Shown: positions 1 through 64,000 of the stretch, one piece after another | Layout: every line of letters starts with the position of its first letter | Position numbering within the stretch: position 1 is the stretch's first letter | IMG/VR virus record: IMGVR_UViG_3300030202_003189 | Location: 62,001 to 126,000 of that record | Direction: 5' to 3' (one strand) | Length of the DNA stretch: 64,000 nt | Position numbers and translations under genes: made by a program | Notes under the pieces: model-generated | Seen by the model: the letters and a program-made list of their open reading frames with translations, nothing else | What the model was told of the DNA's origin: nothing | Databases searched by the model: none

Positions 1-1
1 A

Positions 2-199
2 AATGAACATATAGAATCTATAAAACCTATGGGTGAAAAAATGTCTTTATCAACCCCACCAAGTAACACACCAGAAAAAATGAATGAAAGATTTCCTGAC
101 CCTATGCACCCTTTTGGTGCTCCGAATCAGGATGCGAGACACATGTATAAAGAACATGGTTGGTTATTCGGAAATATGATGAGAGGAAAACGTTCTTAA
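2..199 (+). CDS. 3' end of a gene entering the window, probably terminase large subunit
   Basis: Open frame 2 ending TAA at 197-199 (...MYKEHGWLFGNMMRGKRS). Lies directly upstream of the portal, the gp17 position in T4-like order. Product inferred from synteny only. Confidence 0.45.
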   Translation, partial: NEHIESIKPMGEKMSLSTPPSNTPEKMNERFPDPMHPFGAPNQDARHMYKEHGWLFGNMMRGKRS

Positions 200-240
200 G
201 GTTTATATTATGAATTTTTTAGTTTATTATTAGTAATAAG

Positions 241-248
241 TATTTATA
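241..248 (+). promoter_or_regulatory. putative late promoter element TATTTATA (portal)
   Basis: Same motif recurs in sense orientation upstream of most structural transcription units. Confidence 0.55.
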
Positions 249-266
249 TTAAACAATACGAATTAA

Positions 267-2084
267 ATGGCCAAGAGAAATTTAACAATATATCAGAAAT
301 TACAACAAGTATTTGGTGCGGGGGCAATGAGAAGGACCCCACCAAGTTATAATGTTGACCCAAGTAAAATACTACTTAAAACACCATCAAAGTCTGAGTT
401 CGATCAAGAAAAACTACAGGCTCAACAACAAGCTTTTCTAAAAGGACAATGGAATAAAGTAGATAGTGAGTTATATAACCAAGCCATTTATTATGAAACA
501 ACTAGACTAGCATCATTTTATGATTTTGAGTCGATGGAATTTACACCAGAAATTGCCGCAGCTTTAGATATATACGCAGAAGAAAGTTGTACTCCAGATG
601 AAACAGGAACTTTACTTACTGTAGAATCAGACTCTAGTAGAATAAAAGATATACTAGATAATCTCTTCCATAAGGTTCTTGACCTACACGCGGTATTACC
701 AGCTTGGACAAGAAATACCTGTAAGTATGGGGATAATTTTGTTTACCTAAAAATTGACCCAAAACAAGGTATTATTGGGGCATCACAATTACCAAACATT
801 GAGATAGAGAGAAAGGATGAAAGTAGTTATCTTACCTCACGAAAATCCGGGACCTATGGAGTTGAGGGGGAGGAAGAAAAAGATAAGAACATTAAGTTTG
901 AATGGAGAAATAAATCAATCTCTTTTAACGCTTGGGAAATTGCTCATTTTAGGTTACTAGGAGATGATAGAAGACTACCATATGGAACTTCTTTATTAGA
1001 AAAAGTAAGACGAATCTGGAAACAATTATTATTATCGGAAGATGCTATGATGATATACAGGGTAACTAGAGCGCCGGAAAGAAGAGTCTTTAAGATAAAT
1101 GTTGGTAATATTGATGATCAAGATGTACAAGCATATGTGAATAAGATTGCTAATAATTTCAAAAGAAGTCATGCTATAGATCAAAATACAGGTCAGGCAG
1201 ATTTAAGATATAACGCATTAGCGGTTGACCAAGACTTTTTTGTTCCAGTTCGTAATGACGGAGCTGCTAATCCAATTGAGACACTACCAGGGGCTGGTAA
1301 TTTAGATCAGATTGCTGATATCGAGTACATCCAAAAGAAAATGTTATCAGCTTTAAGAATCCCAAAACCTTTTTTAGGGTTTGAAGAACCAGCGGGAGAA
1401 GGAAAGAATTTAGCACTTCAGGATATTCGTTTTGCTCGAACAATCAACAGAGTTCAACAATCAATGATTCAAGAACTTAATAAGATTGCTATAATACATC
1501 TTTATATTTTAGGTTTTGAGGATGAGTTGGAGAACTTTACCCTAAGATTGCAGAATCCATCAACACAAGCCGAAATGTTAAAAATAGAACAGTTCCAATC
1601 AAAAGTGGCGTTGTATAGAGATTCGGTGTCTGATGCAGGTAATGGTTTTGGTGCAACTTCTATGACTTGGGCAAAGAAAAATATATTAGGTTTTAGTGAT
1701 GATGATATTCTTCTAGATTTAGAAAGACAAAGAATGGAAAAAGCCGCAGCGGCAGAGATGGAGAACACTGCGGAAGTGATAAAAAGTACTGGTATTTTTG
1801 ATGAGGTAGATAAACTATATGGACAGGCGGCGGAAGGTGAAGATGTACCAGCAGAAGATAGCGGTGACGAACCACCAACTCCAGGAGAAGCAACTGGTGA
1901 TGTACCCCCACCGGCAGACGTAGATATGGATGATGATATGATGATGGAAAAGAAGAGTAGTTATGAAAATCTAGTTGATATTGTAAATCTTGATACAAAA
2001 AAGAAAGGTAAAAATACAAAAAGTAATTTAATTAAAGAAGACCTAGAGTACCTAAAAGATAATTTGGACAAACTTTTAGAATAG
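267..2084 (+). CDS. gp20: portal protein, T4 gp20-like
   Basis: PEIAAALDIYAEE, YGTSLLE, LLSEDAMMIYRVTRAPERRVFKINVGN, DFFVP, IETLPG, DIEYIQKKMLSALRIP: typical gp20 motifs. Confidence 0.93.
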   Translation: MAKRNLTIYQKLQQVFGAGAMRRTPPSYNVDPSKILLKTPSKSEFDQEKLQAQQQAFLKGQWNKVDSELYNQAIYYETTRLASFYDFESMEFTPEIAAALDIYAEESCTPDETGTLLTVESDSSRIKDILDNLFHKVLDLHAVLPAWTRNTCKYGDNFVYLKIDPKQGIIGASQLPNIEIERKDESSYLTSRKSGTYGVEGEEEKDKNIKFEWRNKSISFNAWEIAHFRLLGDDRRLPYGTSLLEKVRRIWKQLLLSEDAMMIYRVTRAPERRVFKINVGNIDDQDVQAYVNKIANNFKRSHAIDQNTGQADLRYNALAVDQDFFVPVRNDGAANPIETLPGAGNLDQIADIEYIQKKMLSALRIPKPFLGFEEPAGEGKNLALQDIRFARTINRVQQSMIQELNKIAIIHLYILGFEDELENFTLRLQNPSTQAEMLKIEQFQSKVALYRDSVSDAGNGFGATSMTWAKKNILGFSDDDILLDLERQRMEKAAAAEMENTAEVIKSTGIFDEVDKLYGQAAEGEDVPAEDSGDEPPTPGEATGDVPPPADVDMDDDMMMEKKSSYENLVDIVNLDTKKKGKNTKSNLIKEDLEYLKDNLDKLLE

Positions 2085-2089
2085 TTTTA

Positions 2090-2096
2090 TATTTAT
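2090..2096 (+). promoter_or_regulatory. putative late promoter element TATTTAT
   Basis: Intergenic, 16 nt before ATG at 2113. Confidence 0.45.
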
Positions 2097-2112
2097 TATA
2101 TAAACATACTGT

Positions 2113-2868
2113 ATGAAAAATTTCGGTGATTTACTAGATTCACTATACTCTAAAGCGTCGTCACAATTTGCTAATGATAAAAAAAATTGTAGCAAAATAC
2201 TCAAAGAGTGTATAAACACAATAAAAACAGATAAAATCTTATCTGATCAATTCATAATTTTTAATAATCTTAAAACTTCAGTTGTTGACGAAAAACAAGT
2301 TAACGATTATATAAATGAAAATGTCAATTCAATAAAGTTACATAGAACCAAGGATATTATTAATTCTAATCATAAATTAGAAAGATTATGTAATAAGTTA
2401 GGGACAAAAATTAAGAAAGATGAGTTAAATGAGTCGATATCAAATCTATGTTTCTTAATGAATACGGCTAAGAATGTTAATTCACTACACAAATCAAAGA
2501 ATATAATAAAGGAAAATTTATTGACTAATGAAAAAACAAAGAAAAGTGACACACCGTCAATTCCTTTGGCTTTAATGAGTAAACTTGTTAGTAAAAAGTA
2601 CAATAAAAAATATAGTGATTTAAGTGAATCAGATAAAAAATTACTTAAAACAATTCTTGAAAATAACGAGGGAGACGAAAAACTTTTCCAATCCTATAAA
2701 GAAAACGCAACAAAATTATTATCAAATAAGATAGTTGAGAATGATGACCCTACCTTACATACAAATTTGAAAAAAAGTTATAAGAAGGTATCTAGTATGG
2801 AGTATATAAGTGAGAGTTTAATAAACGATGTGAGTAAATTACATTATTTAATAGAAGGTTTAGGATAG
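2113..2868 (+). CDS. hypothetical helical protein (possible head assembly factor)
   Basis: 251-aa ORF directly after portal; Lys/Asn-rich; no recognisable motif. Confidence 0.6.
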   Translation: MKNFGDLLDSLYSKASSQFANDKKNCSKILKECINTIKTDKILSDQFIIFNNLKTSVVDEKQVNDYINENVNSIKLHRTKDIINSNHKLERLCNKLGTKIKKDELNESISNLCFLMNTAKNVNSLHKSKNIIKENLLTNEKTKKSDTPSIPLALMSKLVSKKYNKKYSDLSESDKKLLKTILENNEGDEKLFQSYKENATKLLSNKIVENDDPTLHTNLKKSYKKVSSMEYISESLINDVSKLHYLIEGLG

Positions 2869-2869
2869 A

Positions 2870-3124
2870 ATGGGAAGACTAACAAACGAAAATCTACACA
2901 GTGAGATTAAAATAGTGAAGAATGATATGATTTACCTTAAAGAAGGTCAAGCAAAAATGCAAGAAGACATTACTATGATTAAAAAAGTATTATTGAATCC
3001 AGACAACGGTACGGTATCAAGAGTAAATAAAAATACAGAGTTTAGAAAATCAACAGGAAAAGTTCTATGGTCCTTATGGATTGCTGTATTAGGGATAATA
3101 GGAAAAATAATATTCTGGAACTAA
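2870..3124 (+). CDS. small coiled-coil protein with C-terminal membrane anchor (holin-associated type)
   Basis: Heptad-like N-terminus and hydrophobic VLWSLWIAVLGIIGKIIFW tail. Confidence 0.55.
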   Translation: MGRLTNENLHSEIKIVKNDMIYLKEGQAKMQEDITMIKKVLLNPDNGTVSRVNKNTEFRKSTGKVLWSLWIAVLGIIGKIIFWN

Positions 3125-3136
3125 AAAATTAAAATT

Positions 3137-3430
3137 ATGAACTTTTTCAAAAACATGTTAAGTAGTGAAGGTAAAGTCTCAAGTAAGAGATTTGTAACTT
3201 TTGTTTGCTTATTATTTATGTTAATAGGATACACAGCTAATCTATTTTGGGATTTTACAATTGAGCCTGACCTATTTGCATCACTACAATGGATTGTAAT
3301 GGCAGGACTTGGTTTTACCGCGGCAGAGAATTTTTCACCTAAAGGTGAGGAATCTCCAGAAGAACCACCGGCACCAACACATACTACGGTAACTCATGAA
3401 TATGACTACCATAATGACGATGACATATAA
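3137..3430 (+). CDS. putative holin (2 TM)
   Basis: SSKR followed by two hydrophobic segments (FVTFVCLLFMLIGY; LQWIVMAGLGFTAA) and an acidic tail. Confidence 0.5.
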   Translation: MNFFKNMLSSEGKVSSKRFVTFVCLLFMLIGYTANLFWDFTIEPDLFASLQWIVMAGLGFTAAENFSPKGEESPEEPPAPTHTTVTHEYDYHNDDDI

Positions 3431-3441
3431 AGAATAAAAAA

Positions 3442-5079
3442 ATGGGTAGACAAAAATATAATAAAAGAAATCATATAGAAAAATCCAATATAATTTTGGA
3501 AAATAATTACTCTAAGAGTAAAGGGTTATTAACTGAACAACAAGCAACACTGGCTTGGTCATGTAATGGGTCACAACTAGTTAGTCATAGTTTTGATGCT
3601 AACATGGTACAACTTGGATTTACTGGTTATTGGGCCTCTGCATCGGGAGCGTTGCCTGTAATATTTGAGGCACAACTACCAACCGGTCCCGGAACTCCTA
3701 CAATGATAAACCAAGGTTTATATAATCAACCAGACGTTACATTAAGTTTTACGGGACCACAACCATCATTAGTGACTAACAACCAAGCATGGTTTCCAGA
3801 TGATTATCCTGGTTTTATGGCACCAGGCGTTATGCAGGGTATTGTAGGAGATATATGTGCTAGTGGTGGAACAATAACAAATGATACAGATTGTTACGAT
3901 TGTGTAAACGGAGTACCAACTGTAGTAGAAATTATAGGACCTAATTCATCTTGGTGTCAAAATGTACCAGGTGGTCCACAATGTGGAACTGATTGTACCT
4001 TAATACCTATGAATGCTGTAGGTGGAGTACTTCAATTCCCTCTAGTAAACGACCCTAACCTAGCTTGTGGACAAAACCAAGCAGATTGGTGGTGTCCAAC
4101 AGGAGTAGCAGGACCAGGTCCTTGTATACAATCACCAACAAACCCTCAACCAGGAATGGCAACAGGACCTTATCCAGATCAACAAACTTGTGACGCTCAA
4201 TGTGGCGGAATCGGACAAGTATCTGGTTGTTTAGATCCAAATTTACCAAATTATGACCCTAATGCAACTTTAGACTGTTCAGGAAATCCACAACCAGCGG
4301 CTGGATACGGAGATACTAATTGTTGTGGTATGCCACCACCGCCACCACCAAGTGGAGGTTGTATGGAATTATGGGTAACCAAATGTGCAGGAACTAGTCC
4401 TGGACACCAAATTGGACAATCAAATCTTCATTTCCCATGTCCAATGGTAGATGGATCATTTGCAGACCCAACTCTTGTTGGACAAGAAGTTGGTATAGAC
4501 CCATCATCAGGACAAGGAGGAGATGACGTATATACGGTAGATGTGGTTAACCCAAACCCTAATTACCCGTCACAATATACACCAAATTCTTATCTAACAA
4601 CTAATGTTAGTTGTACAACAAATCCAGCTAATGCTTCATGTGATTTTTCATGGACTAGTTCTTGTGCACAACAACACTTAAATACAGGAGGACAAAATTC
4701 TTGGCAGAATTTCCTTGACCTACGAGAAACCGGTTTTAATGGGGCGGGATGTCAACATCTACAAAATGTAGTAAATTGGACAACTGACCAGTTAAATTCA
4801 GGAGTTACTGGAGCAGGTGCACCATTAACCCCGAATCAAATAGCTAGAAAAACAGAACAGAGAGACTGGGCACAATGTCAAGCGGCGGAGTGTGGATGTA
4901 GTACACTTAATCTCCCAGCATTAACAGGAGGACCAACACCACCTCCACCAACAGATCCAGATTTAATCGATCCTGAAGTACCTACAGATAAACCAAAAAA
5001 ACCAAAACCAGGTGAAGAAGGAGGATTAAATGAACAGTTTACTAGAATGAAAGAACTGTGGAAGTACAATAAACTATAA
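3442..5079 (+). CDS. Cys/Pro/Gly-rich protein, putative internal head or virion protein
   Basis: Basic N-terminus ending LLTEQ, many Cys, a GCLDPNLPNYDPNATLDC module, C-terminal LNEQFTRMKELWKY. Confidence 0.7.
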   Translation: MGRQKYNKRNHIEKSNIILENNYSKSKGLLTEQQATLAWSCNGSQLVSHSFDANMVQLGFTGYWASASGALPVIFEAQLPTGPGTPTMINQGLYNQPDVTLSFTGPQPSLVTNNQAWFPDDYPGFMAPGVMQGIVGDICASGGTITNDTDCYDCVNGVPTVVEIIGPNSSWCQNVPGGPQCGTDCTLIPMNAVGGVLQFPLVNDPNLACGQNQADWWCPTGVAGPGPCIQSPTNPQPGMATGPYPDQQTCDAQCGGIGQVSGCLDPNLPNYDPNATLDCSGNPQPAAGYGDTNCCGMPPPPPPSGGCMELWVTKCAGTSPGHQIGQSNLHFPCPMVDGSFADPTLVGQEVGIDPSSGQGGDDVYTVDVVNPNPNYPSQYTPNSYLTTNVSCTTNPANASCDFSWTSSCAQQHLNTGGQNSWQNFLDLRETGFNGAGCQHLQNVVNWTTDQLNSGVTGAGAPLTPNQIARKTEQRDWAQCQAAECGCSTLNLPALTGGPTPPPPTDPDLIDPEVPTDKPKKPKPGEEGGLNEQFTRMKELWKYNKL

Positions 5080-5086
5080 ACATTAG

Positions 5087-5110
5087 AAAAACCCCAATCG
5101 GGGTTTTTTT
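5087..5110 (+). terminator. intrinsic terminator
   Basis: AAAAACCCC-AATC-GGGGTTTTTTT stem-loop with U tract. Confidence 0.85.
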
Positions 5111-5170
5111 ATTCAATAATATTTCATAATATTAAGTATCAATAACACTTAGAGAAAAAGAATATGAAAA

Positions 5171-5602
5171 ATGAAATTAGGAAAAGAATTATCTTTGAAA
5201 ACGGAAAAACCATTCAAAATATATATTGGAACGGTCAATAATAAAGAACCAAGAACCTTGTACATGGTTCTATCTAGCTGGGTTGAACCTCTACAAGATT
5301 TAGAAAACTACCAACCACACTTAAATAAAATTACAAAAAACATTAAACGGTTCCTAAGTGAAGTGGTACCTAAAGAAAGTTTCAATAAAGAAAAGATAAT
5401 TGTAGACTTCGACTTACGTTCATCAGGTATAACAAAAAATAAAAAGTCTTTTATGTCATGTGAGGTGACACTTTTTCAAAAGGAACTACGAAAGATAAAC
5501 TCCCCATCAGTTATTATGGAACTTCAATGGTTATCAACTAAATTAATCGGAGAGGTTTTCGAGCCGGATATTGGATTTAGGTACCACTTAAATAAAAAAT
5601 AA
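5171..5602 (+). CDS. hypothetical protein
   Basis: 143-aa ORF bracketed by two terminators. Confidence 0.65.
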   Translation: MKLGKELSLKTEKPFKIYIGTVNNKEPRTLYMVLSSWVEPLQDLENYQPHLNKITKNIKRFLSEVVPKESFNKEKIIVDFDLRSSGITKNKKSFMSCEVTLFQKELRKINSPSVIMELQWLSTKLIGEVFEPDIGFRYHLNKK

Positions 5603-5614
5603 TAAATAACTAAC

Positions 5615-5645
5615 ATAAAACCCACTCTGGTGGGTTTTATTTTTT
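5615..5645 (+). terminator. intrinsic terminator
   Basis: ATAAAACCCAC-TCTG-GTGGGTTTTAT followed by a T run. Confidence 0.85.
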
Positions 5646-5653
5646 CCCCCTTA

Positions 5654-5678
5654 TATTTATAATAAAAACAATATTTAT
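5654..5678 (+). promoter_or_regulatory. two putative late promoter elements (5654-5661, 5672-5678)
   Basis: TATTTATA and TATTTAT between the terminator and the protease ATG. Confidence 0.55.
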
Positions 5679-5682
5679 TAAT

Positions 5683-6372
5683 ATGGAACTTAAATTATTA
5701 AAAGAAGGTGAGGTAGGTTATGGGTTATTAGTAGAAAAGGATTCTGGTTATATTTCACCACAAACTACAGAGAATAAAAAAATTATAAAAGAAATGAATG
5801 AGATGGGTACTAGTTATGGACCTATCCAAATGGTTGCTGTCCTACAGAAATGTGGTGTACAAAATAGAAACGGAAGAGTTTATCCAGAAAACATTCTAAG
5901 AAAAGAAGTAGATAAACATCAGGAAGTAATACAGAATGGTAGGGCGATTTCAGAACTAAATCATCCTGACTCTTCTATTATTGATTTGGAGAGAACGTCA
6001 CATAAGTTGGACGAAACTTGGTGGGATGGTAATACCTTAATGGGAAAACTAACTTTGATAACTTCACCAGCTTACGAATCTAATGGTACTGCAACTACAC
6101 CAGGAGATTTGGCCGCTAATTTACTAAGACATGGAGTACAGTTAGGTATTTCATCTAGAGGGGTAGGGTCCTTATCAAATGTAGGAGGACAGAATATGGT
6201 ACAAGATGATTTTGAATTAATTTGTTTTGATTTGGTCTCGTCTCCGTCAACACCAGGGGCCTACCTATTCAATCAGGTTGAAGAAGCGAAACCTTATGTG
6301 GAATCAAGAAGACCACAAAAAATAATGGAGTCAAAATTAGACGAAACAATTAAAAATTTCTTAAAAGATTAA
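5683..6372 (+). CDS. gp21: prohead protease, T4 gp21-like
   Basis: NRNGRVYP, SELNHP, SH, LGISSRGVGS (catalytic Ser motif), FDLVSSPSTPGAY. Confidence 0.93.
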   Translation: MELKLLKEGEVGYGLLVEKDSGYISPQTTENKKIIKEMNEMGTSYGPIQMVAVLQKCGVQNRNGRVYPENILRKEVDKHQEVIQNGRAISELNHPDSSIIDLERTSHKLDETWWDGNTLMGKLTLITSPAYESNGTATTPGDLAANLLRHGVQLGISSRGVGSLSNVGGQNMVQDDFELICFDLVSSPSTPGAYLFNQVEEAKPYVESRRPQKIMESKLDETIKNFLKD

Positions 6373-6376
6373 AATT

Positions 6377-7588
6377 ATGAGTAATAGAATTAGAAAAGCA
6401 AAATATGACAATATGGTAAAATTAAATAGAACTCTATTGTCAGAAGAGAACCTAAACATCAATAATGAGCCAGATGTAGAAGAATATATAGGTTTAGAAG
6501 AAGAGAATCATGATTATGGAGGAACACCTCCATATACAAAAAAGACTAAAGGTAAAAAACTAAATGAAGGATGTGGTTGTGGAGAATCAAAAGAAACAAG
6601 TGAAAAGTCATATATGGCGGCATCACAGTTACATAGTATTTCTAATAAAGCAGAAGACATGTATAATAAATTAGAAAAAGATGAGGTCTTAGATGATTGG
6701 GTTGAAAGTCACTTAGCCAAAATTGATCAAATGATGGATAGTGTTAGTGATTCATTTAATCATCACGAATCAAAAGATGCTGGTGATATGGGTACAGGTG
6801 GATGTCCTCCAGGTCATCATTGGTGTGCGGCGTCTGATTCATGTAGATCAGATGATGCCCCACAAATCGAACCTATGACTTTAATGGGAGCAGATGTGAT
6901 TAACTTAGAAGAATCAATTAGAAGAAAATTAAACTTAAGTGAACAAACAAATCCATTCGCTGGTGGTGGTTCAGGACCAAATTGGGCTGCGGCTGAAGCT
7001 GCTTGGACTGATTGGAACGCTTCAAATCAAACAGGAGCCCCTGAACCGGATGCAACTTTTTTATCTAATATGGATGGTAAAGGTTGTGGATTTTACCAAA
7101 AACGTTTAGACGCTCAAGTAAATTCTTTTGTTAACAATTTTGGTGGTAGTTTTGGTGCTGGTTCAAACGCTTCAAATGCACAACATCAAGGTCAAAACCC
7201 AGCTTGGCAGAGTCAAAAATATGCTAGAATAATGTGGTTATCAGACGCGGTATATAATTGTAACAATTCTAATACTACAGGAGGTTCTTTAACTACTACT
7301 TCTAGTGCTCAAGAATCTAATGCAAATTGTTTCTATACTTTCCTTAATGACCCAGCAAATGACCCATTACTTACTAACGCAGTATGTCCTAATGGTAATC
7401 AAGCAATAAAACCAAATAATATGGAACAAACTAAATTTAGGTGGCAATCAATATCCGACTGTCAAATGTTAAATACCAAAATAGCAAAAATGTTAAATTT
7501 GGCACAAACCACAACAGGGTGTGAACAGGTTAGGAAATCTGCAAAACATGAGTATTTGGTTGAATTAAGACAAAGTTGTTGTAATTAA
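6377..7588 (+). CDS. multi-segment Cys-rich putative internal head protein
   Basis: LLSEE, LNEG and LNLSEQ protease-type sites; acidic N-half; two copies of a Cys-bracketed helical domain in the C-half. Confidence 0.7.
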   Translation: MSNRIRKAKYDNMVKLNRTLLSEENLNINNEPDVEEYIGLEEENHDYGGTPPYTKKTKGKKLNEGCGCGESKETSEKSYMAASQLHSISNKAEDMYNKLEKDEVLDDWVESHLAKIDQMMDSVSDSFNHHESKDAGDMGTGGCPPGHHWCAASDSCRSDDAPQIEPMTLMGADVINLEESIRRKLNLSEQTNPFAGGGSGPNWAAAEAAWTDWNASNQTGAPEPDATFLSNMDGKGCGFYQKRLDAQVNSFVNNFGGSFGAGSNASNAQHQGQNPAWQSQKYARIMWLSDAVYNCNNSNTTGGSLTTTSSAQESNANCFYTFLNDPANDPLLTNAVCPNGNQAIKPNNMEQTKFRWQSISDCQMLNTKIAKMLNLAQTTTGCEQVRKSAKHEYLVELRQSCCN

Positions 7589-7589
7589 T

Positions 7590-8366
7590 ATGAATTTAAT
7601 AGAAAATATAAAAAAAGAATTAAGATTATTAACTGAGCAAAGCTCTTGGTGGACAACTATGACCTCATGGGCAACAGCAGCAGATGCAGTTAATACTTCA
7701 AATGCACCAGCCACTTCAGATCCAAATACTCCTGCAGCCCCAGGTGTAACAGGTTCATACTCTTCAAATGGTGTGTGTTTTGATTCAGCAGCTAGTACGT
7801 GTCAATTAAATAATAGTTTATCTCACACTCAGAAATGGAATCAATATGTTGCCTGTTTAGATCCTTATGCAACTCCTTGTACTTTAGGTACGAAAGTACA
7901 ACAGGGGACTCCCGGATATAATTCTCAATACGCAGGACAACAGTTATGTATTACACATACCGCTCCCTCCAATGTGACAGGGGGATATTCGCCATATGAA
8001 ATACTTGAACTTAATTCTCCTGATTGTGCAATTGCATCAACTCCATGTGACACAACACCATCTTCACCATGTGCACAACAGTGGTTCCAAAACCCTAACG
8101 CGACATGGGCATCAACTTGGATAACTAATAGAGATTGTTCAAATTACAATTGGCCATCAATTAATTTAGAACAACAAGCAATGGATATAATGAATGACCC
8201 AACAACTCCAAACCCACAAAGTGGTCCTTTTAATAATTGGAATGACATATGGTCAGCAGGTAACGTCGCATGGCCAAATACTACAGGAGCTCCTAAAACC
8301 CAATTCATTGCAAAAATGGCGAAAGCTAAATATGCGCAATGTCAAATACAAGCATGTAACTGTTAA
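7590..8366 (+). CDS. Cys-rich putative internal head protein
   Basis: Leader MNLIENIKKELRLLTEQ; C-terminus AKMAKAKYAQCQIQACNC resembles ARKTEQRDWAQCQAAECGC of the 3442 ORF. Confidence 0.7.
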   Translation: MNLIENIKKELRLLTEQSSWWTTMTSWATAADAVNTSNAPATSDPNTPAAPGVTGSYSSNGVCFDSAASTCQLNNSLSHTQKWNQYVACLDPYATPCTLGTKVQQGTPGYNSQYAGQQLCITHTAPSNVTGGYSPYEILELNSPDCAIASTPCDTTPSSPCAQQWFQNPNATWASTWITNRDCSNYNWPSINLEQQAMDIMNDPTTPNPQSGPFNNWNDIWSAGNVAWPNTTGAPKTQFIAKMAKAKYAQCQIQACNC

Positions 8367-8369
8367 ACT

Positions 8370-8795
8370 ATGAATTTAAGAAAAAACATAAAAAAACAAT
8401 TACGTCTATTAAAAGAAACGGATGATAGACCAGACAATTGGAGAGAACTACCAGGATATAATCCTGATGCTTTTTATCCGATAACGAATTATGGTGATGA
8501 TGATTTAAGGTTAGAACCTGAGGATGACGATACTTCTTCTAGACTACCAGCTCATTTCTATGAGGATGATTATGATTTAGATGAGGGGGACTTAGATGAA
8601 ATTTTTGACGAAACTCAAAGAGGAGACAGGGTTAGATATTTCGTAGACGTTTATTATGATACTATGTTACCAAGTTCTGGAAATGCAGAAAAAGATAAAG
8701 TTTTGGCGGAAAAAATTGCTAGAGCTGATCTTCGTAGTCTTAAAAATCGAGAGTATATTATAGGACCTGTAGAATTAAGAGGATACTATAATTAA
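8370..8795 (+). CDS. acidic putative internal head protein
   Basis: Leader MNLRKNIKKQLRLLKE, nearly the same as the upstream gene; unrelated acidic body. Confidence 0.65.
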   Translation: MNLRKNIKKQLRLLKETDDRPDNWRELPGYNPDAFYPITNYGDDDLRLEPEDDDTSSRLPAHFYEDDYDLDEGDLDEIFDETQRGDRVRYFVDVYYDTMLPSSGNAEKDKVLAEKIARADLRSLKNREYIIGPVELRGYYN

Positions 8796-8846
8796 TATTT
8801 ACTGACAAAATTTCATGTGAACACGTCTTTTTTATGTTCTCAGGTA

Positions 8847-8891
8847 TATTTATTAAAAAACTCCCTACGGAGTTCTTTACGCTTTTGCGTA
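8847..8891 (+). promoter_or_regulatory. putative late promoter (8847-8853) plus two 5'-leader hairpins
   Basis: TATTTAT, then AACTCC-CTAC-GGAGTT (8859-8874) and TACGC-TTTT-GCGTA (8878-8891). Confidence 0.55.
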
Positions 8892-8924
8892 TATTAATAA
8901 CAAAGATTAAAAAAATTAAGTCAA

Positions 8925-10334
8925 ATGGCAGAAAAATCTTTAGTAGAACAAGCTCTTCTTGAAGCGAAAACAATCGAGGAATCAGTTAAGAGGAGTGCAA
9001 AAGAAATACTACCTTCAGTTTTGAAGAAAGAAATTAACGACCTAGTAAAAGAATCCATCAACGAAGTTGATGAGATTGATTTAGATTCAGACACACTTGA
9101 CATTACTGACGATGAAATGGACATGGATATGGAACCAATAAGTGGTGACATGGATATGGGTATGGATTCAATTGAATTAGACTTGACAGCGTCATCAGAT
9201 GATGAAGTTATGAAAGTATTCAAAAAAATGGGCCCAGAAGACGAAATCGAAGTTGTAAAGACTGGCGATGGCGTAACGCTTACAGATGGTAATGAAGAGT
9301 ATGAGATAAAAAACGTTTCAGAAGGAAAAAAGAACGAACCAATTTATGAAATTGAATTGGACGACGACATGATGGAAATGGAAGACATGGATGAAATGGA
9401 AGACATGGACGAAATGGAAGACGACATGATGGAAGGACACCATGGAATGAAAAAGGGAGACCAATCAAAAACTCGTAGTGATTATAAAAACTACAAAGGG
9501 ACTGATAAAGGATACCACGGTAAAACTGGAGCTTCACATGGTGATCAAGGACATCCTGATGACTTTATGACTGAATACGATGACATGGATGAAATGTATG
9601 GTGGTAAAAAAGGCGATGAGTCTAAAAGTCACAGAGATTACATGGATGAAATGCATAGTAAAAAACGTCATATGGAAATGCACGACGAACAAATGTATGA
9701 AATTGAACTTGATGAGGAGGACGATTTAGAAGAAGGAACAGCTAGAAGTCACGCAAAAGGACAAAGAGCATCTTCTGGTGAAAGAAAAGGCTCCCCAAAA
9801 CCAAGTGCAATTCCAAATAAAGCTCTTTACAAAAAGAACATAAAGGAATCAAGAAAACCACAAAGAACAATTTCACCAAGAGTTATTAAGGAAAACAAAG
9901 CGTTAAGAGGTACGTTGGCTAAGTATGGTGACGAAGTTAAGACTCTAAAAGGAAAGAATGAAGAATATAGAAAAGCTCTTTCTTTATTTAGAGAAAAACT
10001 AAACGAAGTTGCAGTATTTAATTCAAATTTAGCTTACACAACAAAATTGTTTACTGATCACTCAACAACAAAGAAAGAAAAGTTAAATATACTTTCTAGA
10101 TTTGATGAGGTTAATTCATTAAAAGAATCTAAGTCTCTTTACAAACAAATAAATTCTGAAGTTGGTACAGGTAAATCATCTGCAAGACTTAAAGAAGTTA
10201 TTTCTCGTAAAGGTGGAACTAAGGTTATAACAGAAAGTAATAATAGTGCTAATAATAGTACTATAAGAGAAAATAAAGTTTACCAAGATCCTCAAATGAA
10301 AAGAATGATGGATCTAATGAGTAAAATAAAATAA
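8925..10334 (+). CDS. prohead core/scaffold protein (gp22 position)
   Basis: Immediately upstream of MCP; acidic low-complexity centre, coiled-coil C-half, many I/L-x-E sites. Confidence 0.8.
   Translation: MAEKSLVEQALLEAKTIEESVKRSAKEILPSVLKKEINDLVKESINEVDEIDLDSDTLDITDDEMDMDMEPISGDMDMGMDSIELDLTASSDDEVMKVFKKMGPEDEIEVVKTGDGVTLTDGNEEYEIKNVSEGKKNEPIYEIELDDDMMEMEDMDEMEDMDEMEDDMMEGHHGMKKGDQSKTRSDYKNYKGTDKGYHGKTGASHGDQGHPDDFMTEYDDMDEMYGGKKGDESKSHRDYMDEMHSKKRHMEMHDEQMYEIELDEEDDLEEGTARSHAKGQRASSGERKGSPKPSAIPNKALYKKNIKESRKPQRTISPRVIKENKALRGTLAKYGDEVKTLKGKNEEYRKALSLFREKLNEVAVFNSNLAYTTKLFTDHSTTKKEKLNILSRFDEVNSLKESKSLYKQINSEVGTGKSSARLKEVISRKGGTKVITESNNSANNSTIRENKVYQDPQMKRMMDLMSKIK
9375..9422 (+). repeat. 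in-frame 18-bp tandem repeat (EMEDMD x2.7)
   Basis: GAAATGGAAGACATGGAT / GAAATGGAAGACATGGAC / GAAATGGAAGAC. Confidence 0.85.
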
Positions 10335-10359
10335 CACATTTATAAAAAATAATTAAAAA

Positions 10360-12297
10360 ATGGGACAATTATTAAATTCAGGACAAGTTGGAAACATTGG
10401 AACTAATTCAATGAAACTTATCCGTGAGGATGTAATCAATAAATGGGACAAACTAGGTTTCCTAGATGGTCTTAATGGTTACTCTAAAGACAACGTTGCT
10501 CAATTATTTGAGAACCAAGCTTCTTATCTAATTAACGAGCAAACAACATCAACTGACTCAGGTTCATTCGAAACAGTTGTATTCCCAATCGTAAGGAGAG
10601 TATTCTCTAAACTTTTGGCTAACGATATTGTTTCTGTACAAGCACTTAACTTACCAATTGGTAAATTATTCTACTTTGTACCGGAAATATCTACTAACAG
10701 ACCAGGATTCAACGCTGGTGGATTTGACGCGTCAACTCCTTCATCAGTTGATTTATATGACCAATTCTATGAAGGTAGAACTGGAGATCCAGAAGGAGGA
10801 TTATTTGATGCTTCAAGAGGACTTGCAACTGTAAATATCATTAGACCTTCAGGAGCTGGAGCTGCTGCTAACGGTAACATCGGTTTATACGACTCTTCAG
10901 GAGCGTTCTCTGCAGCAACTGAGGATATGGATACTAGAGATCACAGATACATCGTATTAAAAATCGATTCTGCTACTTTAGTTACTACTGGAACTATGGT
11001 AGGTGCTGATGGTCAATTGGCTGATACTGAAGCTTTCTTAGCTTCATTAAACATCTACTTAACAGGATCTACAACTTCTGCTTCTGCAGCTGATTTAGCG
11101 GCATCTATCGGAACTACTTATGGTATGCCATGTAACGTTTCTGATTCAGTAACTGCAAACACTTACTTAAGAGCTACTGGTATTGTTGGAAATAATGGAG
11201 ATGGTATATTTACACAAGTTGGTAATACTACTGGTGTACTTTCAGGAGGTACTAGACTTAAGTACAGAATGATTACACAAAAGTATGGTCAAGGTATTGT
11301 TGATTCTGCTGGTGATTTATATGTTGAGGTAGACTTCGGTTGTCCAGCATGTCCAGACTGTCAAACTGTTGCTGGTAGAGGTTATGGTAATCCAGGTACT
11401 GCGGCAGGTGTTGGGGCTACTGTACCAAATACTTTTATTACTGCTGATGGTGCGGCTGAGGCTTTAGGTGCGGCTAATAACGGAGCACAAAAACATGGTT
11501 TAGCTGTTGAGTTTAAGAACTACGCAACTTTAGAATTAGAAGACAACATGGCTGAGGTAACTTTCAGATTGGATTCTGTAACTGTAGCGGTAACAGAAAG
11601 AAAATTAAGAGCTACTTGGTCTCCGGAACTTGCACAAGACGTTTCTGCATTCCATAACATTGATGCTGAGGCTGAATTAACAGCTTTATTATCAGAACAA
11701 GTTGCTGCTGAGATTGATAGAGAAATCTTGAAAGACCTTAGAAATGGTGCGGCTTGGTCATTAAGATGGGACGCTAACGGATGGAAAAGATCTAATAACG
11801 CTCAAGGTTACGCAGCTTATACTCAAAAAGATTGGAATCAAACGTTAATTACTACAATTAACCAATTATCTGCACAAATACATAAATCAACACTTAGAGG
11901 TGGTGCTAACTGGATCGTATGTTCAGCTGAAGCTTCTGCTATCTTTGATGATTTAGAGTATTTCCACGTTTCTAACGCGGCTCCAGATCAAGATTCTTAT
12001 AACATGGGTATTGAGAAAGTTGGTTCTTTATCAGGTAGATATACTGTATATAGAGACCCTTACTTCCCAGCTGGTTCAGTTTTAGTTGGACATAAAGGAA
12101 AATCATTACTAGATACTGGTTATGTTTACGCTCCTTATGTACCGTTACAACTTACACCAACTATGTATAACCCTTTCAATTTTGCTCCTATCAAAGGAAT
12201 CATGACTAGATACGCTAAGAAAATGGTCAACAACAGATTCTATGGTAAGATTACTATTGATGGAATACAAACGTTCTCTGTTAATGAGTTAAGATAA
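10360..12297 (+). CDS. gp23: major capsid protein, T4 gp23-like, with large insertion
   Basis: AQLFENQ, PIVRRVF..LLANDIVSVQ, RKLRATWSPELAQD..AFHNIDAEAEL, EIDREI, YAPYVPL, GIMTRYA. Confidence 0.96.
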   Translation: MGQLLNSGQVGNIGTNSMKLIREDVINKWDKLGFLDGLNGYSKDNVAQLFENQASYLINEQTTSTDSGSFETVVFPIVRRVFSKLLANDIVSVQALNLPIGKLFYFVPEISTNRPGFNAGGFDASTPSSVDLYDQFYEGRTGDPEGGLFDASRGLATVNIIRPSGAGAAANGNIGLYDSSGAFSAATEDMDTRDHRYIVLKIDSATLVTTGTMVGADGQLADTEAFLASLNIYLTGSTTSASAADLAASIGTTYGMPCNVSDSVTANTYLRATGIVGNNGDGIFTQVGNTTGVLSGGTRLKYRMITQKYGQGIVDSAGDLYVEVDFGCPACPDCQTVAGRGYGNPGTAAGVGATVPNTFITADGAAEALGAANNGAQKHGLAVEFKNYATLELEDNMAEVTFRLDSVTVAVTERKLRATWSPELAQDVSAFHNIDAEAELTALLSEQVAAEIDREILKDLRNGAAWSLRWDANGWKRSNNAQGYAAYTQKDWNQTLITTINQLSAQIHKSTLRGGANWIVCSAEASAIFDDLEYFHVSNAAPDQDSYNMGIEKVGSLSGRYTVYRDPYFPAGSVLVGHKGKSLLDTGYVYAPYVPLQLTPTMYNPFNFAPIKGIMTRYAKKMVNNRFYGKITIDGIQTFSVNELR

Positions 12298-12320
12298 GTA
12301 TTTCTAAACTTTATATAATG

Positions 12321-12348
12321 AAAAACCCCTCTTCGGAGGGGTTTTTTT
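12321..12348. terminator. bidirectional intrinsic terminator between MCP and cysK
   Basis: AAAAACCCCTC-TTCG-GAGGGGTTTTTTT with C(UUCG)G tetraloop; A and T tracts on both sides. Confidence 0.92.
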
Positions 12349-12349
12349 G

Positions 12350-13261
12350 TTATAAACAACTTAGATATCTATTTCCTCTATCACAGAGTATGGTAATTCC
12401 CTCTCTTTCGTTATTGTCTCTTAACCATTGAAAGGTTGCCATTACATTCGCACCTCCACTAATACCAATAAACAAACCATAGTTTTTAGCTAGGTGTTTA
12501 GTAATACTTTTCGCACATTCGGTCTTGATGACTCGTATGTCATCAACTAAATCTAAATCGACTAAGAACTTACTACCATCACCAATACCTTGTATCCCAT
12601 GTAATCCAACTTCCCCTCCACTCATTACTGGAGATTCTGCTGGCTCCACGGCAACAATTTTTATATCTTCCCATTTTTCTTTTAGAAATTTACGAGTTCC
12701 CATTAAGGTACCACCAGTACCTGTCCCAGCAACAAAAACTGCAGGAGAATCATTTCTCCTATAACTTCCCCTCTCTTTAGGTAAAGACCAATCCTCATAG
12801 ATTTCTGGTCCAGTAGTTTGATAATGAGCCTCAATGTTTAAGGGATTATGAAATTGATTACAATTAAACCAACCATTTCGTTTACAAAGATTATCTCTAA
12901 GTTCGATAGCCCCATCAAAATCTCCTTCATCTACTTCTATTAATGTCGCCCCATAATACTTAAACATTTTTTTACGTTCCTCGGACATATTTGATGGCAT
13001 AATAATTACCATTTTATAACCTCTTTCTGACGCTAACATAGCAAACGCAATGCCACTATTACCACTAGTTGCTTCACATATCGTACTGTTTTTTTGGATA
13101 ACACCTTTTTGTTGGGCATCATTAAGTATAAAAGATGCCATACGGTCTTTTACAGAGCCAGAAGGGTTCATAAATTCAGCTTTACCCCAAACGGTAAGGT
13201 TACCTAAAGTAATAGGGATTAACGGTGTTTTACCAATGTGGTCAGATAATTTCATATTCAT
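12350..13261 (-). CDS. cysK: cysteine synthase / O-acetylserine sulfhydrylase family (PLP-dependent)
   Basis: IGKTPLI, NPSGSVKDR (PLP lysine), EATSGNSG, GTGTGGT, HGIQGIG, GISGGAN, CDRGNRYLS. Confidence 0.9.
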   Translation of the reverse strand: MNMKLSDHIGKTPLIPITLGNLTVWGKAEFMNPSGSVKDRMASFILNDAQQKGVIQKNSTICEATSGNSGIAFAMLASERGYKMVIIMPSNMSEERKKMFKYYGATLIEVDEGDFDGAIELRDNLCKRNGWFNCNQFHNPLNIEAHYQTTGPEIYEDWSLPKERGSYRRNDSPAVFVAGTGTGGTLMGTRKFLKEKWEDIKIVAVEPAESPVMSGGEVGLHGIQGIGDGSKFLVDLDLVDDIRVIKTECAKSITKHLAKNYGLFIGISGGANVMATFQWLRDNNEREGITILCDRGNRYLSCL

Positions 13262-13296
13262 ATGTTAAGAATATAAAAAATATTTGATAATGGAAA

Positions 13297-14976
13297 TTAA
13301 ATAATTACTCTACTTTTTAAGTTATCTGGTAACCCCTGATTGGCGACAATAAATCTTAATTCCTGGTCATAGGTCATAACCCTTTGATTAGAGGTTAGTC
13401 TTAAATCAATATAATAAGTGTTTGGTATTAACCATGACGTGTCAATAATAAAATAGTTACGAGTAGGGGTTCTATTAACATCAGTATAGTCAATAACCGT
13501 GTATTCACTAGTACCATCTTTAATATAGAGTCTATATTTTAATGAATCGATAATCTGAGTCTGGTTAACTGTATATGGTACTCTGGCACTAACCAATACC
13601 TTTCTTAAGTCTCCCCTTTTGATTTTTTCATCACTTTTAATCCCAGAAACTGAAAGTCCATAAGAACGTGGTAAATCAGTGTCCGTACCAATGTTATAAT
13701 ACTCACTTTGTTCCCTAATAGTAATATAATTTGTTACATTGTCGAGATTTTGAGTTATCCCATTTTGTGTAATTGACATACCCGACCATACATCACTATA
13801 CTGGACTAATGGACAAGCACATGTAGATGGAACCGTAAGGTCAATACAATATATACCAGTATTAACATGTTGTACACTAGTGTATGGTGTGTATAATGAA
13901 GCATTTTGGTGATCAGTATTTACAGAAATGAATCTTTGGTATACATCCCCATCAGAATCATATACAACCGCACCAGGTAAGTCATCTAAATTTGTTGGTT
14001 CACTACCCACATTCACATATAAACAAATTCTATTAGTTTTACCCATATAGAATTTCTCTCTATCGTCAATTATGGTGTCCATATACGTGGTTTCGATATA
14101 TGGTTCAAAGAATGTATTTGTGCCCTCATTAAAGAATCCAACATACCTCTTCTCATCAGTTGTTATTGCTTCATATCGTGAGTTAAACGCAATCCCCAAC
14201 CCATAGTTCTTTATTCCAGTAAATGCATCCTCTTGAGCCGCATTTTGTAAAGGTTGGTATTGTCCAGCGGCTAAAGCAACAGGAGTTAAAGAAGTGCCTG
14301 TTAACATATCATTTATTACCGTAGTTACATCCATATCAAGATCTTCATTACCTCTTATAAAGTGTTGAGTTGCAACCATAGTAGTTGCGGTTGTATTGGT
14401 CATGGCTGTATATGGGAATAACGCGTATCTTGTATAATTACTAGCATTTGAACCGCTACTACCATCATAAATTCCACAAGTAGGAATACCTACATTATCA
14501 TATGTACCTCCACTCCACACAGTGTTAGTTTTACCAAAACACCAATTACTAACTCCTTTAGTATCAAATTTAACACCAGCATCCCAATCTTGTCCCATTT
14601 TGAAAGCGACTAAATCGAAAGAGTTTGCACGAGTAGCTGAATTAAATAGGGTATCTTTTCCTAATAAGGCATCATTATTAAAAATAGTATTGGTCATTTT
14701 TAATTTATGGACTGCCTTATGTTGTATTCCACTAGTTGCACTAAAACCACTAAGTGTTATTCTTTTATCTGAAATTCTCGTTTGTATCCCAGAAAGGTCA
14801 AATTTGAAAATATTCCTACTATAGTTGGTGTTTACTACTGTGGTTCCGGTTCCGGCCCCATAGAATAGTTCTGTTACAGGATTAAGAGCGAAATTAGATA
14901 TCGCTTCTGTTGATCCAGTCGAGAATCCTTTCACTATTGTATTACTCTCGGTAAAATATGTTCTATATACTCCCAT
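13297..14976 (-). CDS. putative virion structural protein
   Basis: Beta-rich, Thr/Ser/Gly-rich; preceded by TATTTATA; follows the baseplate spike gene. Confidence 0.6.
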   Translation of the reverse strand: MGVYRTYFTESNTIVKGFSTGSTEAISNFALNPVTELFYGAGTGTTVVNTNYSRNIFKFDLSGIQTRISDKRITLSGFSATSGIQHKAVHKLKMTNTIFNNDALLGKDTLFNSATRANSFDLVAFKMGQDWDAGVKFDTKGVSNWCFGKTNTVWSGGTYDNVGIPTCGIYDGSSGSNASNYTRYALFPYTAMTNTTATTMVATQHFIRGNEDLDMDVTTVINDMLTGTSLTPVALAAGQYQPLQNAAQEDAFTGIKNYGLGIAFNSRYEAITTDEKRYVGFFNEGTNTFFEPYIETTYMDTIIDDREKFYMGKTNRICLYVNVGSEPTNLDDLPGAVVYDSDGDVYQRFISVNTDHQNASLYTPYTSVQHVNTGIYCIDLTVPSTCACPLVQYSDVWSGMSITQNGITQNLDNVTNYITIREQSEYYNIGTDTDLPRSYGLSVSGIKSDEKIKRGDLRKVLVSARVPYTVNQTQIIDSLKYRLYIKDGTSEYTVIDYTDVNRTPTRNYFIIDTSWLIPNTYYIDLRLTSNQRVMTYDQELRFIVANQGLPDNLKSRVII

Positions 14977-14988
14977 AATTTCTTTTAT

Positions 14989-14996
14989 TATAAATA
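14989..14996 (-). promoter_or_regulatory. putative late promoter element TATTTATA (minus strand)
   Basis: TATAAATA on + strand, 12 nt before the ATG at 14976. Confidence 0.55.
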
Positions 14997-14997
14997 C

Positions 14998-15903
14998 CTA
15001 ATTAATTCTAATGTTTTGACTTTTTAACGTCTCTAAGTTATATGACTGTATTTTTTTTAGACTACCGGTTCCTGAAATCGGTTTTCCCTCACCATCTTTA
15101 TGTTCATGGTTAGTTATATAATCCTTAATTAGAGTTAAGAAATTAACTAATTTATTACCGTAAATAATCGGTTCAGTCTTACTATCTAGAAAATTTTGTA
15201 GTGTAAGGTTCGGAGTACCTCCTTCGATTCCTGTATTCATCCCGTAAAAATCTAAGTTATCAAACGATAATGCATTCTGTCCTTCATACGAAACAAGATG
15301 TATTTTTGTTGCAACAACAGTAGCACTACTAGTATCGTTATTTACTGATCTTAATTGTATGCGTGGTTGTTGACCAGTGTTTAACACCATTGGGTTACCC
15401 GTTGCATGTTTTCCTGCTCTTATGTTAACCTCTCGACTATTTAATACTATGTCAGAATTATCTCTACCTTGTATTGCAACATCTTGTACTTGAGGATAAA
15501 GCCCCTTGGCCAAATCTGCGACATCTGGGGCTTCTTCGGCTTCTCCAGGACCAATATCCGAACCAAGAATCATAGCATTATCTTTTGGGTCTTTAAGTAG
15601 ATTCTGGGGTTGACCAATAACGGGTCCTATGTAGGCCCTATTGATGTCTGTTTTATTTTTATTTGTTGTGTACATGAGGACACGAACTACCTCACCTACT
15701 TTCGGTACCACATTAAAGAATTTAGGGATTAGGGGATAACATAAAGGTAAGTCACTATCATATTCATAATCCTTATCATCAGGTGTTATACGTACTTGAA
15801 TTCTACCAGCCATTGTAAGATCCTCTACAGAAGTAACTTTACCATAGTAAAAAATATGGTCTCTAGAAAAATCTATTTTTAGTCCTCTATTAATAAATCC
15901 CAT
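14998..15903 (-). CDS. baseplate central spike / gp5-Vgr OB-fold protein
   Basis: YGKVTSVED..AGRIQVRI, LPLCYPL, VPKVGEVVRV (OB-fold signature) and C-terminal HEH tip motif. Confidence 0.75.
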   Translation of the reverse strand: MGFINRGLKIDFSRDHIFYYGKVTSVEDLTMAGRIQVRITPDDKDYEYDSDLPLCYPLIPKFFNVVPKVGEVVRVLMYTTNKNKTDINRAYIGPVIGQPQNLLKDPKDNAMILGSDIGPGEAEEAPDVADLAKGLYPQVQDVAIQGRDNSDIVLNSREVNIRAGKHATGNPMVLNTGQQPRIQLRSVNNDTSSATVVATKIHLVSYEGQNALSFDNLDFYGMNTGIEGGTPNLTLQNFLDSKTEPIIYGNKLVNFLTLIKDYITNHEHKDGEGKPISGTGSLKKIQSYNLETLKSQNIRIN

Positions 15904-15905
15904 TG

Positions 15906-16079
15906 TTAGTCTATTTTATATCTATTCTTTAACTCAGTAATAACTTCTCGATAGTCTTTCTCAATTACGTCTAACTTCTCAACTAAAAAAAGAATCTCAT
16001 TTTTTATACTAATGTGTTTATCACTTAATTCCTTTAGTGACTCACTTAATTTTTTATTACTTTTATTCTCGTTATTCAT
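15906..16079 (-). CDS. small coiled-coil hypothetical protein (57 aa)
   Basis: ATG at 16079 in A-rich context (MNNENKS...) avoids overlap with the upstream gene. Confidence 0.6.
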   Translation of the reverse strand: MNNENKSNKKLSESLKELSDKHISIKNEILFLVEKLDVIEKDYREVITELKNRYKID

Positions 16080-16089
16080 TTTATTTATG

Positions 16090-16572
16090 TTATACCGATG
16101 CAGTAGATGCAAAACCAGGTGCCATTGTTGCACCAAATACCTGTACAGGTCCACCACCGTTAGCACCAGTTGCTGTGATAGAAATACCAGGTGGTATTCC
16201 TACATCCACTCTTAAGTTTCTTGTTATCTCTCCTACTGTTTCCTCAGCAGTTATTCTTATCATTTGTTCTCTAACAGACATTGAACCGTCAGCCCTAGGT
16301 CCTAATTTAGCTCCAGTCTCTTCTAATCTACCCATTATGTTTCCAGCTAGTCTTCTAGCACTAAGACCACCTCTTTGTTTACCTAATAGAGTAACTGGAG
16401 GAGGTATAGGAGGTGTAGGTATAGAATCAAGGTCACATAAGAATAACAGTGCTTGTAGAACGCTTAAAGCAACCCCAAAGTTTATACCCTCCTCTTCCCG
16501 GTCATGAGGTCTACGAGTGTTATTTGTTCTAACCCCTAATTCTGAGGGTTTATATGTCATTCCACATCCCAT
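16090..16572 (-). CDS. hypothetical protein, possibly baseplate-associated
   Basis: Pro-rich segment and GIPPGISITATGANGGGPV beta-hairpin-like end; in the spike operon. Confidence 0.6.
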   Translation of the reverse strand: MGCGMTYKPSELGVRTNNTRRPHDREEEGINFGVALSVLQALLFLCDLDSIPTPPIPPPVTLLGKQRGGLSARRLAGNIMGRLEETGAKLGPRADGSMSVREQMIRITAEETVGEITRNLRVDVGIPPGISITATGANGGGPVQVFGATMAPGFASTASV

Positions 16573-18068
16573 TATAAAATTCTTTTACTTGCTTTATCGA
16601 CAGCCTTACCAAATCTACCCATAGTTGCCTTTATTGATTGTACCCAAATATCTAATTTTTCTTTTAGTATCCCGAGTGCAATATTTGCCATTAGTCGTTG
16701 AATATAGTAACTTAGATGTTGAAAAAAGTTTTTTACAATAAGTTCGTATAGTATTTTAACAATTTCTCTAATGGCTCCACCTAAAGAGGCGAATATCTTT
16801 AGTCTTTCAGGTCCAATATCTATTTTTTTAGGTTCTCCCCAACCTTGGTCTTCTAATTCGCTATCATCTACTAAAGCATAACCAACTAATATTAACATCA
16901 CTAATGTTTGTGGACTCAATGCTTGTTTAAGGAAAACATTCTTCAATTGGTCGAGTAAATTTTTTATTATATCGTCCTTGATTGTTTCGTCTGTCTCATC
17001 AGCAGATATTGTTGAACCAGCAAAAACCATACCACCTATCATTAAGTCCGCGACTCCGTCTATTAAGTTTTTAGTTGCTCCTCTTCTGGCAGATTTGGTT
17101 ATAAATAATTCGGTCGAGACTTCTTCCCTATATTTATCAAGTAGATTTTTCACTTGTATTGGATCTACTTCAGTTGTTAAAGTTCCACAATTAAGATTAA
17201 ATGAAACTCTTCCGTTAACTCTATCACTTGCATTAAATCTAAATAACTCTAATTCATCTCTACTAAATTTATAGAAAGCAGTTTCTTCATTGACGACTTC
17301 TCCACAATCAGTGTCAGCCATTTTATTTATTGTACCGTCTATCTGTTGCATCTCCATCACGTCTTGGAAAGATTTACCTGATTGTTTATCGAATACACCA
17401 GTGAGTAAGTTAACAATTGCAGTAACAATGGCATCAATAGGAAATAACTCCAGACCATCAAAGTAATCATCAATAAAGTTCTCCACCGTTTTATTGGTAT
17501 AGTCCACACCAATTTCAAAAATAAAACCACTACCTGTATATGTTACAGTCATTATTTGTTTCCCGTTATACTCCATTGGGATAGCATTATTTAGCATATC
17601 CACGGACTCCATAATTTTTCTATTAAAATCATCGACATCACCAAGGATATTACCGGCGTAATCTGCTGCGACCCCACCGGTACCCTGTATAGTCTTTAAT
17701 AAATCAAAGATATCAAGATTAACAAAATTAATTTCTAAACCACCACCTCCCATCCAAGCAGGGAATCCTGAGTTAAGAACAGCTTCACCACACTTAGCCT
17801 TTAGTGAGTTTCGTAACTGAATTCTAACCATATTATCGATCTCCTGTAGTTGAGAACCTAATAGATTATATAGTAGGTCTTCTAGTGATTTACCTCCAGC
17901 TAACATAGAAAGAATATCCATTAAGAATGGAATGAGGTCTTTTTTTCTGGTACCAAACCCATCGATACCTAACTGACCCGCCAGATCTAATGGTTGAGTA
18001 TTGTTAATTACCTGCAATACATTAAGTATTTTTTTTAATCTACTTTTTTCTTGTTGAGTTCCAGCCAT
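16572..18068 (-). CDS. hypothetical helical protein (498 aa)
   Basis: Long ORF coupled to its neighbour; hydrophobic helices near the C-terminus. Confidence 0.65.
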   Translation of the reverse strand: MAGTQQEKSRLKKILNVLQVINNTQPLDLAGQLGIDGFGTRKKDLIPFLMDILSMLAGGKSLEDLLYNLLGSQLQEIDNMVRIQLRNSLKAKCGEAVLNSGFPAWMGGGGLEINFVNLDIFDLLKTIQGTGGVAADYAGNILGDVDDFNRKIMESVDMLNNAIPMEYNGKQIMTVTYTGSGFIFEIGVDYTNKTVENFIDDYFDGLELFPIDAIVTAIVNLLTGVFDKQSGKSFQDVMEMQQIDGTINKMADTDCGEVVNEETAFYKFSRDELELFRFNASDRVNGRVSFNLNCGTLTTEVDPIQVKNLLDKYREEVSTELFITKSARRGATKNLIDGVADLMIGGMVFAGSTISADETDETIKDDIIKNLLDQLKNVFLKQALSPQTLVMLILVGYALVDDSELEDQGWGEPKKIDIGPERLKIFASLGGAIREIVKILYELIVKNFFQHLSYYIQRLMANIALGILKEKLDIWVQSIKATMGRFGKAVDKASKRIL

Positions 18069-18075
18069 GGTAAGT

Positions 18076-18447
18076 TTATATGTCGAATTTTATACCATCC
18101 CCACTTTCTTCCTGAGATTTGTTGATCATATCTTCTATTAATTGTTTATCTTCATCTGTAATTGACATAGGGTTTGATTCAGCAGTTGAGTCACTTTTTA
18201 CTAGACTTATCTGTAACTTAACAATGTCTAATTTTTTAGAGATACACGAATCCACTATTCTAAGAAGTTCATTATTAACTTTCCCAACCTGTTGTATGTC
18301 GGTGTTATCGCTAACGTCTCTTAATTGTTTATTAAGTATGTGAATTGCTTTTGATCTATTTTCACAGGTTTCATTATAACTTTCCTGTAAGAGTTGTTCG
18401 ATACTCTCTTTATCTAATAAAACATTTTTTCTTTTTGGTCGTGGCAT
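18076..18447 (-). CDS. hypothetical helical protein
   Basis: 123-aa ORF preceded by TATTTATA at 18462-18469. Confidence 0.6.
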   Translation of the reverse strand: MPRPKRKNVLLDKESIEQLLQESYNETCENRSKAIHILNKQLRDVSDNTDIQQVGKVNNELLRIVDSCISKKLDIVKLQISLVKSDSTAESNPMSITDEDKQLIEDMINKSQEESGDGIKFDI

Positions 18448-18460
18448 ATCATTTCTTTTA

Positions 18461-19180
18461 CTATAAATATTCTGAACTGAACTTATCTCGTATTGATTTG
18501 TATATCCTCTTATATCTTCTCATACCATTTCTAATTTCTTTTGTTGTAAGGGATGTCATTTCACGTATATTATGTAATACTAAGTTTTTGTTAAATTTAT
18601 TATTTCCATTGTTATCACTAAATATAATTTCCCAGTTTTCAAACATATATACTAAAGATTCACCAACAGAACGTTCATTATCTGTAAGTTTTGGGTGTTT
18701 AAGTTCCTCAGTTATTTCATTTATGATATTTGACATTAACTTTTTTAGTGCTTCCTCCTTTTCAATAGAATCTTCGCCTTGAAACTCGACCATGTCATCT
18801 CTTTCCTCTAAGTCTGATGCATAATCCTCATAAGATAATAGAGTCTTAGTTTTTTTACTGTCCTTAATTAATTGCCCTAGTAGATAGTTTTTACAAATAG
18901 TACCAAAATATGAATATGCTTTTTTTCCTTTTTCAGGTTTGAACTTATCACATTTAGTTATTAGAAAAGACAAGGTATCGTTATGGGTATTAATAAAAGA
19001 CATATCATCTCGATAGAGTTTGTATTTTCTTATAATACTTTCCACCATTTTATTTAGAGGGGCGCGTAAATGATCATTATACGCCTTATGTTTTTCAGTA
19101 TAGGTGCTTGCCGTTAGAAAAACCCTAACTGCGGCTTCCTGTTCCTGACCAAAATAAGGTTTTTTCTTACTTCTAGGCAT
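18461..19180 (-). CDS. phage sigma-like factor, T4 gp55 (late sigma)-like
   Basis: KCDKFKPEKGKKAYSYFGTICKNYLL resembles the gp55 region-2 pattern (F.PEK...F.YF..I); helical; 239 aa. Confidence 0.65.
   Translation of the reverse strand: MPRSKKKPYFGQEQEAAVRVFLTASTYTEKHKAYNDHLRAPLNKMVESIIRKYKLYRDDMSFINTHNDTLSFLITKCDKFKPEKGKKAYSYFGTICKNYLLGQLIKDSKKTKTLLSYEDYASDLEERDDMVEFQGEDSIEKEEALKKLMSNIINEITEELKHPKLTDNERSVGESLVYMFENWEIIFSDNNGNNKFNKNLVLHNIREMTSLTTKEIRNGMRRYKRIYKSIRDKFSSEYL
18462..18469 (-). promoter_or_regulatory. putative late promoter element overlapping the end of the sigma gene
   Basis: Minus strand GAA TAT TTA TAG (E-Y-L-stop) contains TATTTATA. Confidence 0.5.
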
Positions 19181-19181
19181 T

Positions 19182-19970
19182 CTACAATTCTTTTACCTCA
19201 ATACTCCTATCTTCAGTAAAGAAATATTCTTTTTTTGCCGTTTCTAACCAGAAAGGACCCGCATCATCACCAATTAGGTGAGCTGGGTGGTTTTTATAAT
19301 TAAAAAATAGAGAACCAACTCTCATATTCACGTGTTTATATCCAACTTTCGGTATTGTCATAATTCTAGCATCCATGAATACTGACCTTAATAAAAATTC
19401 ATAAACAAAGGTTAATTTAATATTATTCTTTAATCCCCCTATTTCCTTAAATAAATCCACTCTCATTACCATCCCGTCAATATTAAAGTTAGGGTAGTTT
19501 AATAACGAATCTAAGTCAAGAACCCCAATCTCCTCGGAAAAGTTCAACGCCCAAACAGGTTCGTTTGTCCATCCTATAAATTTATTTTTAGGGTCAACGT
19601 TAGTTATTAAAGGTAAAAAGATATCTACGTCTTCATAGAATCCCATGTAATCTTTAGCTTTTCTTATCCATAGGTTAGATAATTCATCATCTACCTCTAA
19701 GATACAGAAAAATTCTGTGCCACAATTATCCACCGCAAAGTTTATTTGTGATGCGAAATTATAAGACCCAGTAGTGTTAACTAAAATGTTATAATCTAAA
19801 TCTCCAAACTCTGATTTTTTTATTTCAGACTCTAATTCTGGGGTACAAACTACTACAAGTTTCTCAGCGTGAGTTTGTTGATCTTTCACACTACCTAAAG
19901 CAGTGTTCAAAAGTTCCAACTCTTTATTTTCGTTGGTGTGTATTGGTATAATAATAGTAATATCTTTCAT
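19182..19970 (-). CDS. glycosyltransferase, GT-A / GT2-like
   Basis: ITIIIPI, QINFAV, FCILEVDDEL (DxD-type), LFKEIGGL, YEFLLR. Confidence 0.75.
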   Translation of the reverse strand: MKDITIIIPIHTNENKELELLNTALGSVKDQQTHAEKLVVVCTPELESEIKKSEFGDLDYNILVNTTGSYNFASQINFAVDNCGTEFFCILEVDDELSNLWIRKAKDYMGFYEDVDIFLPLITNVDPKNKFIGWTNEPVWALNFSEEIGVLDLDSLLNYPNFNIDGMVMRVDLFKEIGGLKNNIKLTFVYEFLLRSVFMDARIMTIPKVGYKHVNMRVGSLFFNYKNHPAHLIGDDAGPFWLETAKKEYFFTEDRSIEVKEL

Positions 19971-19971
19971 T

Positions 19972-21066
19972 TTAATTCATTTGTTTTGATGCTTCAAGAG
20001 CTTGTACCTTTTCATTCTGTTCTTGATTATTTAGTGCTATAACTAGTTCTTCTATCCTTTCCTCAAATAGTTCATTATAGAAAGAGGCTACTTCTCCAGC
20101 TTCTTTCGCTTCGCTAAACTCGGATGAGGTTTTTTCCATTTCCTCATATAACTCTTGTGGGACAGAATCTTCTAACCAGTTTTTCATCACACTTGCTGCG
20201 GTGTCAACTAACGTTAATTTATTGTTAGTCCAAATTCCATTCTTTTCGGTTAACCAATTAGGGGTTAAATCAGGAACTAAACCAATAACTGGAGTTCCAG
20301 ACTTCATAGACTCAATCGGGAAAGTACCAAACCCAGCAATAGGGTCTATCCAAACTGAAAGAGCACATTCCCTTAATGCTTCAGCGAATTCTGGTCTAGT
20401 TAAACCTCTCATATCTCTAAACGTAATCCATTTTAGGAATGGGTGTTTAATGTAGAAACTTTTAATAAAATTAGCGGTCTCTCTAGACTCACGACAATGT
20501 ATAGCAATAAAAGGTTTTTTTGGTTCCTTACTTTTTACAAAATAATCAGGTATTGTTGGACTAACAATTGAGGTTTTAATATTTGGAAATAATGAGTTGA
20601 CGTAGTTCTCTTGAGATTTAGTTGTTGTAAGACATCTTCTAACAGCGAATTGTCCCCAAGTTATCCCCGGTTTCATTAATTCAAATATGTAATCGTAAGC
20701 TTGAACAAACATGATTTTCTCGCAGTTTGCATCTTTTAATTGATCTAAAACTCCACCATAAATCTCTGGGAGAATTAGAAAATCTTGTGGTCCGATTAGT
20801 GCTCCTTGATTACTTTCTCCACTAACAGCCTCATGAGGAATTTTTTCATATCCATCACCTAACCAGGTTGGTTTAACAAAATCATCCTTCTCTGTTAGTA
20901 TTATTGCGTTATATCCTAGTTCGCGTAGAATCTTAACGTGTTCATATATAGTCGATACGGCAGCCATTGCCGATCCTTTAGAATCCATACAGAAAAAATA
21001 AATTTTATTTGTTTTGGTTTCTAGGGTTTTAATTGCGCTTTTTACTTTTTGTATTATTTCACTCAT
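19972..21066 (-). CDS. glycosyltransferase, GT-B / GT4-like
   Basis: DFLILPE and GFGTFPIESMKSGTPVIG (E-x7-E-like region). Confidence 0.75.
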   Translation of the reverse strand: MSEIIQKVKSAIKTLETKTNKIYFFCMDSKGSAMAAVSTIYEHVKILRELGYNAIILTEKDDFVKPTWLGDGYEKIPHEAVSGESNQGALIGPQDFLILPEIYGGVLDQLKDANCEKIMFVQAYDYIFELMKPGITWGQFAVRRCLTTTKSQENYVNSLFPNIKTSIVSPTIPDYFVKSKEPKKPFIAIHCRESRETANFIKSFYIKHPFLKWITFRDMRGLTRPEFAEALRECALSVWIDPIAGFGTFPIESMKSGTPVIGLVPDLTPNWLTEKNGIWTNNKLTLVDTAASVMKNWLEDSVPQELYEEMEKTSSEFSEAKEAGEVASFYNELFEERIEELVIALNNQEQNEKVQALEASKQMN

Positions 21067-21071
21067 TTTAT

Positions 21072-21665
21072 TTAATTTAATTCTTTATGTTCTACCGTTT
21101 TGGTATTAATTATTTTATTAATATAACCCGATTCAAATAAATCTACAGTGTTGTCTATATTATAATCAGATTTAATATCTTTATTGTATAGTCGGTTAAT
21201 CTTTATAGATTTTTTATCTACTGGTTTGTTTTGTAGTGCCTTGGGAAAGGTGGTAACTAAAATATCACAGTGGTCCCACATCTCCTCATAAGAACTAACA
21301 AATTTTATTTCCTTTATCATACATCCTGTCTTTGAGAGAAAAAATAGTGTTGAGGGGATTGCTCTACCGCATTCCCTAGACAATAAAATAATCTCGTTCT
21401 CACCAAGGTTTTCTCTAATAAAATTATTTAGTTTGGTAACCACTTGATCCTCAATCTCATTAGAATAACCGAATATTTCCAGAGAACAATCCTCATATAA
21501 AAGTTTATCCAAATTATCTTCTCCCTTAAAATCAAAATACTTTTCTAAGTCATAATCTTTAATATCCTCAACCAAAACCTCCTTCTCAAAGTATTTCTCA
21601 AATGTCTTTGTTAATTTACCAAGTAAATTTCTTAAAACGCCATCTATGTTTAATCCTATTCTCAT
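21072..21665 (-). CDS. HAD-fold 5'(3')-deoxyribonucleotidase-like protein, degenerate motifs
   Basis: RIGLNIDGVL (first Asp is Asn), LLSR, DILVTT, RLYN. Confidence 0.6.
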   Translation of the reverse strand: MRIGLNIDGVLRNLLGKLTKTFEKYFEKEVLVEDIKDYDLEKYFDFKGEDNLDKLLYEDCSLEIFGYSNEIEDQVVTKLNNFIRENLGENEIILLSRECGRAIPSTLFFLSKTGCMIKEIKFVSSYEEMWDHCDILVTTFPKALQNKPVDKKSIKINRLYNKDIKSDYNIDNTVDLFESGYINKIINTKTVEHKELN

Positions 21666-21706
21666 TATAATGAAATTTATTTCTAATCTTGTTAAAGTAA
21701 AGTTAA

Positions 21707-22372
21707 TTACATTCCATTTAATAACTCAAAAACCGCGTCTATTGCTTCATGACGATGGTTATCAGTTAATAATGATTTATATACGAATTTTGACGTAGAT
21801 ATTTTTGGTACCTCATGTATCGCAGAGTAATTTTTATCTTTAAGATCAATCTGTTGGTTATCCCCAGTAAATATCATAGTGGAATTCTTACCCAACCTAC
21901 TTAATACCATAGATAACTGAGATTTAGTTAAGTTTTGAAATTCGTCGATAATACACACACTGTCCTCAAAAGTTCTTCCTCTAAAGTGAGCCAACGAAAC
22001 CAACTCAATCTGCTCCTCCCTTTCCATTTTATCAAGAATAGGTGGTTTATTATAAACCTTTCTCATATTCGATCTAATCGGTACCAACCAAGGTTCCATT
22101 TTTTCTCTTTCAGAACCAGGTAAAAATCCATTATCTTCTGTAGAGACCGTTGGTCTAGTGATAATGATTTTATTACATTGTTTCTTAAAGAATTGGTCAA
22201 GTGCGATTTGTACCGCTAATAATGTCTTACCACTACCCGGTTTTCCAACAATAAAATTAAAAGGGTGTTTCAGTATTTCTGTTTTGGCCTTTTTTTGTTC
22301 CGGTGAAAGAGAAAGTGAAAATCTCACAGATCCCTTTGGTGGAGTTTTATCTTTATTATTTTTTGGTGACAT
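21707..22372 (-). CDS. phoH: PhoH-family ATPase
   Basis: GKPGSGKT, ITRP, GFLPG..EKM.PW, FRGRTF, IIDEFQN, SRLG, GD..QIDL. Confidence 0.93.
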   Translation of the reverse strand: MSPKNNKDKTPPKGSVRFSLSLSPEQKKAKTEILKHPFNFIVGKPGSGKTLLAVQIALDQFFKKQCNKIIITRPTVSTEDNGFLPGSEREKMEPWLVPIRSNMRKVYNKPPILDKMEREEQIELVSLAHFRGRTFEDSVCIIDEFQNLTKSQLSMVLSRLGKNSTMIFTGDNQQIDLKDKNYSAIHEVPKISTSKFVYKSLLTDNHRHEAIDAVFELLNGM

Positions 22373-23378
22373 CTAGTATTTTTTTTATGTTATCTATTAT
22401 TATTTTAGAAGGTCTTCCATTTTTCATGTAGAAATCCTTCATTCTTGTACTCTTAGTATTAGTTGCCCAGTTTATGGGGTTGATAATATTTTTATATCTT
22501 ACTCCGTAATCCGCTGACTCTACTTCTGTCCACTCAATATTATTTCTCATAACTATACATTTTTTAGAAAAAAATGGACAAGTCTTCATTAAACCTCCTG
22601 AGTCTGTAATGATAAATTTACAGCTTGATAATGCGTCTATCATTTCACTATATTTTGCGGGTGGTTTTATGGTTATATTTTTTGGAAGGACGATGTTGTT
22701 ACCTTCAATAAAGGATTCTGTACTGTGATGTAAGTAAAAGTCTATAGGTTTATTGTATTTTTCACAGAAAGAAAGAATTTTAGAAAAACTTTCAACATTC
22801 TGATTCTCTTTTCTATGAATTGTCATAACAGGAGGACCAACAAAAGTAATATCTTTATCGTAATGTTTATTAAGTAATTCGTATTCTAAATCACCAGACA
22901 CTATTTCATTATTAAAAAAGTCCTGTATGTATCCTGTTTCTCTAGGTGTGAATTGAATCTGTGATGCCAAGTCTGCGACTATCCTGTTTAATTCCTCCGG
23001 AACTTTAATATCGTTACATCTTCGACCGGCTTCTACATGACCAAAAGGGATTTTGTGTTTATAACAAACTAAAGAGGAAGATAAAGTGCTATTTGTATCT
23101 CCGTATATTAAAACAAAATCAGGTTTTTCTTTTTTTAATATTTCACTAAACCTTTCCATAGTTTGTGATATGAAAGATACTTCATCATTATTAGATATTT
23201 GTAAATCGTGATCTATAATAAGGGAAAACTCTTCTATAAAGTAATCAGAAACATTTTCACTATAGTGTTGGTTGGTGTCAACAATGATATGGTTAATCTT
23301 ATTTTCGTTACAATAATCAAAAATAGGTTTTACTTTTACGTATTGAGGTCTAGTTCCTATTATGCTAAGAATCTTCAT
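22356..23378 (-). CDS. UDP-N-acetylhexosamine 2-epimerase, non-hydrolysing (WecB/WbpI-like)
   Basis: GTRPQYVK, QHY, YGDTNST, HVEAG, PEELNR, TIHR.EN, ITDSGG. Confidence 0.88.
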   Translation of the reverse strand: MKILSIIGTRPQYVKVKPIFDYCNENKINHIIVDTNQHYSENVSDYFIEEFSLIIDHDLQISNNDEVSFISQTMERFSEILKKEKPDFVLIYGDTNSTLSSSLVCYKHKIPFGHVEAGRRCNDIKVPEELNRIVADLASQIQFTPRETGYIQDFFNNEIVSGDLEYELLNKHYDKDITFVGPPVMTIHRKENQNVESFSKILSFCEKYNKPIDFYLHHSTESFIEGNNIVLPKNITIKPPAKYSEMIDALSSCKFIITDSGGLMKTCPFFSKKCIVMRNNIEWTEVESADYGVRYKNIINPINWATNTKSTRMKDFYMKNGRPSKIIIDNIKKILDVTKK

Positions 23379-24177
23379 TTTTTCTCATTTTGTTTCTTTC
23401 GCTTATTGTTGCTCCTAATACTTCACAAATACTACCATTTTCTAACATTGTGTTATAAAGGGCTTGGGTGTCTTTGGGGAAACACGCACCTCCATAACTT
23501 AATCTTCCGTCTGGACCCGGTACGTTTGTGTGCATCTCATTTACCCATCCATTTCTAAGTATCAGATCTTTTACCACGTCATAACTAGAATCTAGTTTAC
23601 CACATAAATCATACATTTCATTAAAGAATTGTACCTTAACCGAATAAAAGGAATTTGCAAATATCTTCATAAGTTCTGATTCTGTAGAGGTACAAATAGA
23701 GATTTTAACATCCGGAAAACCAGACTTATATAGTTCTATAATATCCTCCAACTGTTCTTCATTTTCAGTATAACCTAATACAATATGTTTTTGTTGTGCG
23801 AAATCTTTTTCACTAGTTCTGGCGGTTAGAAATTCAGGGTTGTGTACGATATTAAGATTGTAAAGGTGAGAAATATTCAAACAAGTATTAGGTTGTGTTG
23901 TGCTTTTTATTACGATAGTTCCCCTATACTCTTTTTTATTTAGTCTATTTAATATTTCATGTATTGCACTATAGTCATATCCTCTTAATTCATTCGAAAA
24001 AAGTGTTGGTAGACATAAGAACATTATATCAGACTCAAGAGTAGAGTCAAAAGAATCAAAACTTTTATATTTGTCATAACTTCTGGTTTCATATCCTTTA
24101 TTCCTAAACCAGGAGTAAACGGCGTTACCAACAAACCCTCTACCAATAACGCTAATTATTTTCTTAGTACTTTTCAT
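23365..24177 (-). CDS. UDP-glucose/UDP-GlcNAc 6-dehydrogenase family, short form (270 aa)
   Basis: IGRGFVG, CLPT, IKST, HNPEFL, SELMK..ANSF, YGGACFPKD. Start set at MKSTKK (24177). Confidence 0.85.
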   Translation of the reverse strand: MKSTKKIISVIGRGFVGNAVYSWFRNKGYETRSYDKYKSFDSFDSTLESDIMFLCLPTLFSNELRGYDYSAIHEILNRLNKKEYRGTIVIKSTTQPNTCLNISHLYNLNIVHNPEFLTARTSEKDFAQQKHIVLGYTENEEQLEDIIELYKSGFPDVKISICTSTESELMKIFANSFYSVKVQFFNEMYDLCGKLDSSYDVVKDLILRNGWVNEMHTNVPGPDGRLSYGGACFPKDTQALYNTMLENGSICEVLGATISERNKMRKNEDS

Positions 24178-24607
24178 TGTGCATCCTTTGTGCTGGTACT
24201 CCCAACCATATTTCATTATTCGGTACGTTTTTGGTGACCACTGACCCAGCACCAATTTTACAATCATTTCCCAAAATGATATTAGGTAATAGTGTGGAAT
24301 TGGCACCTATTGCTGCTCCTTCCTTTACTAGTGTTGGGGGTTCTTTTCTCCAAGCACCATTAGAAGGTGGATTTTTATCGTTCGTAAAAACAGTATGAGG
24401 TCCAACAAAAACATTATCTTCAATAATAATGTTTTCTGGAATAAATGAACCACAACCAATCCTACAGTTCTTACCTATTTTAACTTTATGACCAATCTCG
24501 ACAAAGGCTCCAATTCTAGTACCTTCCCCTATCTCTGCACTATCATAAATGTTACTACTTTCATGTATATAAGTTTCCATATTTCTAAATGTAAAAAGTT
24601 TGACCAT
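24164..24607 (-). CDS. left-handed beta-helix N-acetyltransferase (WbpD/WlbB-like)
   Basis: Hexapeptide repeats, VFTND..P, AAIGANST, IGAGSVVTK, GVPA. Confidence 0.82.
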   Translation of the reverse strand: MVKLFTFRNMETYIHESSNIYDSAEIGEGTRIGAFVEIGHKVKIGKNCRIGCGSFIPENIIIEDNVFVGPHTVFTNDKNPPSNGAWRKEPPTLVKEGAAIGANSTLLPNIILGNDCKIGAGSVVTKNVPNNEIWLGVPAQRMHNEKY

Positions 24608-25505
24608 CTAATTTAACTTCTTTCTGTCTTAGACCGTCGATTAATTTTATTGTGGGTTCCACATCTTCAAGGGTAAACCCATTCCCTTTTAATATCTCTT
24701 CGTAACTAACTTTGTGTAAGTCAGTAAATCCTGTTGAGAACTCTAACTCTTCTCCGTTTATCTTAATAGACCTAAAGGGTTTCCATTCATCCCACGGGAG
24801 GTCCTCCTTCATGATACTTAAGTTGTATCTAACCTTGGCACCTTTAAGCCATAAAGTACCCTTAGATCTCTTCCCTGTGGTTTCCACCTTAAAATCAACA
24901 ACATCCCCGAATATCCATATTAACATATCAAAAAAGTGTACGCCAATATTAGTAACCACCCCTCCAGATTTATCTGAATCGCCTTTCCAGGAATAATCAT
25001 ACCAAACACCTCTTGGTGTTATATAATCTAATGTTACCTCATGTTGTGTGATAGGAGATATGTTTTTATATTTTTCTTTAAGTTGTTTAATGAGTGGATG
25101 ATGTCTCAGTTGAAGAATGTTGTATATCTTTTTTCCTGTTTCTTTCTCTAGACCTTTTAATGACTGTAGGTGTTTATCTCTTAGAACAAGAGGTTTTTCA
25201 CAAATAACATCACAGTCATTTCTTAGCGATAGTCTTATATGTGCATCATGAAGATAGTTAGGACTACAAATTGAAACATAGTCGATGTCATCTTTGTGTC
25301 GGTAAAGATGTCGATCAAATCTTTCAGCCTCTTTGAAGTATGCGGCTTGTGGGAAATGCTTGTCTATGTATCCTACCCCATCATAGGGATCAAGAAGTGC
25401 CACCAAGTTACTATCAGTATGTTTTATCGCTTCAACATGACGAGGGGCAATATAACCCCCGGCACCTATAAGTGCAAAATTCTTTATATTATTTTTTGAA
25501 CCCAT
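24585..25505 (-). CDS. wbpB: Gfo/Idh/MocA oxidoreductase, UDP-GlcNAcA 3-dehydrogenase (WbpB/WlbA-like)
   Basis: FALIGAGGYIAPRH, CSPNYLHDAH, ICEKPL, ILQLRHH, SWKGD..KSGG..TNIGVHFFD, EFS.GFTDLH. Confidence 0.85.
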   Translation of the reverse strand: MGSKNNIKNFALIGAGGYIAPRHVEAIKHTDSNLVALLDPYDGVGYIDKHFPQAAYFKEAERFDRHLYRHKDDIDYVSICSPNYLHDAHIRLSLRNDCDVICEKPLVLRDKHLQSLKGLEKETGKKIYNILQLRHHPLIKQLKEKYKNISPITQHEVTLDYITPRGVWYDYSWKGDSDKSGGVVTNIGVHFFDMLIWIFGDVVDFKVETTGKRSKGTLWLKGAKVRYNLSIMKEDLPWDEWKPFRSIKINGEELEFSTGFTDLHKVSYEEILKGNGFTLEDVEPTIKLIDGLRQKEVKLDGQTFYI

Positions 25506-26607
25506 TTATACAAGTTATTATCGTTTTTAATTCATTTTCAGTAAGGTGTGGAGATACAGGTATATGTAAAACCTCCTTACATCTTTTTTCGCATTCAGGT
25601 AGCGATTGGTCCCCAAAAATCTTTTGGTATATCGGTTGTTTGTGTAATGGAATTGGCCAATAAACAAAGGTTTCAACACCGACATCTGACAGACTTTTTT
25701 GTAGCTCATCTCTACCTTCTACTATCAGAGTATACAGGTACCAACTATGATTGTCAATAGTATCAGTAGGGTACGGTAATGTAACTCTAGGATTTTTAAT
25801 ATTATCAAAGTAATATTGTGCGTTTTTTTGTCTTCTTTTTAACCACTCATCCGAGGCACCATTTAATAATACAGTGAGGAATCTAGCTTGTAATGCATCC
25901 AACCTTAAATTACCCCCTATAGTCTCATGGTAGTATCTTTTCTTAGAACCATGGGCTCTAATCATTTTTATTTTATTATAGGTTTCTTCGCTATTAGTTA
26001 TCACAATACCACCATCCCCCAAACAACCTAATGTTTTAGCAGGAAAAAAACTAAAAGATGATGCTAGTGAATGTGTTCCTGAGTGACCTCCTTCAGGATA
26101 ATAAGAACCGAAAGATTCTGCGGCATCTTCAAATAAGAAAGCTCCTCTGGATTTACAAAAATTATTAAGTTCCTTAATTGATTTGGTTTCGCCGAAAAGA
26201 TGAACAAACATTACCGCTTTAGTGTTTTCAGTCCAAGCCTCCTTAAATTCTTTTACTGATGGATGAAAGGAACCGGGCTCATTATCTACAAATATAGGAT
26301 TTAATCCTGCAACTAATATTGCTTCAGAACTTGCAATAAAAGTATATGAGGGTACCAATACGTCAGAACCTTTAGGTAAGTCCAAGGACATTAAGATGGC
26401 TAACAATCCATCTGTACCACTCGAAACCCCTACCGCATATTTGGCTCCTGTATATTCGGCAAACTCCTGCTCAAATCTACTAACTGAGGGACCATTCACG
26501 TAAATCCCGTCAGATAATGACTTATCTAACTCCCCCATTAAATAATCTTTATAGGGTGCCAGCAACTTAGGATAGTCAAAAAATCTAATAGTTTCTTTTG
26601 TTTGCAT
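25489..26607 (-). CDS. DegT/DnrJ/EryC1/StrS aminotransferase (WbpE-like)
   Basis: VSSGTDGL, VPSYTFIAS, VHLFG, EDAAESFG, FSFFPAKTLGCLGDGG, NLRLDALQA. Confidence 0.88.
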   Translation of the reverse strand: MQTKETIRFFDYPKLLAPYKDYLMGELDKSLSDGIYVNGPSVSRFEQEFAEYTGAKYAVGVSSGTDGLLAILMSLDLPKGSDVLVPSYTFIASSEAILVAGLNPIFVDNEPGSFHPSVKEFKEAWTENTKAVMFVHLFGETKSIKELNNFCKSRGAFLFEDAAESFGSYYPEGGHSGTHSLASSFSFFPAKTLGCLGDGGIVITNSEETYNKIKMIRAHGSKKRYYHETIGGNLRLDALQARFLTVLLNGASDEWLKRRQKNAQYYFDNIKNPRVTLPYPTDTIDNHSWYLYTLIVEGRDELQKSLSDVGVETFVYWPIPLHKQPIYQKIFGDQSLPECEKRCKEVLHIPVSPHLTENELKTIITCINGFKK

Positions 26608-27718
26608 ATTTTAAGTAAAAGCTTTTAGGTACTAAATTTAATCTATATAAGACATAAAAGAAAGGCCTAAGTCTCTCAAATAGTCTTTTGTATGTTGGGT
26701 AATCGGTATAATCCTTTTTATCATTAGTCATGATATCGTTAAATTGTTCATCTGTTAAATCTAATCTTTTCTTCATTTCTACGATTAAACTATCATCCAT
26801 TTCTTTATCTTCCATCATTTTTATAAGGGCCAATTTTCTTGTCATCTGTCCAGATCTAATTAGAGCGGAATACTCACACTTTCTTAGGTCAATACCAAAT
26901 TTATTAGGAAGATAAAAATTATTTACAAAGTATGCAGAACGATTTTCCATGTGGTGACCTCCATACCATTCCCATCCATATTCATCATGTAAGAATTTTT
27001 TAGTTTGTTCTTTATCATAATCCAGATAATAAAGAGGTCTAATCCTTTTAATTCTTTTCACCAATAATTGTCTCATCCAAGGCCAAAAATCCATAAGAGG
27101 TAGCGTAGTTAGTTTAGTTTTTCCAAATAATTTATGTATTGATCTAACATATTTTGCATCTTGGTAAAACCATCCTTGTGGTGAAATCCCTTCGGTTCTA
27201 AATGAATGACCATTCCATATCCATTTTATACCATATTCTTCTGCCGCTTTATAAAGTGTGGCGCCAATAGCTAAGTCAGTACCAGAATCTAGATCAGGAA
27301 CCGAAGCTAAAAAAAATGAACGAACTAGATCGTTGTATTCCTTGTTATCGACTACATGGGTGTATAAATCAATATCTAAAGAAGTTATCATTCTTTCTAT
27401 GTTTTCTACGGCTATCTTTGAATTCCAGGTGTTGTCGAAATGAACAGCAAGTGGTCGTAAACCACACTTAACCGCTAAGTGTAATAGGTATGAAGAGTCA
27501 CATCCTCCACTCACACCTACAATTACATCGTATTTTTTCCTCTTACCATCCTTCTTCATCTGATTAATGACGTCATTTAGTATTCTACCCCCTTCCTCAC
27601 CAACCGGATATTCCTTATCTAACTCGACATCTCTTTCACAATAGTTACAAACCCCATCATTATTAAACTTGATGTAAGGGATAGTTTCATCGTAGATACA
27701 GTTATTACATATTTTCAT
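26585..27718 (-). CDS. N-acetyl sugar amidotransferase (WbpG/WbuX/PseA-like)
   Basis: CxxC...CxxC, PP-loop GVSGGCDSSY, LRPLAVHFDN.W, YGGHHMEN, SALIRSGQMTR. Confidence 0.88.
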   Translation of the reverse strand: MKICNNCIYDETIPYIKFNNDGVCNYCERDVELDKEYPVGEEGGRILNDVINQMKKDGKRKKYDVIVGVSGGCDSSYLLHLAVKCGLRPLAVHFDNTWNSKIAVENIERMITSLDIDLYTHVVDNKEYNDLVRSFFLASVPDLDSGTDLAIGATLYKAAEEYGIKWIWNGHSFRTEGISPQGWFYQDAKYVRSIHKLFGKTKLTTLPLMDFWPWMRQLLVKRIKRIRPLYYLDYDKEQTKKFLHDEYGWEWYGGHHMENRSAYFVNNFYLPNKFGIDLRKCEYSALIRSGQMTRKLALIKMMEDKEMDDSLIVEMKKRLDLTDEQFNDIMTNDKKDYTDYPTYKRLFERLRPFFYVLYRLNLVPKSFYLKYANKRNY

Positions 27719-28466
27719 AATTTTTTATTATTTTGTCAATTTCATTTTGTTTTGGGAATCTAATTAGTACCCCCATATTTTTTTTAGAGTAAACACACAT
27801 ACTACCTAATGCGACCCCCGAACTACCACTTATGATAGAATCTTGTATATCTTTTATCTTACCAACCCCACCACAAGATATAACTGGAAGATGAGTATTT
27901 TTACAAACTTCTTTAATTATACTGGTATCCATACCTTCCCAAGTTCCGTCCCTATCTACTGAATATAATAAAATTTCACCAACACCTAATTCTTCTAAAG
28001 ACTTAATATACTCAATTGGGGTTAAATCTACTGTTTTTTTATTAGAATGTCTATAAATTCGATATTTCCCCCAAAAATTCTTTTTTATATCTACAGAGGC
28101 AACTATACTTTGACTACCAAATAGTTTTATTGCCTCCTCTATAGTTTGTCGGTCCTCGAATAGAAGAGTATTAACTATAATCTTTTCTATCCCTAGTTGG
28201 AATAGCTTTCTCATGTCGTCTATTGTTTTAACACTACCCCCATAACATAACGGCATGAAACATTCTCTTGTTATCTTACGTATAACATCAAAAGGAATAT
28301 CTTTTTTAGAGATATCAATTAAAACCAACTCATCCACTTCCTTTCCGTTAAATATTTTTATTGCGTTCACTGCATCCCCCACATATGAAGGATTATCAAA
28401 TTTAACGGTTTTAACTAAGGAACCGTCTTTCAATAATAAACAGGGCATAATTCTAGGTCTTAACAT
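27705..28466 (-). CDS. hisF: HisF2/AglZ-type cyclase-like subunit (ammonia channel)
   Basis: RIMPCLLLKDG (lacks the catalytic Asp of CLDV), VDELVLIDI, SQSIVASVD, SVDRDGT. Confidence 0.85.
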   Translation of the reverse strand: MLRPRIMPCLLLKDGSLVKTVKFDNPSYVGDAVNAIKIFNGKEVDELVLIDISKKDIPFDVIRKITRECFMPLCYGGSVKTIDDMRKLFQLGIEKIIVNTLLFEDRQTIEEAIKLFGSQSIVASVDIKKNFWGKYRIYRHSNKKTVDLTPIEYIKSLEELGVGEILLYSVDRDGTWEGMDTSIIKEVCKNTHLPVISCGGVGKIKDIQDSIISGSSGVALGSMCVYSKKNMGVLIRFPKQNEIDKIIKNYENM

Positions 28467-28467
28467 A

Positions 28468-29067
28468 TTACAAATTTATAAAGTTTTCCATTAGTTTCAT
28501 CCCATATTTATGACTTTTTTCAGGATGAAATTGTACACCAAAAATGTTATCTTTAGATATTCCAGATGTAAATTTAATACCATAGGTGGTCTCTAACATA
28601 ATATCTTCTTTGTTGTCACACTCAACATAATAAGAATGTACAAAGTAAAAACGAGAATCTTCTTTACATAACTCTGATTTTATTGGTTTTACTTGATTCC
28701 ATCCCATATGGGGGACCTTCAAAGTAATGTCACTAAAGTTAAATTTTTTACATTCTCCTTTTACAAACCCTAGTCCCGATTGGTTTCCCTCTTCACTCTT
28801 TTCCATTAGTAATTGCATACCAAGACAAATCCCTAATATTGGTTTATGTTTTTCTATTACATTATGGTGTAGTTTTCCTAACCATCCGGAATGAATTATA
28901 TTATCCATACCATTATCAAAAGATCCCACTCCAGGTAAAACTATTTTATCAACTAATTTTAATTCTTCGGGGGACTTAACGATTTTAGTTTTATGATATC
29001 CTAAAAAATTTATCATCGATTCAACAGAACCCACATTACCCATTCCGTAGTCAACTATACCTATCAT
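28468..29067 (-). CDS. hisH: HisH2-type class I glutamine amidotransferase
   Basis: DYGMGN, LPGVGSF, GICLGMQ, VPHMGWN, FYFVHSY, QFHPEKS. Confidence 0.92.
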   Translation of the reverse strand: MIGIVDYGMGNVGSVESMINFLGYHKTKIVKSPEELKLVDKIVLPGVGSFDNGMDNIIHSGWLGKLHHNVIEKHKPILGICLGMQLLMEKSEEGNQSGLGFVKGECKKFNFSDITLKVPHMGWNQVKPIKSELCKEDSRFYFVHSYYVECDNKEDIMLETTYGIKFTSGISKDNIFGVQFHPEKSHKYGMKLMENFINL

Positions 29068-29591
29068 TTTCTTATTCTTATTAATCTCGCAGGGACTCCT
29101 GCGATTACACTATATTCTGGGAAGTCTTTGGTTACTACCGCTCCAGCACCAACTTGGGTTCCTTTTTTAATTGTAACCCCTGGCATAATTACAGAGTTGA
29201 CCCCTAAATCGGAGTCGTCCTCAATAATAACTGGTTTGAATTCTAATTCTTCGTGTAGTATCGGTTGGTTTATATTTGTGTCTTTATGATGACTTGTGAG
29301 TATTTTAACTCCTGGTCCTATACCTATATTTTTACCTATTTTAATACCACCAGCAGAATGAAAGAAACATTGTTGACCAATCCAGGTTCCCTCTTCTATT
29401 ATCATCTCATTTTTATAGTAACCTTTTAGAATTGTATTGTGTCCGATATAGACGTTATCGTGTATGGAAATGTTTTCAGGATGAAATAGGAGTACACCGT
29501 CCTCTAATATAGTTTTTTCACCTAGTCTCTTAAGGGAGTCTTTATTATAAAAACCTTTTTCATTTAATCTACCGTTTCCGTGACTTTCCAT
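29064..29591 (-). CDS. left-handed beta-helix acyltransferase
   Basis: Hexapeptide repeats, [15 protein letters not shown]. Confidence 0.85.
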
Positions 29592-30535
29592 TTGTCTTTT
29601 ATGTATTTTGCTGTTCTTAATATCCCTTCTTCTAAATCTATTTTAGACGTAAAACCTAAAACTTCCTTTGCTTTTTCTACGCTTGGTATTCTAATTGCAA
29701 CATCCGCTGATAATGGTGGATCAAAAACAATTTTAGATTTAGAGTTTAGAACCCTACAAATTGTTTGTGCCAAACCTAAAATAGTTATAACGGCTCTCGG
29801 ATTACCTATGTTAAAACTTTCTCCTACGGCTTTCGGATTTATTATACACTCTTCTAAACAATCTACAAAATCGTCAACGTAACACCAGGCTCGTATTTGA
29901 TTTCCATCCCCATCAATGTGAATATCTTCATTTCGTAAGGCTTTTTCAATAAAAATTTGTAACGCTCCGTTAGCTGACTGTCCAGGTCCATAAACATTAA
30001 AAGGTCTAATAGTAACTACTGGTAAATTGTATTGAGTCGTATAAGCTTTTGCTAAATGTTCTCCGGCTAACTTACTTACTGCATAAACCCATCTAGCCTC
30101 ACCAGCAGAGCCCGCCACTGTTTGGTCTTCTTCTTTAGATTTGAAAGCCATTGAACCAAAGACTTCAGAAGTTGAGAATTCTACAATTCTATCTTTAATC
30201 CCTAGTCTCTGACATACTTCTAAAACATTAGCCGTACCTATCATGTTAACCCTCATTGTTTTAACAGGGTATTTTATTACCGTATCAATTCCAGCAATCG
30301 CGGCTGCGTGTATAACAATATCAGGGAGATTAGAACTCATGGATATAGATAGTTTATCATAGTCTAAAATGTCTCCTTTAATAATTGTTAAATTTTTATG
30401 ACCACTTAAACCACTAGAAGATAGGGTATCCCTCTCAAAATTATCATATACAGTAATTTTGTGAGTTTTTATAAATCTTTTAATTATTGTGTTGGCGATA
30501 AATCCAGCCCCTCCTGTTATAAAAATCTTTTTCAT
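29564..30535 (-). CDS. NAD-dependent nucleotide-sugar epimerase/dehydratase (extended SDR)
   Basis: [41 protein letters not shown]. Confidence 0.9.
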
Positions 30536-31878
30536 ATTAATATTTCTTTTTCAAATTTAATCGCAACCGCCTTGTGAGTTGAGGTCTTATTGTACCATTC
30601 TAAACCGTTTTTGGCAATCTGTTTCATTTCTTCTACTGGTAATTCTAAGAAAGAAAGTAATATATTACCAAAATCATTTGGGTCTTTTCCTAGATGAATA
30701 ACAGGACAGTTAGGTGCGTCTATATTTTTATTTGCGGCTTCCATTGCTTCTGGAGTGAAGTTATTGATTGTGGCAAAGGTTATATTACCAGTCATTAATG
30801 CTTCAACCGTACTTCCCCCGAAATAACCAACAAATGGATTAAACTCATCTATGTATATGTGAGACATTTCTTTTAGTTTCATTATTTCACTATTATCTAT
30901 CCATCCAGTTTCTTTATCACATAAGTGTTTGGTTTTCTCATATGTTTGTGGTGTAATAAACTTAAACTTCTTTTTGGTACTATCTTTTGAATTCTTTTCT
31001 AAATACTCTATAACTTGTGTTGTAATACTTGTTATTAAATCGGTTCCCTTCATCTCTTTAGAGGTTGGGGCGTGGAAGATGATAATCTCATTAGTATCAA
31101 ACTTCTCATCGATTAACTTCTCTACCTTTTTTCTGTCTAAGTCTTTATCGTAAGAGGTATATAAAGTAACATGGTTTTCCTTCTTACTCTTCTCTTCAAT
31201 TCCAATAGAGTTCATAAACAAACCCATAAATTCAGGGAATATACCTGGTTTATCAAGACTGTTGGTTGGGGTGGTGTCATACCAAGAAAGTCTATAAAGA
31301 TCCACACCATGTATTAATTTATTAAAGTGATTAATCCCTATAAGGTTAAACAGTTGAAAATTGTTTCTATAGTGTGTCCCTGTATGGTATAAATGAATAT
31401 TTTTATTTTTTCCGGCTTTCGTATCCTCTAAAAGATTAATACCTGTCATTTCATTTATCCTACCAATCCCAGTTAGTCTGTTTACTGGATTCTCGGTTCC
31501 AGCTTTATTAAAAGTTTGTAAATATTTTTGTACACTCCTTTGTCCCTTACTGTTGAGTAGTTTTTCTGGTGCGAAGTCTTCTTGGAATGGAGATCTTTCA
31601 GGGGCAAATATGATATGATCCGAATCTAACAACCAATCTTTCGCAGATTTAACATCCTCTTCTCTAATAATAAGATTACCTTCGGCATCCATATCGTTTA
31701 AGTTATAGTCATGTTGTTTTGTGAATTTGATTGGGTGAGGAATTTCACAAATTACTTTAGATTCAAACTCATCGCAATGACTATTAATTGCGGCAGAATA
31801 CTCAGTCATAACATTTGCGTAATCTTTCCACCCTATAAAACTTACCTTTTTCTTTTTTATTTCTTTATCCCTTTGCAT
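30532..31878 (-). CDS. divergent GT-B-like glycosyltransferase
   Basis: IFHAPTS..MKGT, IYIDEF...[13 protein letters not shown]; inside the sugar cassette. Confidence 0.6.
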
Positions 31879-32453
31879 AAGTATATATTTTGTTTACCAT
31901 GTTGTCCTTCCGCAATAGCGGTTATCTCAACATCTAATTTTTTATTATATCGTTTAATTACCTCATCTTTATCCTTAAAGTGTCTTACATGACTCTCAGT
32001 ATCAAAACTGGGAACACTGAAAAAGATAACATCTCCCTTATTTAACCTATCCAAGATTTCCATATCAAAAGGAATGTGCTCGAAAAATTCAAAGGAACAG
32101 TATATTACATTATCGTGAGAAGGAAAATCCTTTTCCAAATCCATTAAAAAGAATTTCTTTCTTTTCCTATCCTTCCAATTAGAAACCTTACCTTTATTAA
32201 TCGCCTCAATCGAAAAATCGTATCCGAAGTACTTAATATTATCATCCTTTAACATGAGTGGAAAATGTCCTGGACCACAACCCAAATCAACAATAGTGTC
32301 TAGTTCTGGTCTTTCATATTTTATGTAATTCATAATATCTTCTACAGCACAAGTCCAAACAATATAATACATTTCCATTTCACTAGGCGAAACGTCATAA
32401 TCTCCTTTACTGTAAGCATTATCGTAATATTCGGCTTTTTGATATTCTCCCAT
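31857..32453 (-). CDS. class I SAM-dependent methyltransferase
   Basis: IVDLGCGPG, GYDFS, EFFEHI, FSVP, HVRHF. Confidence 0.85.
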   Translation of the reverse strand: MGEYQKAEYYDNAYSKGDYDVSPSEMEMYYIVWTCAVEDIMNYIKYERPELDTIVDLGCGPGHFPLMLKDDNIKYFGYDFSIEAINKGKVSNWKDRKRKKFFLMDLEKDFPSHDNVIYCSFEFFEHIPFDMEILDRLNKGDVIFFSVPSFDTESHVRHFKDKDEVIKRYNKKLDVEITAIAEGQHGKQNIYLCKGIKK

Positions 32454-32457
32454 TTAT

Positions 32458-33210
32458 TTAATCTTTATAAACAGCTTTTGAGACCTCCTGTAGTTTTTGT
32501 ACATACTTCCAATATTTAGTTTCTCTAACGTCGGTTAAATCTTTTTTTGGCCATATCCAGTTATTTCTCTCTCCTTCTAGATAATGTGAACCATGTCCTG
32601 GTGGTTCACCATTTGCCCAAGCCTTTCTTCTTCTTTTTAGAGTTCCTTCTCTTTCTTCTTTAGTTTTAGTATTTCCATAATTAATCATCATACCTTCTAT
32701 TACCCCTAGTCTCTGACCAGGAAAAGAAACATCATCTGCCAAATAACGTAAAACAGGATTATATTTGTGTATCATGTTAAACTTATTTAATGTTCCATAA
32801 TGAAAATAGGTGTTAAATGGATCTTTTTTTCCTCTTTCCTCTCCAGTGTTAAAAAAGTTAACACATTCTATTTGTGCTAAGTTAAAACCTCTTCTATCTA
32901 GTCTTGATAATGCATCATGAAGGGGTTCTATTGTTACTGGAAACAAATCACATCCATTATAAATTGCCCAATCAGGTTTTTCTCGGTGAAGGGTTTTTAC
33001 AATATCATTTTGTAACATCCTTAAATCAAAAGAGTCACCAGTATCTAATCTATGTGACGGAACTTTATTTTCTTGGAGATATTCCCAAGAACCATCAGTA
33101 GACATATTATCTATGATATATGGTTCTAGTTTATTTTGTTTACAGTATTCTAATTTTAATGGAAGATATTCTCTTTCGTTCCACACTGTTAATATACACA
33201 TTACTCTCAT
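32458..33210 (-). CDS. GT2-like glycosyltransferase
   Basis: VWNE, IIDNMSTDGS, PDWAIYNGCD (variant DxD). Confidence 0.7.
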   Translation of the reverse strand: MRVMCILTVWNEREYLPLKLEYCKQNKLEPYIIDNMSTDGSWEYLQENKVPSHRLDTGDSFDLRMLQNDIVKTLHREKPDWAIYNGCDLFPVTIEPLHDALSRLDRRGFNLAQIECVNFFNTGEERGKKDPFNTYFHYGTLNKFNMIHKYNPVLRYLADDVSFPGQRLGVIEGMMINYGNTKTKEEREGTLKRRRKAWANGEPPGHGSHYLEGERNNWIWPKKDLTDVRETKYWKYVQKLQEVSKAVYKD

Positions 33211-34781
33211 CCTACTACATTTATAAATTGTCCTATTATTCTTCCTTTACGTTCTTGTCCTAAAGCCCCTCCAATAAAAGGGAATAGTCTTTCTCTGTAA
33301 TCTTCTTGTAAACGATGAAGTTTATCTTCATCTTTATCTCTGGTTTTACTCTCATAGTGGTATGCCACGGCATCACTCACAAATAAATTAATCTTTCCTT
33401 CTAATAAAATTGAGAAATTTAATTCAGCATCCTCAAAACATTCCGTGTAGGTTGGGTTAAACCCACCAACCTTTAAGAATAGTTCTTTTTGTACTAATAA
33501 AAAAGCCCCAGTATTACCAACGACTGGTGCGACACCTTCAAAACTATGTCGATAAGCTTGTCGTAAATTATAGTGGGTTATTTCGATACGACTTAAACCT
33601 TGTTCGCTCAACCATTCTTTCTTTAACCATAATAACATACCACCATGTTGTACGGTATTGTCTTCAAAATGTAATCTAGCCCCAACAGTACCAACCTTCT
33701 TTCTATTTTTTATCCAAGTTGATACCATTCTACTAATAGCATCATTAATTAACTCAATGTCATTATTACAAAATAATAGTAATTCTGAATCTTCTGAAAT
33801 ATGGTCATAAACAACTTCATTATTAATTTGTGCAAAGTTATAGTAATCAAATTTTACTAGTTTTATTTTTTCATAATTTCCACAGAATTCTTCTATCTGT
33901 TTCATGTTCTTATCTTCACTCCCAGTATCTGCAACTATAATCTCATAGTTAACGTACTTTGTTTTGTTAACGATTGAATTGAGGCAATTAAAAAGGATAT
34001 CTATATTATCCTTTGTTGGGATTATGATTGATAGTTTTGGTTGTTTTTTAATGTAGGTTTCTTTCTCAGGATAGAAAATTTCAACGGGTACCTCGCTAGG
34101 TAAGTTTGAAGAGTAGGTTTCCACAAATTTAATTCTGTTTTTTTCCCATTCTTCGTTGGTTTCACCAATGGACTTATGTGTAATTCTAATATTGGTAATC
34201 ACACCTATCTTTACTTCTTCTAAATGATTTCTAAAAGAGAAGTCCACATCATAAAAATGAAAACCTCTTACTTCTTTGTTAAAATTCTTTTTTAATTTCG
34301 TACGATCAACACCAAAGAATAATCCGTCAACCATTACTACTGGTATAATATCATTTATAAAAGCTTTAGAGTATTGTGACTCCCAGGTCTTTCCTTCGTT
34401 AGAGTGATTTACAATACCCACCATATTAGACAATGGTTTGTTTATGTCGTCCCACCATCTTCCAGTTTCAGGTAACCTTCTTGTTCCGGCTAAACCTAAT
34501 ATACCATATTCCGATTCCTTAAAATGTGAAATGATTCGTTTTCCCCATTTTTTAGTGTTAAAAATAATATCGTCATGACAAAATATAATGATGTCATTTT
34601 TTGCCTCTTTAAGTGCCTTGTTATAGATTTCCGTTAAGGAGGTCCCATTAGGATTCTCATAATGTAGAACTTCAAGGTCTTTAACGCCACAAGTATCTGT
34701 TATGTGTTTTACATAAGTTTCTTCTAGTTTTCTTGTACTAAATACTACTGTTAATTTCATTTTATTTTCCTGTTGACCCAA
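33207..34781 (-). CDS. two-domain GT2 glycosyltransferase
   Basis: Domain 1: YN.A, FCHDDI, VDG, GFHFYD. Domain 2: SIIIPT, VADTGS, FCNNDI, TGAFL, VGGF, EDAE. Confidence 0.85.
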   Translation of the reverse strand: MGQQENKMKLTVVFSTRKLEETYVKHITDTCGVKDLEVLHYENPNGTSLTEIYNKALKEAKNDIIIFCHDDIIFNTKKWGKRIISHFKESEYGILGLAGTRRLPETGRWWDDINKPLSNMVGIVNHSNEGKTWESQYSKAFINDIIPVVMVDGLFFGVDRTKLKKNFNKEVRGFHFYDVDFSFRNHLEEVKIGVITNIRITHKSIGETNEEWEKNRIKFVETYSSNLPSEVPVEIFYPEKETYIKKQPKLSIIIPTKDNIDILFNCLNSIVNKTKYVNYEIIVADTGSEDKNMKQIEEFCGNYEKIKLVKFDYYNFAQINNEVVYDHISEDSELLLFCNNDIELINDAISRMVSTWIKNRKKVGTVGARLHFEDNTVQHGGMLLWLKKEWLSEQGLSRIEITHYNLRQAYRHSFEGVAPVVGNTGAFLLVQKELFLKVGGFNPTYTECFEDAELNFSILLEGKINLFVSDAVAYHYESKTRDKDEDKLHRLQEDYRERLFPFIGGALGQERKGRIIGQFINVVG

Positions 34782-35382
34782 AACCGTCTGCGCCTCTGTC
34801 AGTTTGGGTTGTTATCTTATTATTTATTAGTTCCACGTACTCCCCAGTAACTACTGGACATAAACAAGCTTGGGCAATACGATCACCTTTTCCTATTATT
34901 CTTTCCTCACTACTAAAATTAGCTAGAATAATTTTTATTTCACCTATATATCCTTGATCTATAGTACCAGGAGAGTTTAACACAAACAAACCTTCCTTAA
35001 GAGATAATCCAGACCTACTTCTAACCTGAACCTCAAATCCTTTGGGTATTTCTAAACTAATTCCTGTTGGTACCAAACCAACTTCTTTTGGTTGTATAGT
35101 TATCCCCTCTGATGCTCTTAGGTCAAAACCACTATCTAGTTTATAAACAAAAGATGGGTCTTCATTGTCTGATTTATTCTGGAATTTTAGTTCTATTTTT
35201 AGATTCTCGTTAAATCCTGCAATATTATTTTTCATTTGTTGCTCCTTATAGTCCAGATCAACTTGATCAATCTCTTTTGTTAAGTCTATCATTTCATCTA
35301 GAGTTGCATCTGATGACATGGCCTCGTACTTGTCCACTAATTTTCCAAAAACTTTTTCTAAATCATTAATATTGTCATTCAT
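34762..35382 (-). CDS. dut: trimeric dUTPase
   Basis: SGFDL, RSRSG, NSPGTIDQGYIGEI, GDRIAQ, RGADGFGSTG. Confidence 0.95.
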   Translation of the reverse strand: MNDNINDLEKVFGKLVDKYEAMSSDATLDEMIDLTKEIDQVDLDYKEQQMKNNIAGFNENLKIELKFQNKSDNEDPSFVYKLDSGFDLRASEGITIQPKEVGLVPTGISLEIPKGFEVQVRSRSGLSLKEGLFVLNSPGTIDQGYIGEIKIILANFSSEERIIGKGDRIAQACLCPVVTGEYVELINNKITTQTDRGADGFGSTGK

Positions 35383-35383
35383 T

Positions 35384-36082
35384 TTATAAATTTTTAACTT
35401 TTTTAATTATTTTAATTAACACACTCACATCTTTTTCGCAGTAATGCATAATTTCGTTTTTCTTATTGCTGTACCAAGATTGGTGTATATTCTCTCCAGT
35501 AATCTCACCTTCCTTAGGTGAAGGTATTCCCATAACAGAAGTTACAAGATGTAATGAGGATAGTCCCTTGTAGGATCCAAAATTCCACATCTCCTTTGTA
35601 TCTAGAGCTTTAACTTCCCAAGGTTTTGTATCATGAGATGGTAATAAAGAAGGTGGCTTAATCCCGTTAATTAACATCCTTTTACCTAGATAAGGTAAGT
35701 CGAAATTTTTAATATTATGACCACATAGTGTAAAACCAACCTTTTCTATTTTATTTAGTAATTCTGTTAGTTGTATTAAATCATCCTTTTCGTTACCACT
35801 ACAGAAGGATTGTAACTTTTCTTTTTTTCCATTTATAAAACCCACACTAATACACACAATCTTACCAAACTCAGGTAACAATCCAGAATATTTTTTATAT
35901 AAGAATTCACAACTTTTATCCTCATTTTCAGGATAGTGTCTTCTAAAATAAGAACATCCTATAGAATCCCATAATTCCCAAAGGGATATATCTCTTTCTT
36001 TAAGTTCGTGGGAATCTTTATAGGAACCAGCGGTCTCTATATCTATAAACAATAATTTATTTTCATCTATGTTTTCTAACAT
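35384..36082 (-). CDS. stand-alone DEDDy 3'-5' exonuclease (PolB exo-like)
   Basis: FIDIET, GHNIKNFDLP, LDT, YCEKDV. Confidence 0.85.
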   Translation of the reverse strand: MLENIDENKLLFIDIETAGSYKDSHELKERDISLWELWDSIGCSYFRRHYPENEDKSCEFLYKKYSGLLPEFGKIVCISVGFINGKKEKLQSFCSGNEKDDLIQLTELLNKIEKVGFTLCGHNIKNFDLPYLGKRMLINGIKPPSLLPSHDTKPWEVKALDTKEMWNFGSYKGLSSLHLVTSVMGIPSPKEGEITGENIHQSWYSNKKNEIMHYCEKDVSVLIKIIKKVKNL

Positions 36083-36093
36083 TCTTGTGTGAT

Positions 36094-37290
36094 TTATTTA
36101 TTAACAATACTTCTATACCATTCGGCTCTGTTTTTTGTAACTTCTTTAATATGGTACTTTTGAACATCCTCATAAAGTTGTTCCCCTAACTCTTTAATCA
36201 TATTTGGATTATTGATTAGGGTTTTAATGTGTTTGTACCACCATTTATGATTTTTTGTAGTTGGGACAAGTAGGGAATTCTTCCCATGTACTAAGTCAAT
36301 AGTATAAGGACCAAAATCCTGTGCGATAAGTGCTTTCTTATGGAAACCAGCCTCCACAACTTTTAATTGTGATTTTACTTTATTAAATGTTGTTTCTTTT
36401 AGTGGTGCTAAAGAAACATCCATTAAATTATAATTTGTTGCATAAGTTGTAATTGGCTTCGTCCATACTCGTCTATAGTTATCGTATATGTTTTTAGGAG
36501 TACCTTTTTTGAACTTTAGTAATTTTTCTACATCTTCTTTGTTATTCATTATGTCATAATCTGATGTCATTATTTGTTCATACTGGTACCATACCGATTC
36601 TTGTGGTGTGATCTTTCTGGTTCTTTTTCTTCCTTGTTGATCTATTTCAGTCATAGACCCTCTAGTATCGAAACCACATAAAACCATTTGGTATTTATCT
36701 TTTAGGGAGGGATCGGCTTTTAGTTTCTGAATATTACCACGTAATATTTCTAAATCGTGTTTGTGGGATGAACCACCAAGCCAACCAACTCTCACCTTAT
36801 CGGATTCTTCTGGGTTTGGAGTAAATTGTCTTTTTGATGGGTCGATAGCATTAGGGAATATCTCTACATTCCTATTATGTTGTAACATTTCCTCGGCAAA
36901 TACTTTGGTAGTTGTTGTTACATACTCAGCGGCTTGGATATTGGCTATTATTCGTTGATTAATTTTTTCTTCTACAATCATGGCGTGTGCTGGGTGTTCA
37001 GGACCAGGCATCCAATAATCATCTAAATCCATAATAGTGATAATCCCCCATTTTTTACAATCTTTAAGTAACCTTAGACAATTACCCCAATCACCCATAC
37101 CTCTATGAAAATGAACAATATCAAAATCTTGCCAATAGGTATCTCTATTAGTCCATGGGTTATAATTTATTTCTACTCTAAATTCGTTAGGGTAATATTT
37201 TTCTAATGCGATGTGAGGATCAATCGACCTGAATGAACCAACCCCTGTTCTATCTGAAGGGACAACTAATATTTTTATCTTTTCTGACAT
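36094..37290 (-). CDS. glycosyltransferase, GT-B fold
   Basis: GVGSFR..P, MDLDDYW, PNAID, VGWLGGSSH..DL, DVSLAPL...FN..KSQLKVVEAG. Confidence 0.8.
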   Translation of the reverse strand: MSEKIKILVVPSDRTGVGSFRSIDPHIALEKYYPNEFRVEINYNPWTNRDTYWQDFDIVHFHRGMGDWGNCLRLLKDCKKWGIITIMDLDDYWMPGPEHPAHAMIVEEKINQRIIANIQAAEYVTTTTKVFAEEMLQHNRNVEIFPNAIDPSKRQFTPNPEESDKVRVGWLGGSSHKHDLEILRGNIQKLKADPSLKDKYQMVLCGFDTRGSMTEIDQQGRKRTRKITPQESVWYQYEQIMTSDYDIMNNKEDVEKLLKFKKGTPKNIYDNYRRVWTKPITTYATNYNLMDVSLAPLKETTFNKVKSQLKVVEAGFHKKALIAQDFGPYTIDLVHGKNSLLVPTTKNHKWWYKHIKTLINNPNMIKELGEQLYEDVQKYHIKEVTKNRAEWYRSIVNK

Positions 37291-37378
37291 ATGAATGTAT
37301 TTTAGATAATAATAATAAACAATTTTAAGAATTAAATCAAATAACTATGATATATTAAAATAGTTACGAACCTAAATA

Positions 37379-37385
37379 TATTTAT
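37379..37385 (+). promoter_or_regulatory. putative late promoter element TATTTAT
   Basis: In the divergent intergenic region, 18 nt before ATG at 37404. Confidence 0.5.
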
Positions 37386-37403
37386 CTATATAAAATAAAT
37401 TAA

Positions 37404-40400
37404 ATGGCGATACAAAATTACGGTTTTAATAATCTAGATGCAAAGATAAGTAACGATTCTTATTGGGACTTTTTCCTTTCTTCGGACCAAAGGGACTTCA
37501 ACCAAGAAGTAATATACTCAACAGAGATAATAAGTTATAGTGCTCAAACTAGTTTATTTAGTAATTCATTCTACTCAACTAGATTACCCATCTATATGGA
37601 TCTAAATGATCCAGAGTGTTCCCCTCAACTTGAGATTGGTACTTTGGCAACTCATGACCAGGGTGGAATTTTAACAATTAGTTTGGGTGGTGCAGATGTT
37701 AATAGAACTGCTGGACTCTACCACATTACCTCAACTTGTTCAGATACTTTAGGTGTCCAACCAACTGCGATGTTTAGTCTCGCTAATGGTGTAGTTGGGT
37801 GTGGGGCATCATTCTATCTTGTGGTGGACGGAGCTGGGGCTGCAACATTAAGTGGAAGCTCAGCTTACTTCAATTCAATTACTGGAGGGTACGGATATAA
37901 GGTTGGAGACATTCTAACAATACCCGATTCAAATTTAGGAGGGGGAGGTGCGGTTGATTTGGTAATTACGGTTGCTTCTGTTACAACTAGTACCGTAATT
38001 AATGGAGGAAGATTTCTTTCGGGAAATACTCTTTTAAGTAAAATGGCTTGGAATTATGCTTCGGTGACAGACTCACAAGAAATTATTGATATTGGATTAA
38101 CCGGTTTAGATAACGCATTGACTCCAACATTCACAGGACACTCATTAAATTTAGCCACAAGTATTCCAACAACACCAGAAGATTATACCTTCGAACCCTC
38201 ATGGTATGATTATAGAATGAAAATGAAACAGGTTAGTGGGTATACATCATTTTGGGATAAACGAACTAATGGTGAAATATTAACTTTTAGTGTGAGTGTT
38301 GGAGGTACTAATGTTAATAGACCAGCAGGGACCTATACGGTAAATTATGGGAATTATACTACGACGTCAACAGATGGAATTAACGCATCATTTTCAATAG
38401 TAGTTGACGGTAACGGTGTGACTTCCGTTGAAGATATCACAATACAGGATGCTGGTAATTATTATCTAGTTAATGATCAGATTGCAATCCCGGATGCGAT
38501 GTTAGGTGATGCAGCAACAGGAGGTAACCTAACAATAACAATAGATACTGTTAGTACAGGGGTAATAGATGGAACTATAACATATCCAATTAGGTCTGAC
38601 TTTGACAGAAGTGGATTTTTCTATCAACTATATGGAGGATGGTTCCAAGGATTCTATAACTTCTTTAGTTACGGTTACCAAGTTTTACCAAAAAGAATGG
38701 ATAAAGGGTGGACGGTAGAATGTTTATTAAAGGTTCGTTCATCAGGTTCTAGTTGGAATAATGAGAAGGTTGTTAATTTGAATAACTTATACCCAGATAA
38801 TGAAGGTATATTCTTTTATTATGGAGCTCGATCTGAAAATAAATTTTGGAATTGTTATGGTGGAGAAACAGGATACACGATTTCAAATAATGTAACTGCT
38901 TTGTATAATTGTACTGGTTCGTGTAAATATACTGGAGTATCTGCAGACACTTGTCAAAGTGCACAAAATTTTAGTTGTGCCGATGGTACGTGTACGGATG
39001 AAGTTAGTTGTATAGACCCTAACCAATGTAATTCAACTTGGGCCTATAATGGAACCAATACAGGATGGACTTATGATGACCAGATGTTTAGTGGAGATTT
39101 CTACACAAGTGCACAAACCGAATATCAAATAATGAGTAATAACTTTGCACTAAGATTAAGTGGTGGACCAGAATATGGTGGTTATAAATTAGGTTATCGG
39201 GCATTACGTTTTACTGGAGACACTGCGATAACTGGAACAAGTGATAGTTTTGCTTGTTCAGGTGGTACCTATGCAACTGGATTTACTATAGAAGAACAAT
39301 ATTCTCCACTTCAAATATGTACAGGTAATACCAAAGATTCATGGATTAAGGTAGATGCTGTTTTCAAACGTAACAACTTCTATGGTACAGACTTAGAAAA
39401 ATTATGGAGAGGAGGGACAAATTTAATAACAACGCTAACTTGTGAGGAAGAAACCTTTGAGATGTCTGGGTCGAGTGCAACAACAACAAATGTTATTGAG
39501 GGTGAAAAATTATTTATACAAAACATTGCATGGACAGGGGATAAATCAAACAGAATAGGAACCTTAACTCTTTACGCAAACTCTAGACCAGTACTTGTAG
39601 TGGAGAATTTTGAGGAAATTATACCTCGTAGACTTAATGAATTACCCCCAAAGCAACTTGCAGAGCCCTTTAATATGAGTTTTGGTGGTGGGTCTCAAGG
39701 ATTATACGACTCGTTAACATTGAGTGGGACTCCAGGAGAAGCTGCGGTCTTATGGGGACAAAGTTTTACCCAAACTGCATTACTAAATGGATTACGAGAC
39801 TGGCAACCAATGATTAAAGGACACATATGGAGTATGGAAGAACCTAACTCACCAGAACCGACATGGACCGCCGGTGTGTATGCACCGATTGCGGTAACTA
39901 GTGACGCACCAGGGGTGGGATACGGGGCTAATATTTCAATAACCATTGACGCTACAGGTAATATGGTTGTATCTCCTATTGCGGGAAGTTTAGGTGTTGG
40001 ATTTCAAGACGGAGATATCATAACCGTTCCAGTTGCTCAATTTGGTGGGACAGGCCCTAATGCCGAAATAGAAGTAACTCAAACTAATAATGGTACAATA
40101 ACTTTTAATGATGCTACAGGAGGGGATAATGTTACATTGGATACCACTACCAGTGTCTATGGAAATCAGATAGCAAAATTATATTATAAAGAGTATAGGG
40201 CACCCGCATTAAATGATTCTGGAGTCCTTGAGTCTAGCGGTTATCAACGTCCTGTGGTTGAAGGAGAAACTTATGATATCTTTTTACGAGGGTATGGGGT
40301 AAGTGGAACAACTTCTATTGATATGGGGTTCTCTGCGACCACAGCTAGTACTTCCCCATTTAATCAACCTTACCCAACAGGGCCAGAGGTTACTTATGTA

Positions 40401-41174
40401 TTTAAGGATTTTTCTTTACCTACAGTAATTACTGGTAATACTTCTTTTTATAAATCATATAAAGCAACTTTAACTGGAAATTTATTTGTCGGAATAACCC
40501 CTGGAAGTATAGGTAAGGTTGTTCTAGAAAGTGTGGTAGTATCTAGGCAAGCTTATAGGAGAGATCTTGCCGATGAAAGTATGTTAATAGAAAAACATTT
40601 TGGTGGATCATATATGGGAGGTATTTCGCAAATGAGATTTTATATCGAACCGTTGGATGCAAGTGAATTAATTCATAATTATTACACCAATAAGGAAAGG
40701 TACGGATTAATTGATTGTGACTGTGGTAATCTAGATACTCCAGTAGAGGGATGTGATACAGAGTATGCGATATTTACTTTTCCAATCGGTATTGATGAGG
40801 TCTCTTTAGACTTTGGTACTTTTAGGATGATAAGATGGGATTACACAGAAACAGAGAATGTATTAAGTTGGTCTGGAGTGACAAATTATCATGAAATACC
40901 AATAAGATATAGTTCAGTAGAACCCTACTGTACAGATCTTACCCAATACCAACCTTTCTTAACAGGGAGACCAATACTACATAAATGTTTAACACAAGCG
41001 GATTGTGAAGGGACTGGGTTTGGACAGTGTAATTCTACATGGAATACTAACGTTCCACCAATTAATAAATTCCCTTTCACGGTTGTTCCAAATAAACCAT
41101 TTACAATAAAGGTGACTCGTATTGTTCCAGGCAGTGAGGCAAAAATAACATTTACCGGAAAAAGGGTAAGGTAA
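37404..41174 (+). CDS. large virion structural protein (LamG/concanavalin-like frame with repeated inserted beta domains)
   Basis: 1256 aa; WTVECLLK, GTLTLYAN, YMGGISQMRFYIEPL..SELIHNY; three related inserts; Cys cluster. Confidence 0.65.
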   Translation: MAIQNYGFNNLDAKISNDSYWDFFLSSDQRDFNQEVIYSTEIISYSAQTSLFSNSFYSTRLPIYMDLNDPECSPQLEIGTLATHDQGGILTISLGGADVNRTAGLYHITSTCSDTLGVQPTAMFSLANGVVGCGASFYLVVDGAGAATLSGSSAYFNSITGGYGYKVGDILTIPDSNLGGGGAVDLVITVASVTTSTVINGGRFLSGNTLLSKMAWNYASVTDSQEIIDIGLTGLDNALTPTFTGHSLNLATSIPTTPEDYTFEPSWYDYRMKMKQVSGYTSFWDKRTNGEILTFSVSVGGTNVNRPAGTYTVNYGNYTTTSTDGINASFSIVVDGNGVTSVEDITIQDAGNYYLVNDQIAIPDAMLGDAATGGNLTITIDTVSTGVIDGTITYPIRSDFDRSGFFYQLYGGWFQGFYNFFSYGYQVLPKRMDKGWTVECLLKVRSSGSSWNNEKVVNLNNLYPDNEGIFFYYGARSENKFWNCYGGETGYTISNNVTALYNCTGSCKYTGVSADTCQSAQNFSCADGTCTDEVSCIDPNQCNSTWAYNGTNTGWTYDDQMFSGDFYTSAQTEYQIMSNNFALRLSGGPEYGGYKLGYRALRFTGDTAITGTSDSFACSGGTYATGFTIEEQYSPLQICTGNTKDSWIKVDAVFKRNNFYGTDLEKLWRGGTNLITTLTCEEETFEMSGSSATTTNVIEGEKLFIQNIAWTGDKSNRIGTLTLYANSRPVLVVENFEEIIPRRLNELPPKQLAEPFNMSFGGGSQGLYDSLTLSGTPGEAAVLWGQSFTQTALLNGLRDWQPMIKGHIWSMEEPNSPEPTWTAGVYAPIAVTSDAPGVGYGANISITIDATGNMVVSPIAGSLGVGFQDGDIITVPVAQFGGTGPNAEIEVTQTNNGTITFNDATGGDNVTLDTTTSVYGNQIAKLYYKEYRAPALNDSGVLESSGYQRPVVEGETYDIFLRGYGVSGTTSIDMGFSATTASTSPFNQPYPTGPEVTYVFKDFSLPTVITGNTSFYKSYKATLTGNLFVGITPGSIGKVVLESVVVSRQAYRRDLADESMLIEKHFGGSYMGGISQMRFYIEPLDASELIHNYYTNKERYGLIDCDCGNLDTPVEGCDTEYAIFTFPIGIDEVSLDFGTFRMIRWDYTETENVLSWSGVTNYHEIPIRYSSVEPYCTDLTQYQPFLTGRPILHKCLTQADCEGTGFGQCNSTWNTNVPPINKFPFTVVPNKPFTIKVTRIVPGSEAKITFTGKRVR

Positions 41175-41186
41175 CAAAATATAAAG

Positions 41187-41194
41187 TATTTATA
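41187..41194 (+). promoter_or_regulatory. putative late promoter element TATTTATA
   Basis: 3 nt before ATG at 41198. Confidence 0.5.
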
Positions 41195-41197
41195 AGT

Positions 41198-41599
41198 ATG
41201 GACTTTTACATTAGAAAAAACTCAACAGAACCAGTATTGAAAATGAAGGTAATAGAGGATGGTAAAAATGATTATGGTAATTTACACGATAAATTAGCAA
41301 ACTCATCAATTAAATTCTCTATGAGAGATTATAACACTGGGGTATATAAGATATTGAATAGAAGTGGTAGCATTGTTTCATTAACCAACGTAGATGTTAA
41401 CGCACCAACCGAATATTATATATTTTATCGATTTAGGGAACAAGATACAAACACACCAGGAAGATACCAAGGAGAATTCAGTATTTATTTTAATGATGAT
41501 TGTGCGGAATTAATAGTCCCGATTAGAGATAATCTATTTATAAACATAAATGACAGTTTTGCTAGAAGTAATTGTGCAAACTGCGTAGACAACACATAA
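41198..41599 (+). CDS. small Ig-like structural/adaptor protein (BppU N-terminal-like)
   Basis: FYIRKNSTEPVL, IKFSM, Y.F...DT..PGRYQGEF.I, LIVP; precedes the fibre gene. Confidence 0.6.
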   Translation: MDFYIRKNSTEPVLKMKVIEDGKNDYGNLHDKLANSSIKFSMRDYNTGVYKILNRSGSIVSLTNVDVNAPTEYYIFYRFREQDTNTPGRYQGEFSIYFNDDCAELIVPIRDNLFININDSFARSNCANCVDNT

Positions 41600-41609
41600 A
41601 AAAGAAAGA

Positions 41610-44501
41610 ATGGCTTGTAAATGTACACAAACAACGGTTAATGCAACTGCAGGGGGATCCACTACTGCGGCTTTAAGTGCCTGTACCTATCCCTTATGGA
41701 TAAGTATGTTAAGTGGATGTACCGCGGGACTCCCAGCAACTAATACACAGAGTGATGTTTTAATATCAAACCCTTCTGCAAATATTGTATTTAATACAGG
41801 ATATCCAGAAGGTTGTAATGATAGTTATACAACTTGTAATCAATACGTAAATAATATCGGTATAAATGAAACTAGACCACAACATACCTTATCAATAGGA
41901 GGAACTTTAGATGTTAGGGACTATGTACATTTTAGTCGTGGAGACACAGCTTCCCTTACTGGAGGTTCAAAACAGAGTGTTTATTTAGGTTTTAATGCTG
42001 GTCGTACAAGAATGAGCAACGCGAATTCATACGGGAATACTGCTGTTGGGTACTCGTCTGTAGGAGGAGCAGGAGTACTAAACGGATCCATATATAACAC
42101 CGGTATTGGTGCATATGCTCTTAATGATCTAACATCAGGAGATAAAAATACAGTCATAGGAGCTAACGCAGGAGCAGATATTACAACTGGTGTGAATAAC
42201 ACATTTTTAGGAACTGATGTAGCCTATCAATCGACGAGTACAGGAAATAGAAATGTTTACCTAGGATATGGACAGGGATATCAAACTGGAAATGTATCTG
42301 ATGAATTACGAATAGGTGCAGCAGAAGCAGCTTCTTGGAATAGAAAACCATTAATACAAGGAAACTTTGCAACTTCAGCAATGACAGTTAATGGAAGTCT
42401 TGAACTTGAAGGTACTTTAACTGGAAAAGGTGATGGTAATACTGGGGGTAATGAATATGTTTCAGTAGTTGGTGGCGTACTGTCAACTGGTATAGTACGA
42501 TCACCTAATTTGAATTTCGTTGAGCCGGCAAAATCTTTATATATCGGACCCACTTCTGGTTTGCATTCCGGACAAACAACTGACGTACAAAATACAAGTA
42601 TAGGATTTGAAGCAATGTCGGCACTTGGATTTGCGGGAGACGTTTTTAGTAATGTTGCGGTAGGATATCGAGCACTGTACCAAGCCGGATTGGCAAATGC
42701 GGTTTCTAGTTCAAATACTGCTGTAGGTAATAACGCATTAAAAGTTGTTGCTAATGGTACAAATAATGTTGCAATAGGTACTAATGCTATCGCAAATGCA
42801 CCCAATGGTACGGTCGACAATGTTGCAATAGGTGTAAGATCTCTTTTTGGTGCAACCGGGGCCAAATCAGGTAATGTTTCAATCGGTACTTCGGCTATGA
42901 TGGGATTGGAGGGGGAAAGATATAACACTGCGGTAGGACAAGACTCATTAAGTACCACCGCATCAGGAAGTGAGAATACAGCTATTGGGTATCAGGCAGG
43001 TGCTGAAGTTGCCGATCTTTCAGATTTTAATGTTTTGATTGGTGGTCACGCTGGACAAAATGGTGCTAGTACTTATAAGGGTGCAACTTTCGTAGGTTAC
43101 GGTACTGCGACCGGAGCAACAACATCAAGTTCCAATATTGCAATAGGTTATAACGCTCAAATACCTTATAGTGAAAATCACTTCATGAATATTGGTGATA
43201 TTATTTATGCAAGAAAAGGTTTTAATGGAGCGTTTGGTCCAGATACCATTTTACTAGGAAGGGATGCTTACACTAGTGGTGTAGGGATTGCTACTTATAC
43301 GGTTGGTGTAGTTGGTGCGTTAAGTGCAACAGGGGCAATACACTCAACAGATTATATTAAATTCCCTAATGTATCAGAATCTATGTGTATGGGATACCAA
43401 TGTGGTACTGGGGCAACAACTGAACTTAGGAATACTGTGATAGGGTACCAATCAATGGGGTTCTTAGGGTCTGGTTCAGACGCTTATGACAATACCGCTG
43501 TCGGGTACCGAACTCTGCGATGGACTTCAAATGGAGGATATAGAAATACCGCCATCGGATCTGGAGCATTACAGTTCAGTAACAATGGATATGAGTCTAC
43601 CGCTATTGGTGCTAGTTCCCTTAATGCACATACGGAATCACAGGGTAATACTTCAATAGGTTCTAGATCAATGTATTGGGCAAATAATGTTGAAATAGAA
43701 AATAACACCGTGGTTGGGGCTTATGCTTGGTATGGGTCGTTTGGGGCGGTAACTACAGGAAAACATAATACTATAGTGGGGTCTTTTGCCTGTCAAACTG
43801 CAAATAACCTAGGAGATTATAATGTTTATCTTGGGGGTTACTCTAATAGTAATGCAACAGCGACCGGTAAGGGTAATGTTTTTATGGGTTATGGTACCGC
43901 AACAGGTGCCACAACAAATAATGACGTAATATTACTTGGTTATAATGCTCAACCAGGTGCCGCTGTTGACCACCATATGAATCTAGGTGATGTTATTTAT
44001 GCGTCTCCAGGATCCACAACTGGAAGTAGTGGTAGAAAGGCTGTTGGAATAAATGTTCCTACACCATTAACCGCTCTTGACGTAAAATATGATAACGTTG
44101 TATCTTTAGCGTCAGATAAAGGTGGTGGTAGTGATATTGTTACGTTTGGTAGTGCTGGTGTTGGATATGCCGCAAATACACTAGTACAACTAAGAGGAAC
44201 TGATAATTGGGTTAAGGCAGACGCGGACCACACCACTTTACAAGGTAATTTAATTGGTATTGCAATGGGTGCGGCTCCTGAAGCTGGGATTTTATTAAAA
44301 GGTTATTATAATGTAACAACGGCAGATGATATAACAACTTGGGCGAATGGTGGTCCAGTATACGTTTCAACGAGTGCCGGTAAAGTAACGGAATCCATAG
44401 CGACACACGGGGCAGGAGATTATATTAGGCTTATGGGTTATATGACAACCACTGCTAATATTATATACTTTAACCCAGATAATACATTTGTAGTGTTATA
44501 A
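41610..44501 (+). CDS. fibre/spike protein with trimeric beta-roll (NTAVG-type) repeats
   Basis: Many N-[TV]-[AS]-[IV]-G repeats in three blocks; distinct C-terminal cap domain. Confidence 0.75.
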   Translation: MACKCTQTTVNATAGGSTTAALSACTYPLWISMLSGCTAGLPATNTQSDVLISNPSANIVFNTGYPEGCNDSYTTCNQYVNNIGINETRPQHTLSIGGTLDVRDYVHFSRGDTASLTGGSKQSVYLGFNAGRTRMSNANSYGNTAVGYSSVGGAGVLNGSIYNTGIGAYALNDLTSGDKNTVIGANAGADITTGVNNTFLGTDVAYQSTSTGNRNVYLGYGQGYQTGNVSDELRIGAAEAASWNRKPLIQGNFATSAMTVNGSLELEGTLTGKGDGNTGGNEYVSVVGGVLSTGIVRSPNLNFVEPAKSLYIGPTSGLHSGQTTDVQNTSIGFEAMSALGFAGDVFSNVAVGYRALYQAGLANAVSSSNTAVGNNALKVVANGTNNVAIGTNAIANAPNGTVDNVAIGVRSLFGATGAKSGNVSIGTSAMMGLEGERYNTAVGQDSLSTTASGSENTAIGYQAGAEVADLSDFNVLIGGHAGQNGASTYKGATFVGYGTATGATTSSSNIAIGYNAQIPYSENHFMNIGDIIYARKGFNGAFGPDTILLGRDAYTSGVGIATYTVGVVGALSATGAIHSTDYIKFPNVSESMCMGYQCGTGATTELRNTVIGYQSMGFLGSGSDAYDNTAVGYRTLRWTSNGGYRNTAIGSGALQFSNNGYESTAIGASSLNAHTESQGNTSIGSRSMYWANNVEIENNTVVGAYAWYGSFGAVTTGKHNTIVGSFACQTANNLGDYNVYLGGYSNSNATATGKGNVFMGYGTATGATTNNDVILLGYNAQPGAAVDHHMNLGDVIYASPGSTTGSSGRKAVGINVPTPLTALDVKYDNVVSLASDKGGGSDIVTFGSAGVGYAANTLVQLRGTDNWVKADADHTTLQGNLIGIAMGAAPEAGILLKGYYNVTTADDITTWANGGPVYVSTSAGKVTESIATHGAGDYIRLMGYMTTTANIIYFNPDNTFVVL

Positions 44502-44502
44502 T

Positions 44503-45093
44503 ATGGGAGTATTAACTAATATAAATGGTTTAGATAATAACCCGATAGAAGATGGTGGTTATTGTGGCGGTGCGATTTTTGGGCTTGTTGCCACCCCAAT
44601 GAGTGGTTTTTTTGGGGACGTATATGGTAACATACTTCCTCGAGATGCCATCTCTGGTATTAATGGGATTACTAGTACCAATCCAGCAGATATCCAACCA
44701 GGTGGAGATCCATTTGGTACAGCTTGTCTTTGGCATAAAGTTAGATATAATGGTCCATTTGCGGAGCTATCAGATGCTTGTTTACTTACTAATTCAGAAC
44801 CGGGAGCAACAGAGGCTAGAGTAGGAACCCCACCAAAATTTATGTTAGTACACGCTAAAGCAGGTGGAGGGAATCCTGTACCTTCAGAAGATATGTGGTA
44901 CGTTAGTACTTCAGTGTTTTCAAAAAGTGAATGGATAGGTGTTCCACCAGTAGTATCTTTTCCGGATAATGGTTATTATATACTGTGGGGTAAATATGGT
45001 ATTGATGACTCTGGGTCGAATTTTAAGGCGGTTGAGTTTCTAAACAATAATACTCCAGCACAGGTTAGTGTTAAAGGAACTTGTTCATTTTAG
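44503..45093 (+). CDS. hypothetical fibre-associated protein
   Basis: Starts 1 nt after the fibre stop; ING repeats near the N-terminus. Confidence 0.55.
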   Translation: MGVLTNINGLDNNPIEDGGYCGGAIFGLVATPMSGFFGDVYGNILPRDAISGINGITSTNPADIQPGGDPFGTACLWHKVRYNGPFAELSDACLLTNSEPGATEARVGTPPKFMLVHAKAGGGNPVPSEDMWYVSTSVFSKSEWIGVPPVVSFPDNGYYILWGKYGIDDSGSNFKAVEFLNNNTPAQVSVKGTCSF

Positions 45094-45128
45094 AAACCAT
45101 ATTTCTTTTATTTTTCAAAAATTATTCT

Positions 45129-45136
45129 TATATTTG
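45129..45136 (+). promoter_or_regulatory. Bacteroidota-type -7 promoter element TAnnTTTG
   Basis: TATATTTG 24 nt before the polymerase ATG; no exact -33 TTTG seen. Confidence 0.4.
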
Positions 45137-45160
45137 TCGTAAACTTTAATAAAGAGTTAT

Positions 45161-47878
45161 ATGTCTATAAAACACGATAAGATTCCACATATTGACCAAA
45201 CAACGATTTCTGCCTTTTTGGAGGGAAGAGATCCACAACAATATATTACAGCATTAGAATATGATGCGGCTAGTAACTACATTTACCTAGTTATCGATGA
45301 TCCAGAAAAAGGTAAATACACAACAAGAAAAAAACTTAAGCCATTTCTTTGGTGTAAACATGATGTGTTTACCTCAGAACAAATCAATTTTTATGGAAGA
45401 GACAGGAGAAGGATAAAAAACGCAATGAAGCAGTTTGGTGTTAAGATAAAAAAGTTAAACACTTCTGATGATGATAGATTAGAAAATGGGTTTAAGTACT
45501 TGGTTTACACAACACAAGGATTTTATACCTTACTTAAGTTTTTTGGTGATGGTGGGATACAACCATATAAGAATAGAGAGTATTTTGAACTAATATCCCC
45601 GGTTGAACAATACATGATATCAACAGGGAAAAGATTATTTAAGGGTTTTGAGAATTATGATAATGTTCATAGGTTGGTATTTGATATTGAGACTACTTCT
45701 CTTGAACCATCCGATGGTAGGATATTTTCTATAGGAGTAAAAGATAATAGAGGGTTTGAAGTGGTATTAGATGCTGATAATGAAGAAGATGAGAAGGAAA
45801 TGTTAATTAATTTCTTTAAGGTAATTGATTATGTTCGTCCTTCTATTATTGGGGGTTATAACTCGGAGAATTTTGACTGGTACTGGATTGTATCCCGATG
45901 TGAGACATTGGGGTTGAATATAAAAGAAATTGCAAAAACTTTAGACCCAAACAAAAAATCTAAATTTAGGAGACGAGAAAATATATTAAAGTTAGCTAAT
46001 GAGGTTGAGCGTTTTGAACAAACAAGTATGTGGGGTTATAATATTATAGATGTTATACATTCTGTTAGGAGAGCCATGGCCATCAACTCAAATATAAAAT
46101 CTGCTGGATTAAAGTATATCTGCAAACAACAAAGAATAGCAAAAGATAATAGGGTTTATGTGGATCACGATAAAATCGCTAAATTAAGATTTGATGAGAA
46201 TCCTTATTGGATAAACATAAAAACAGGTGAATGGTCACAAGATAAACAAGATGGTTTTGAGGAAATAAGTGGAAGAGAAATTGTAGAGAAGTACTTATTA
46301 GATGATATTTGGGAAACTTTAGAGGTTGATAACAGTTTTAATCAATCCTCTTTTCTAATGGCTAAAATTTTACCAACTATCTATGAAAGAGTTTCTACAA
46401 TGGGGACAGCGTCAATATGGAAATTATTAATGTTGTCTTGGTCATATGAAAATAATTTAGCAATACCAGAAAAAGGAGAGAAAAGGAGTTTTACTGGAGG
46501 TCTATCCAGAATACTTAAAGTTGGTTATTCTACGGATATAGTTAAATTAGATTACGCGTCACTATACCCTTCAATAATGATAACACATGGAGTTTATCCA
46601 GAATGTGATGTTTCGGGTGCGATGCATGCAATGTTACAATACTTATACGATACCCGAAACAAATATAAGTACAAAGCAAATGAATGTGCCAGTGAAGGAG
46701 ATAAGAAAATGGCATCATTCTTTAAGGCAAAACAATTACCAATTAAAATTATTAATAATTCTATGTACGGTTCATTAACTGCCCCACAAGTTTTTAACTG
46801 GGGAGATGTTATGAAGGGAGAAGAGGTTACTTGTACCGCAAGAATGTATCTTAGACTTTTAGTTAGGTTTTTTGAGAATAGAGGATTTATTCCCCTTGTG
46901 TTAGATACTGATGGGTGTAATTTTAGTGTACCTGAATCAACAAAGGAATATTCTTACGTTGGTAAAGGTATACACCATTTTGTTGAGGAGGGTAAGAGTT
47001 ATAGTGGAACCCCTGCGGTAGTTGCTGAGTTTAATGACTTATACATGAGAGGGGTTATGGGACTAGATATAGACGGTTTTTGGAAATCATCAATAAATAT
47101 ATCTCGTAAAAACTACGCTGATTTAACAGAAGACGGAAAGGTAGATATTGTGGGAAATACAATTAAATCAAAAGCCCTTCCTGATTATATTAAAGAGTTT
47201 ATTGATAATGGTTTGGACATGTTATTAAATGGTAAAGGACCGGAGTTTATAGAATATTACTATGAACATTTACAAAATATTTACGATTGTAAAATACCAC
47301 TTAATAAAATAGCATCTAAATCTAGAGTTAAAAGAACTGTAAAATCATATGTTAATAGAGGTAATAATAAAGCTGGTAATCCTCTTCCCTCACAAGCACA
47401 TATGGAGTTAATTATAAAAAACAACCTTAGAGTTAGTCTTGGTGATACTATTTTTTATGTTAATAATGGTACTAGAGCTTCTCATGGAGATATACAAAAA
47501 AAGAAGGGGACATTAACATTTAATTGTTATCTACTAGATAAAGAACAAATGGAAAATGACCCAAATTTACTAGGGGAATATAACAAAGCAAGATATGTTT
47601 CTAATTTTAATAAAAGGGTTAAACCTCTATTAGTGTCTTTTGACCCAGCAATAAGAGATAATGTGTTAAAGTCAGTTGATAAGAAAGGCGAGTTAGAATC
47701 TAGGGAATACTATACTAAAACACAAATGGCTTTAATTTCTGGAATCCCTTTCGCAGAAAAAGACCAAGACACTATGGACGATTTAATGAAAATGGATGAG
47801 AGGGAAGACGTATTCTGGAAAGAAATTAATAGTAGCCCCAAAGAAAGTTTAATGTCCGTTCTGGACTTAAATAAGTAA
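45161..47878 (+). CDS. polB: family B DNA polymerase
   Basis: Exo FDIETT, GYNSENFD, YLLDD; pol DYASLYPS, K...NSMYG, LDTDG, KNYA. Confidence 0.93.
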   Translation: MSIKHDKIPHIDQTTISAFLEGRDPQQYITALEYDAASNYIYLVIDDPEKGKYTTRKKLKPFLWCKHDVFTSEQINFYGRDRRRIKNAMKQFGVKIKKLNTSDDDRLENGFKYLVYTTQGFYTLLKFFGDGGIQPYKNREYFELISPVEQYMISTGKRLFKGFENYDNVHRLVFDIETTSLEPSDGRIFSIGVKDNRGFEVVLDADNEEDEKEMLINFFKVIDYVRPSIIGGYNSENFDWYWIVSRCETLGLNIKEIAKTLDPNKKSKFRRRENILKLANEVERFEQTSMWGYNIIDVIHSVRRAMAINSNIKSAGLKYICKQQRIAKDNRVYVDHDKIAKLRFDENPYWINIKTGEWSQDKQDGFEEISGREIVEKYLLDDIWETLEVDNSFNQSSFLMAKILPTIYERVSTMGTASIWKLLMLSWSYENNLAIPEKGEKRSFTGGLSRILKVGYSTDIVKLDYASLYPSIMITHGVYPECDVSGAMHAMLQYLYDTRNKYKYKANECASEGDKKMASFFKAKQLPIKIINNSMYGSLTAPQVFNWGDVMKGEEVTCTARMYLRLLVRFFENRGFIPLVLDTDGCNFSVPESTKEYSYVGKGIHHFVEEGKSYSGTPAVVAEFNDLYMRGVMGLDIDGFWKSSINISRKNYADLTEDGKVDIVGNTIKSKALPDYIKEFIDNGLDMLLNGKGPEFIEYYYEHLQNIYDCKIPLNKIASKSRVKRTVKSYVNRGNNKAGNPLPSQAHMELIIKNNLRVSLGDTIFYVNNGTRASHGDIQKKKGTLTFNCYLLDKEQMENDPNLLGEYNKARYVSNFNKRVKPLLVSFDPAIRDNVLKSVDKKGELESREYYTKTQMALISGIPFAEKDQDTMDDLMKMDEREDVFWKEINSSPKESLMSVLDLNK

Positions 47879-47915
47879 AACAATACAAAATACTAAACGT
47901 TTTATTATGATTCGA

Positions 47916-47923
47916 TATTTATA
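47916..47923 (+). promoter_or_regulatory. putative late promoter element TATTTATA
   Basis: 16 nt before ATG at 47940. Confidence 0.5.
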
Positions 47924-47939
47924 GTATAAAAGAAATACT

Positions 47940-48521
47940 ATGAAGAAGAAAAAATTAGAAGAGTTAATAGATTCTACTGGAAGTGTGATTTCAGGAGACT
48001 ACACTATTAATCATGATTTTGGTAGTGATAAAACCTCAGACCAGTTTGAAAAAATGACTAGACAAGGAGCATCCAATTTTTATGGATATAGAAGATTTTG
48101 GGGTGAGGATGATGCGAATAAACCTTATTCAGAATTGGCGGATAAACTACAAAACGACCCTAAAAAGTTCTATTCTATTCTTAAAAAGAATAATAAAGTT
48201 AATAAATTCACAGACTATTTTACTAACGACCCAGTTACAGAATCAGAAGAATTAATGAAAGATATGTTAGAAGATATAGTTAAAAACAAAATGAAAGATG
48301 GAATTCTACCGAAGGAAAGTCCAGAAATTATGTCATTACAAGAATATTCAGATGAGGATCCTATTCTTGCAAAATGGGTTTTTTTAGTAAAGGAACTTTG
48401 GTTGGAGAGAACAAATGATCAAAGACTTGTAATACTTAATAGTCTAATAGATGATGTTAATTTTAATGATATGGATCCTAACATTAAAAATACTTTAATA
48501 ACTAAGATTAATGGCGAATAG
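47940..48521 (+). CDS. hypothetical protein
   Basis: 193-aa ORF. Confidence 0.6.
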   Translation: MKKKKLEELIDSTGSVISGDYTINHDFGSDKTSDQFEKMTRQGASNFYGYRRFWGEDDANKPYSELADKLQNDPKKFYSILKKNNKVNKFTDYFTNDPVTESEELMKDMLEDIVKNKMKDGILPKESPEIMSLQEYSDEDPILAKWVFLVKELWLERTNDQRLVILNSLIDDVNFNDMDPNIKNTLITKINGE

Positions 48522-48987
48522 TGACTTATATGGTAATAAATGGACGGTACCTAATAATGTTATTACTAAGTTAAATAAGGAACTTAATAAGACTGATACT
48601 TCTGTGTCAGGGTATAAAAGAGCAAAGAATATAGTTAGTGATAGAACAATGACTTATTCTATGTTAAAGAGGATGAAAAACTTTTTCGATGCTTTCTCCG
48701 GAAATAAGAATAGTTCGGAATATTTATTAAATGGAGGAGACGCTATGAAGACCTGGGTTAACAATACATTAAATAACTCAAGAGGAGACATAGTTAGGAA
48801 TAAAAGAAATAAAAGCGATTCCGGAATGAATAATCAATTTAAGAAAACTCATTCTAAGGATAAAAATAATAAAAACGTCACCAAAAGCAGTATTGCAATT
48901 ATAAAAGGTGACTCTAGGTCAATAAAAAATAATAGAGCAGTCTATAAAGAAATGACCCAATTAATAAATAAATTAATAAAAAATTAA
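48511..48987 (+). CDS. basic hypothetical protein
   Basis: 158 aa, Lys/Asn-rich, overlaps upstream stop. Confidence 0.6.
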   Translation: MANSDLYGNKWTVPNNVITKLNKELNKTDTSVSGYKRAKNIVSDRTMTYSMLKRMKNFFDAFSGNKNSSEYLLNGGDAMKTWVNNTLNNSRGDIVRNKRNKSDSGMNNQFKKTHSKDKNNKNVTKSSIAIIKGDSRSIKNNRAVYKEMTQLINKLIKN

Positions 48988-48991
48988 AATT

Positions 48992-49327
48992 ATGGCACAA
49001 ACAATTGATGATGTAGCAAACGCAAAACGAGCAGAATTTTTCGCATTAAACCAAAGTAAGTTCGGTTATGATGAAACTGTTGCTTATAGTTATAATCACC
49101 CTAACGCTCAAGCTGATGGAGATACTAAGGGAAGAGGTAACTCAGATTATGCTGGTGGTGCTGTTGGTGGATATGCGGCCCCTTCAGACGCTTCTGTTGG
49201 TACAAGTATTGACATTGAGAAGCGAGATGAGGCAATTTCCTACAACGAAGGTTTAACAGGGATGGCTCCTGCTACACCATATACAGGACCAGAATTACCA
49301 GATTACCCATATCAGTCTAATCCTTAA
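48992..49327 (+). CDS. small putative virion protein
   Basis: 111 aa, Gly/Ala/Tyr-rich, codon usage resembling the MCP (GCT, GGT, AAC). Confidence 0.55.
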   Translation: MAQTIDDVANAKRAEFFALNQSKFGYDETVAYSYNHPNAQADGDTKGRGNSDYAGGAVGGYAAPSDASVGTSIDIEKRDEAISYNEGLTGMAPATPYTGPELPDYPYQSNP

Positions 49328-49335
49328 AGTAAATA

Positions 49336-49704
49336 ATGAAACTATTCTCAGTATATAAAGAGTTAGTCTTAGAGGCGGTAAATAGAAGTGAAATTATACG
49401 AGCAATAGACTCTCGTAATATATGTACAATATATTATGAAGGAGATACCATTTCTAATCCAGGATATAGGGAAATAGAACCTTATGTTTACGGACTATCA
49501 AAAAGAGAAAACCCCGTCATTAGGGCTTACCAATTAGAAGGTAAAAGTGATACCCCAGAAAATATGCCTGGTTGGAGACTATTTAGGGTGGACAGGATGG
49601 TTGACTTTATAAATAGTGGTGATATATTTAATGAAGCAAAACCTTTATATAACCCTAGTGGAGATAAGGATATGACAAGAATATACGCACAAGCAAAATT
49701 TTAA
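49336..49704 (+). CDS. stand-alone WYL-domain protein
   Basis: AI.....TIYY, REIEPYVYG, IRAY, WRLFRVDRM. Confidence 0.75.
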   Translation: MKLFSVYKELVLEAVNRSEIIRAIDSRNICTIYYEGDTISNPGYREIEPYVYGLSKRENPVIRAYQLEGKSDTPENMPGWRLFRVDRMVDFINSGDIFNEAKPLYNPSGDKDMTRIYAQAKF

Positions 49705-49706
49705 TT

Positions 49707-50312
49707 ATGGCAGAATCACCAGTAGACATAAATCAATTAGCAGGGGTCTTAAATAGATCAAAGGCATTATTAGACAAAGTAGACACACAAATGGGCCCAA
49801 GTGGGGATGGTGGGTCTTATAGTCAAAAAAGTGTTAGTGAAAATAGAAACGCTCCATTACCGAATGGTATGGTAGACTCTTCACAGATGTTAACAAGTTT
49901 ACCTCAGGGTCAAACCGCACAAATGACATCAGACCCTACAAGACCAATACAAAGAACATTAAGAAATGCTAAAACTACAAAGATGCCAAGAGAGGTAGTG
50001 GAGATGATGATAAATAATCCATCCCAAGACCCAGCAGCACATATGGGAGATTTAGACCCAGAATTAGTTAATATGATTAATCCTAATGGGGCTAAAAAGA
50101 AAAAACAAGTAATCGAAGAAGATTTTCCACAACATACGTCTTCACACCAAGAAGGTGGTTTTAATAGAAAAGAAATAAAAAATTTAATTAAGGAAGTAGT
50201 GGGAGAGTTAATAGTGGAGAGAGAGGTCGATGAACAGGTACAAATTAGAGTTGGGGACACTATATTTACAGGTAAAATAACAAAATCAAAATCAATAAAC
50301 AAAAAATCTTAA
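49707..50312 (+). CDS. hypothetical protein
   Basis: 201 aa; IKNLIKEVV and QIRVGDTIFTGKIT at the C-terminus. Confidence 0.6.
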   Translation: MAESPVDINQLAGVLNRSKALLDKVDTQMGPSGDGGSYSQKSVSENRNAPLPNGMVDSSQMLTSLPQGQTAQMTSDPTRPIQRTLRNAKTTKMPREVVEMMINNPSQDPAAHMGDLDPELVNMINPNGAKKKKQVIEEDFPQHTSSHQEGGFNRKEIKNLIKEVVGELIVEREVDEQVQIRVGDTIFTGKITKSKSINKKS

Positions 50313-50314
50313 TT

Positions 50315-50392
50315 ATGGAAAATTCTTGTAAAGGTAAAAAAGGAGGTTGTTTATCCTCTAGTGATACTGGAAGTACAGCTTCTGAAAAATAA
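50315..50392 (+). CDS. candidate 25-aa micro-protein MENSCKGKKGGCLSSSDTGSTASEK
   Basis: ATG 2 nt after the previous stop in the same TAATTATG context as 49707; less AT-rich than spacers. Confidence 0.45.
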   Translation: MENSCKGKKGGCLSSSDTGSTASEK

Positions 50393-50433
50393 TACAAACC
50401 CCAACACTTATATTCGTTTTATTATATTCTTAA

Positions 50434-50441
50434 TATTTATA
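50434..50441 (+). promoter_or_regulatory. putative late promoter element TATTTATA
   Basis: 17 nt before the neck gene ATG. Confidence 0.55.
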
Positions 50442-50458
50442 TATAAAGAAGATATTCT

Positions 50459-51580
50459 ATGGCAACAAATATAACTCCAGATGATAGGTTAGATTTATTT
50501 ACAAAAACTAGACATCGTTTAGGTGCTCCAGTTAGAAAGGTAGAAATAACTAACGATCAATTAGACACACTTTTAGCGATAGCGGTAGAAGATTACGTAC
50601 AATACCAATATGAATGGCTAGTAGATAACCAATGGCCATCATTAATTGGTTTGGATGTTAGTGAGGCTGACGCCGCAGCTAACTTAACAACAAGAGATTT
50701 TGATTATGAAACACAATTTACTTATGCTTATTCTAAGGCAGTTGGGTTACAGTCTAGAGGTCCTTGGGAATTAAAGACGGACTTCGTAGAGTTGGCAGCT
50801 GGACAGCAACAATATCTAATACCAGCAAACAGAGAATTAAATGAGGTTTTATGGTTTACACCACCTAGTTTGGATCAATCAGTTATTGATCCATTTATGG
50901 GTGTTGGTGGAGCATTTGGTGGTGGTTTTGGAGGTGAAGGAGGTTTAGCTCAATTTGGTATGGGTTCTTATTATGTGATGCCAGCTTTTGATGTTTTATT
51001 AAGACAATCAGATAGAAATCTTAAAAATAGACTTATTAGAGGAGATTTAACCTATAAGGTAACGGCAGCACCTAGTGGACAAAGATATCTTTGGATAATG
51101 CCGGTTCCAGGTGGAGCGTACGATTACGGTTTAACAACACTATTCAAAGGTAAGGTATGGTATAGATATTATGAAATTACTCCAGAAAGTGAGGATCAGG
51201 ACAGAGAGGCTTGTTTAGAAGCAAATACAGATGTAATTAAATTACCATCAGATGTACCTTTAGACTCTATTGATTATTCTTCTTTGAATTTACCTTCTAA
51301 AATATGGGTTCGTAGATACCTTTTAGGATTAGCTAAGGAAACCTTAGGTCGTATAAGAGGAAAATTCTCAGGGGCGTTAAATGTACCAGGAGCTGAAGTA
51401 TCTATGGATTACCAATCGTTATTAGACGAAGGAAAAGATGAACAAGCTAAACTTATCGAAGAATTAGGTGAAAGATTAACAAGTATGAGTAACTTTGGTC
51501 AAACTGAACAGAGAGCAAGTGAGGCAGAATCGATAAATAAATCTCTACAATACAGACCATTAGGGCTGTATGTAATATAG
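50459..51580 (+). CDS. neck / head-tail adaptor protein, T4 gp13-like
   Basis: RLGAPVRKVEIT..QLD, WVRRY...LAKE.LG.IRGKF...L.VPG.EVSM...LL.EG..E...L.EEL. Confidence 0.8.
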   Translation: MATNITPDDRLDLFTKTRHRLGAPVRKVEITNDQLDTLLAIAVEDYVQYQYEWLVDNQWPSLIGLDVSEADAAANLTTRDFDYETQFTYAYSKAVGLQSRGPWELKTDFVELAAGQQQYLIPANRELNEVLWFTPPSLDQSVIDPFMGVGGAFGGGFGGEGGLAQFGMGSYYVMPAFDVLLRQSDRNLKNRLIRGDLTYKVTAAPSGQRYLWIMPVPGGAYDYGLTTLFKGKVWYRYYEITPESEDQDREACLEANTDVIKLPSDVPLDSIDYSSLNLPSKIWVRRYLLGLAKETLGRIRGKFSGALNVPGAEVSMDYQSLLDEGKDEQAKLIEELGERLTSMSNFGQTEQRASEAESINKSLQYRPLGLYVI

Positions 51581-51586
51581 TTTCTT

Positions 51587-52792
51587 ATGGCATTTACAAC
51601 ATTAGTTGATTATTCAAGGCAATTAACACAAGCTCCAGACACAACCGCTATTTTTTCTGGTGATACAGAAATACTGGGTAGTCTTACGTTAGGGTCAATT
51701 TATTCTAATGGACTATCGGATTATTCCAAATTATATTTTAGTTCCAGTACACTTACAACATCACCTGAGATTAAATACAACCCACTACTAAAGAATTGGT
51801 TATTTACTATGCGTGACCCTGCTGACGCTACCGCAACAGAACACCAACTTAACAGATTAAAATTTACTTTGAACACCGCTGGTAAAAATGGAGAGTTTGG
51901 GTTTTATGGACAACAATCATTTTTTAGATATACTTCGGATGATATGGATGGACTACAAAGTAATGTTCTTCACAATCCAGCGACCGTTATGATAATTGGA
52001 AGTGGAACCACAAGTGCGAGTACGGCATTCACAGTTTCAAATTGGAACTCCTCAACAGGAATAGGAATGACGGGACTTACTATTGATGATGGAATGAATG
52101 TTAGAATTGGAGATAGACGACCTTACGCCAATGCAGATTCTAATACATGTCAGGTTTTTCTTGGTCCCGGAGGTATACTGAACAACCAGGAAGATTATGA
52201 AGTATTATATATCGGAGGAGAGGGTCGTGTTGGTATAGATTTATCTAGACGGGACGTAAAAATGAATATAGACTATGATTATGATAGTTCTTGGATATAT
52301 GGTCTTAAACCGGTGCAATTTGAATTTAAGAAGTCTCCGGGTCGTATTCAGTGGGGGTTTATTGCTGAAGATGCTGCAGAAGTTAAAAAAGATTTCGCTA
52401 AATGGGACTCTGATGGGTCATTAAGAGGGGTTAAACATGAGAGGTTAGTTTCTGTAGTACTTAAAGAATTAATTGAATTAAGAAAAAAGGTCGATCCCTC
52501 TTTTAGAAAAACGCATGAAGAAGATAAAGTAAAAATTATTTCAGATGATTATGAAGTAATTCATGATGGTACAATAATTGCTCGTGGAGGTAAAGATATT
52601 AAATTAACTATATCTGATTCATTATCTGGAATGGTAAGAATAAAATCATTGGCTAATGTTACTGTACGTTCTAATCGATTGATTGATGAAAAGTGGGGTC
52701 AGATGGAGTTAGAAGATGGTAGTAGTGTTAGTTTATTGTGTCACGACAAATTTATATACATACTTTCCTCAGACGGGGATAAGCTTAAATAA
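51587..52792 (+). CDS. fibre-type protein with peptidase S74 intramolecular chaperone domain
   Basis: SRRDVKMNI, LKPVQFEFK, WGFIAED, GVKHERLVSVVLKELIEL. Confidence 0.7.
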   Translation: MAFTTLVDYSRQLTQAPDTTAIFSGDTEILGSLTLGSIYSNGLSDYSKLYFSSSTLTTSPEIKYNPLLKNWLFTMRDPADATATEHQLNRLKFTLNTAGKNGEFGFYGQQSFFRYTSDDMDGLQSNVLHNPATVMIIGSGTTSASTAFTVSNWNSSTGIGMTGLTIDDGMNVRIGDRRPYANADSNTCQVFLGPGGILNNQEDYEVLYIGGEGRVGIDLSRRDVKMNIDYDYDSSWIYGLKPVQFEFKKSPGRIQWGFIAEDAAEVKKDFAKWDSDGSLRGVKHERLVSVVLKELIELRKKVDPSFRKTHEEDKVKIISDDYEVIHDGTIIARGGKDIKLTISDSLSGMVRIKSLANVTVRSNRLIDEKWGQMELEDGSSVSLLCHDKFIYILSSDGDKLK

Positions 52793-54560
52793 AACTTAAC
52801 TGTTCCATAAGACTTTCCACAATATCTTCTTCGGAATACTCACCCATTATTGTATCTATGTTTTTTTGTTTAGATTTTAGAGATTTGTAAATTATTTCCT
52901 CTACAGTTTTATCAAAAATTGGGTAATAGACATTAACTTTTTTATTTTGTCCAATCCTATAGGCTCTATCTTCAGCTTGTGAGTGAGATTTTGGGACCCA
53001 ATCTAAACTATTCATTATGACAACTTCTCCTTCAGTTAAAGTAATACCAACACCTGCGGAAATTATATTACCAACAAAAACTTTAATTTTTTTATCATTT
53101 TGAAATCTGTTTACGCTTTCTTCTTTCTGCTCATTTGTCATGGAACCGTTATGTCTAACACATACCTTACCAAAGGCATCATAAATCATTTGTTGTTCAT
53201 CATTAAAGTTTGTAAAAATTATAACTTTTTTATCTTGTTCAACTAGGTCTTTAGTAAAGTTAATGGTGTACTTTGTTTTTTCCTCAGCTAAAAACTTTCT
53301 AAGTGTTACTAATTTGGTCATATGTTCGGCAAGATTAGCGTGACCATGTTTTAGAGACCAAGTTTTATATTCACCCATTATTTCCTGGTATCCAGAAGCA
53401 TTTTCTAGTTGATGGTATATTGGTGATACTATTTTTGGTGGTAAATCTAATATCTCTTCTTTTTTTCTTCTCAATATAGTGTCTTTTGTGTAATCATGTA
53501 ACTCTTCTAGGTTTGAGGCGCCTTTGGTGTCCCATATGAGTCTACCCCCTTGTCCCCTAAATTGTCTAGCGTCACAATATCGTTTAACAAAATTAATCCA
53601 ATCTTGAGAAACATTTGACCGACAAATTTTAAGTAAATTATAAAAGTCGATAGGACGATTAGCCACAGGAGTTCCAGTTAATAACCAGACCCTATTTATT
53701 GTTTTTACAAAATCCATTACTATCTTAGTTCTTTTTGACGTAGTGTTTTTTATTGCGTGTGCTTCATCAATAATAACCAAATCAAAATTGGACTTAATTA
53801 TTTCACCAATCTTAATTTTTGAAAGACTTTTATTTTTTGTTGGAATCTCGTGGAAATTTTTTAATATGTCATAGTTGATAATGTTCCATTTTTTCGTGTC
53901 TCCCCATATCTTACCCTTTATAATGTTAATTTCTTCCTCGTCGTCGTAATTTGAGATTTCCTTTTTCCAGTTAAGTTTTAATGAAGAGGGACAAATAACT
54001 AATATTCTTTTAACTTTAGTTGTTAGTGCCGCGATAACGGCTGATGTGGTTTTACCAAGTCCCATATCATCAGATAATATAAATCTATCGTATTCTAACA
54101 ATTTTTTTATCGCTTCTTTTTGGTGTACCATTGGTGGTCTGTGTTTATATGGAGAATAGTCGACATCTTTAATCTCATTTTTCACACGATTTTTAATGAT
54201 ATACTTTTTAGGTATCCACAACATAGTCGGGACTTTTTGCTTTTGATTAAATTTTACCATTGCGTGGAGCACCTCCGAAGAATTAGACAATATCTTTACT
54301 ATGTTAATTTTTATTGGATTATTTACTAAAAGATGTTGTTCCTGTAGTTTAGTGGCAAAATATGTAGAAATAGTTATTTCTTCGTCAACAATAACAGGGA
54401 CCTTCCTATAGTTCTTTTGAATGTACTCAATCTGTTTTGGGGTAGGTGTGGTAGTTCTAGAGTTGTTAAATCTAGATTTTAGACTTAATATATAATCATT
54501 TTCCCCCTCATACGATTTGACTAGAGATATGTAATCTTTTATTCTACTTGGTTCTAACAT
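52785..54560 (-). CDS. SNF2/SWI2-family helicase (SMARCAL1/HARP-like)
   Basis: HQKEA, DDMGLGKT, ICPSSL..NW, IIDEAH, LLTGTP..NRP, AGVGITL, QAEDRAYRIGQ. Confidence 0.92.
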   Translation of the reverse strand: MLEPSRIKDYISLVKSYEGENDYILSLKSRFNNSRTTTPTPKQIEYIQKNYRKVPVIVDEEITISTYFATKLQEQHLLVNNPIKINIVKILSNSSEVLHAMVKFNQKQKVPTMLWIPKKYIIKNRVKNEIKDVDYSPYKHRPPMVHQKEAIKKLLEYDRFILSDDMGLGKTTSAVIAALTTKVKRILVICPSSLKLNWKKEISNYDDEEEINIIKGKIWGDTKKWNIINYDILKNFHEIPTKNKSLSKIKIGEIIKSNFDLVIIDEAHAIKNTTSKRTKIVMDFVKTINRVWLLTGTPVANRPIDFYNLLKICRSNVSQDWINFVKRYCDARQFRGQGGRLIWDTKGASNLEELHDYTKDTILRRKKEEILDLPPKIVSPIYHQLENASGYQEIMGEYKTWSLKHGHANLAEHMTKLVTLRKFLAEEKTKYTINFTKDLVEQDKKVIIFTNFNDEQQMIYDAFGKVCVRHNGSMTNEQKEESVNRFQNDKKIKVFVGNIISAGVGITLTEGEVVIMNSLDWVPKSHSQAEDRAYRIGQNKKVNVYYPIFDKTVEEIIYKSLKSKQKNIDTIMGEYSEEDIVESLMEQLSFI

Positions 54561-54579
54561 ACATTATTTATACTATAGC

Positions 54580-54630
54580 TAATGATCATTTATAACTAAT
54601 GATCAATTATAATTAATGATCTATTATAAT
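54580..54630. repeat. three tandem 17-bp AT-rich repeats with GATC core
   Basis: TAATGATCATTTATAAC / TAATGATCAATTATAAT / TAATGATCTATTATAAT. Confidence 0.85.
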
Positions 54631-54689
54631 TATTAATTACTAGTGGCGTGCATATTAACGCTAATTAAAAATAATAACTAAGTAAACAG

Positions 54690-54697
54690 TATTTATA
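54690..54697 (+). promoter_or_regulatory. putative late promoter element TATTTATA
   Basis: 4 nt before ATG at 54702. Confidence 0.5.
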
Positions 54698-54701
54698 GTA
54701 T

Positions 54702-55235
54702 ATGAAGAACAATCAGAACCAACAAACTAAAGTACCAATTACGAGATTGAATAAATTCTTTGATGACCAGGATTTTGGTTTAGAAGTTGATTTCGGTAGA
54801 GAGTATATGGAGGGTGACCTACATATGACTGTAGTGTTATTTAGTATTGATATTGAAGAAACTGATACGGATGATGTGTATAAAGAAGTTAACGCAGAGA
54901 ATGTACGTTTTCATCCACCTGTTGAGTTATTAGTTAATTTAGAAATAGCAGCTGGGGAAAATCAAACCTATAACCCTAATGGAACATTAAGGTATAGAGA
55001 TTATGGTAATATGACCTTTAATATTTTTCAACAACAACTAGACCAAAAACAAACTGAAATTAAGTATGGTGACTATATAGGATATAGAGACAGTGAAAGT
55101 TCAATGAAATATTGGGTAGTAGTTAATGATGGTAAAATTATAGCAGATAACGAACATACAATATTTGGATATAAAGGAGCAGTAAGAACTGTTGAGTGTG
55201 CAGTTGCTGATCGAAACGAATTTAAGGCAATATAA
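54702..55235 (+). CDS. putative head closure / neck protein (gp14-like position)
   Basis: DDVY.E, F.PPVEL, IKYGDYI, YW.V; lies between neck and tail-terminator genes. Confidence 0.6.
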   Translation: MKNNQNQQTKVPITRLNKFFDDQDFGLEVDFGREYMEGDLHMTVVLFSIDIEETDTDDVYKEVNAENVRFHPPVELLVNLEIAAGENQTYNPNGTLRYRDYGNMTFNIFQQQLDQKQTEIKYGDYIGYRDSESSMKYWVVVNDGKIIADNEHTIFGYKGAVRTVECAVADRNEFKAI

Positions 55236-55236
55236 A

Positions 55237-56355
55237 ATGGGTGTACCTAAAAAATTTCTTAAGAATGTACAAATAAAAGCCCCATCTAATAATCATGATA
55301 GGAGATTAGAACTATGGGAAGAAGGTTGGAATGCTAGTGGTACTTTTGTGCCTAAAGGAGTGTTATATGAAGATATGGATAGGGACTTTATTAATCTTAT
55401 TAAGGATGACCTTTCTTTTTCGGTTGAAGGAGAAAAGGTGCCAGTATTTTTCCTAACAATACAGAGATGGGCAGAATTTGCTAGGACTTGGGAATTCACA
55501 GATAAAGACAGAAATGTACAAATGCCGTTCGTTTCGATAGTTAGACAACCAGATATTCAGTTTGGGACAAATCCCGTAACTCAATATACTATTCCTCAGA
55601 AACAAAGATTTGATTATATGAAAGTTCCAAACTATGATGGGGATTCTGTGGGGGTTGACGTTTATAAAATTCCACAACCAATCGCAGTTAACTTAATGTA
55701 TGAAGTTAGATTCTTTTCTTATCGAATGAGAGAAATAAACAAATTTAACAAGATAGTTATGCAAGCTTTTCAATCTAGACAAAAGTACATTAATTGTAAT
55801 GGTCACTATTTTCCAGTGGTTTTAGAAACAATTGGGGATGAAAGTACCATAGACCAATTTGAAAGTAAAAGATTTTACGTACAAAATTTTGAAATGCAAT
55901 TACAGGGATATATTATGGATGAGGAAGATTATGAAGTTACACCAGCTATTAAAAGGGTGGTAACATTATTTGAAACCGAACCGAACGTAATACCTAGTCT
56001 AAACGCTACAGATAATTTAGACGCTGGTCGAGATACCGAAGAATTTGAAGTTAGTGTAAGTTATTTAGTTGATGTACCACATAACCCAGTTAATGAAACA
56101 CCACCAGTTACAATTAAAGATACCGCATTAATAACTACTTTTACCTTAGAAAATGTTAGGGATTGTCCTACTCTTAGCACAGGGTGTAGTGCAATTTCAC
56201 CAAAAATTCAAATCGATCCAAATACAGGAAGTTTTATAAGTACATCACTACCAGTTCAATTATTACCAAATTATAAGATAAGAGCCGTTATTACAGTTAT
56301 TGATGAAACATTAGACGCTAAGGTTACTTTTAGAGGATACAGGAACGAAGTTTAA
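55237..56355 (+). CDS. putative tail terminator / sheath stabiliser (gp15-like) with C-terminal extension
   Basis: MPFVSIVR, PQPIAVNLMYEV, INKFN..V...F; upstream of sheath. Start set at ATG 55237 (MGVPKK). Confidence 0.6.
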   Translation: MGVPKKFLKNVQIKAPSNNHDRRLELWEEGWNASGTFVPKGVLYEDMDRDFINLIKDDLSFSVEGEKVPVFFLTIQRWAEFARTWEFTDKDRNVQMPFVSIVRQPDIQFGTNPVTQYTIPQKQRFDYMKVPNYDGDSVGVDVYKIPQPIAVNLMYEVRFFSYRMREINKFNKIVMQAFQSRQKYINCNGHYFPVVLETIGDESTIDQFESKRFYVQNFEMQLQGYIMDEEDYEVTPAIKRVVTLFETEPNVIPSLNATDNLDAGRDTEEFEVSVSYLVDVPHNPVNETPPVTIKDTALITTFTLENVRDCPTLSTGCSAISPKIQIDPNTGSFISTSLPVQLLPNYKIRAVITVIDETLDAKVTFRGYRNEV

Positions 56356-56525
56356 TCATTATATAAATCATCCTTCTTACGATAGGGTTTGTTAACACAT
56401 TTCTCTTTTATTAGTCGTTCTACAAAAGCAAACATTTTAAGACCATTCTCCTCACAGTATTTTTTAAGTAGAGAATGGGTTACACTATCGATTTTAAGGT
56501 TTTTATCACGTTTTGATTTTAACAT
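56352..56525 (-). CDS. 57-aa ribbon-helix-helix-like DNA-binding protein (absent from ORF track)
   Basis: MLKSKRDKNLKIDSVTHSLLKKYCEENGLKMFAFVERLIKEKC...: strand, helix, G-turn, helix pattern. Confidence 0.7.
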   Translation of the reverse strand: MLKSKRDKNLKIDSVTHSLLKKYCEENGLKMFAFVERLIKEKCVNKPYRKKDDLYND

Positions 56526-56526
56526 A

Positions 56527-56563
56527 TATAAATAAGTATGAAAAAAGTATGATTTTTTTCATA
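56527..56563. promoter_or_regulatory. minus-strand TATTTATA (56527-56534) plus operator-like inverted repeat
   Basis: TATGAAAAAA (56537-56546) pairs with TTTTTTCATA (56554-56563); direct repeat AGTATGA twice. Confidence 0.55.
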
Positions 56564-56603
56564 TTACACTAAAAAAGCCTTTGTACTTTGATAAAAATCA
56601 GAG

Positions 56604-56610
56604 TATTTAT
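56604..56610 (+). promoter_or_regulatory. putative late promoter element TATTTAT (tail sheath)
   Basis: 43 nt before ATG at 56654. Confidence 0.5.
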
Positions 56611-56653
56611 TATAAAACCAAGAATAACAATAAATTAAAAAATAAAGAAACAC

Positions 56654-59470
56654 ATGGCAAATCAAGTAGTAGTATCACCAGGAGTATATACATCAGAAAA
56701 AGATCTTTCTTTTGTCGCATCCAGTGTAGGGATAACAAGATTAGGGGTATCAGCAGAGACACTAAAAGGACCGGCTAACCAACCTATTTTCGTACAAGAC
56801 TATGACACATACCAAACTTATTTTGGTGGACAAGACCCATCTGTATGGACAGTAGGGAGTACTTTAATACCTAAGTATGAAGGAACATATATCGCTAGAT
56901 CTTATCTAAGTGAATCAAATAATCTTTGGATGACAAGAACTCTAGGTCTTAGTGGATATGACGCAACCGAGGCTTTAGTTATAAATGTAGGTGAGGGTAA
57001 TATGGACGCAACTCAAGCGACACAACAAACAAATACTGCTGGAGGTATCCAATCGGATAAAAGATTTTCAGCTATGACAGCCTGTGTTATTAGAGTAAGA
57101 AAAAAACAAGGTGTTACATTTACTCAACCAAATTTTGCTGTACAAATATTAAGAGTAGGGACAGCACCAGGAATGATAGAGGTTGCGGATGGACAATGGG
57201 TACCTAATGGAATTAATGGAGGAAGTTCAGCTACAGGTATTGCGAGTACTACTAATATACAACCACCAGCTAACGCACAAAATGCAGTTTGGAGTACAGC
57301 TGCGGATGACTTCGTTATACAAACTATGAGGTTAGGTGGTGTAATAAGAGATACTTATGTTGTTAGTTTCAACCCAAACAGTAATAACTACATAACAAAA
57401 GTTCTAGGAACTAATCCATACTATGACTCTACAAATAATAGTGAGGCTAGAATATATGTTGAACAATTCTACCCTAAAGCGATACAACAGTTAGGTAAAG
57501 AATGGGGTGGTACAGCAGGAAACAGTTATCTTGATGGTTTACCACACATGACTTGGTATAACGTACCTTCAGGATGGAGTAATTATACTGACACTTGGCA
57601 ACCAATTGCAACAACAGACGGACCAACTACTCCATGGATTTATTCTGAAGTTAGAGGTCTTGACGTAGAAAAATTATTTAGACTTATTTCTATCGGTGAT
57701 GGTAATGCCGCAAATAAAAACATTAAAACATCTTTCCTTAATTTAGATATTGATAATAAAACTTTTGATATTGCAATTAGATCATATGACGATACCGACG
57801 CTAAACAATCAGTATTAGAGAGTTTCAAGAATTGTAGTATGAACCCAGTTAGTCAAAATTATATTGGTAAAAAAATTGGTACATTAAACGGAGAATATGC
57901 TTTAAGATCAAGATATGTAATGGTTGAAATTGATGACAACGCACCAATAGATGCGTTACCATCAGGATATAAAGGATACCCAACTACAGATGGACCTAAT
58001 ATGAGTGGGGTTACTAATTTCCAAGGGTCTACTTTTAGTACGTTTGAAGATGCACTTCATTCACGTATCCAACCAGATGTGTATTATAATTTAAGTTATG
58101 ATACAGTTAATGACAATGTTAGAAAAACTTATCTAGGTCTTTCTGATAAGATGGGATATGACCAAAACTTATTTAATTACATGGGGTGTGCTACTGTTAG
58201 AGGTACTACTTGTGCTACAGCTTGGACAGGACACACATACGGTTTCCACTTAGATACAAGAGTTTCTGGGTCAACTTTCTTAGGTGATACAAATTTATCA
58301 GATGGAAAACAATGGTTCTCAGGTTCAGTTGGGACATTCCCATTTTATGTTAATTCCGTTGACTATGTTAACGATCCATACTATGGACCTGGATCAGAGG
58401 CACTAGCGGCTAATTCAAAAAACGCATATTACCAGAAGAAATATAGAAAATTTACCGTGGCATTTTATGGTGGTTTTGATGGTTGGGATGTGAGTAGAGC
58501 TAGTAGAACAAATACAGATAGTTGGAGAGAGAATCAAGCGGCGGGATATAATTTAGGGTACGGTAGTGGTACTACAGGACCATATCTTGGAGCTTATACT
58601 TTTAATAAGAACACTGACTGGTATGCTTATTATAACGCAATACAAAAGTTTGCTAATCCAGAAGAGGTTGATATAAATCTTTTTGCAACACCTGGTATCG
58701 ACTACACTAATAATTTAACATTAGTTAATGATACTATTGAGATGGTTGAAGATGATAGAGCTGATTCACTATATATCCTTACTTCAGAGAATTATAAGGA
58801 CCAAACAGTGGATAATGCGGTAGACGCTTTAGAAGACTCAAGTATCTCTAGTAATTATGTTGCGACTTACTGGCCATGGATACAATTTAACGATGTTGAA
58901 AACAACGTAAGGATATACATTCCACCAACTAATGAAGTTTTAAGAAATATGGCGATTACAGATAATGTATCCTTCCCATGGTTCGCAACTGCTGGTTACA
59001 ATAGAGGAATAATAAAAGCTAATAAGGTAAGAATAAATCTAACACAAGATAATAGAGACGACCTATATGAAGCTAGACTAAACCCAATTGCGACATTTAC
59101 AGCGACTGGACCGGTTATTTGGGGTAATAAAACATTACAAACAGCAATGTCGGCACTTGATAGGATTAATGTTAGAAGATTACTTCTTAGAGCTAGAAAA
59201 TTAGTTTCAGCAGTGGCGGTTAGACTAGTATTTGAACAAAATGATGAAATAGTAAGACAAGAATTCTTAAGTTTAGTAAATCCAATTCTAGAAGATATTA
59301 GAAGAGATAGAGGATTAACAGACTTTAAGGTTGTTCTTTCTAATGACCCAGAAGAAATTGATCAAAACAAGTTGACAGGTAAGATTTATATTAAACCAAC
59401 TAGATCTTTAGAGTTTATCGAAATAGAATTTAATATCACACCAACAGCAACAAGTTTTGACGATATATAA
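56654..59470 (+). CDS. gp18: tail sheath protein 1, T4 gp18-like
   Basis: SPGVYTSEKD, KGP, YWPW, PWFATAGYNRG, RDDLY..RLNPI, WGNKTLQ...SALDRINVRRL, IKPTRSLEFI. Confidence 0.93.
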   Translation: MANQVVVSPGVYTSEKDLSFVASSVGITRLGVSAETLKGPANQPIFVQDYDTYQTYFGGQDPSVWTVGSTLIPKYEGTYIARSYLSESNNLWMTRTLGLSGYDATEALVINVGEGNMDATQATQQTNTAGGIQSDKRFSAMTACVIRVRKKQGVTFTQPNFAVQILRVGTAPGMIEVADGQWVPNGINGGSSATGIASTTNIQPPANAQNAVWSTAADDFVIQTMRLGGVIRDTYVVSFNPNSNNYITKVLGTNPYYDSTNNSEARIYVEQFYPKAIQQLGKEWGGTAGNSYLDGLPHMTWYNVPSGWSNYTDTWQPIATTDGPTTPWIYSEVRGLDVEKLFRLISIGDGNAANKNIKTSFLNLDIDNKTFDIAIRSYDDTDAKQSVLESFKNCSMNPVSQNYIGKKIGTLNGEYALRSRYVMVEIDDNAPIDALPSGYKGYPTTDGPNMSGVTNFQGSTFSTFEDALHSRIQPDVYYNLSYDTVNDNVRKTYLGLSDKMGYDQNLFNYMGCATVRGTTCATAWTGHTYGFHLDTRVSGSTFLGDTNLSDGKQWFSGSVGTFPFYVNSVDYVNDPYYGPGSEALAANSKNAYYQKKYRKFTVAFYGGFDGWDVSRASRTNTDSWRENQAAGYNLGYGSGTTGPYLGAYTFNKNTDWYAYYNAIQKFANPEEVDINLFATPGIDYTNNLTLVNDTIEMVEDDRADSLYILTSENYKDQTVDNAVDALEDSSISSNYVATYWPWIQFNDVENNVRIYIPPTNEVLRNMAITDNVSFPWFATAGYNRGIIKANKVRINLTQDNRDDLYEARLNPIATFTATGPVIWGNKTLQTAMSALDRINVRRLLLRARKLVSAVAVRLVFEQNDEIVRQEFLSLVNPILEDIRRDRGLTDFKVVLSNDPEEIDQNKLTGKIYIKPTRSLEFIEIEFNITPTATSFDDI

Positions 59471-59491
59471 CATAAATTAAAACTTTTATAG

Positions 59492-62400
59492 ATGGCAGAT
59501 CAGTCACCATTATCACCAGGAGTTTATGTATCAGAAAGAGAACTAAGCTTTAACGCACCAAGTATTGGTGCAACAACGTTGGCCACAGTTGGAGAAACCC
59601 TTAAGGGTCCAGCGCAACAACCAATATTCATTGAAGATTATAACGAATATAAAACATATTTTGGTGGGTTAGATACTACGGTTTTTTCTGGTAGTACTAG
59701 ATTAAAATACGGACAACAATATATTGCTAAGAATTGGTTGGCGGAATCAAACTCTATGTGGGCCGTACGTTCATTAGGATACTCTGGATATGATGCGGGA
59801 ACCGCTTGGAATATTTCATTAAACTACGTACCAACCACAAATAATGTGTTTAGATCATTTGGTGGGGGTGGTACTGACGGACACTATAACGGACTAACCC
59901 AAAGAGAATTAGGAGGAACAGGTATACCATATATGGCACCAGACGGTACAATAAGTGCAATGACACTATATAAACCAACTCAATACTCTTTCCCAAACAA
60001 TGCGGGAGCCACATCAGTACAGCCAGGTATGTATAGTGGAGGTACATGGGGATATAACGCAGATGCTGACGGAGGTTCGGCTATAAATGGTACACAATAT
60101 ACTAATGCAGGTGGAGGGGCCAACTTTGGTGCAAACTACCAATCAGCAATAGAGTTAGCTGTAATATTTTCTGCTACTACATATGGAGGGGCTGGTAAAT
60201 TAGTCGTAACAGGTAGTACAGGTGGGAATTCTTTTGCGGGACCATCATCAGAGGCAGCAGGACTTCCTTGGGTTTCAGAATTAACAACAACATCTTATCC
60301 TCTTTGTTTATTAAGTGCAACAACACTAGTAATAACTACGAACTCTTCAGTAGGGGGTGCTGATCCAACAGCATTTACCGCAGGAGGTTCTGAAGGATTT
60401 GAGAGTCCTAGAATAACAACAGGAAGTAACGCAACTACTTTCCCAACTATTCAGTGGAAACCAGCAATTTCAGTACATGATAATGGAGTTAACGCGTCTA
60501 ATGTATCACCAGCAAATATAATACACGCTGGAATGGGGTCAAGAGATGTCAATCCATTAGGTTATCCTGTAACAGGACACACTTTCCAACTAAATTGGAG
60601 GTACGGTAATTATATAGGTGCACATAGTGGAGGGACAACTGGATGGACAGCACAAACAACAGGGACCGTGTATACATGGTCGGCGGCAACTCAAGAAATG
60701 GTGGTCGGAACTCTAAGAAGTAGAGCAAAATATGCGGGTAATACTTATAGTACAAACACTGCGTATAATGGAGGTGCTTGGGGAGTCACAGACTACCAAT
60801 CTCCATCTTTTGGTAATAAGAGTGAATGTGATGGAACAGTTACTACGTGTCCTGAAAAACCATTTAGGACCATCAATACAACAAACTATAAAGAAGATTT
60901 TTATATATCTGGGTATACTAATGGTGCTTCTGTAAATTCACAATTCCTTTATAAGGTAAGTTTAGACCCTAACTCTCAGTGTTATATCACAAAAGTATTG
61001 GGTACAAAAAAACATAATAATTCTCGTCATTTATGGGTTGAAGACATTTATCCTAACACATTACTTAATTTAGCTTCTTCTGCTGTAACATTCTCAAACA
61101 TTAATCTAAATAAGGCAGACACATATAGAAATTATACAGAAACATGGCAACCATTAGGCGCTTTAGAAGGGCCAACAACTCCGTGGATTGTGTCTGAACT
61201 AATGGGTAGTACTCTACATAAGTTATTTAGAGTTATTTTAATACCAGATGGTAACGATGCAAATGAGTTGGTTAAAATATCTATACAAGATGTCGATGTC
61301 TTTACTAAAACTTTTACTCTTACTGTTAGAGAATTTAACGATAGCGATGCGTCCCAAAGAATATTAGAAGGATATACTAACTGTAGTATGAACCCAACAA
61401 GTCAAAACTACATTGGGAAGAAAATAGGAACGGAGAATGGGGAATACCCTGTTAGGTCACGATATATTATGTTGGAAATTGATGAAAACGCACCCATAAA
61501 CGCTCTTCCAAGCGGATTCCAAGGAATCGTCGTTAGAAGCTATAGTGGGTCAACTCATAGTAATGAAGTTTATCAAGACCCACCTGCACAAACAGAAATT
61601 GCAAATGATAGTGGATGGTATGGTAATGAATCACCAAAACCATTTTATAATTTAACTTATAATACAACATCTGACGATATTAAGAAAACTTACTTAGGGT
61701 GGTCCACTAAAAAAGGTATTGACCAAAATTATTTTAACTATAGAGGTCTTGAAACTCTAACAACTACGGCACCATATAAATGTGGTGCTAATGGAACATT
61801 ATGGACTGGAAGAACTAAAGGATTCCACTTTGATAAAAGAGTATCCGGATTAACAACAAGTGACGTACTTCAGTATGAGGTAGGGGCTTATAGTTTTTAC
61901 ACTAGTGGTAGTACAGGAACATTAGTAGGTGATAGTGGAAATTATTATCAAAATAAAGATTATTTGAAATTTACAGTTATTCCTTATGGTGGTTTTGATG
62001 GTTGGGATGAATATAGGATAACAAGAACAAATGCTGACACATATATAATAGGAGGGACAGACTACGGCACATTCTGGTATAATCAGAGTTTTACAACATC
62101 CACTTGTCAAGTAACTGATTATTATGCTTACTATGATGCCATGAGGAAACTAGCCAATCCAGAGGCGACACCAAGTAGCGTATTTACAACACCAGGTATA
62201 GATTATACAAATAATTTAACATTGGTTAATCGAGCAAAAGAAATGATAGAAAATGATAAAGGAGACTCGATTTATATTGTAACTTCAGATAACCCAAGAA
62301 ATCAAACAGTAGATGAAGCTGTAGATAATTTAGAAAACGCAGCATTAAATAGTAGTTATATGGCTACGTATTGGCCTTGGGTAAGGTATAACGATACTGA

Positions 62401-62974
62401 AAATAACGTAAGAATATATATTCCACCTACAGCTAATGTTGTTAGAAATTTAGCATTAACTGATAATGTATCATTCCCGTGGTTCGCAACAGCTGGTTAT
62501 AATAGAGGTAAACTGGATGTTGATAGGGCACAAACAAAACTAACTCAGATTAACAGAGACGACCTTTATGAGGCAAGAATAAACCCAATAGCCACATTTA
62601 ATGGTGCGGGGGTTATTATATGGGGAAATAAAACTTTACAAACAACACAATCAGCTTTAGATAGAATTAATGTAAGACGACTTATGTTAGACCTTAAAAC
62701 TAAAGTTAAAGATATAGGGTTACAATTATTATTTGAACAGAACGACGCTATTGTAAGACAACAATTCTTATCTTTAATTAATCCAGTTCTAGAAGAAGTA
62801 AGGGCAAATAGAGGATTAACAGATTTCAGGGTAGAACTAAATTCAGATGTTAACGAACTAGACACCAACTCTATGACAGGTAAAATATTTGTTAAACCAA
62901 CTAGAACACTTGAATTTATAGAAGTTGAGTTTAACATAACACCATCGAGTACATCATTCACTGACTTAACATAA
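59492..62974 (+). CDS. gp18: tail sheath protein 2, T4 gp18-like paralogue
   Basis: Same N- and C-terminal sheath motifs as sheath 1, with a longer distal insertion. Confidence 0.92.
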   Translation: MADQSPLSPGVYVSERELSFNAPSIGATTLATVGETLKGPAQQPIFIEDYNEYKTYFGGLDTTVFSGSTRLKYGQQYIAKNWLAESNSMWAVRSLGYSGYDAGTAWNISLNYVPTTNNVFRSFGGGGTDGHYNGLTQRELGGTGIPYMAPDGTISAMTLYKPTQYSFPNNAGATSVQPGMYSGGTWGYNADADGGSAINGTQYTNAGGGANFGANYQSAIELAVIFSATTYGGAGKLVVTGSTGGNSFAGPSSEAAGLPWVSELTTTSYPLCLLSATTLVITTNSSVGGADPTAFTAGGSEGFESPRITTGSNATTFPTIQWKPAISVHDNGVNASNVSPANIIHAGMGSRDVNPLGYPVTGHTFQLNWRYGNYIGAHSGGTTGWTAQTTGTVYTWSAATQEMVVGTLRSRAKYAGNTYSTNTAYNGGAWGVTDYQSPSFGNKSECDGTVTTCPEKPFRTINTTNYKEDFYISGYTNGASVNSQFLYKVSLDPNSQCYITKVLGTKKHNNSRHLWVEDIYPNTLLNLASSAVTFSNINLNKADTYRNYTETWQPLGALEGPTTPWIVSELMGSTLHKLFRVILIPDGNDANELVKISIQDVDVFTKTFTLTVREFNDSDASQRILEGYTNCSMNPTSQNYIGKKIGTENGEYPVRSRYIMLEIDENAPINALPSGFQGIVVRSYSGSTHSNEVYQDPPAQTEIANDSGWYGNESPKPFYNLTYNTTSDDIKKTYLGWSTKKGIDQNYFNYRGLETLTTTAPYKCGANGTLWTGRTKGFHFDKRVSGLTTSDVLQYEVGAYSFYTSGSTGTLVGDSGNYYQNKDYLKFTVIPYGGFDGWDEYRITRTNADTYIIGGTDYGTFWYNQSFTTSTCQVTDYYAYYDAMRKLANPEATPSSVFTTPGIDYTNNLTLVNRAKEMIENDKGDSIYIVTSDNPRNQTVDEAVDNLENAALNSSYMATYWPWVRYNDTENNVRIYIPPTANVVRNLALTDNVSFPWFATAGYNRGKLDVDRAQTKLTQINRDDLYEARINPIATFNGAGVIIWGNKTLQTTQSALDRINVRRLMLDLKTKVKDIGLQLLFEQNDAIVRQQFLSLINPVLEEVRANRGLTDFRVELNSDVNELDTNSMTGKIFVKPTRTLEFIEVEFNITPSSTSFTDLT

Positions 62975-62979
62975 TCACT

Positions 62980-63762
62980 ATGAGTAGAAAGTTATTATAT
63001 GAAATAACAATGAGAGCTTATAGTTTTGACTGGGATGATAATATTCTGCACATGCCAACCATGATTAACATGGAAAAAAGAATGGGTAATGGTTGGGAAT
63101 TGGTTAAATTAACAACTGGAGAATACGCGGAATTAAAAGATAATGAAGATTATAGATACCCAGAAGGGGACATTAGGAAAGCTTTTAGTGAGTTTGATGA
63201 CGACGAAGGATTTCTTAAGAATGTAGAAGACAGTCTAAGAAAAAAAGATTTTGCTCCAAGTTTTAACGACTTCAAAGAAGCAGTAATAAAGGCAAAACCA
63301 ATATCAATTATTACAGCGAGACCACAATCCCCAACAACTCTAAAGAAAGGAGTTTCAATGATAATTAATACTGATTTTAGTGATGAAGAAATCGATGAAA
63401 TGGTTAGAAATGTAGAAGAAAACTATGGATTTACTGGTGATTCAGATGAAATTATTGATAAATATATTGAATCAAACTACTATTACCCAGTTTCATTTAG
63501 GGATAGAAACGCCGATATTAAAAAAGGAAAGGGAGACGCTTTAGATAATTTTGTTGAAAATATTGTTAAATCTTTTGAAAAAATGGATAAAAAACTATAT
63601 AATAAAATGAGTGTTGGGTTTAGTGATGATGATGTAGACAACGTAGAAGAAATGATAAAAAAAGTAGAAAATGAAATGGCGGAAAAATATCCCGGAGTTA
63701 AATTTTTTATATATGATACCTCTGAAAGGGGTAAAAACAAATTAATAGTACATACAACTTAG
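62980..63762 (+). CDS. HAD-superfamily-like protein
   Basis: SFDWDDNI (DxD), IITAR, K, VGFSDDD. Confidence 0.65.
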   Translation: MSRKLLYEITMRAYSFDWDDNILHMPTMINMEKRMGNGWELVKLTTGEYAELKDNEDYRYPEGDIRKAFSEFDDDEGFLKNVEDSLRKKDFAPSFNDFKEAVIKAKPISIITARPQSPTTLKKGVSMIINTDFSDEEIDEMVRNVEENYGFTGDSDEIIDKYIESNYYYPVSFRDRNADIKKGKGDALDNFVENIVKSFEKMDKKLYNKMSVGFSDDDVDNVEEMIKKVENEMAEKYPGVKFFIYDTSERGKNKLIVHTT

Positions 63763-63781
63763 ATAATTTTATATTTAGTTA

Positions 63782-63789
63782 TATTTATA
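63782..63789 (+). promoter_or_regulatory. putative late promoter element TATTTATA (tail tube)
   Basis: 41 nt before ATG at 63831. Confidence 0.55.
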
Positions 63790-63830
63790 GTTGTATTCAA
63801 TATAATAATACAAATAAAAAAAAATAGAAA

Positions 63831-64000
63831 ATGGCAGACTTACTAATGAAAATGCCGGTTCCTTACGAACCAAAAAGAAAGAATCGGTTTATAATGAAAT
63901 TTCCTTCTGACTTAGGAATAGCAGAATGGATAGTATCTAGTGCGGCTAGACCATCAATAACAATTAACGAAGTTGAGATTCCATTTCTTAACACTAAAAC
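63831..64000 (+). CDS. tail tube protein (5' part, runs off the window)
   Basis: MADLLMKMPVPYEPKRKNRFIMKF...WIVSSAARPSITINEVEIPFLN; downstream of sheath. Confidence 0.75.
   Translation, partial: MADLLMKMPVPYEPKRKNRFIMKFPSDLGIAEWIVSSAARPSITINEVEIPFLNTK

What the first reader, a model, noticed from the sequence alone, without database searches (positions are those of the whole stretch)
56654..62974. Two full-length tandem tail sheath paralogues with different outer domains
Both keep all core motifs. Shared segments differ mostly at third codon positions (for example the DNVSFPWFATAGYNRG block), which suggests an old duplication under selection. The distal insertions are unrelated and sheath 2 carries far more S/T-G/A-x-T motifs. 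T4 has one sheath gene, while some contractile injection systems use several. Possible outcomes are a mosaic sheath, position-specific rings or alternative surface types.
Basis: partly seen in the sequence, partly recalled or inferred. Interest (0 to 1): 0.6.

Follow-up and report, generated by a model that had tools for sequence, protein, structure and literature searches.

The report
Duplicated tail sheath genes, marine phage
An uncultured marine jumbo phage and its relatives carry two adjacent, intact and selected copies of the contractile tail sheath gene, one with almost no outermost domain and one with a large orphan outer domain, so the tail is probably built from two subunit types; duplicated sheath genes are already known in other jumbo phages.

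Summary
Window 56654-59470 (S1, 938 aa) and 59492-62974 (S2, 1160 aa) are complete T4 gp18-type tail sheath genes 21 nt apart, in the tail module of a 231-kb IMG/VR phage record. S1 and S2 share 56% identity over 779 aligned codons (dN 0.39, dS about 1.4). In trees they are sister clades that exclude all single-sheath relatives, so there was one old tandem duplication. Every related contig that reaches far enough keeps both genes in the same order. Both are under purifying selection in every domain (omega 0.04-0.17 against close orthologues). I found no sign of gene conversion.

The main difference lies at one hypervariable site after residue ~105. S1 has about 40 residues there, single-sheath relatives mostly about 130, and S2 about 300. 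The S2 insert is G/S/T-rich and conserved, and it has no relatives among 1.84 billion representative proteins.

A conserved promoter-like element precedes S1 and none precedes S2. The genome record holds one tube gene. I infer co-expression and co-polymerisation into one sheath, but the arrangement of the two subunits is untested.

Two-sheath jumbo phages (PaBG) and multi-sheath injection systems are already published, so this is a new variant of a known kind.

The parts
56586..56620 (+). Conserved promoter-like element upstream of S1. It contains TATTTAT at 56604-56610.
   Evidence: TATTTAT is the 7-mer most enriched (12-fold) within 60 nt upstream of the genome's ORFs (46 of 185). The element is nearly identical in 8 orthologous loci even though coding dS exceeds 1. 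The function is inferred, not shown.
56654..59470 (+). S1, tail sheath paralogue 1 (938 aa, 'slim').
   Evidence: The AlphaFold model (mean pLDDT 68.6) has T4 gp18 as its best Foldseek match (9mkb, E 9.5e-20). Omega against orthologues is 0.04-0.15.
56990..57070 (+). S1 site A (aa 113-139): only a short loop where relatives carry an outer domain.
   Evidence: The distance from the GYDA anchor to the LRSR anchor is 31-54 aa in the S1 clade and 126-135 aa in most single-sheath relatives.
58601..59470 (+). S1 C-terminal sheath core (aa 650-938).
   Evidence: Pfam PF04984/PF17482. The profile matches T4 gp18 chains at E 1e-41 to 1e-43. It is 64% identical to the S2 core.
59471..59491 (+). 21-nt S1-S2 spacer with no TATTTAT element.
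   Evidence: The spacer is 21-28 nt and partly conserved in all orthologous loci.
59492..62974 (+). S2, tail sheath paralogue 2 (1160 aa, 'bulky').
   Evidence: Omega against the closest orthologue is 0.04-0.17. The AlphaFold core is confident and the insert is not.
59822..60694 (+). S2 site A insert (aa 111-401): an orphan, conserved outer domain rich in G, S, T and A.
   Evidence: 284-364 aa in all S2 orthologues, with 53 invariant columns. No Pfam match, no internal repeat, no similarity to site A of any other clade. No relatives among 1.84 billion representatives. pLDDT is under 50.
62099..62974 (+). S2 C-terminal sheath core (aa 870-1160).
   Evidence: Pfam PF04984/PF17482.
62980..63762 (+). 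Conserved 260-aa ORF between sheath and tube, with HAD-like motifs. Probably not structural.
   Evidence: No PHROG or Pfam hit. It is 36% identical to the ORF at the same position in a single-sheath relative. It is unrelated to the tube protein. The HAD reading rests only on the DWDDN motif, from my own knowledge.
63831..64000 (+). 5' part of the single tail tube gene (gp19-like, 162 aa). It runs off the window and is preceded by TATTTAT at 63782.
   Evidence: PHROG 4542 at E 3e-28. It is the only tube gene in the 231-kb record.

Best explanation
S1 and S2 come from one ancient tandem duplication of a T4 gp18-type sheath gene. The duplication happened in the ancestor of a clade of uncultured marine large or jumbo myophages.

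Shown here:
- Both copies are intact and keep the N-terminal arm, the C-terminal core and the C-terminal arm that link sheath subunits.
- Both are under purifying selection.
- The pair is retained, in the same order, in all relatives of the clade that could be checked.

Inferred:
- The two genes are transcribed together from the conserved element upstream of S1.
- Both polymerise on the single tube protein, so each tail has a sheath made of two subunit types.
- After the duplication the outermost insertion site diverged in opposite directions. S1 lost the ancestral outer domain (roughly 130 aa reduced to about 40). S2 acquired a conserved orphan domain of about 300 aa.
- The tail surface would therefore carry the S2 domain on only some lattice positions.
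- That domain most likely acts in adhesion or in stabilising the tail, as proposed for the extra domains of other sheath proteins.

Confidence by layer: about 0.9 that both are functional sheath subunits made by one duplication; about 0.6 that they co-assemble along one sheath. The pattern (ordered or random) is unknown.
For: Duplication:
- The S1 and S2 clades each have 100% support. They are sisters at 94/92 in the careful tree.
- In a 68-protein tree S1 and S2 together form one side of a branch at SH-aLRT 100.
- The S1 and S2 subtrees agree with each other.
- Relatives L020-L029 have one sheath gene within 8-kb flanks.

Both copies functional:
- Omega is 0.04-0.17 per domain against close orthologues.
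- 237 of 270 strongly conserved columns are identical between the two clades. Of the 33 fixed differences, 7 keep the outgroup state in S1 and 7 in S2.
- There is no gene conversion signal.

Co-expression:
- The TATTTAT element lies upstream of S1 only and is conserved in 8 loci. The gap between the genes is 21-28 nt.

Shared scaffold:
- The genome record has one tube gene.
- The tail-module synteny is sheath, tube, baseplate hub, gp25-like wedge.

Compatibility of the cores:
- Complex prediction on S1 640-938 with S2 862-1160 gave weak support only. The score was 0.59 against a best control of 0.01. In calibration the mark was reached by 58 of 80 solved complexes and 2 of 110 mismatched pairs, but a score of 0.60 or under came from only 7 of those 80 and from both mismatches that passed. 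Run-to-run contact agreement was at least 0%, and partner pLDDT was at least 77.

Precedent:
- Both sheath paralogues of phage PaBG were identified in its virion proteome (PMC7412058).
Against: The complex prediction is weak, and it is expected for any pair of sheath paralogues, possibly from the model's memory of solved sheaths, so it does not separate the hypotheses. Single-gene relatives manage alone with either a slim sheath (835 aa) or a bulky one (1186 aa), so there is no evident steric need for two subunit types. The fold and function of the S2 insert are unknown. The promoter reading rests on a motif only.
Confidence: 0.6

Rival explanations
1. Position-specific rings. One paralogue forms the bulk of the sheath. 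The other forms only one or a few rings next to the baseplate or the neck, as I recall for Pvc3/Pvc4 and Afp4 in extracellular contractile injection systems.
For: Multi-sheath injection systems exist. The AFP sheath is polymerised from Afp2, Afp3 and Afp4 (PMC12961389), and PDB entries for AFP, PVC and PlPVC1 with several sheath chains are among the hits. The 33 clade-specific fixed differences in the core could encode specific contacts.
Against: Both copies keep complete N-terminal and C-terminal arms and diverged symmetrically. The two genes are probably on one transcript, so nothing in the sequence indicates the large difference in amount that a minor ring subunit would need. None of this is decisive.
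Confidence: 0.22
2. Alternative sheaths. Individual virions use either S1 or S2, giving two tail surface types, for example for different hosts or conditions.
For: Single-sheath relatives show that a slim or a bulky sheath can work alone.
Against: I saw no switch, invertible element or separate promoter-like element. The spacer is 21-28 nt and conserved. With both proteins present in the same cell and 64% identical cores, sorting into pure homopolymers would need a specific mechanism.
Confidence: 0.08
3. One copy is no longer a sheath subunit. It could be a decaying duplicate or have been recruited to another role, such as a decoration or an assembly factor.
For: Only that the role of the S2 insert is unknown.
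Against: Both reading frames are intact in every orthologue. Omega is 0.04-0.1 in both cores. All family-invariant residues are kept in both.
Confidence: 0.05
4. Assembly artefact or chimera that created a false tandem repeat.
For: None found.
Against: The same arrangement occurs in 16 IMG/VR contigs from many samples and in Tara/ENA contigs. The two copies are only 63% identical in DNA.
Confidence: 0.01

Closest known systems
T4 gp18 tail sheath protein (Pfam Phage_sheath_1 / Phage_sheath_1C, PHROG 23)
   Same: The C-terminal core matches T4-type gp18 chains at E 1e-41 to 1e-43. The best structural match of the S1 model is T4 gp18. The gene sits next to a gp19-like tube gene and T4-like baseplate genes. 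Extra domains are inserted after about 100 N-terminal residues, which is where I recall T4 gp18 domain I being inserted; I did not align that region here.
   Different: T4 has one sheath gene of 659 aa. Here there are two, of 938 and 1160 aa. Only the C-terminal 290 residues or so are alignable to T4 by sequence.
Pseudomonas jumbo phage PaBG and its 'Lupandier' group: two tail sheath proteins (gp76, gp213)
   Same: Both are jumbo phages with two sheath paralogues that arose by duplication after the split from single-sheath relatives. In PaBG both proteins were found in the virion (PMC7412058). PMC9230969 states that some phage genomes encode two sheath copies.
   Different: The PaBG paralogues carry distant gene numbers (gp76 and gp213), are nearly equal in mass (57.9 and 58.5 kDa) and are 38% identical. 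Here the genes are adjacent, about 50-56% identical, and strongly unequal in the outer domain. The duplication here is specific to this marine T4-like clade. I did not place PaBG in a tree.
Extracellular contractile injection systems with several sheath proteins (AFP Afp2/3/4, PVC Pvc2/3/4, PlPVC1)
   Same: One contractile sheath is built from paralogous subunits of different size, with peripheral domains on some of them (PMC12961389; PMC8894136 extended data). They share the sheath core fold.
   Different: Those are tailocin-like particles of bacteria with much shorter sheath proteins (about 350-450 aa). Sequence similarity to S1 and S2 is marginal (E 1e-7 to 1e-4). The locus here is part of a phage genome with portal, capsid and DNA polymerase genes.
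Uncultured 484-kb megaphage LR756508.1
   Same: It is the best full-length hit in the phage collection (28% identity). It also has two full-length sheath genes about 1 kb apart.
   Different: Its paralogues are both 824 aa and only 29% identical. They lie outside the S1+S2 clade, so the duplication is probably separate, although those branches are long and their placement is unsure.

Membership tests
Contractile tail sheath protein, T4 gp18 type | C-terminal sheath domain (Pfam PF17482 Phage_sheath_1C) | tested here: met
   S1 scores 31.4 bits and S2 35.1 bits against a cut-off of 26.9.
Contractile tail sheath protein, T4 gp18 type | Subtilisin-like sheath domain (Pfam PF04984 Phage_sheath_1) | tested here: inconclusive
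   S1 scores 28.6 and S2 31.1 bits, just under the 31.4 cut-off. The precomputed Pfam annotation lists PF04984 for S2 and for the S1 orthologues. PHROG 23 matches at E 1e-55.
Contractile tail sheath protein, T4 gp18 type | N-terminal linker arm with the SPGVY..E motif used for strand exchange between subunits | tested here: met
   S8 P9 G10 V11 E15 L18 are invariant in both paralogues and in the family. The N-terminal profile aligns to the N-terminus of solved sheath proteins 8bky and 9ezm. The strand-exchange role comes from my own knowledge of pyocin and T4 structures.
Contractile tail sheath protein, T4 gp18 type | gp18-like fold | tested here: met
   The top Foldseek hits of the S1 model are T4 gp18 (9mkb, E 9.5e-20) and the KP1 sheath. 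The S2 model was not searched. Its core has the same secondary-structure order and pLDDT 70-94.
Contractile tail sheath protein, T4 gp18 type | Location in a tail module next to tube and baseplate genes | tested here: met
   The tube (PHROG 4542), baseplate hub (PF12322) and gp25-like wedge genes lie directly downstream.
Contractile tail sheath protein, T4 gp18 type | Polymerises around the tube and contracts | not testable with these tools
   This needs virions or recombinant protein.
Heteromeric (multi-paralogue) contractile sheath, as in AFP/PVC and presumably PaBG | Two or more paralogous full-length sheath genes in one genome or locus | tested here: met
Heteromeric (multi-paralogue) contractile sheath, as in AFP/PVC and presumably PaBG | Both paralogues present in the same particle | not testable with these tools
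   The only indirect evidence is the shared promoter-like element, the single tube gene and weak support from complex prediction (0.59 against a best control of 0.01).
Heteromeric (multi-paralogue) contractile sheath, as in AFP/PVC and presumably PaBG | Defined positions of each paralogue in the lattice | not testable with these tools
   This needs cryo-EM.

The most novel reading that the evidence does not exclude
The tail of this phage clade would be an ordered heteropolymer. Slim S1 and bulky S2 subunits would occupy fixed, alternating lattice positions enforced by the paralogue-specific residues in the arms and core. The orphan S2 domain would then form a periodic pattern of adhesive, and possibly glycosylated, projections along a phage sheath. 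The same window encodes a full nucleotide-sugar and glycosyltransferase cluster, and the S2 domain is rich in Ser and Thr. As far as I could find in the papers searched, no phage with an ordered two-subunit sheath has been structurally described.
Probability: 0.25. Interest if true: 0.65.

Novelty: new variant of a known kind. Interest (0 to 1): 0.42.

Why it matters
Contractile sheaths are usually treated as homopolymers in phages. Duplicated sheath genes have been reported in a few jumbo phages, but I found no structural description of how two paralogues share one lattice.

This clade offers a clean natural case. The duplication is single and datable. Both copies are selected. The outer domain went in opposite directions in the two copies, and single-gene sister lineages are available for comparison. 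It could show how new surface domains are tried out on a tail without disturbing the contraction machinery. It could also guide the engineering of sheath-displayed domains on phage tails and tailocins.

The weight is limited for three reasons: the phage is uncultured, the function of the orphan domain is unknown, and the general phenomenon is already in the literature.

Tried and rejected
- Near-identity DNA search of the phage collection found no match.
- Fold of the S2 insert: AlphaFold with a 67-row alignment gave pLDDT under 50 for residues 114-400. Pfam found nothing. The ESM Atlas feature search gave only unnamed clusters and holds no model. hhalign found no internal repeats. A profile search of 1.84 billion representatives found only the domain's own cluster plus two weak multi-stretch hits (E 9e-6 and 3e-4). 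I therefore ran no structure search on the insert.
- Homology of the S2 insert to the outer domains of other sheath clades: none by BLAST or hhalign. So I cannot say whether it is a diverged ancestral domain or a captured one.
- Gene conversion between S1 and S2: rejected. Pairs from the same genome are no more codon-identical than pairs from different genomes in any 40-codon window.
- The idea that a bulky subunit needs a slim partner for steric reasons: weakened. A relative with a 324-aa insert (1186 aa) has a single sheath gene, and so do slim 835-aa relatives.
- The 260-aa ORF as a second tube or a sheath accessory: no similarity to the tube and no structural family.
- Sigma-70 promoter and terminator scans were at background level.
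- Complex prediction gave only weak support (0.59 against a best control of 0.01), and a pass is expected for any sheath paralogues. It is cited under the main explanation with its calibration counts.
- Literature searches for a structurally resolved two-sheath phage found none.
Full report
**What is there**

The window is bases 62001-126000 of a 231,285-bp IMG/VR virus record estimated to be about 70% complete. It is a large or jumbo phage with about 34% G+C. It has T4-like portal and major capsid genes at the start of the window and a family-B DNA polymerase and a helicase upstream of the finding.

S1 is 56654-59470 (938 aa, P0001) and S2 is 59492-62974 (1160 aa, P0002), both on the + strand and 21 nt apart. 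Downstream come a 260-aa ORF, a 162-aa gp19-like tube gene that starts at window 63831, a T4-type baseplate hub gene, several very large ORFs and a gp25-like wedge gene. This is the tail module of a myophage.

**Are they sheath genes and paralogues?**

Both proteins match Pfam Phage_sheath_1C above its cut-off. Both fall just under the cut-off for Phage_sheath_1, and both match PHROG 23 'tail sheath' at E about 1e-55. A family profile matches T4-type gp18 chains at E 1e-41 to 1e-43. The AlphaFold model of S1 has T4 gp18 as its best structural match.

S1 and S2 align over residues 1-112 (55% identity) and over S1 218-938 / S2 468-1160 (50% identity). Both keep more than 100 columns that are invariant across the family. 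These include the N-terminal SPGVY..E arm, which also aligns to the N-terminus of solved sheath proteins.

**Age and mode of the duplication**

Over 779 shared codons the two paralogues are 56% identical in protein and 63% in DNA. dN is 0.39 and dS about 1.4, which is near saturation.

Sixteen related IMG/VR contigs (L005-L019, L028) have the same tandem pair wherever the contig reaches far enough. Nine more distant ones (L020-L027, L029) have one sheath gene within 8-kb flanks.

In a careful IQ-TREE analysis of 815 columns, the S1 and S2 clades each have 100% support. They are sisters at 94/92 to the exclusion of the single-sheath relatives, and the two subtrees agree with each other. In a 68-protein tree of the wider family, S1 and S2 together form one side of a branch with SH-aLRT 100. 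So there was one duplication in the ancestor of this clade.

There is no sign of later gene conversion. Pairs from the same genome are no more codon-identical than pairs from different genomes.

**Selection**

Against the closest orthologues (L005, L006), omega is 0.04-0.10 in the cores of both genes. It is 0.14 in the variable part of S1 and 0.17 in the S2 insert.

Of 270 columns conserved at 90% or more within both clades, 237 are identical between them and 33 are fixed differences. Among these differences S1 keeps the outgroup state seven times and S2 seven times. Neither copy is decaying, and the divergence is symmetric.

**The outer domains**

Profile comparison shows that a conserved strand (family consensus VVAxLRSRGxY) lies at S1 140-158 and S2 402-421. 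The informative variable is therefore the length between the GYDA anchor (about residue 103) and this strand, which I call site A.

| Group | Length of site A (aa) |
|---|---|
| S1 clade | 31-54 |
| S2 clade | 284-364 |
| Most single-sheath relatives | 126-135 |
| Other single-sheath lineages | 23-25, 195-252 or 324 |

Site A is a hotspot: the medium and long versions are unrelated to each other beyond their first 24 residues, and none resembles the S2 insert.

Relative to the commonest state, S1 has lost the outer domain and S2 has a new, larger one.

The S2 insert is rich in G, T, A and S. It has no repeats, no Pfam match and no Atlas lead. It could not be modelled (pLDDT under 50). It has no relatives outside its own cluster among 1.84 billion representative proteins.

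Even so, it has 53 invariant columns across 12 orthologues, including many Trp, Tyr, Gly and Pro residues and strand-like hydrophobic runs. It is also under purifying selection. I therefore take it to be a folded orphan domain. By position it should be the outermost part of the subunit. That is an inference from T4 gp18, where, as I recall, domain I is inserted after about residue 98 and points outward.

The excess of S/T-G/A-x-T motifs in S2 (18 against 7) is real, but 11 of the 18 lie in this compositionally biased insert.

**Expression signals**

The 7-mer most enriched upstream of genes in this genome is TATTTAT (46 of 185 ORFs, 12-fold). One copy lies 44 nt upstream of S1, inside a 35-nt element that is almost unchanged in eight orthologous loci although silent sites in the genes are saturated. 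There is none in the 21-28 nt S1-S2 spacer. The next copy on the + strand precedes the tube gene.

This suggests that S1, S2 and the 260-aa ORF form one transcription unit. It remains an inference from motifs.

**How it most likely works**

The genome record holds one tube gene. There are two sheath proteins with intact polymerisation elements and 64% identical cores, probably made together. The simplest reading is that both polymerise on the same tube and every tail carries both, so that the orphan S2 domain decorates only part of the sheath surface.

A complex prediction for the two C-terminal cores gave weak support: 0.59 against a best control of 0.01. In calibration the mark was reached by 58 of 80 solved complexes and 2 of 110 mismatched pairs, but a score of 0.60 or under came from only 7 of the 80 and from both mismatches that passed. 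Run-to-run contact agreement was at least 0%, and partner pLDDT was at least 77. Such a pass is expected for any sheath paralogues and may reflect the model's memory of solved sheaths, so it does not discriminate between arrangements.

Whether the subunits alternate, mix at random, or one is confined to a few rings cannot be decided from sequence. One argument against a steric necessity for a slim partner is that relatives with a slim sheath (835 aa) or a bulky one (1186 aa, 324-aa insert) each have a single sheath gene in the same synteny.

**Comparison with what is known**

Two tail sheath proteins are a published trait of Pseudomonas jumbo phage PaBG and its group. There the paralogues (38% identical, gp76 and gp213) arose by duplication, and both were identified in the virion proteome (PMC7412058). 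A survey of sheath evolution states that some phage genomes encode two sheath copies, and that extra domains, often Ig-like, sit away from the tube and may serve adhesion or stability (PMC9230969).

Extracellular contractile injection systems build their sheaths from two or three paralogues (PMC12961389).

The 484-kb megaphage LR756508.1, the best database hit, also has two sheath genes, each 824 aa and 29% identical to each other.

What is particular here is the combination of features: a tandem arrangement, a clean single origin within a T4-like marine lineage, and a complementary change of the outer domain, lost in one copy and replaced by a large orphan domain in the other. I found no paper that resolves how two sheath paralogues are arranged in a phage tail.

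**Verdict**

I rate it a new variant of a known kind, of moderate interest.

Noticed in passing
window 12350-37290, minus strand: A block of about 27 genes lies between the head genes and the virion genes. It looks like a complete nucleotide-sugar pathway plus glycosyltransferases. The Pfam hits are a UDP-GlcNAc 2-epimerase, a UDP-sugar dehydrogenase, a GFO/IDH/MocA oxidoreductase, a DegT aminotransferase, a hexapeptide acetyltransferase, a PP-loop protein, a HisF/HisH-like pair, an NAD epimerase/dehydratase, a methyltransferase, GT2 enzymes and a weak GT1 hit. The enzyme set resembles the WbpA/B/E/D/I route to 2,3-diacetamido-mannuronic acid; that comparison is from my own knowledge and was not tested. 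It could glycosylate virion proteins, such as the Ser/Thr-rich S2 domain, or remodel the host surface.
   Followed up: partly
whole genome G000; examples at window 50434, 54565, 54690, 56604, 63782: The heptamer TATTTAT is 12-fold enriched within 60 nt upstream of ORFs (46 of 185). It is embedded in a strongly conserved element upstream of S1. It is probably this phage group's promoter motif.
   Followed up: partly
L030 (LR756508.1) 5497-7971 and 8986-11460: The 484-kb uncultured megaphage also encodes two full-length 824-aa sheath paralogues, 29% identical and about 1 kb apart. It is probably a separate, older duplication.
   Followed up: partly
sheath family P0033-P0121; site A, after about residue 103: The outer insertion site of this marine sheath family ranges from 23 to 364 residues. 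It carries at least four mutually unrelated sequence types, so it is a hotspot for domain turnover.
   Followed up: partly
window 62980-63762 (+): A conserved 260-aa ORF sits between the sheath and tube genes and is also present in single-sheath relatives (36% identity). It starts with a DWDDN motif reminiscent of HAD phosphatases. An enzyme-like gene inside a tail module is odd.
   Followed up: partly
window 10360-12297 (+): The major capsid protein is 645 aa, but only residues 377-622 match capsid families. The N-terminal 370 residues or so are unexplained.
   Followed up: no
window 37404-41174 and 41610-44501 (+); L004 6733-11007 and 11332-19572: There are very large ORFs of 1256, 963, 1424 and 2746 aa in or near the tail module. 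Most have no family match. The 963-aa one matches virion structural and tail spike PHROGs.
   Followed up: no
window 21707-22372 (-) and 12350-13261 (-): A PhoH-like gene and a PLP-dependent (PALP family) enzyme sit among the auxiliary genes. PhoH is typical of marine phages, which I state from my own knowledge.
   Followed up: no
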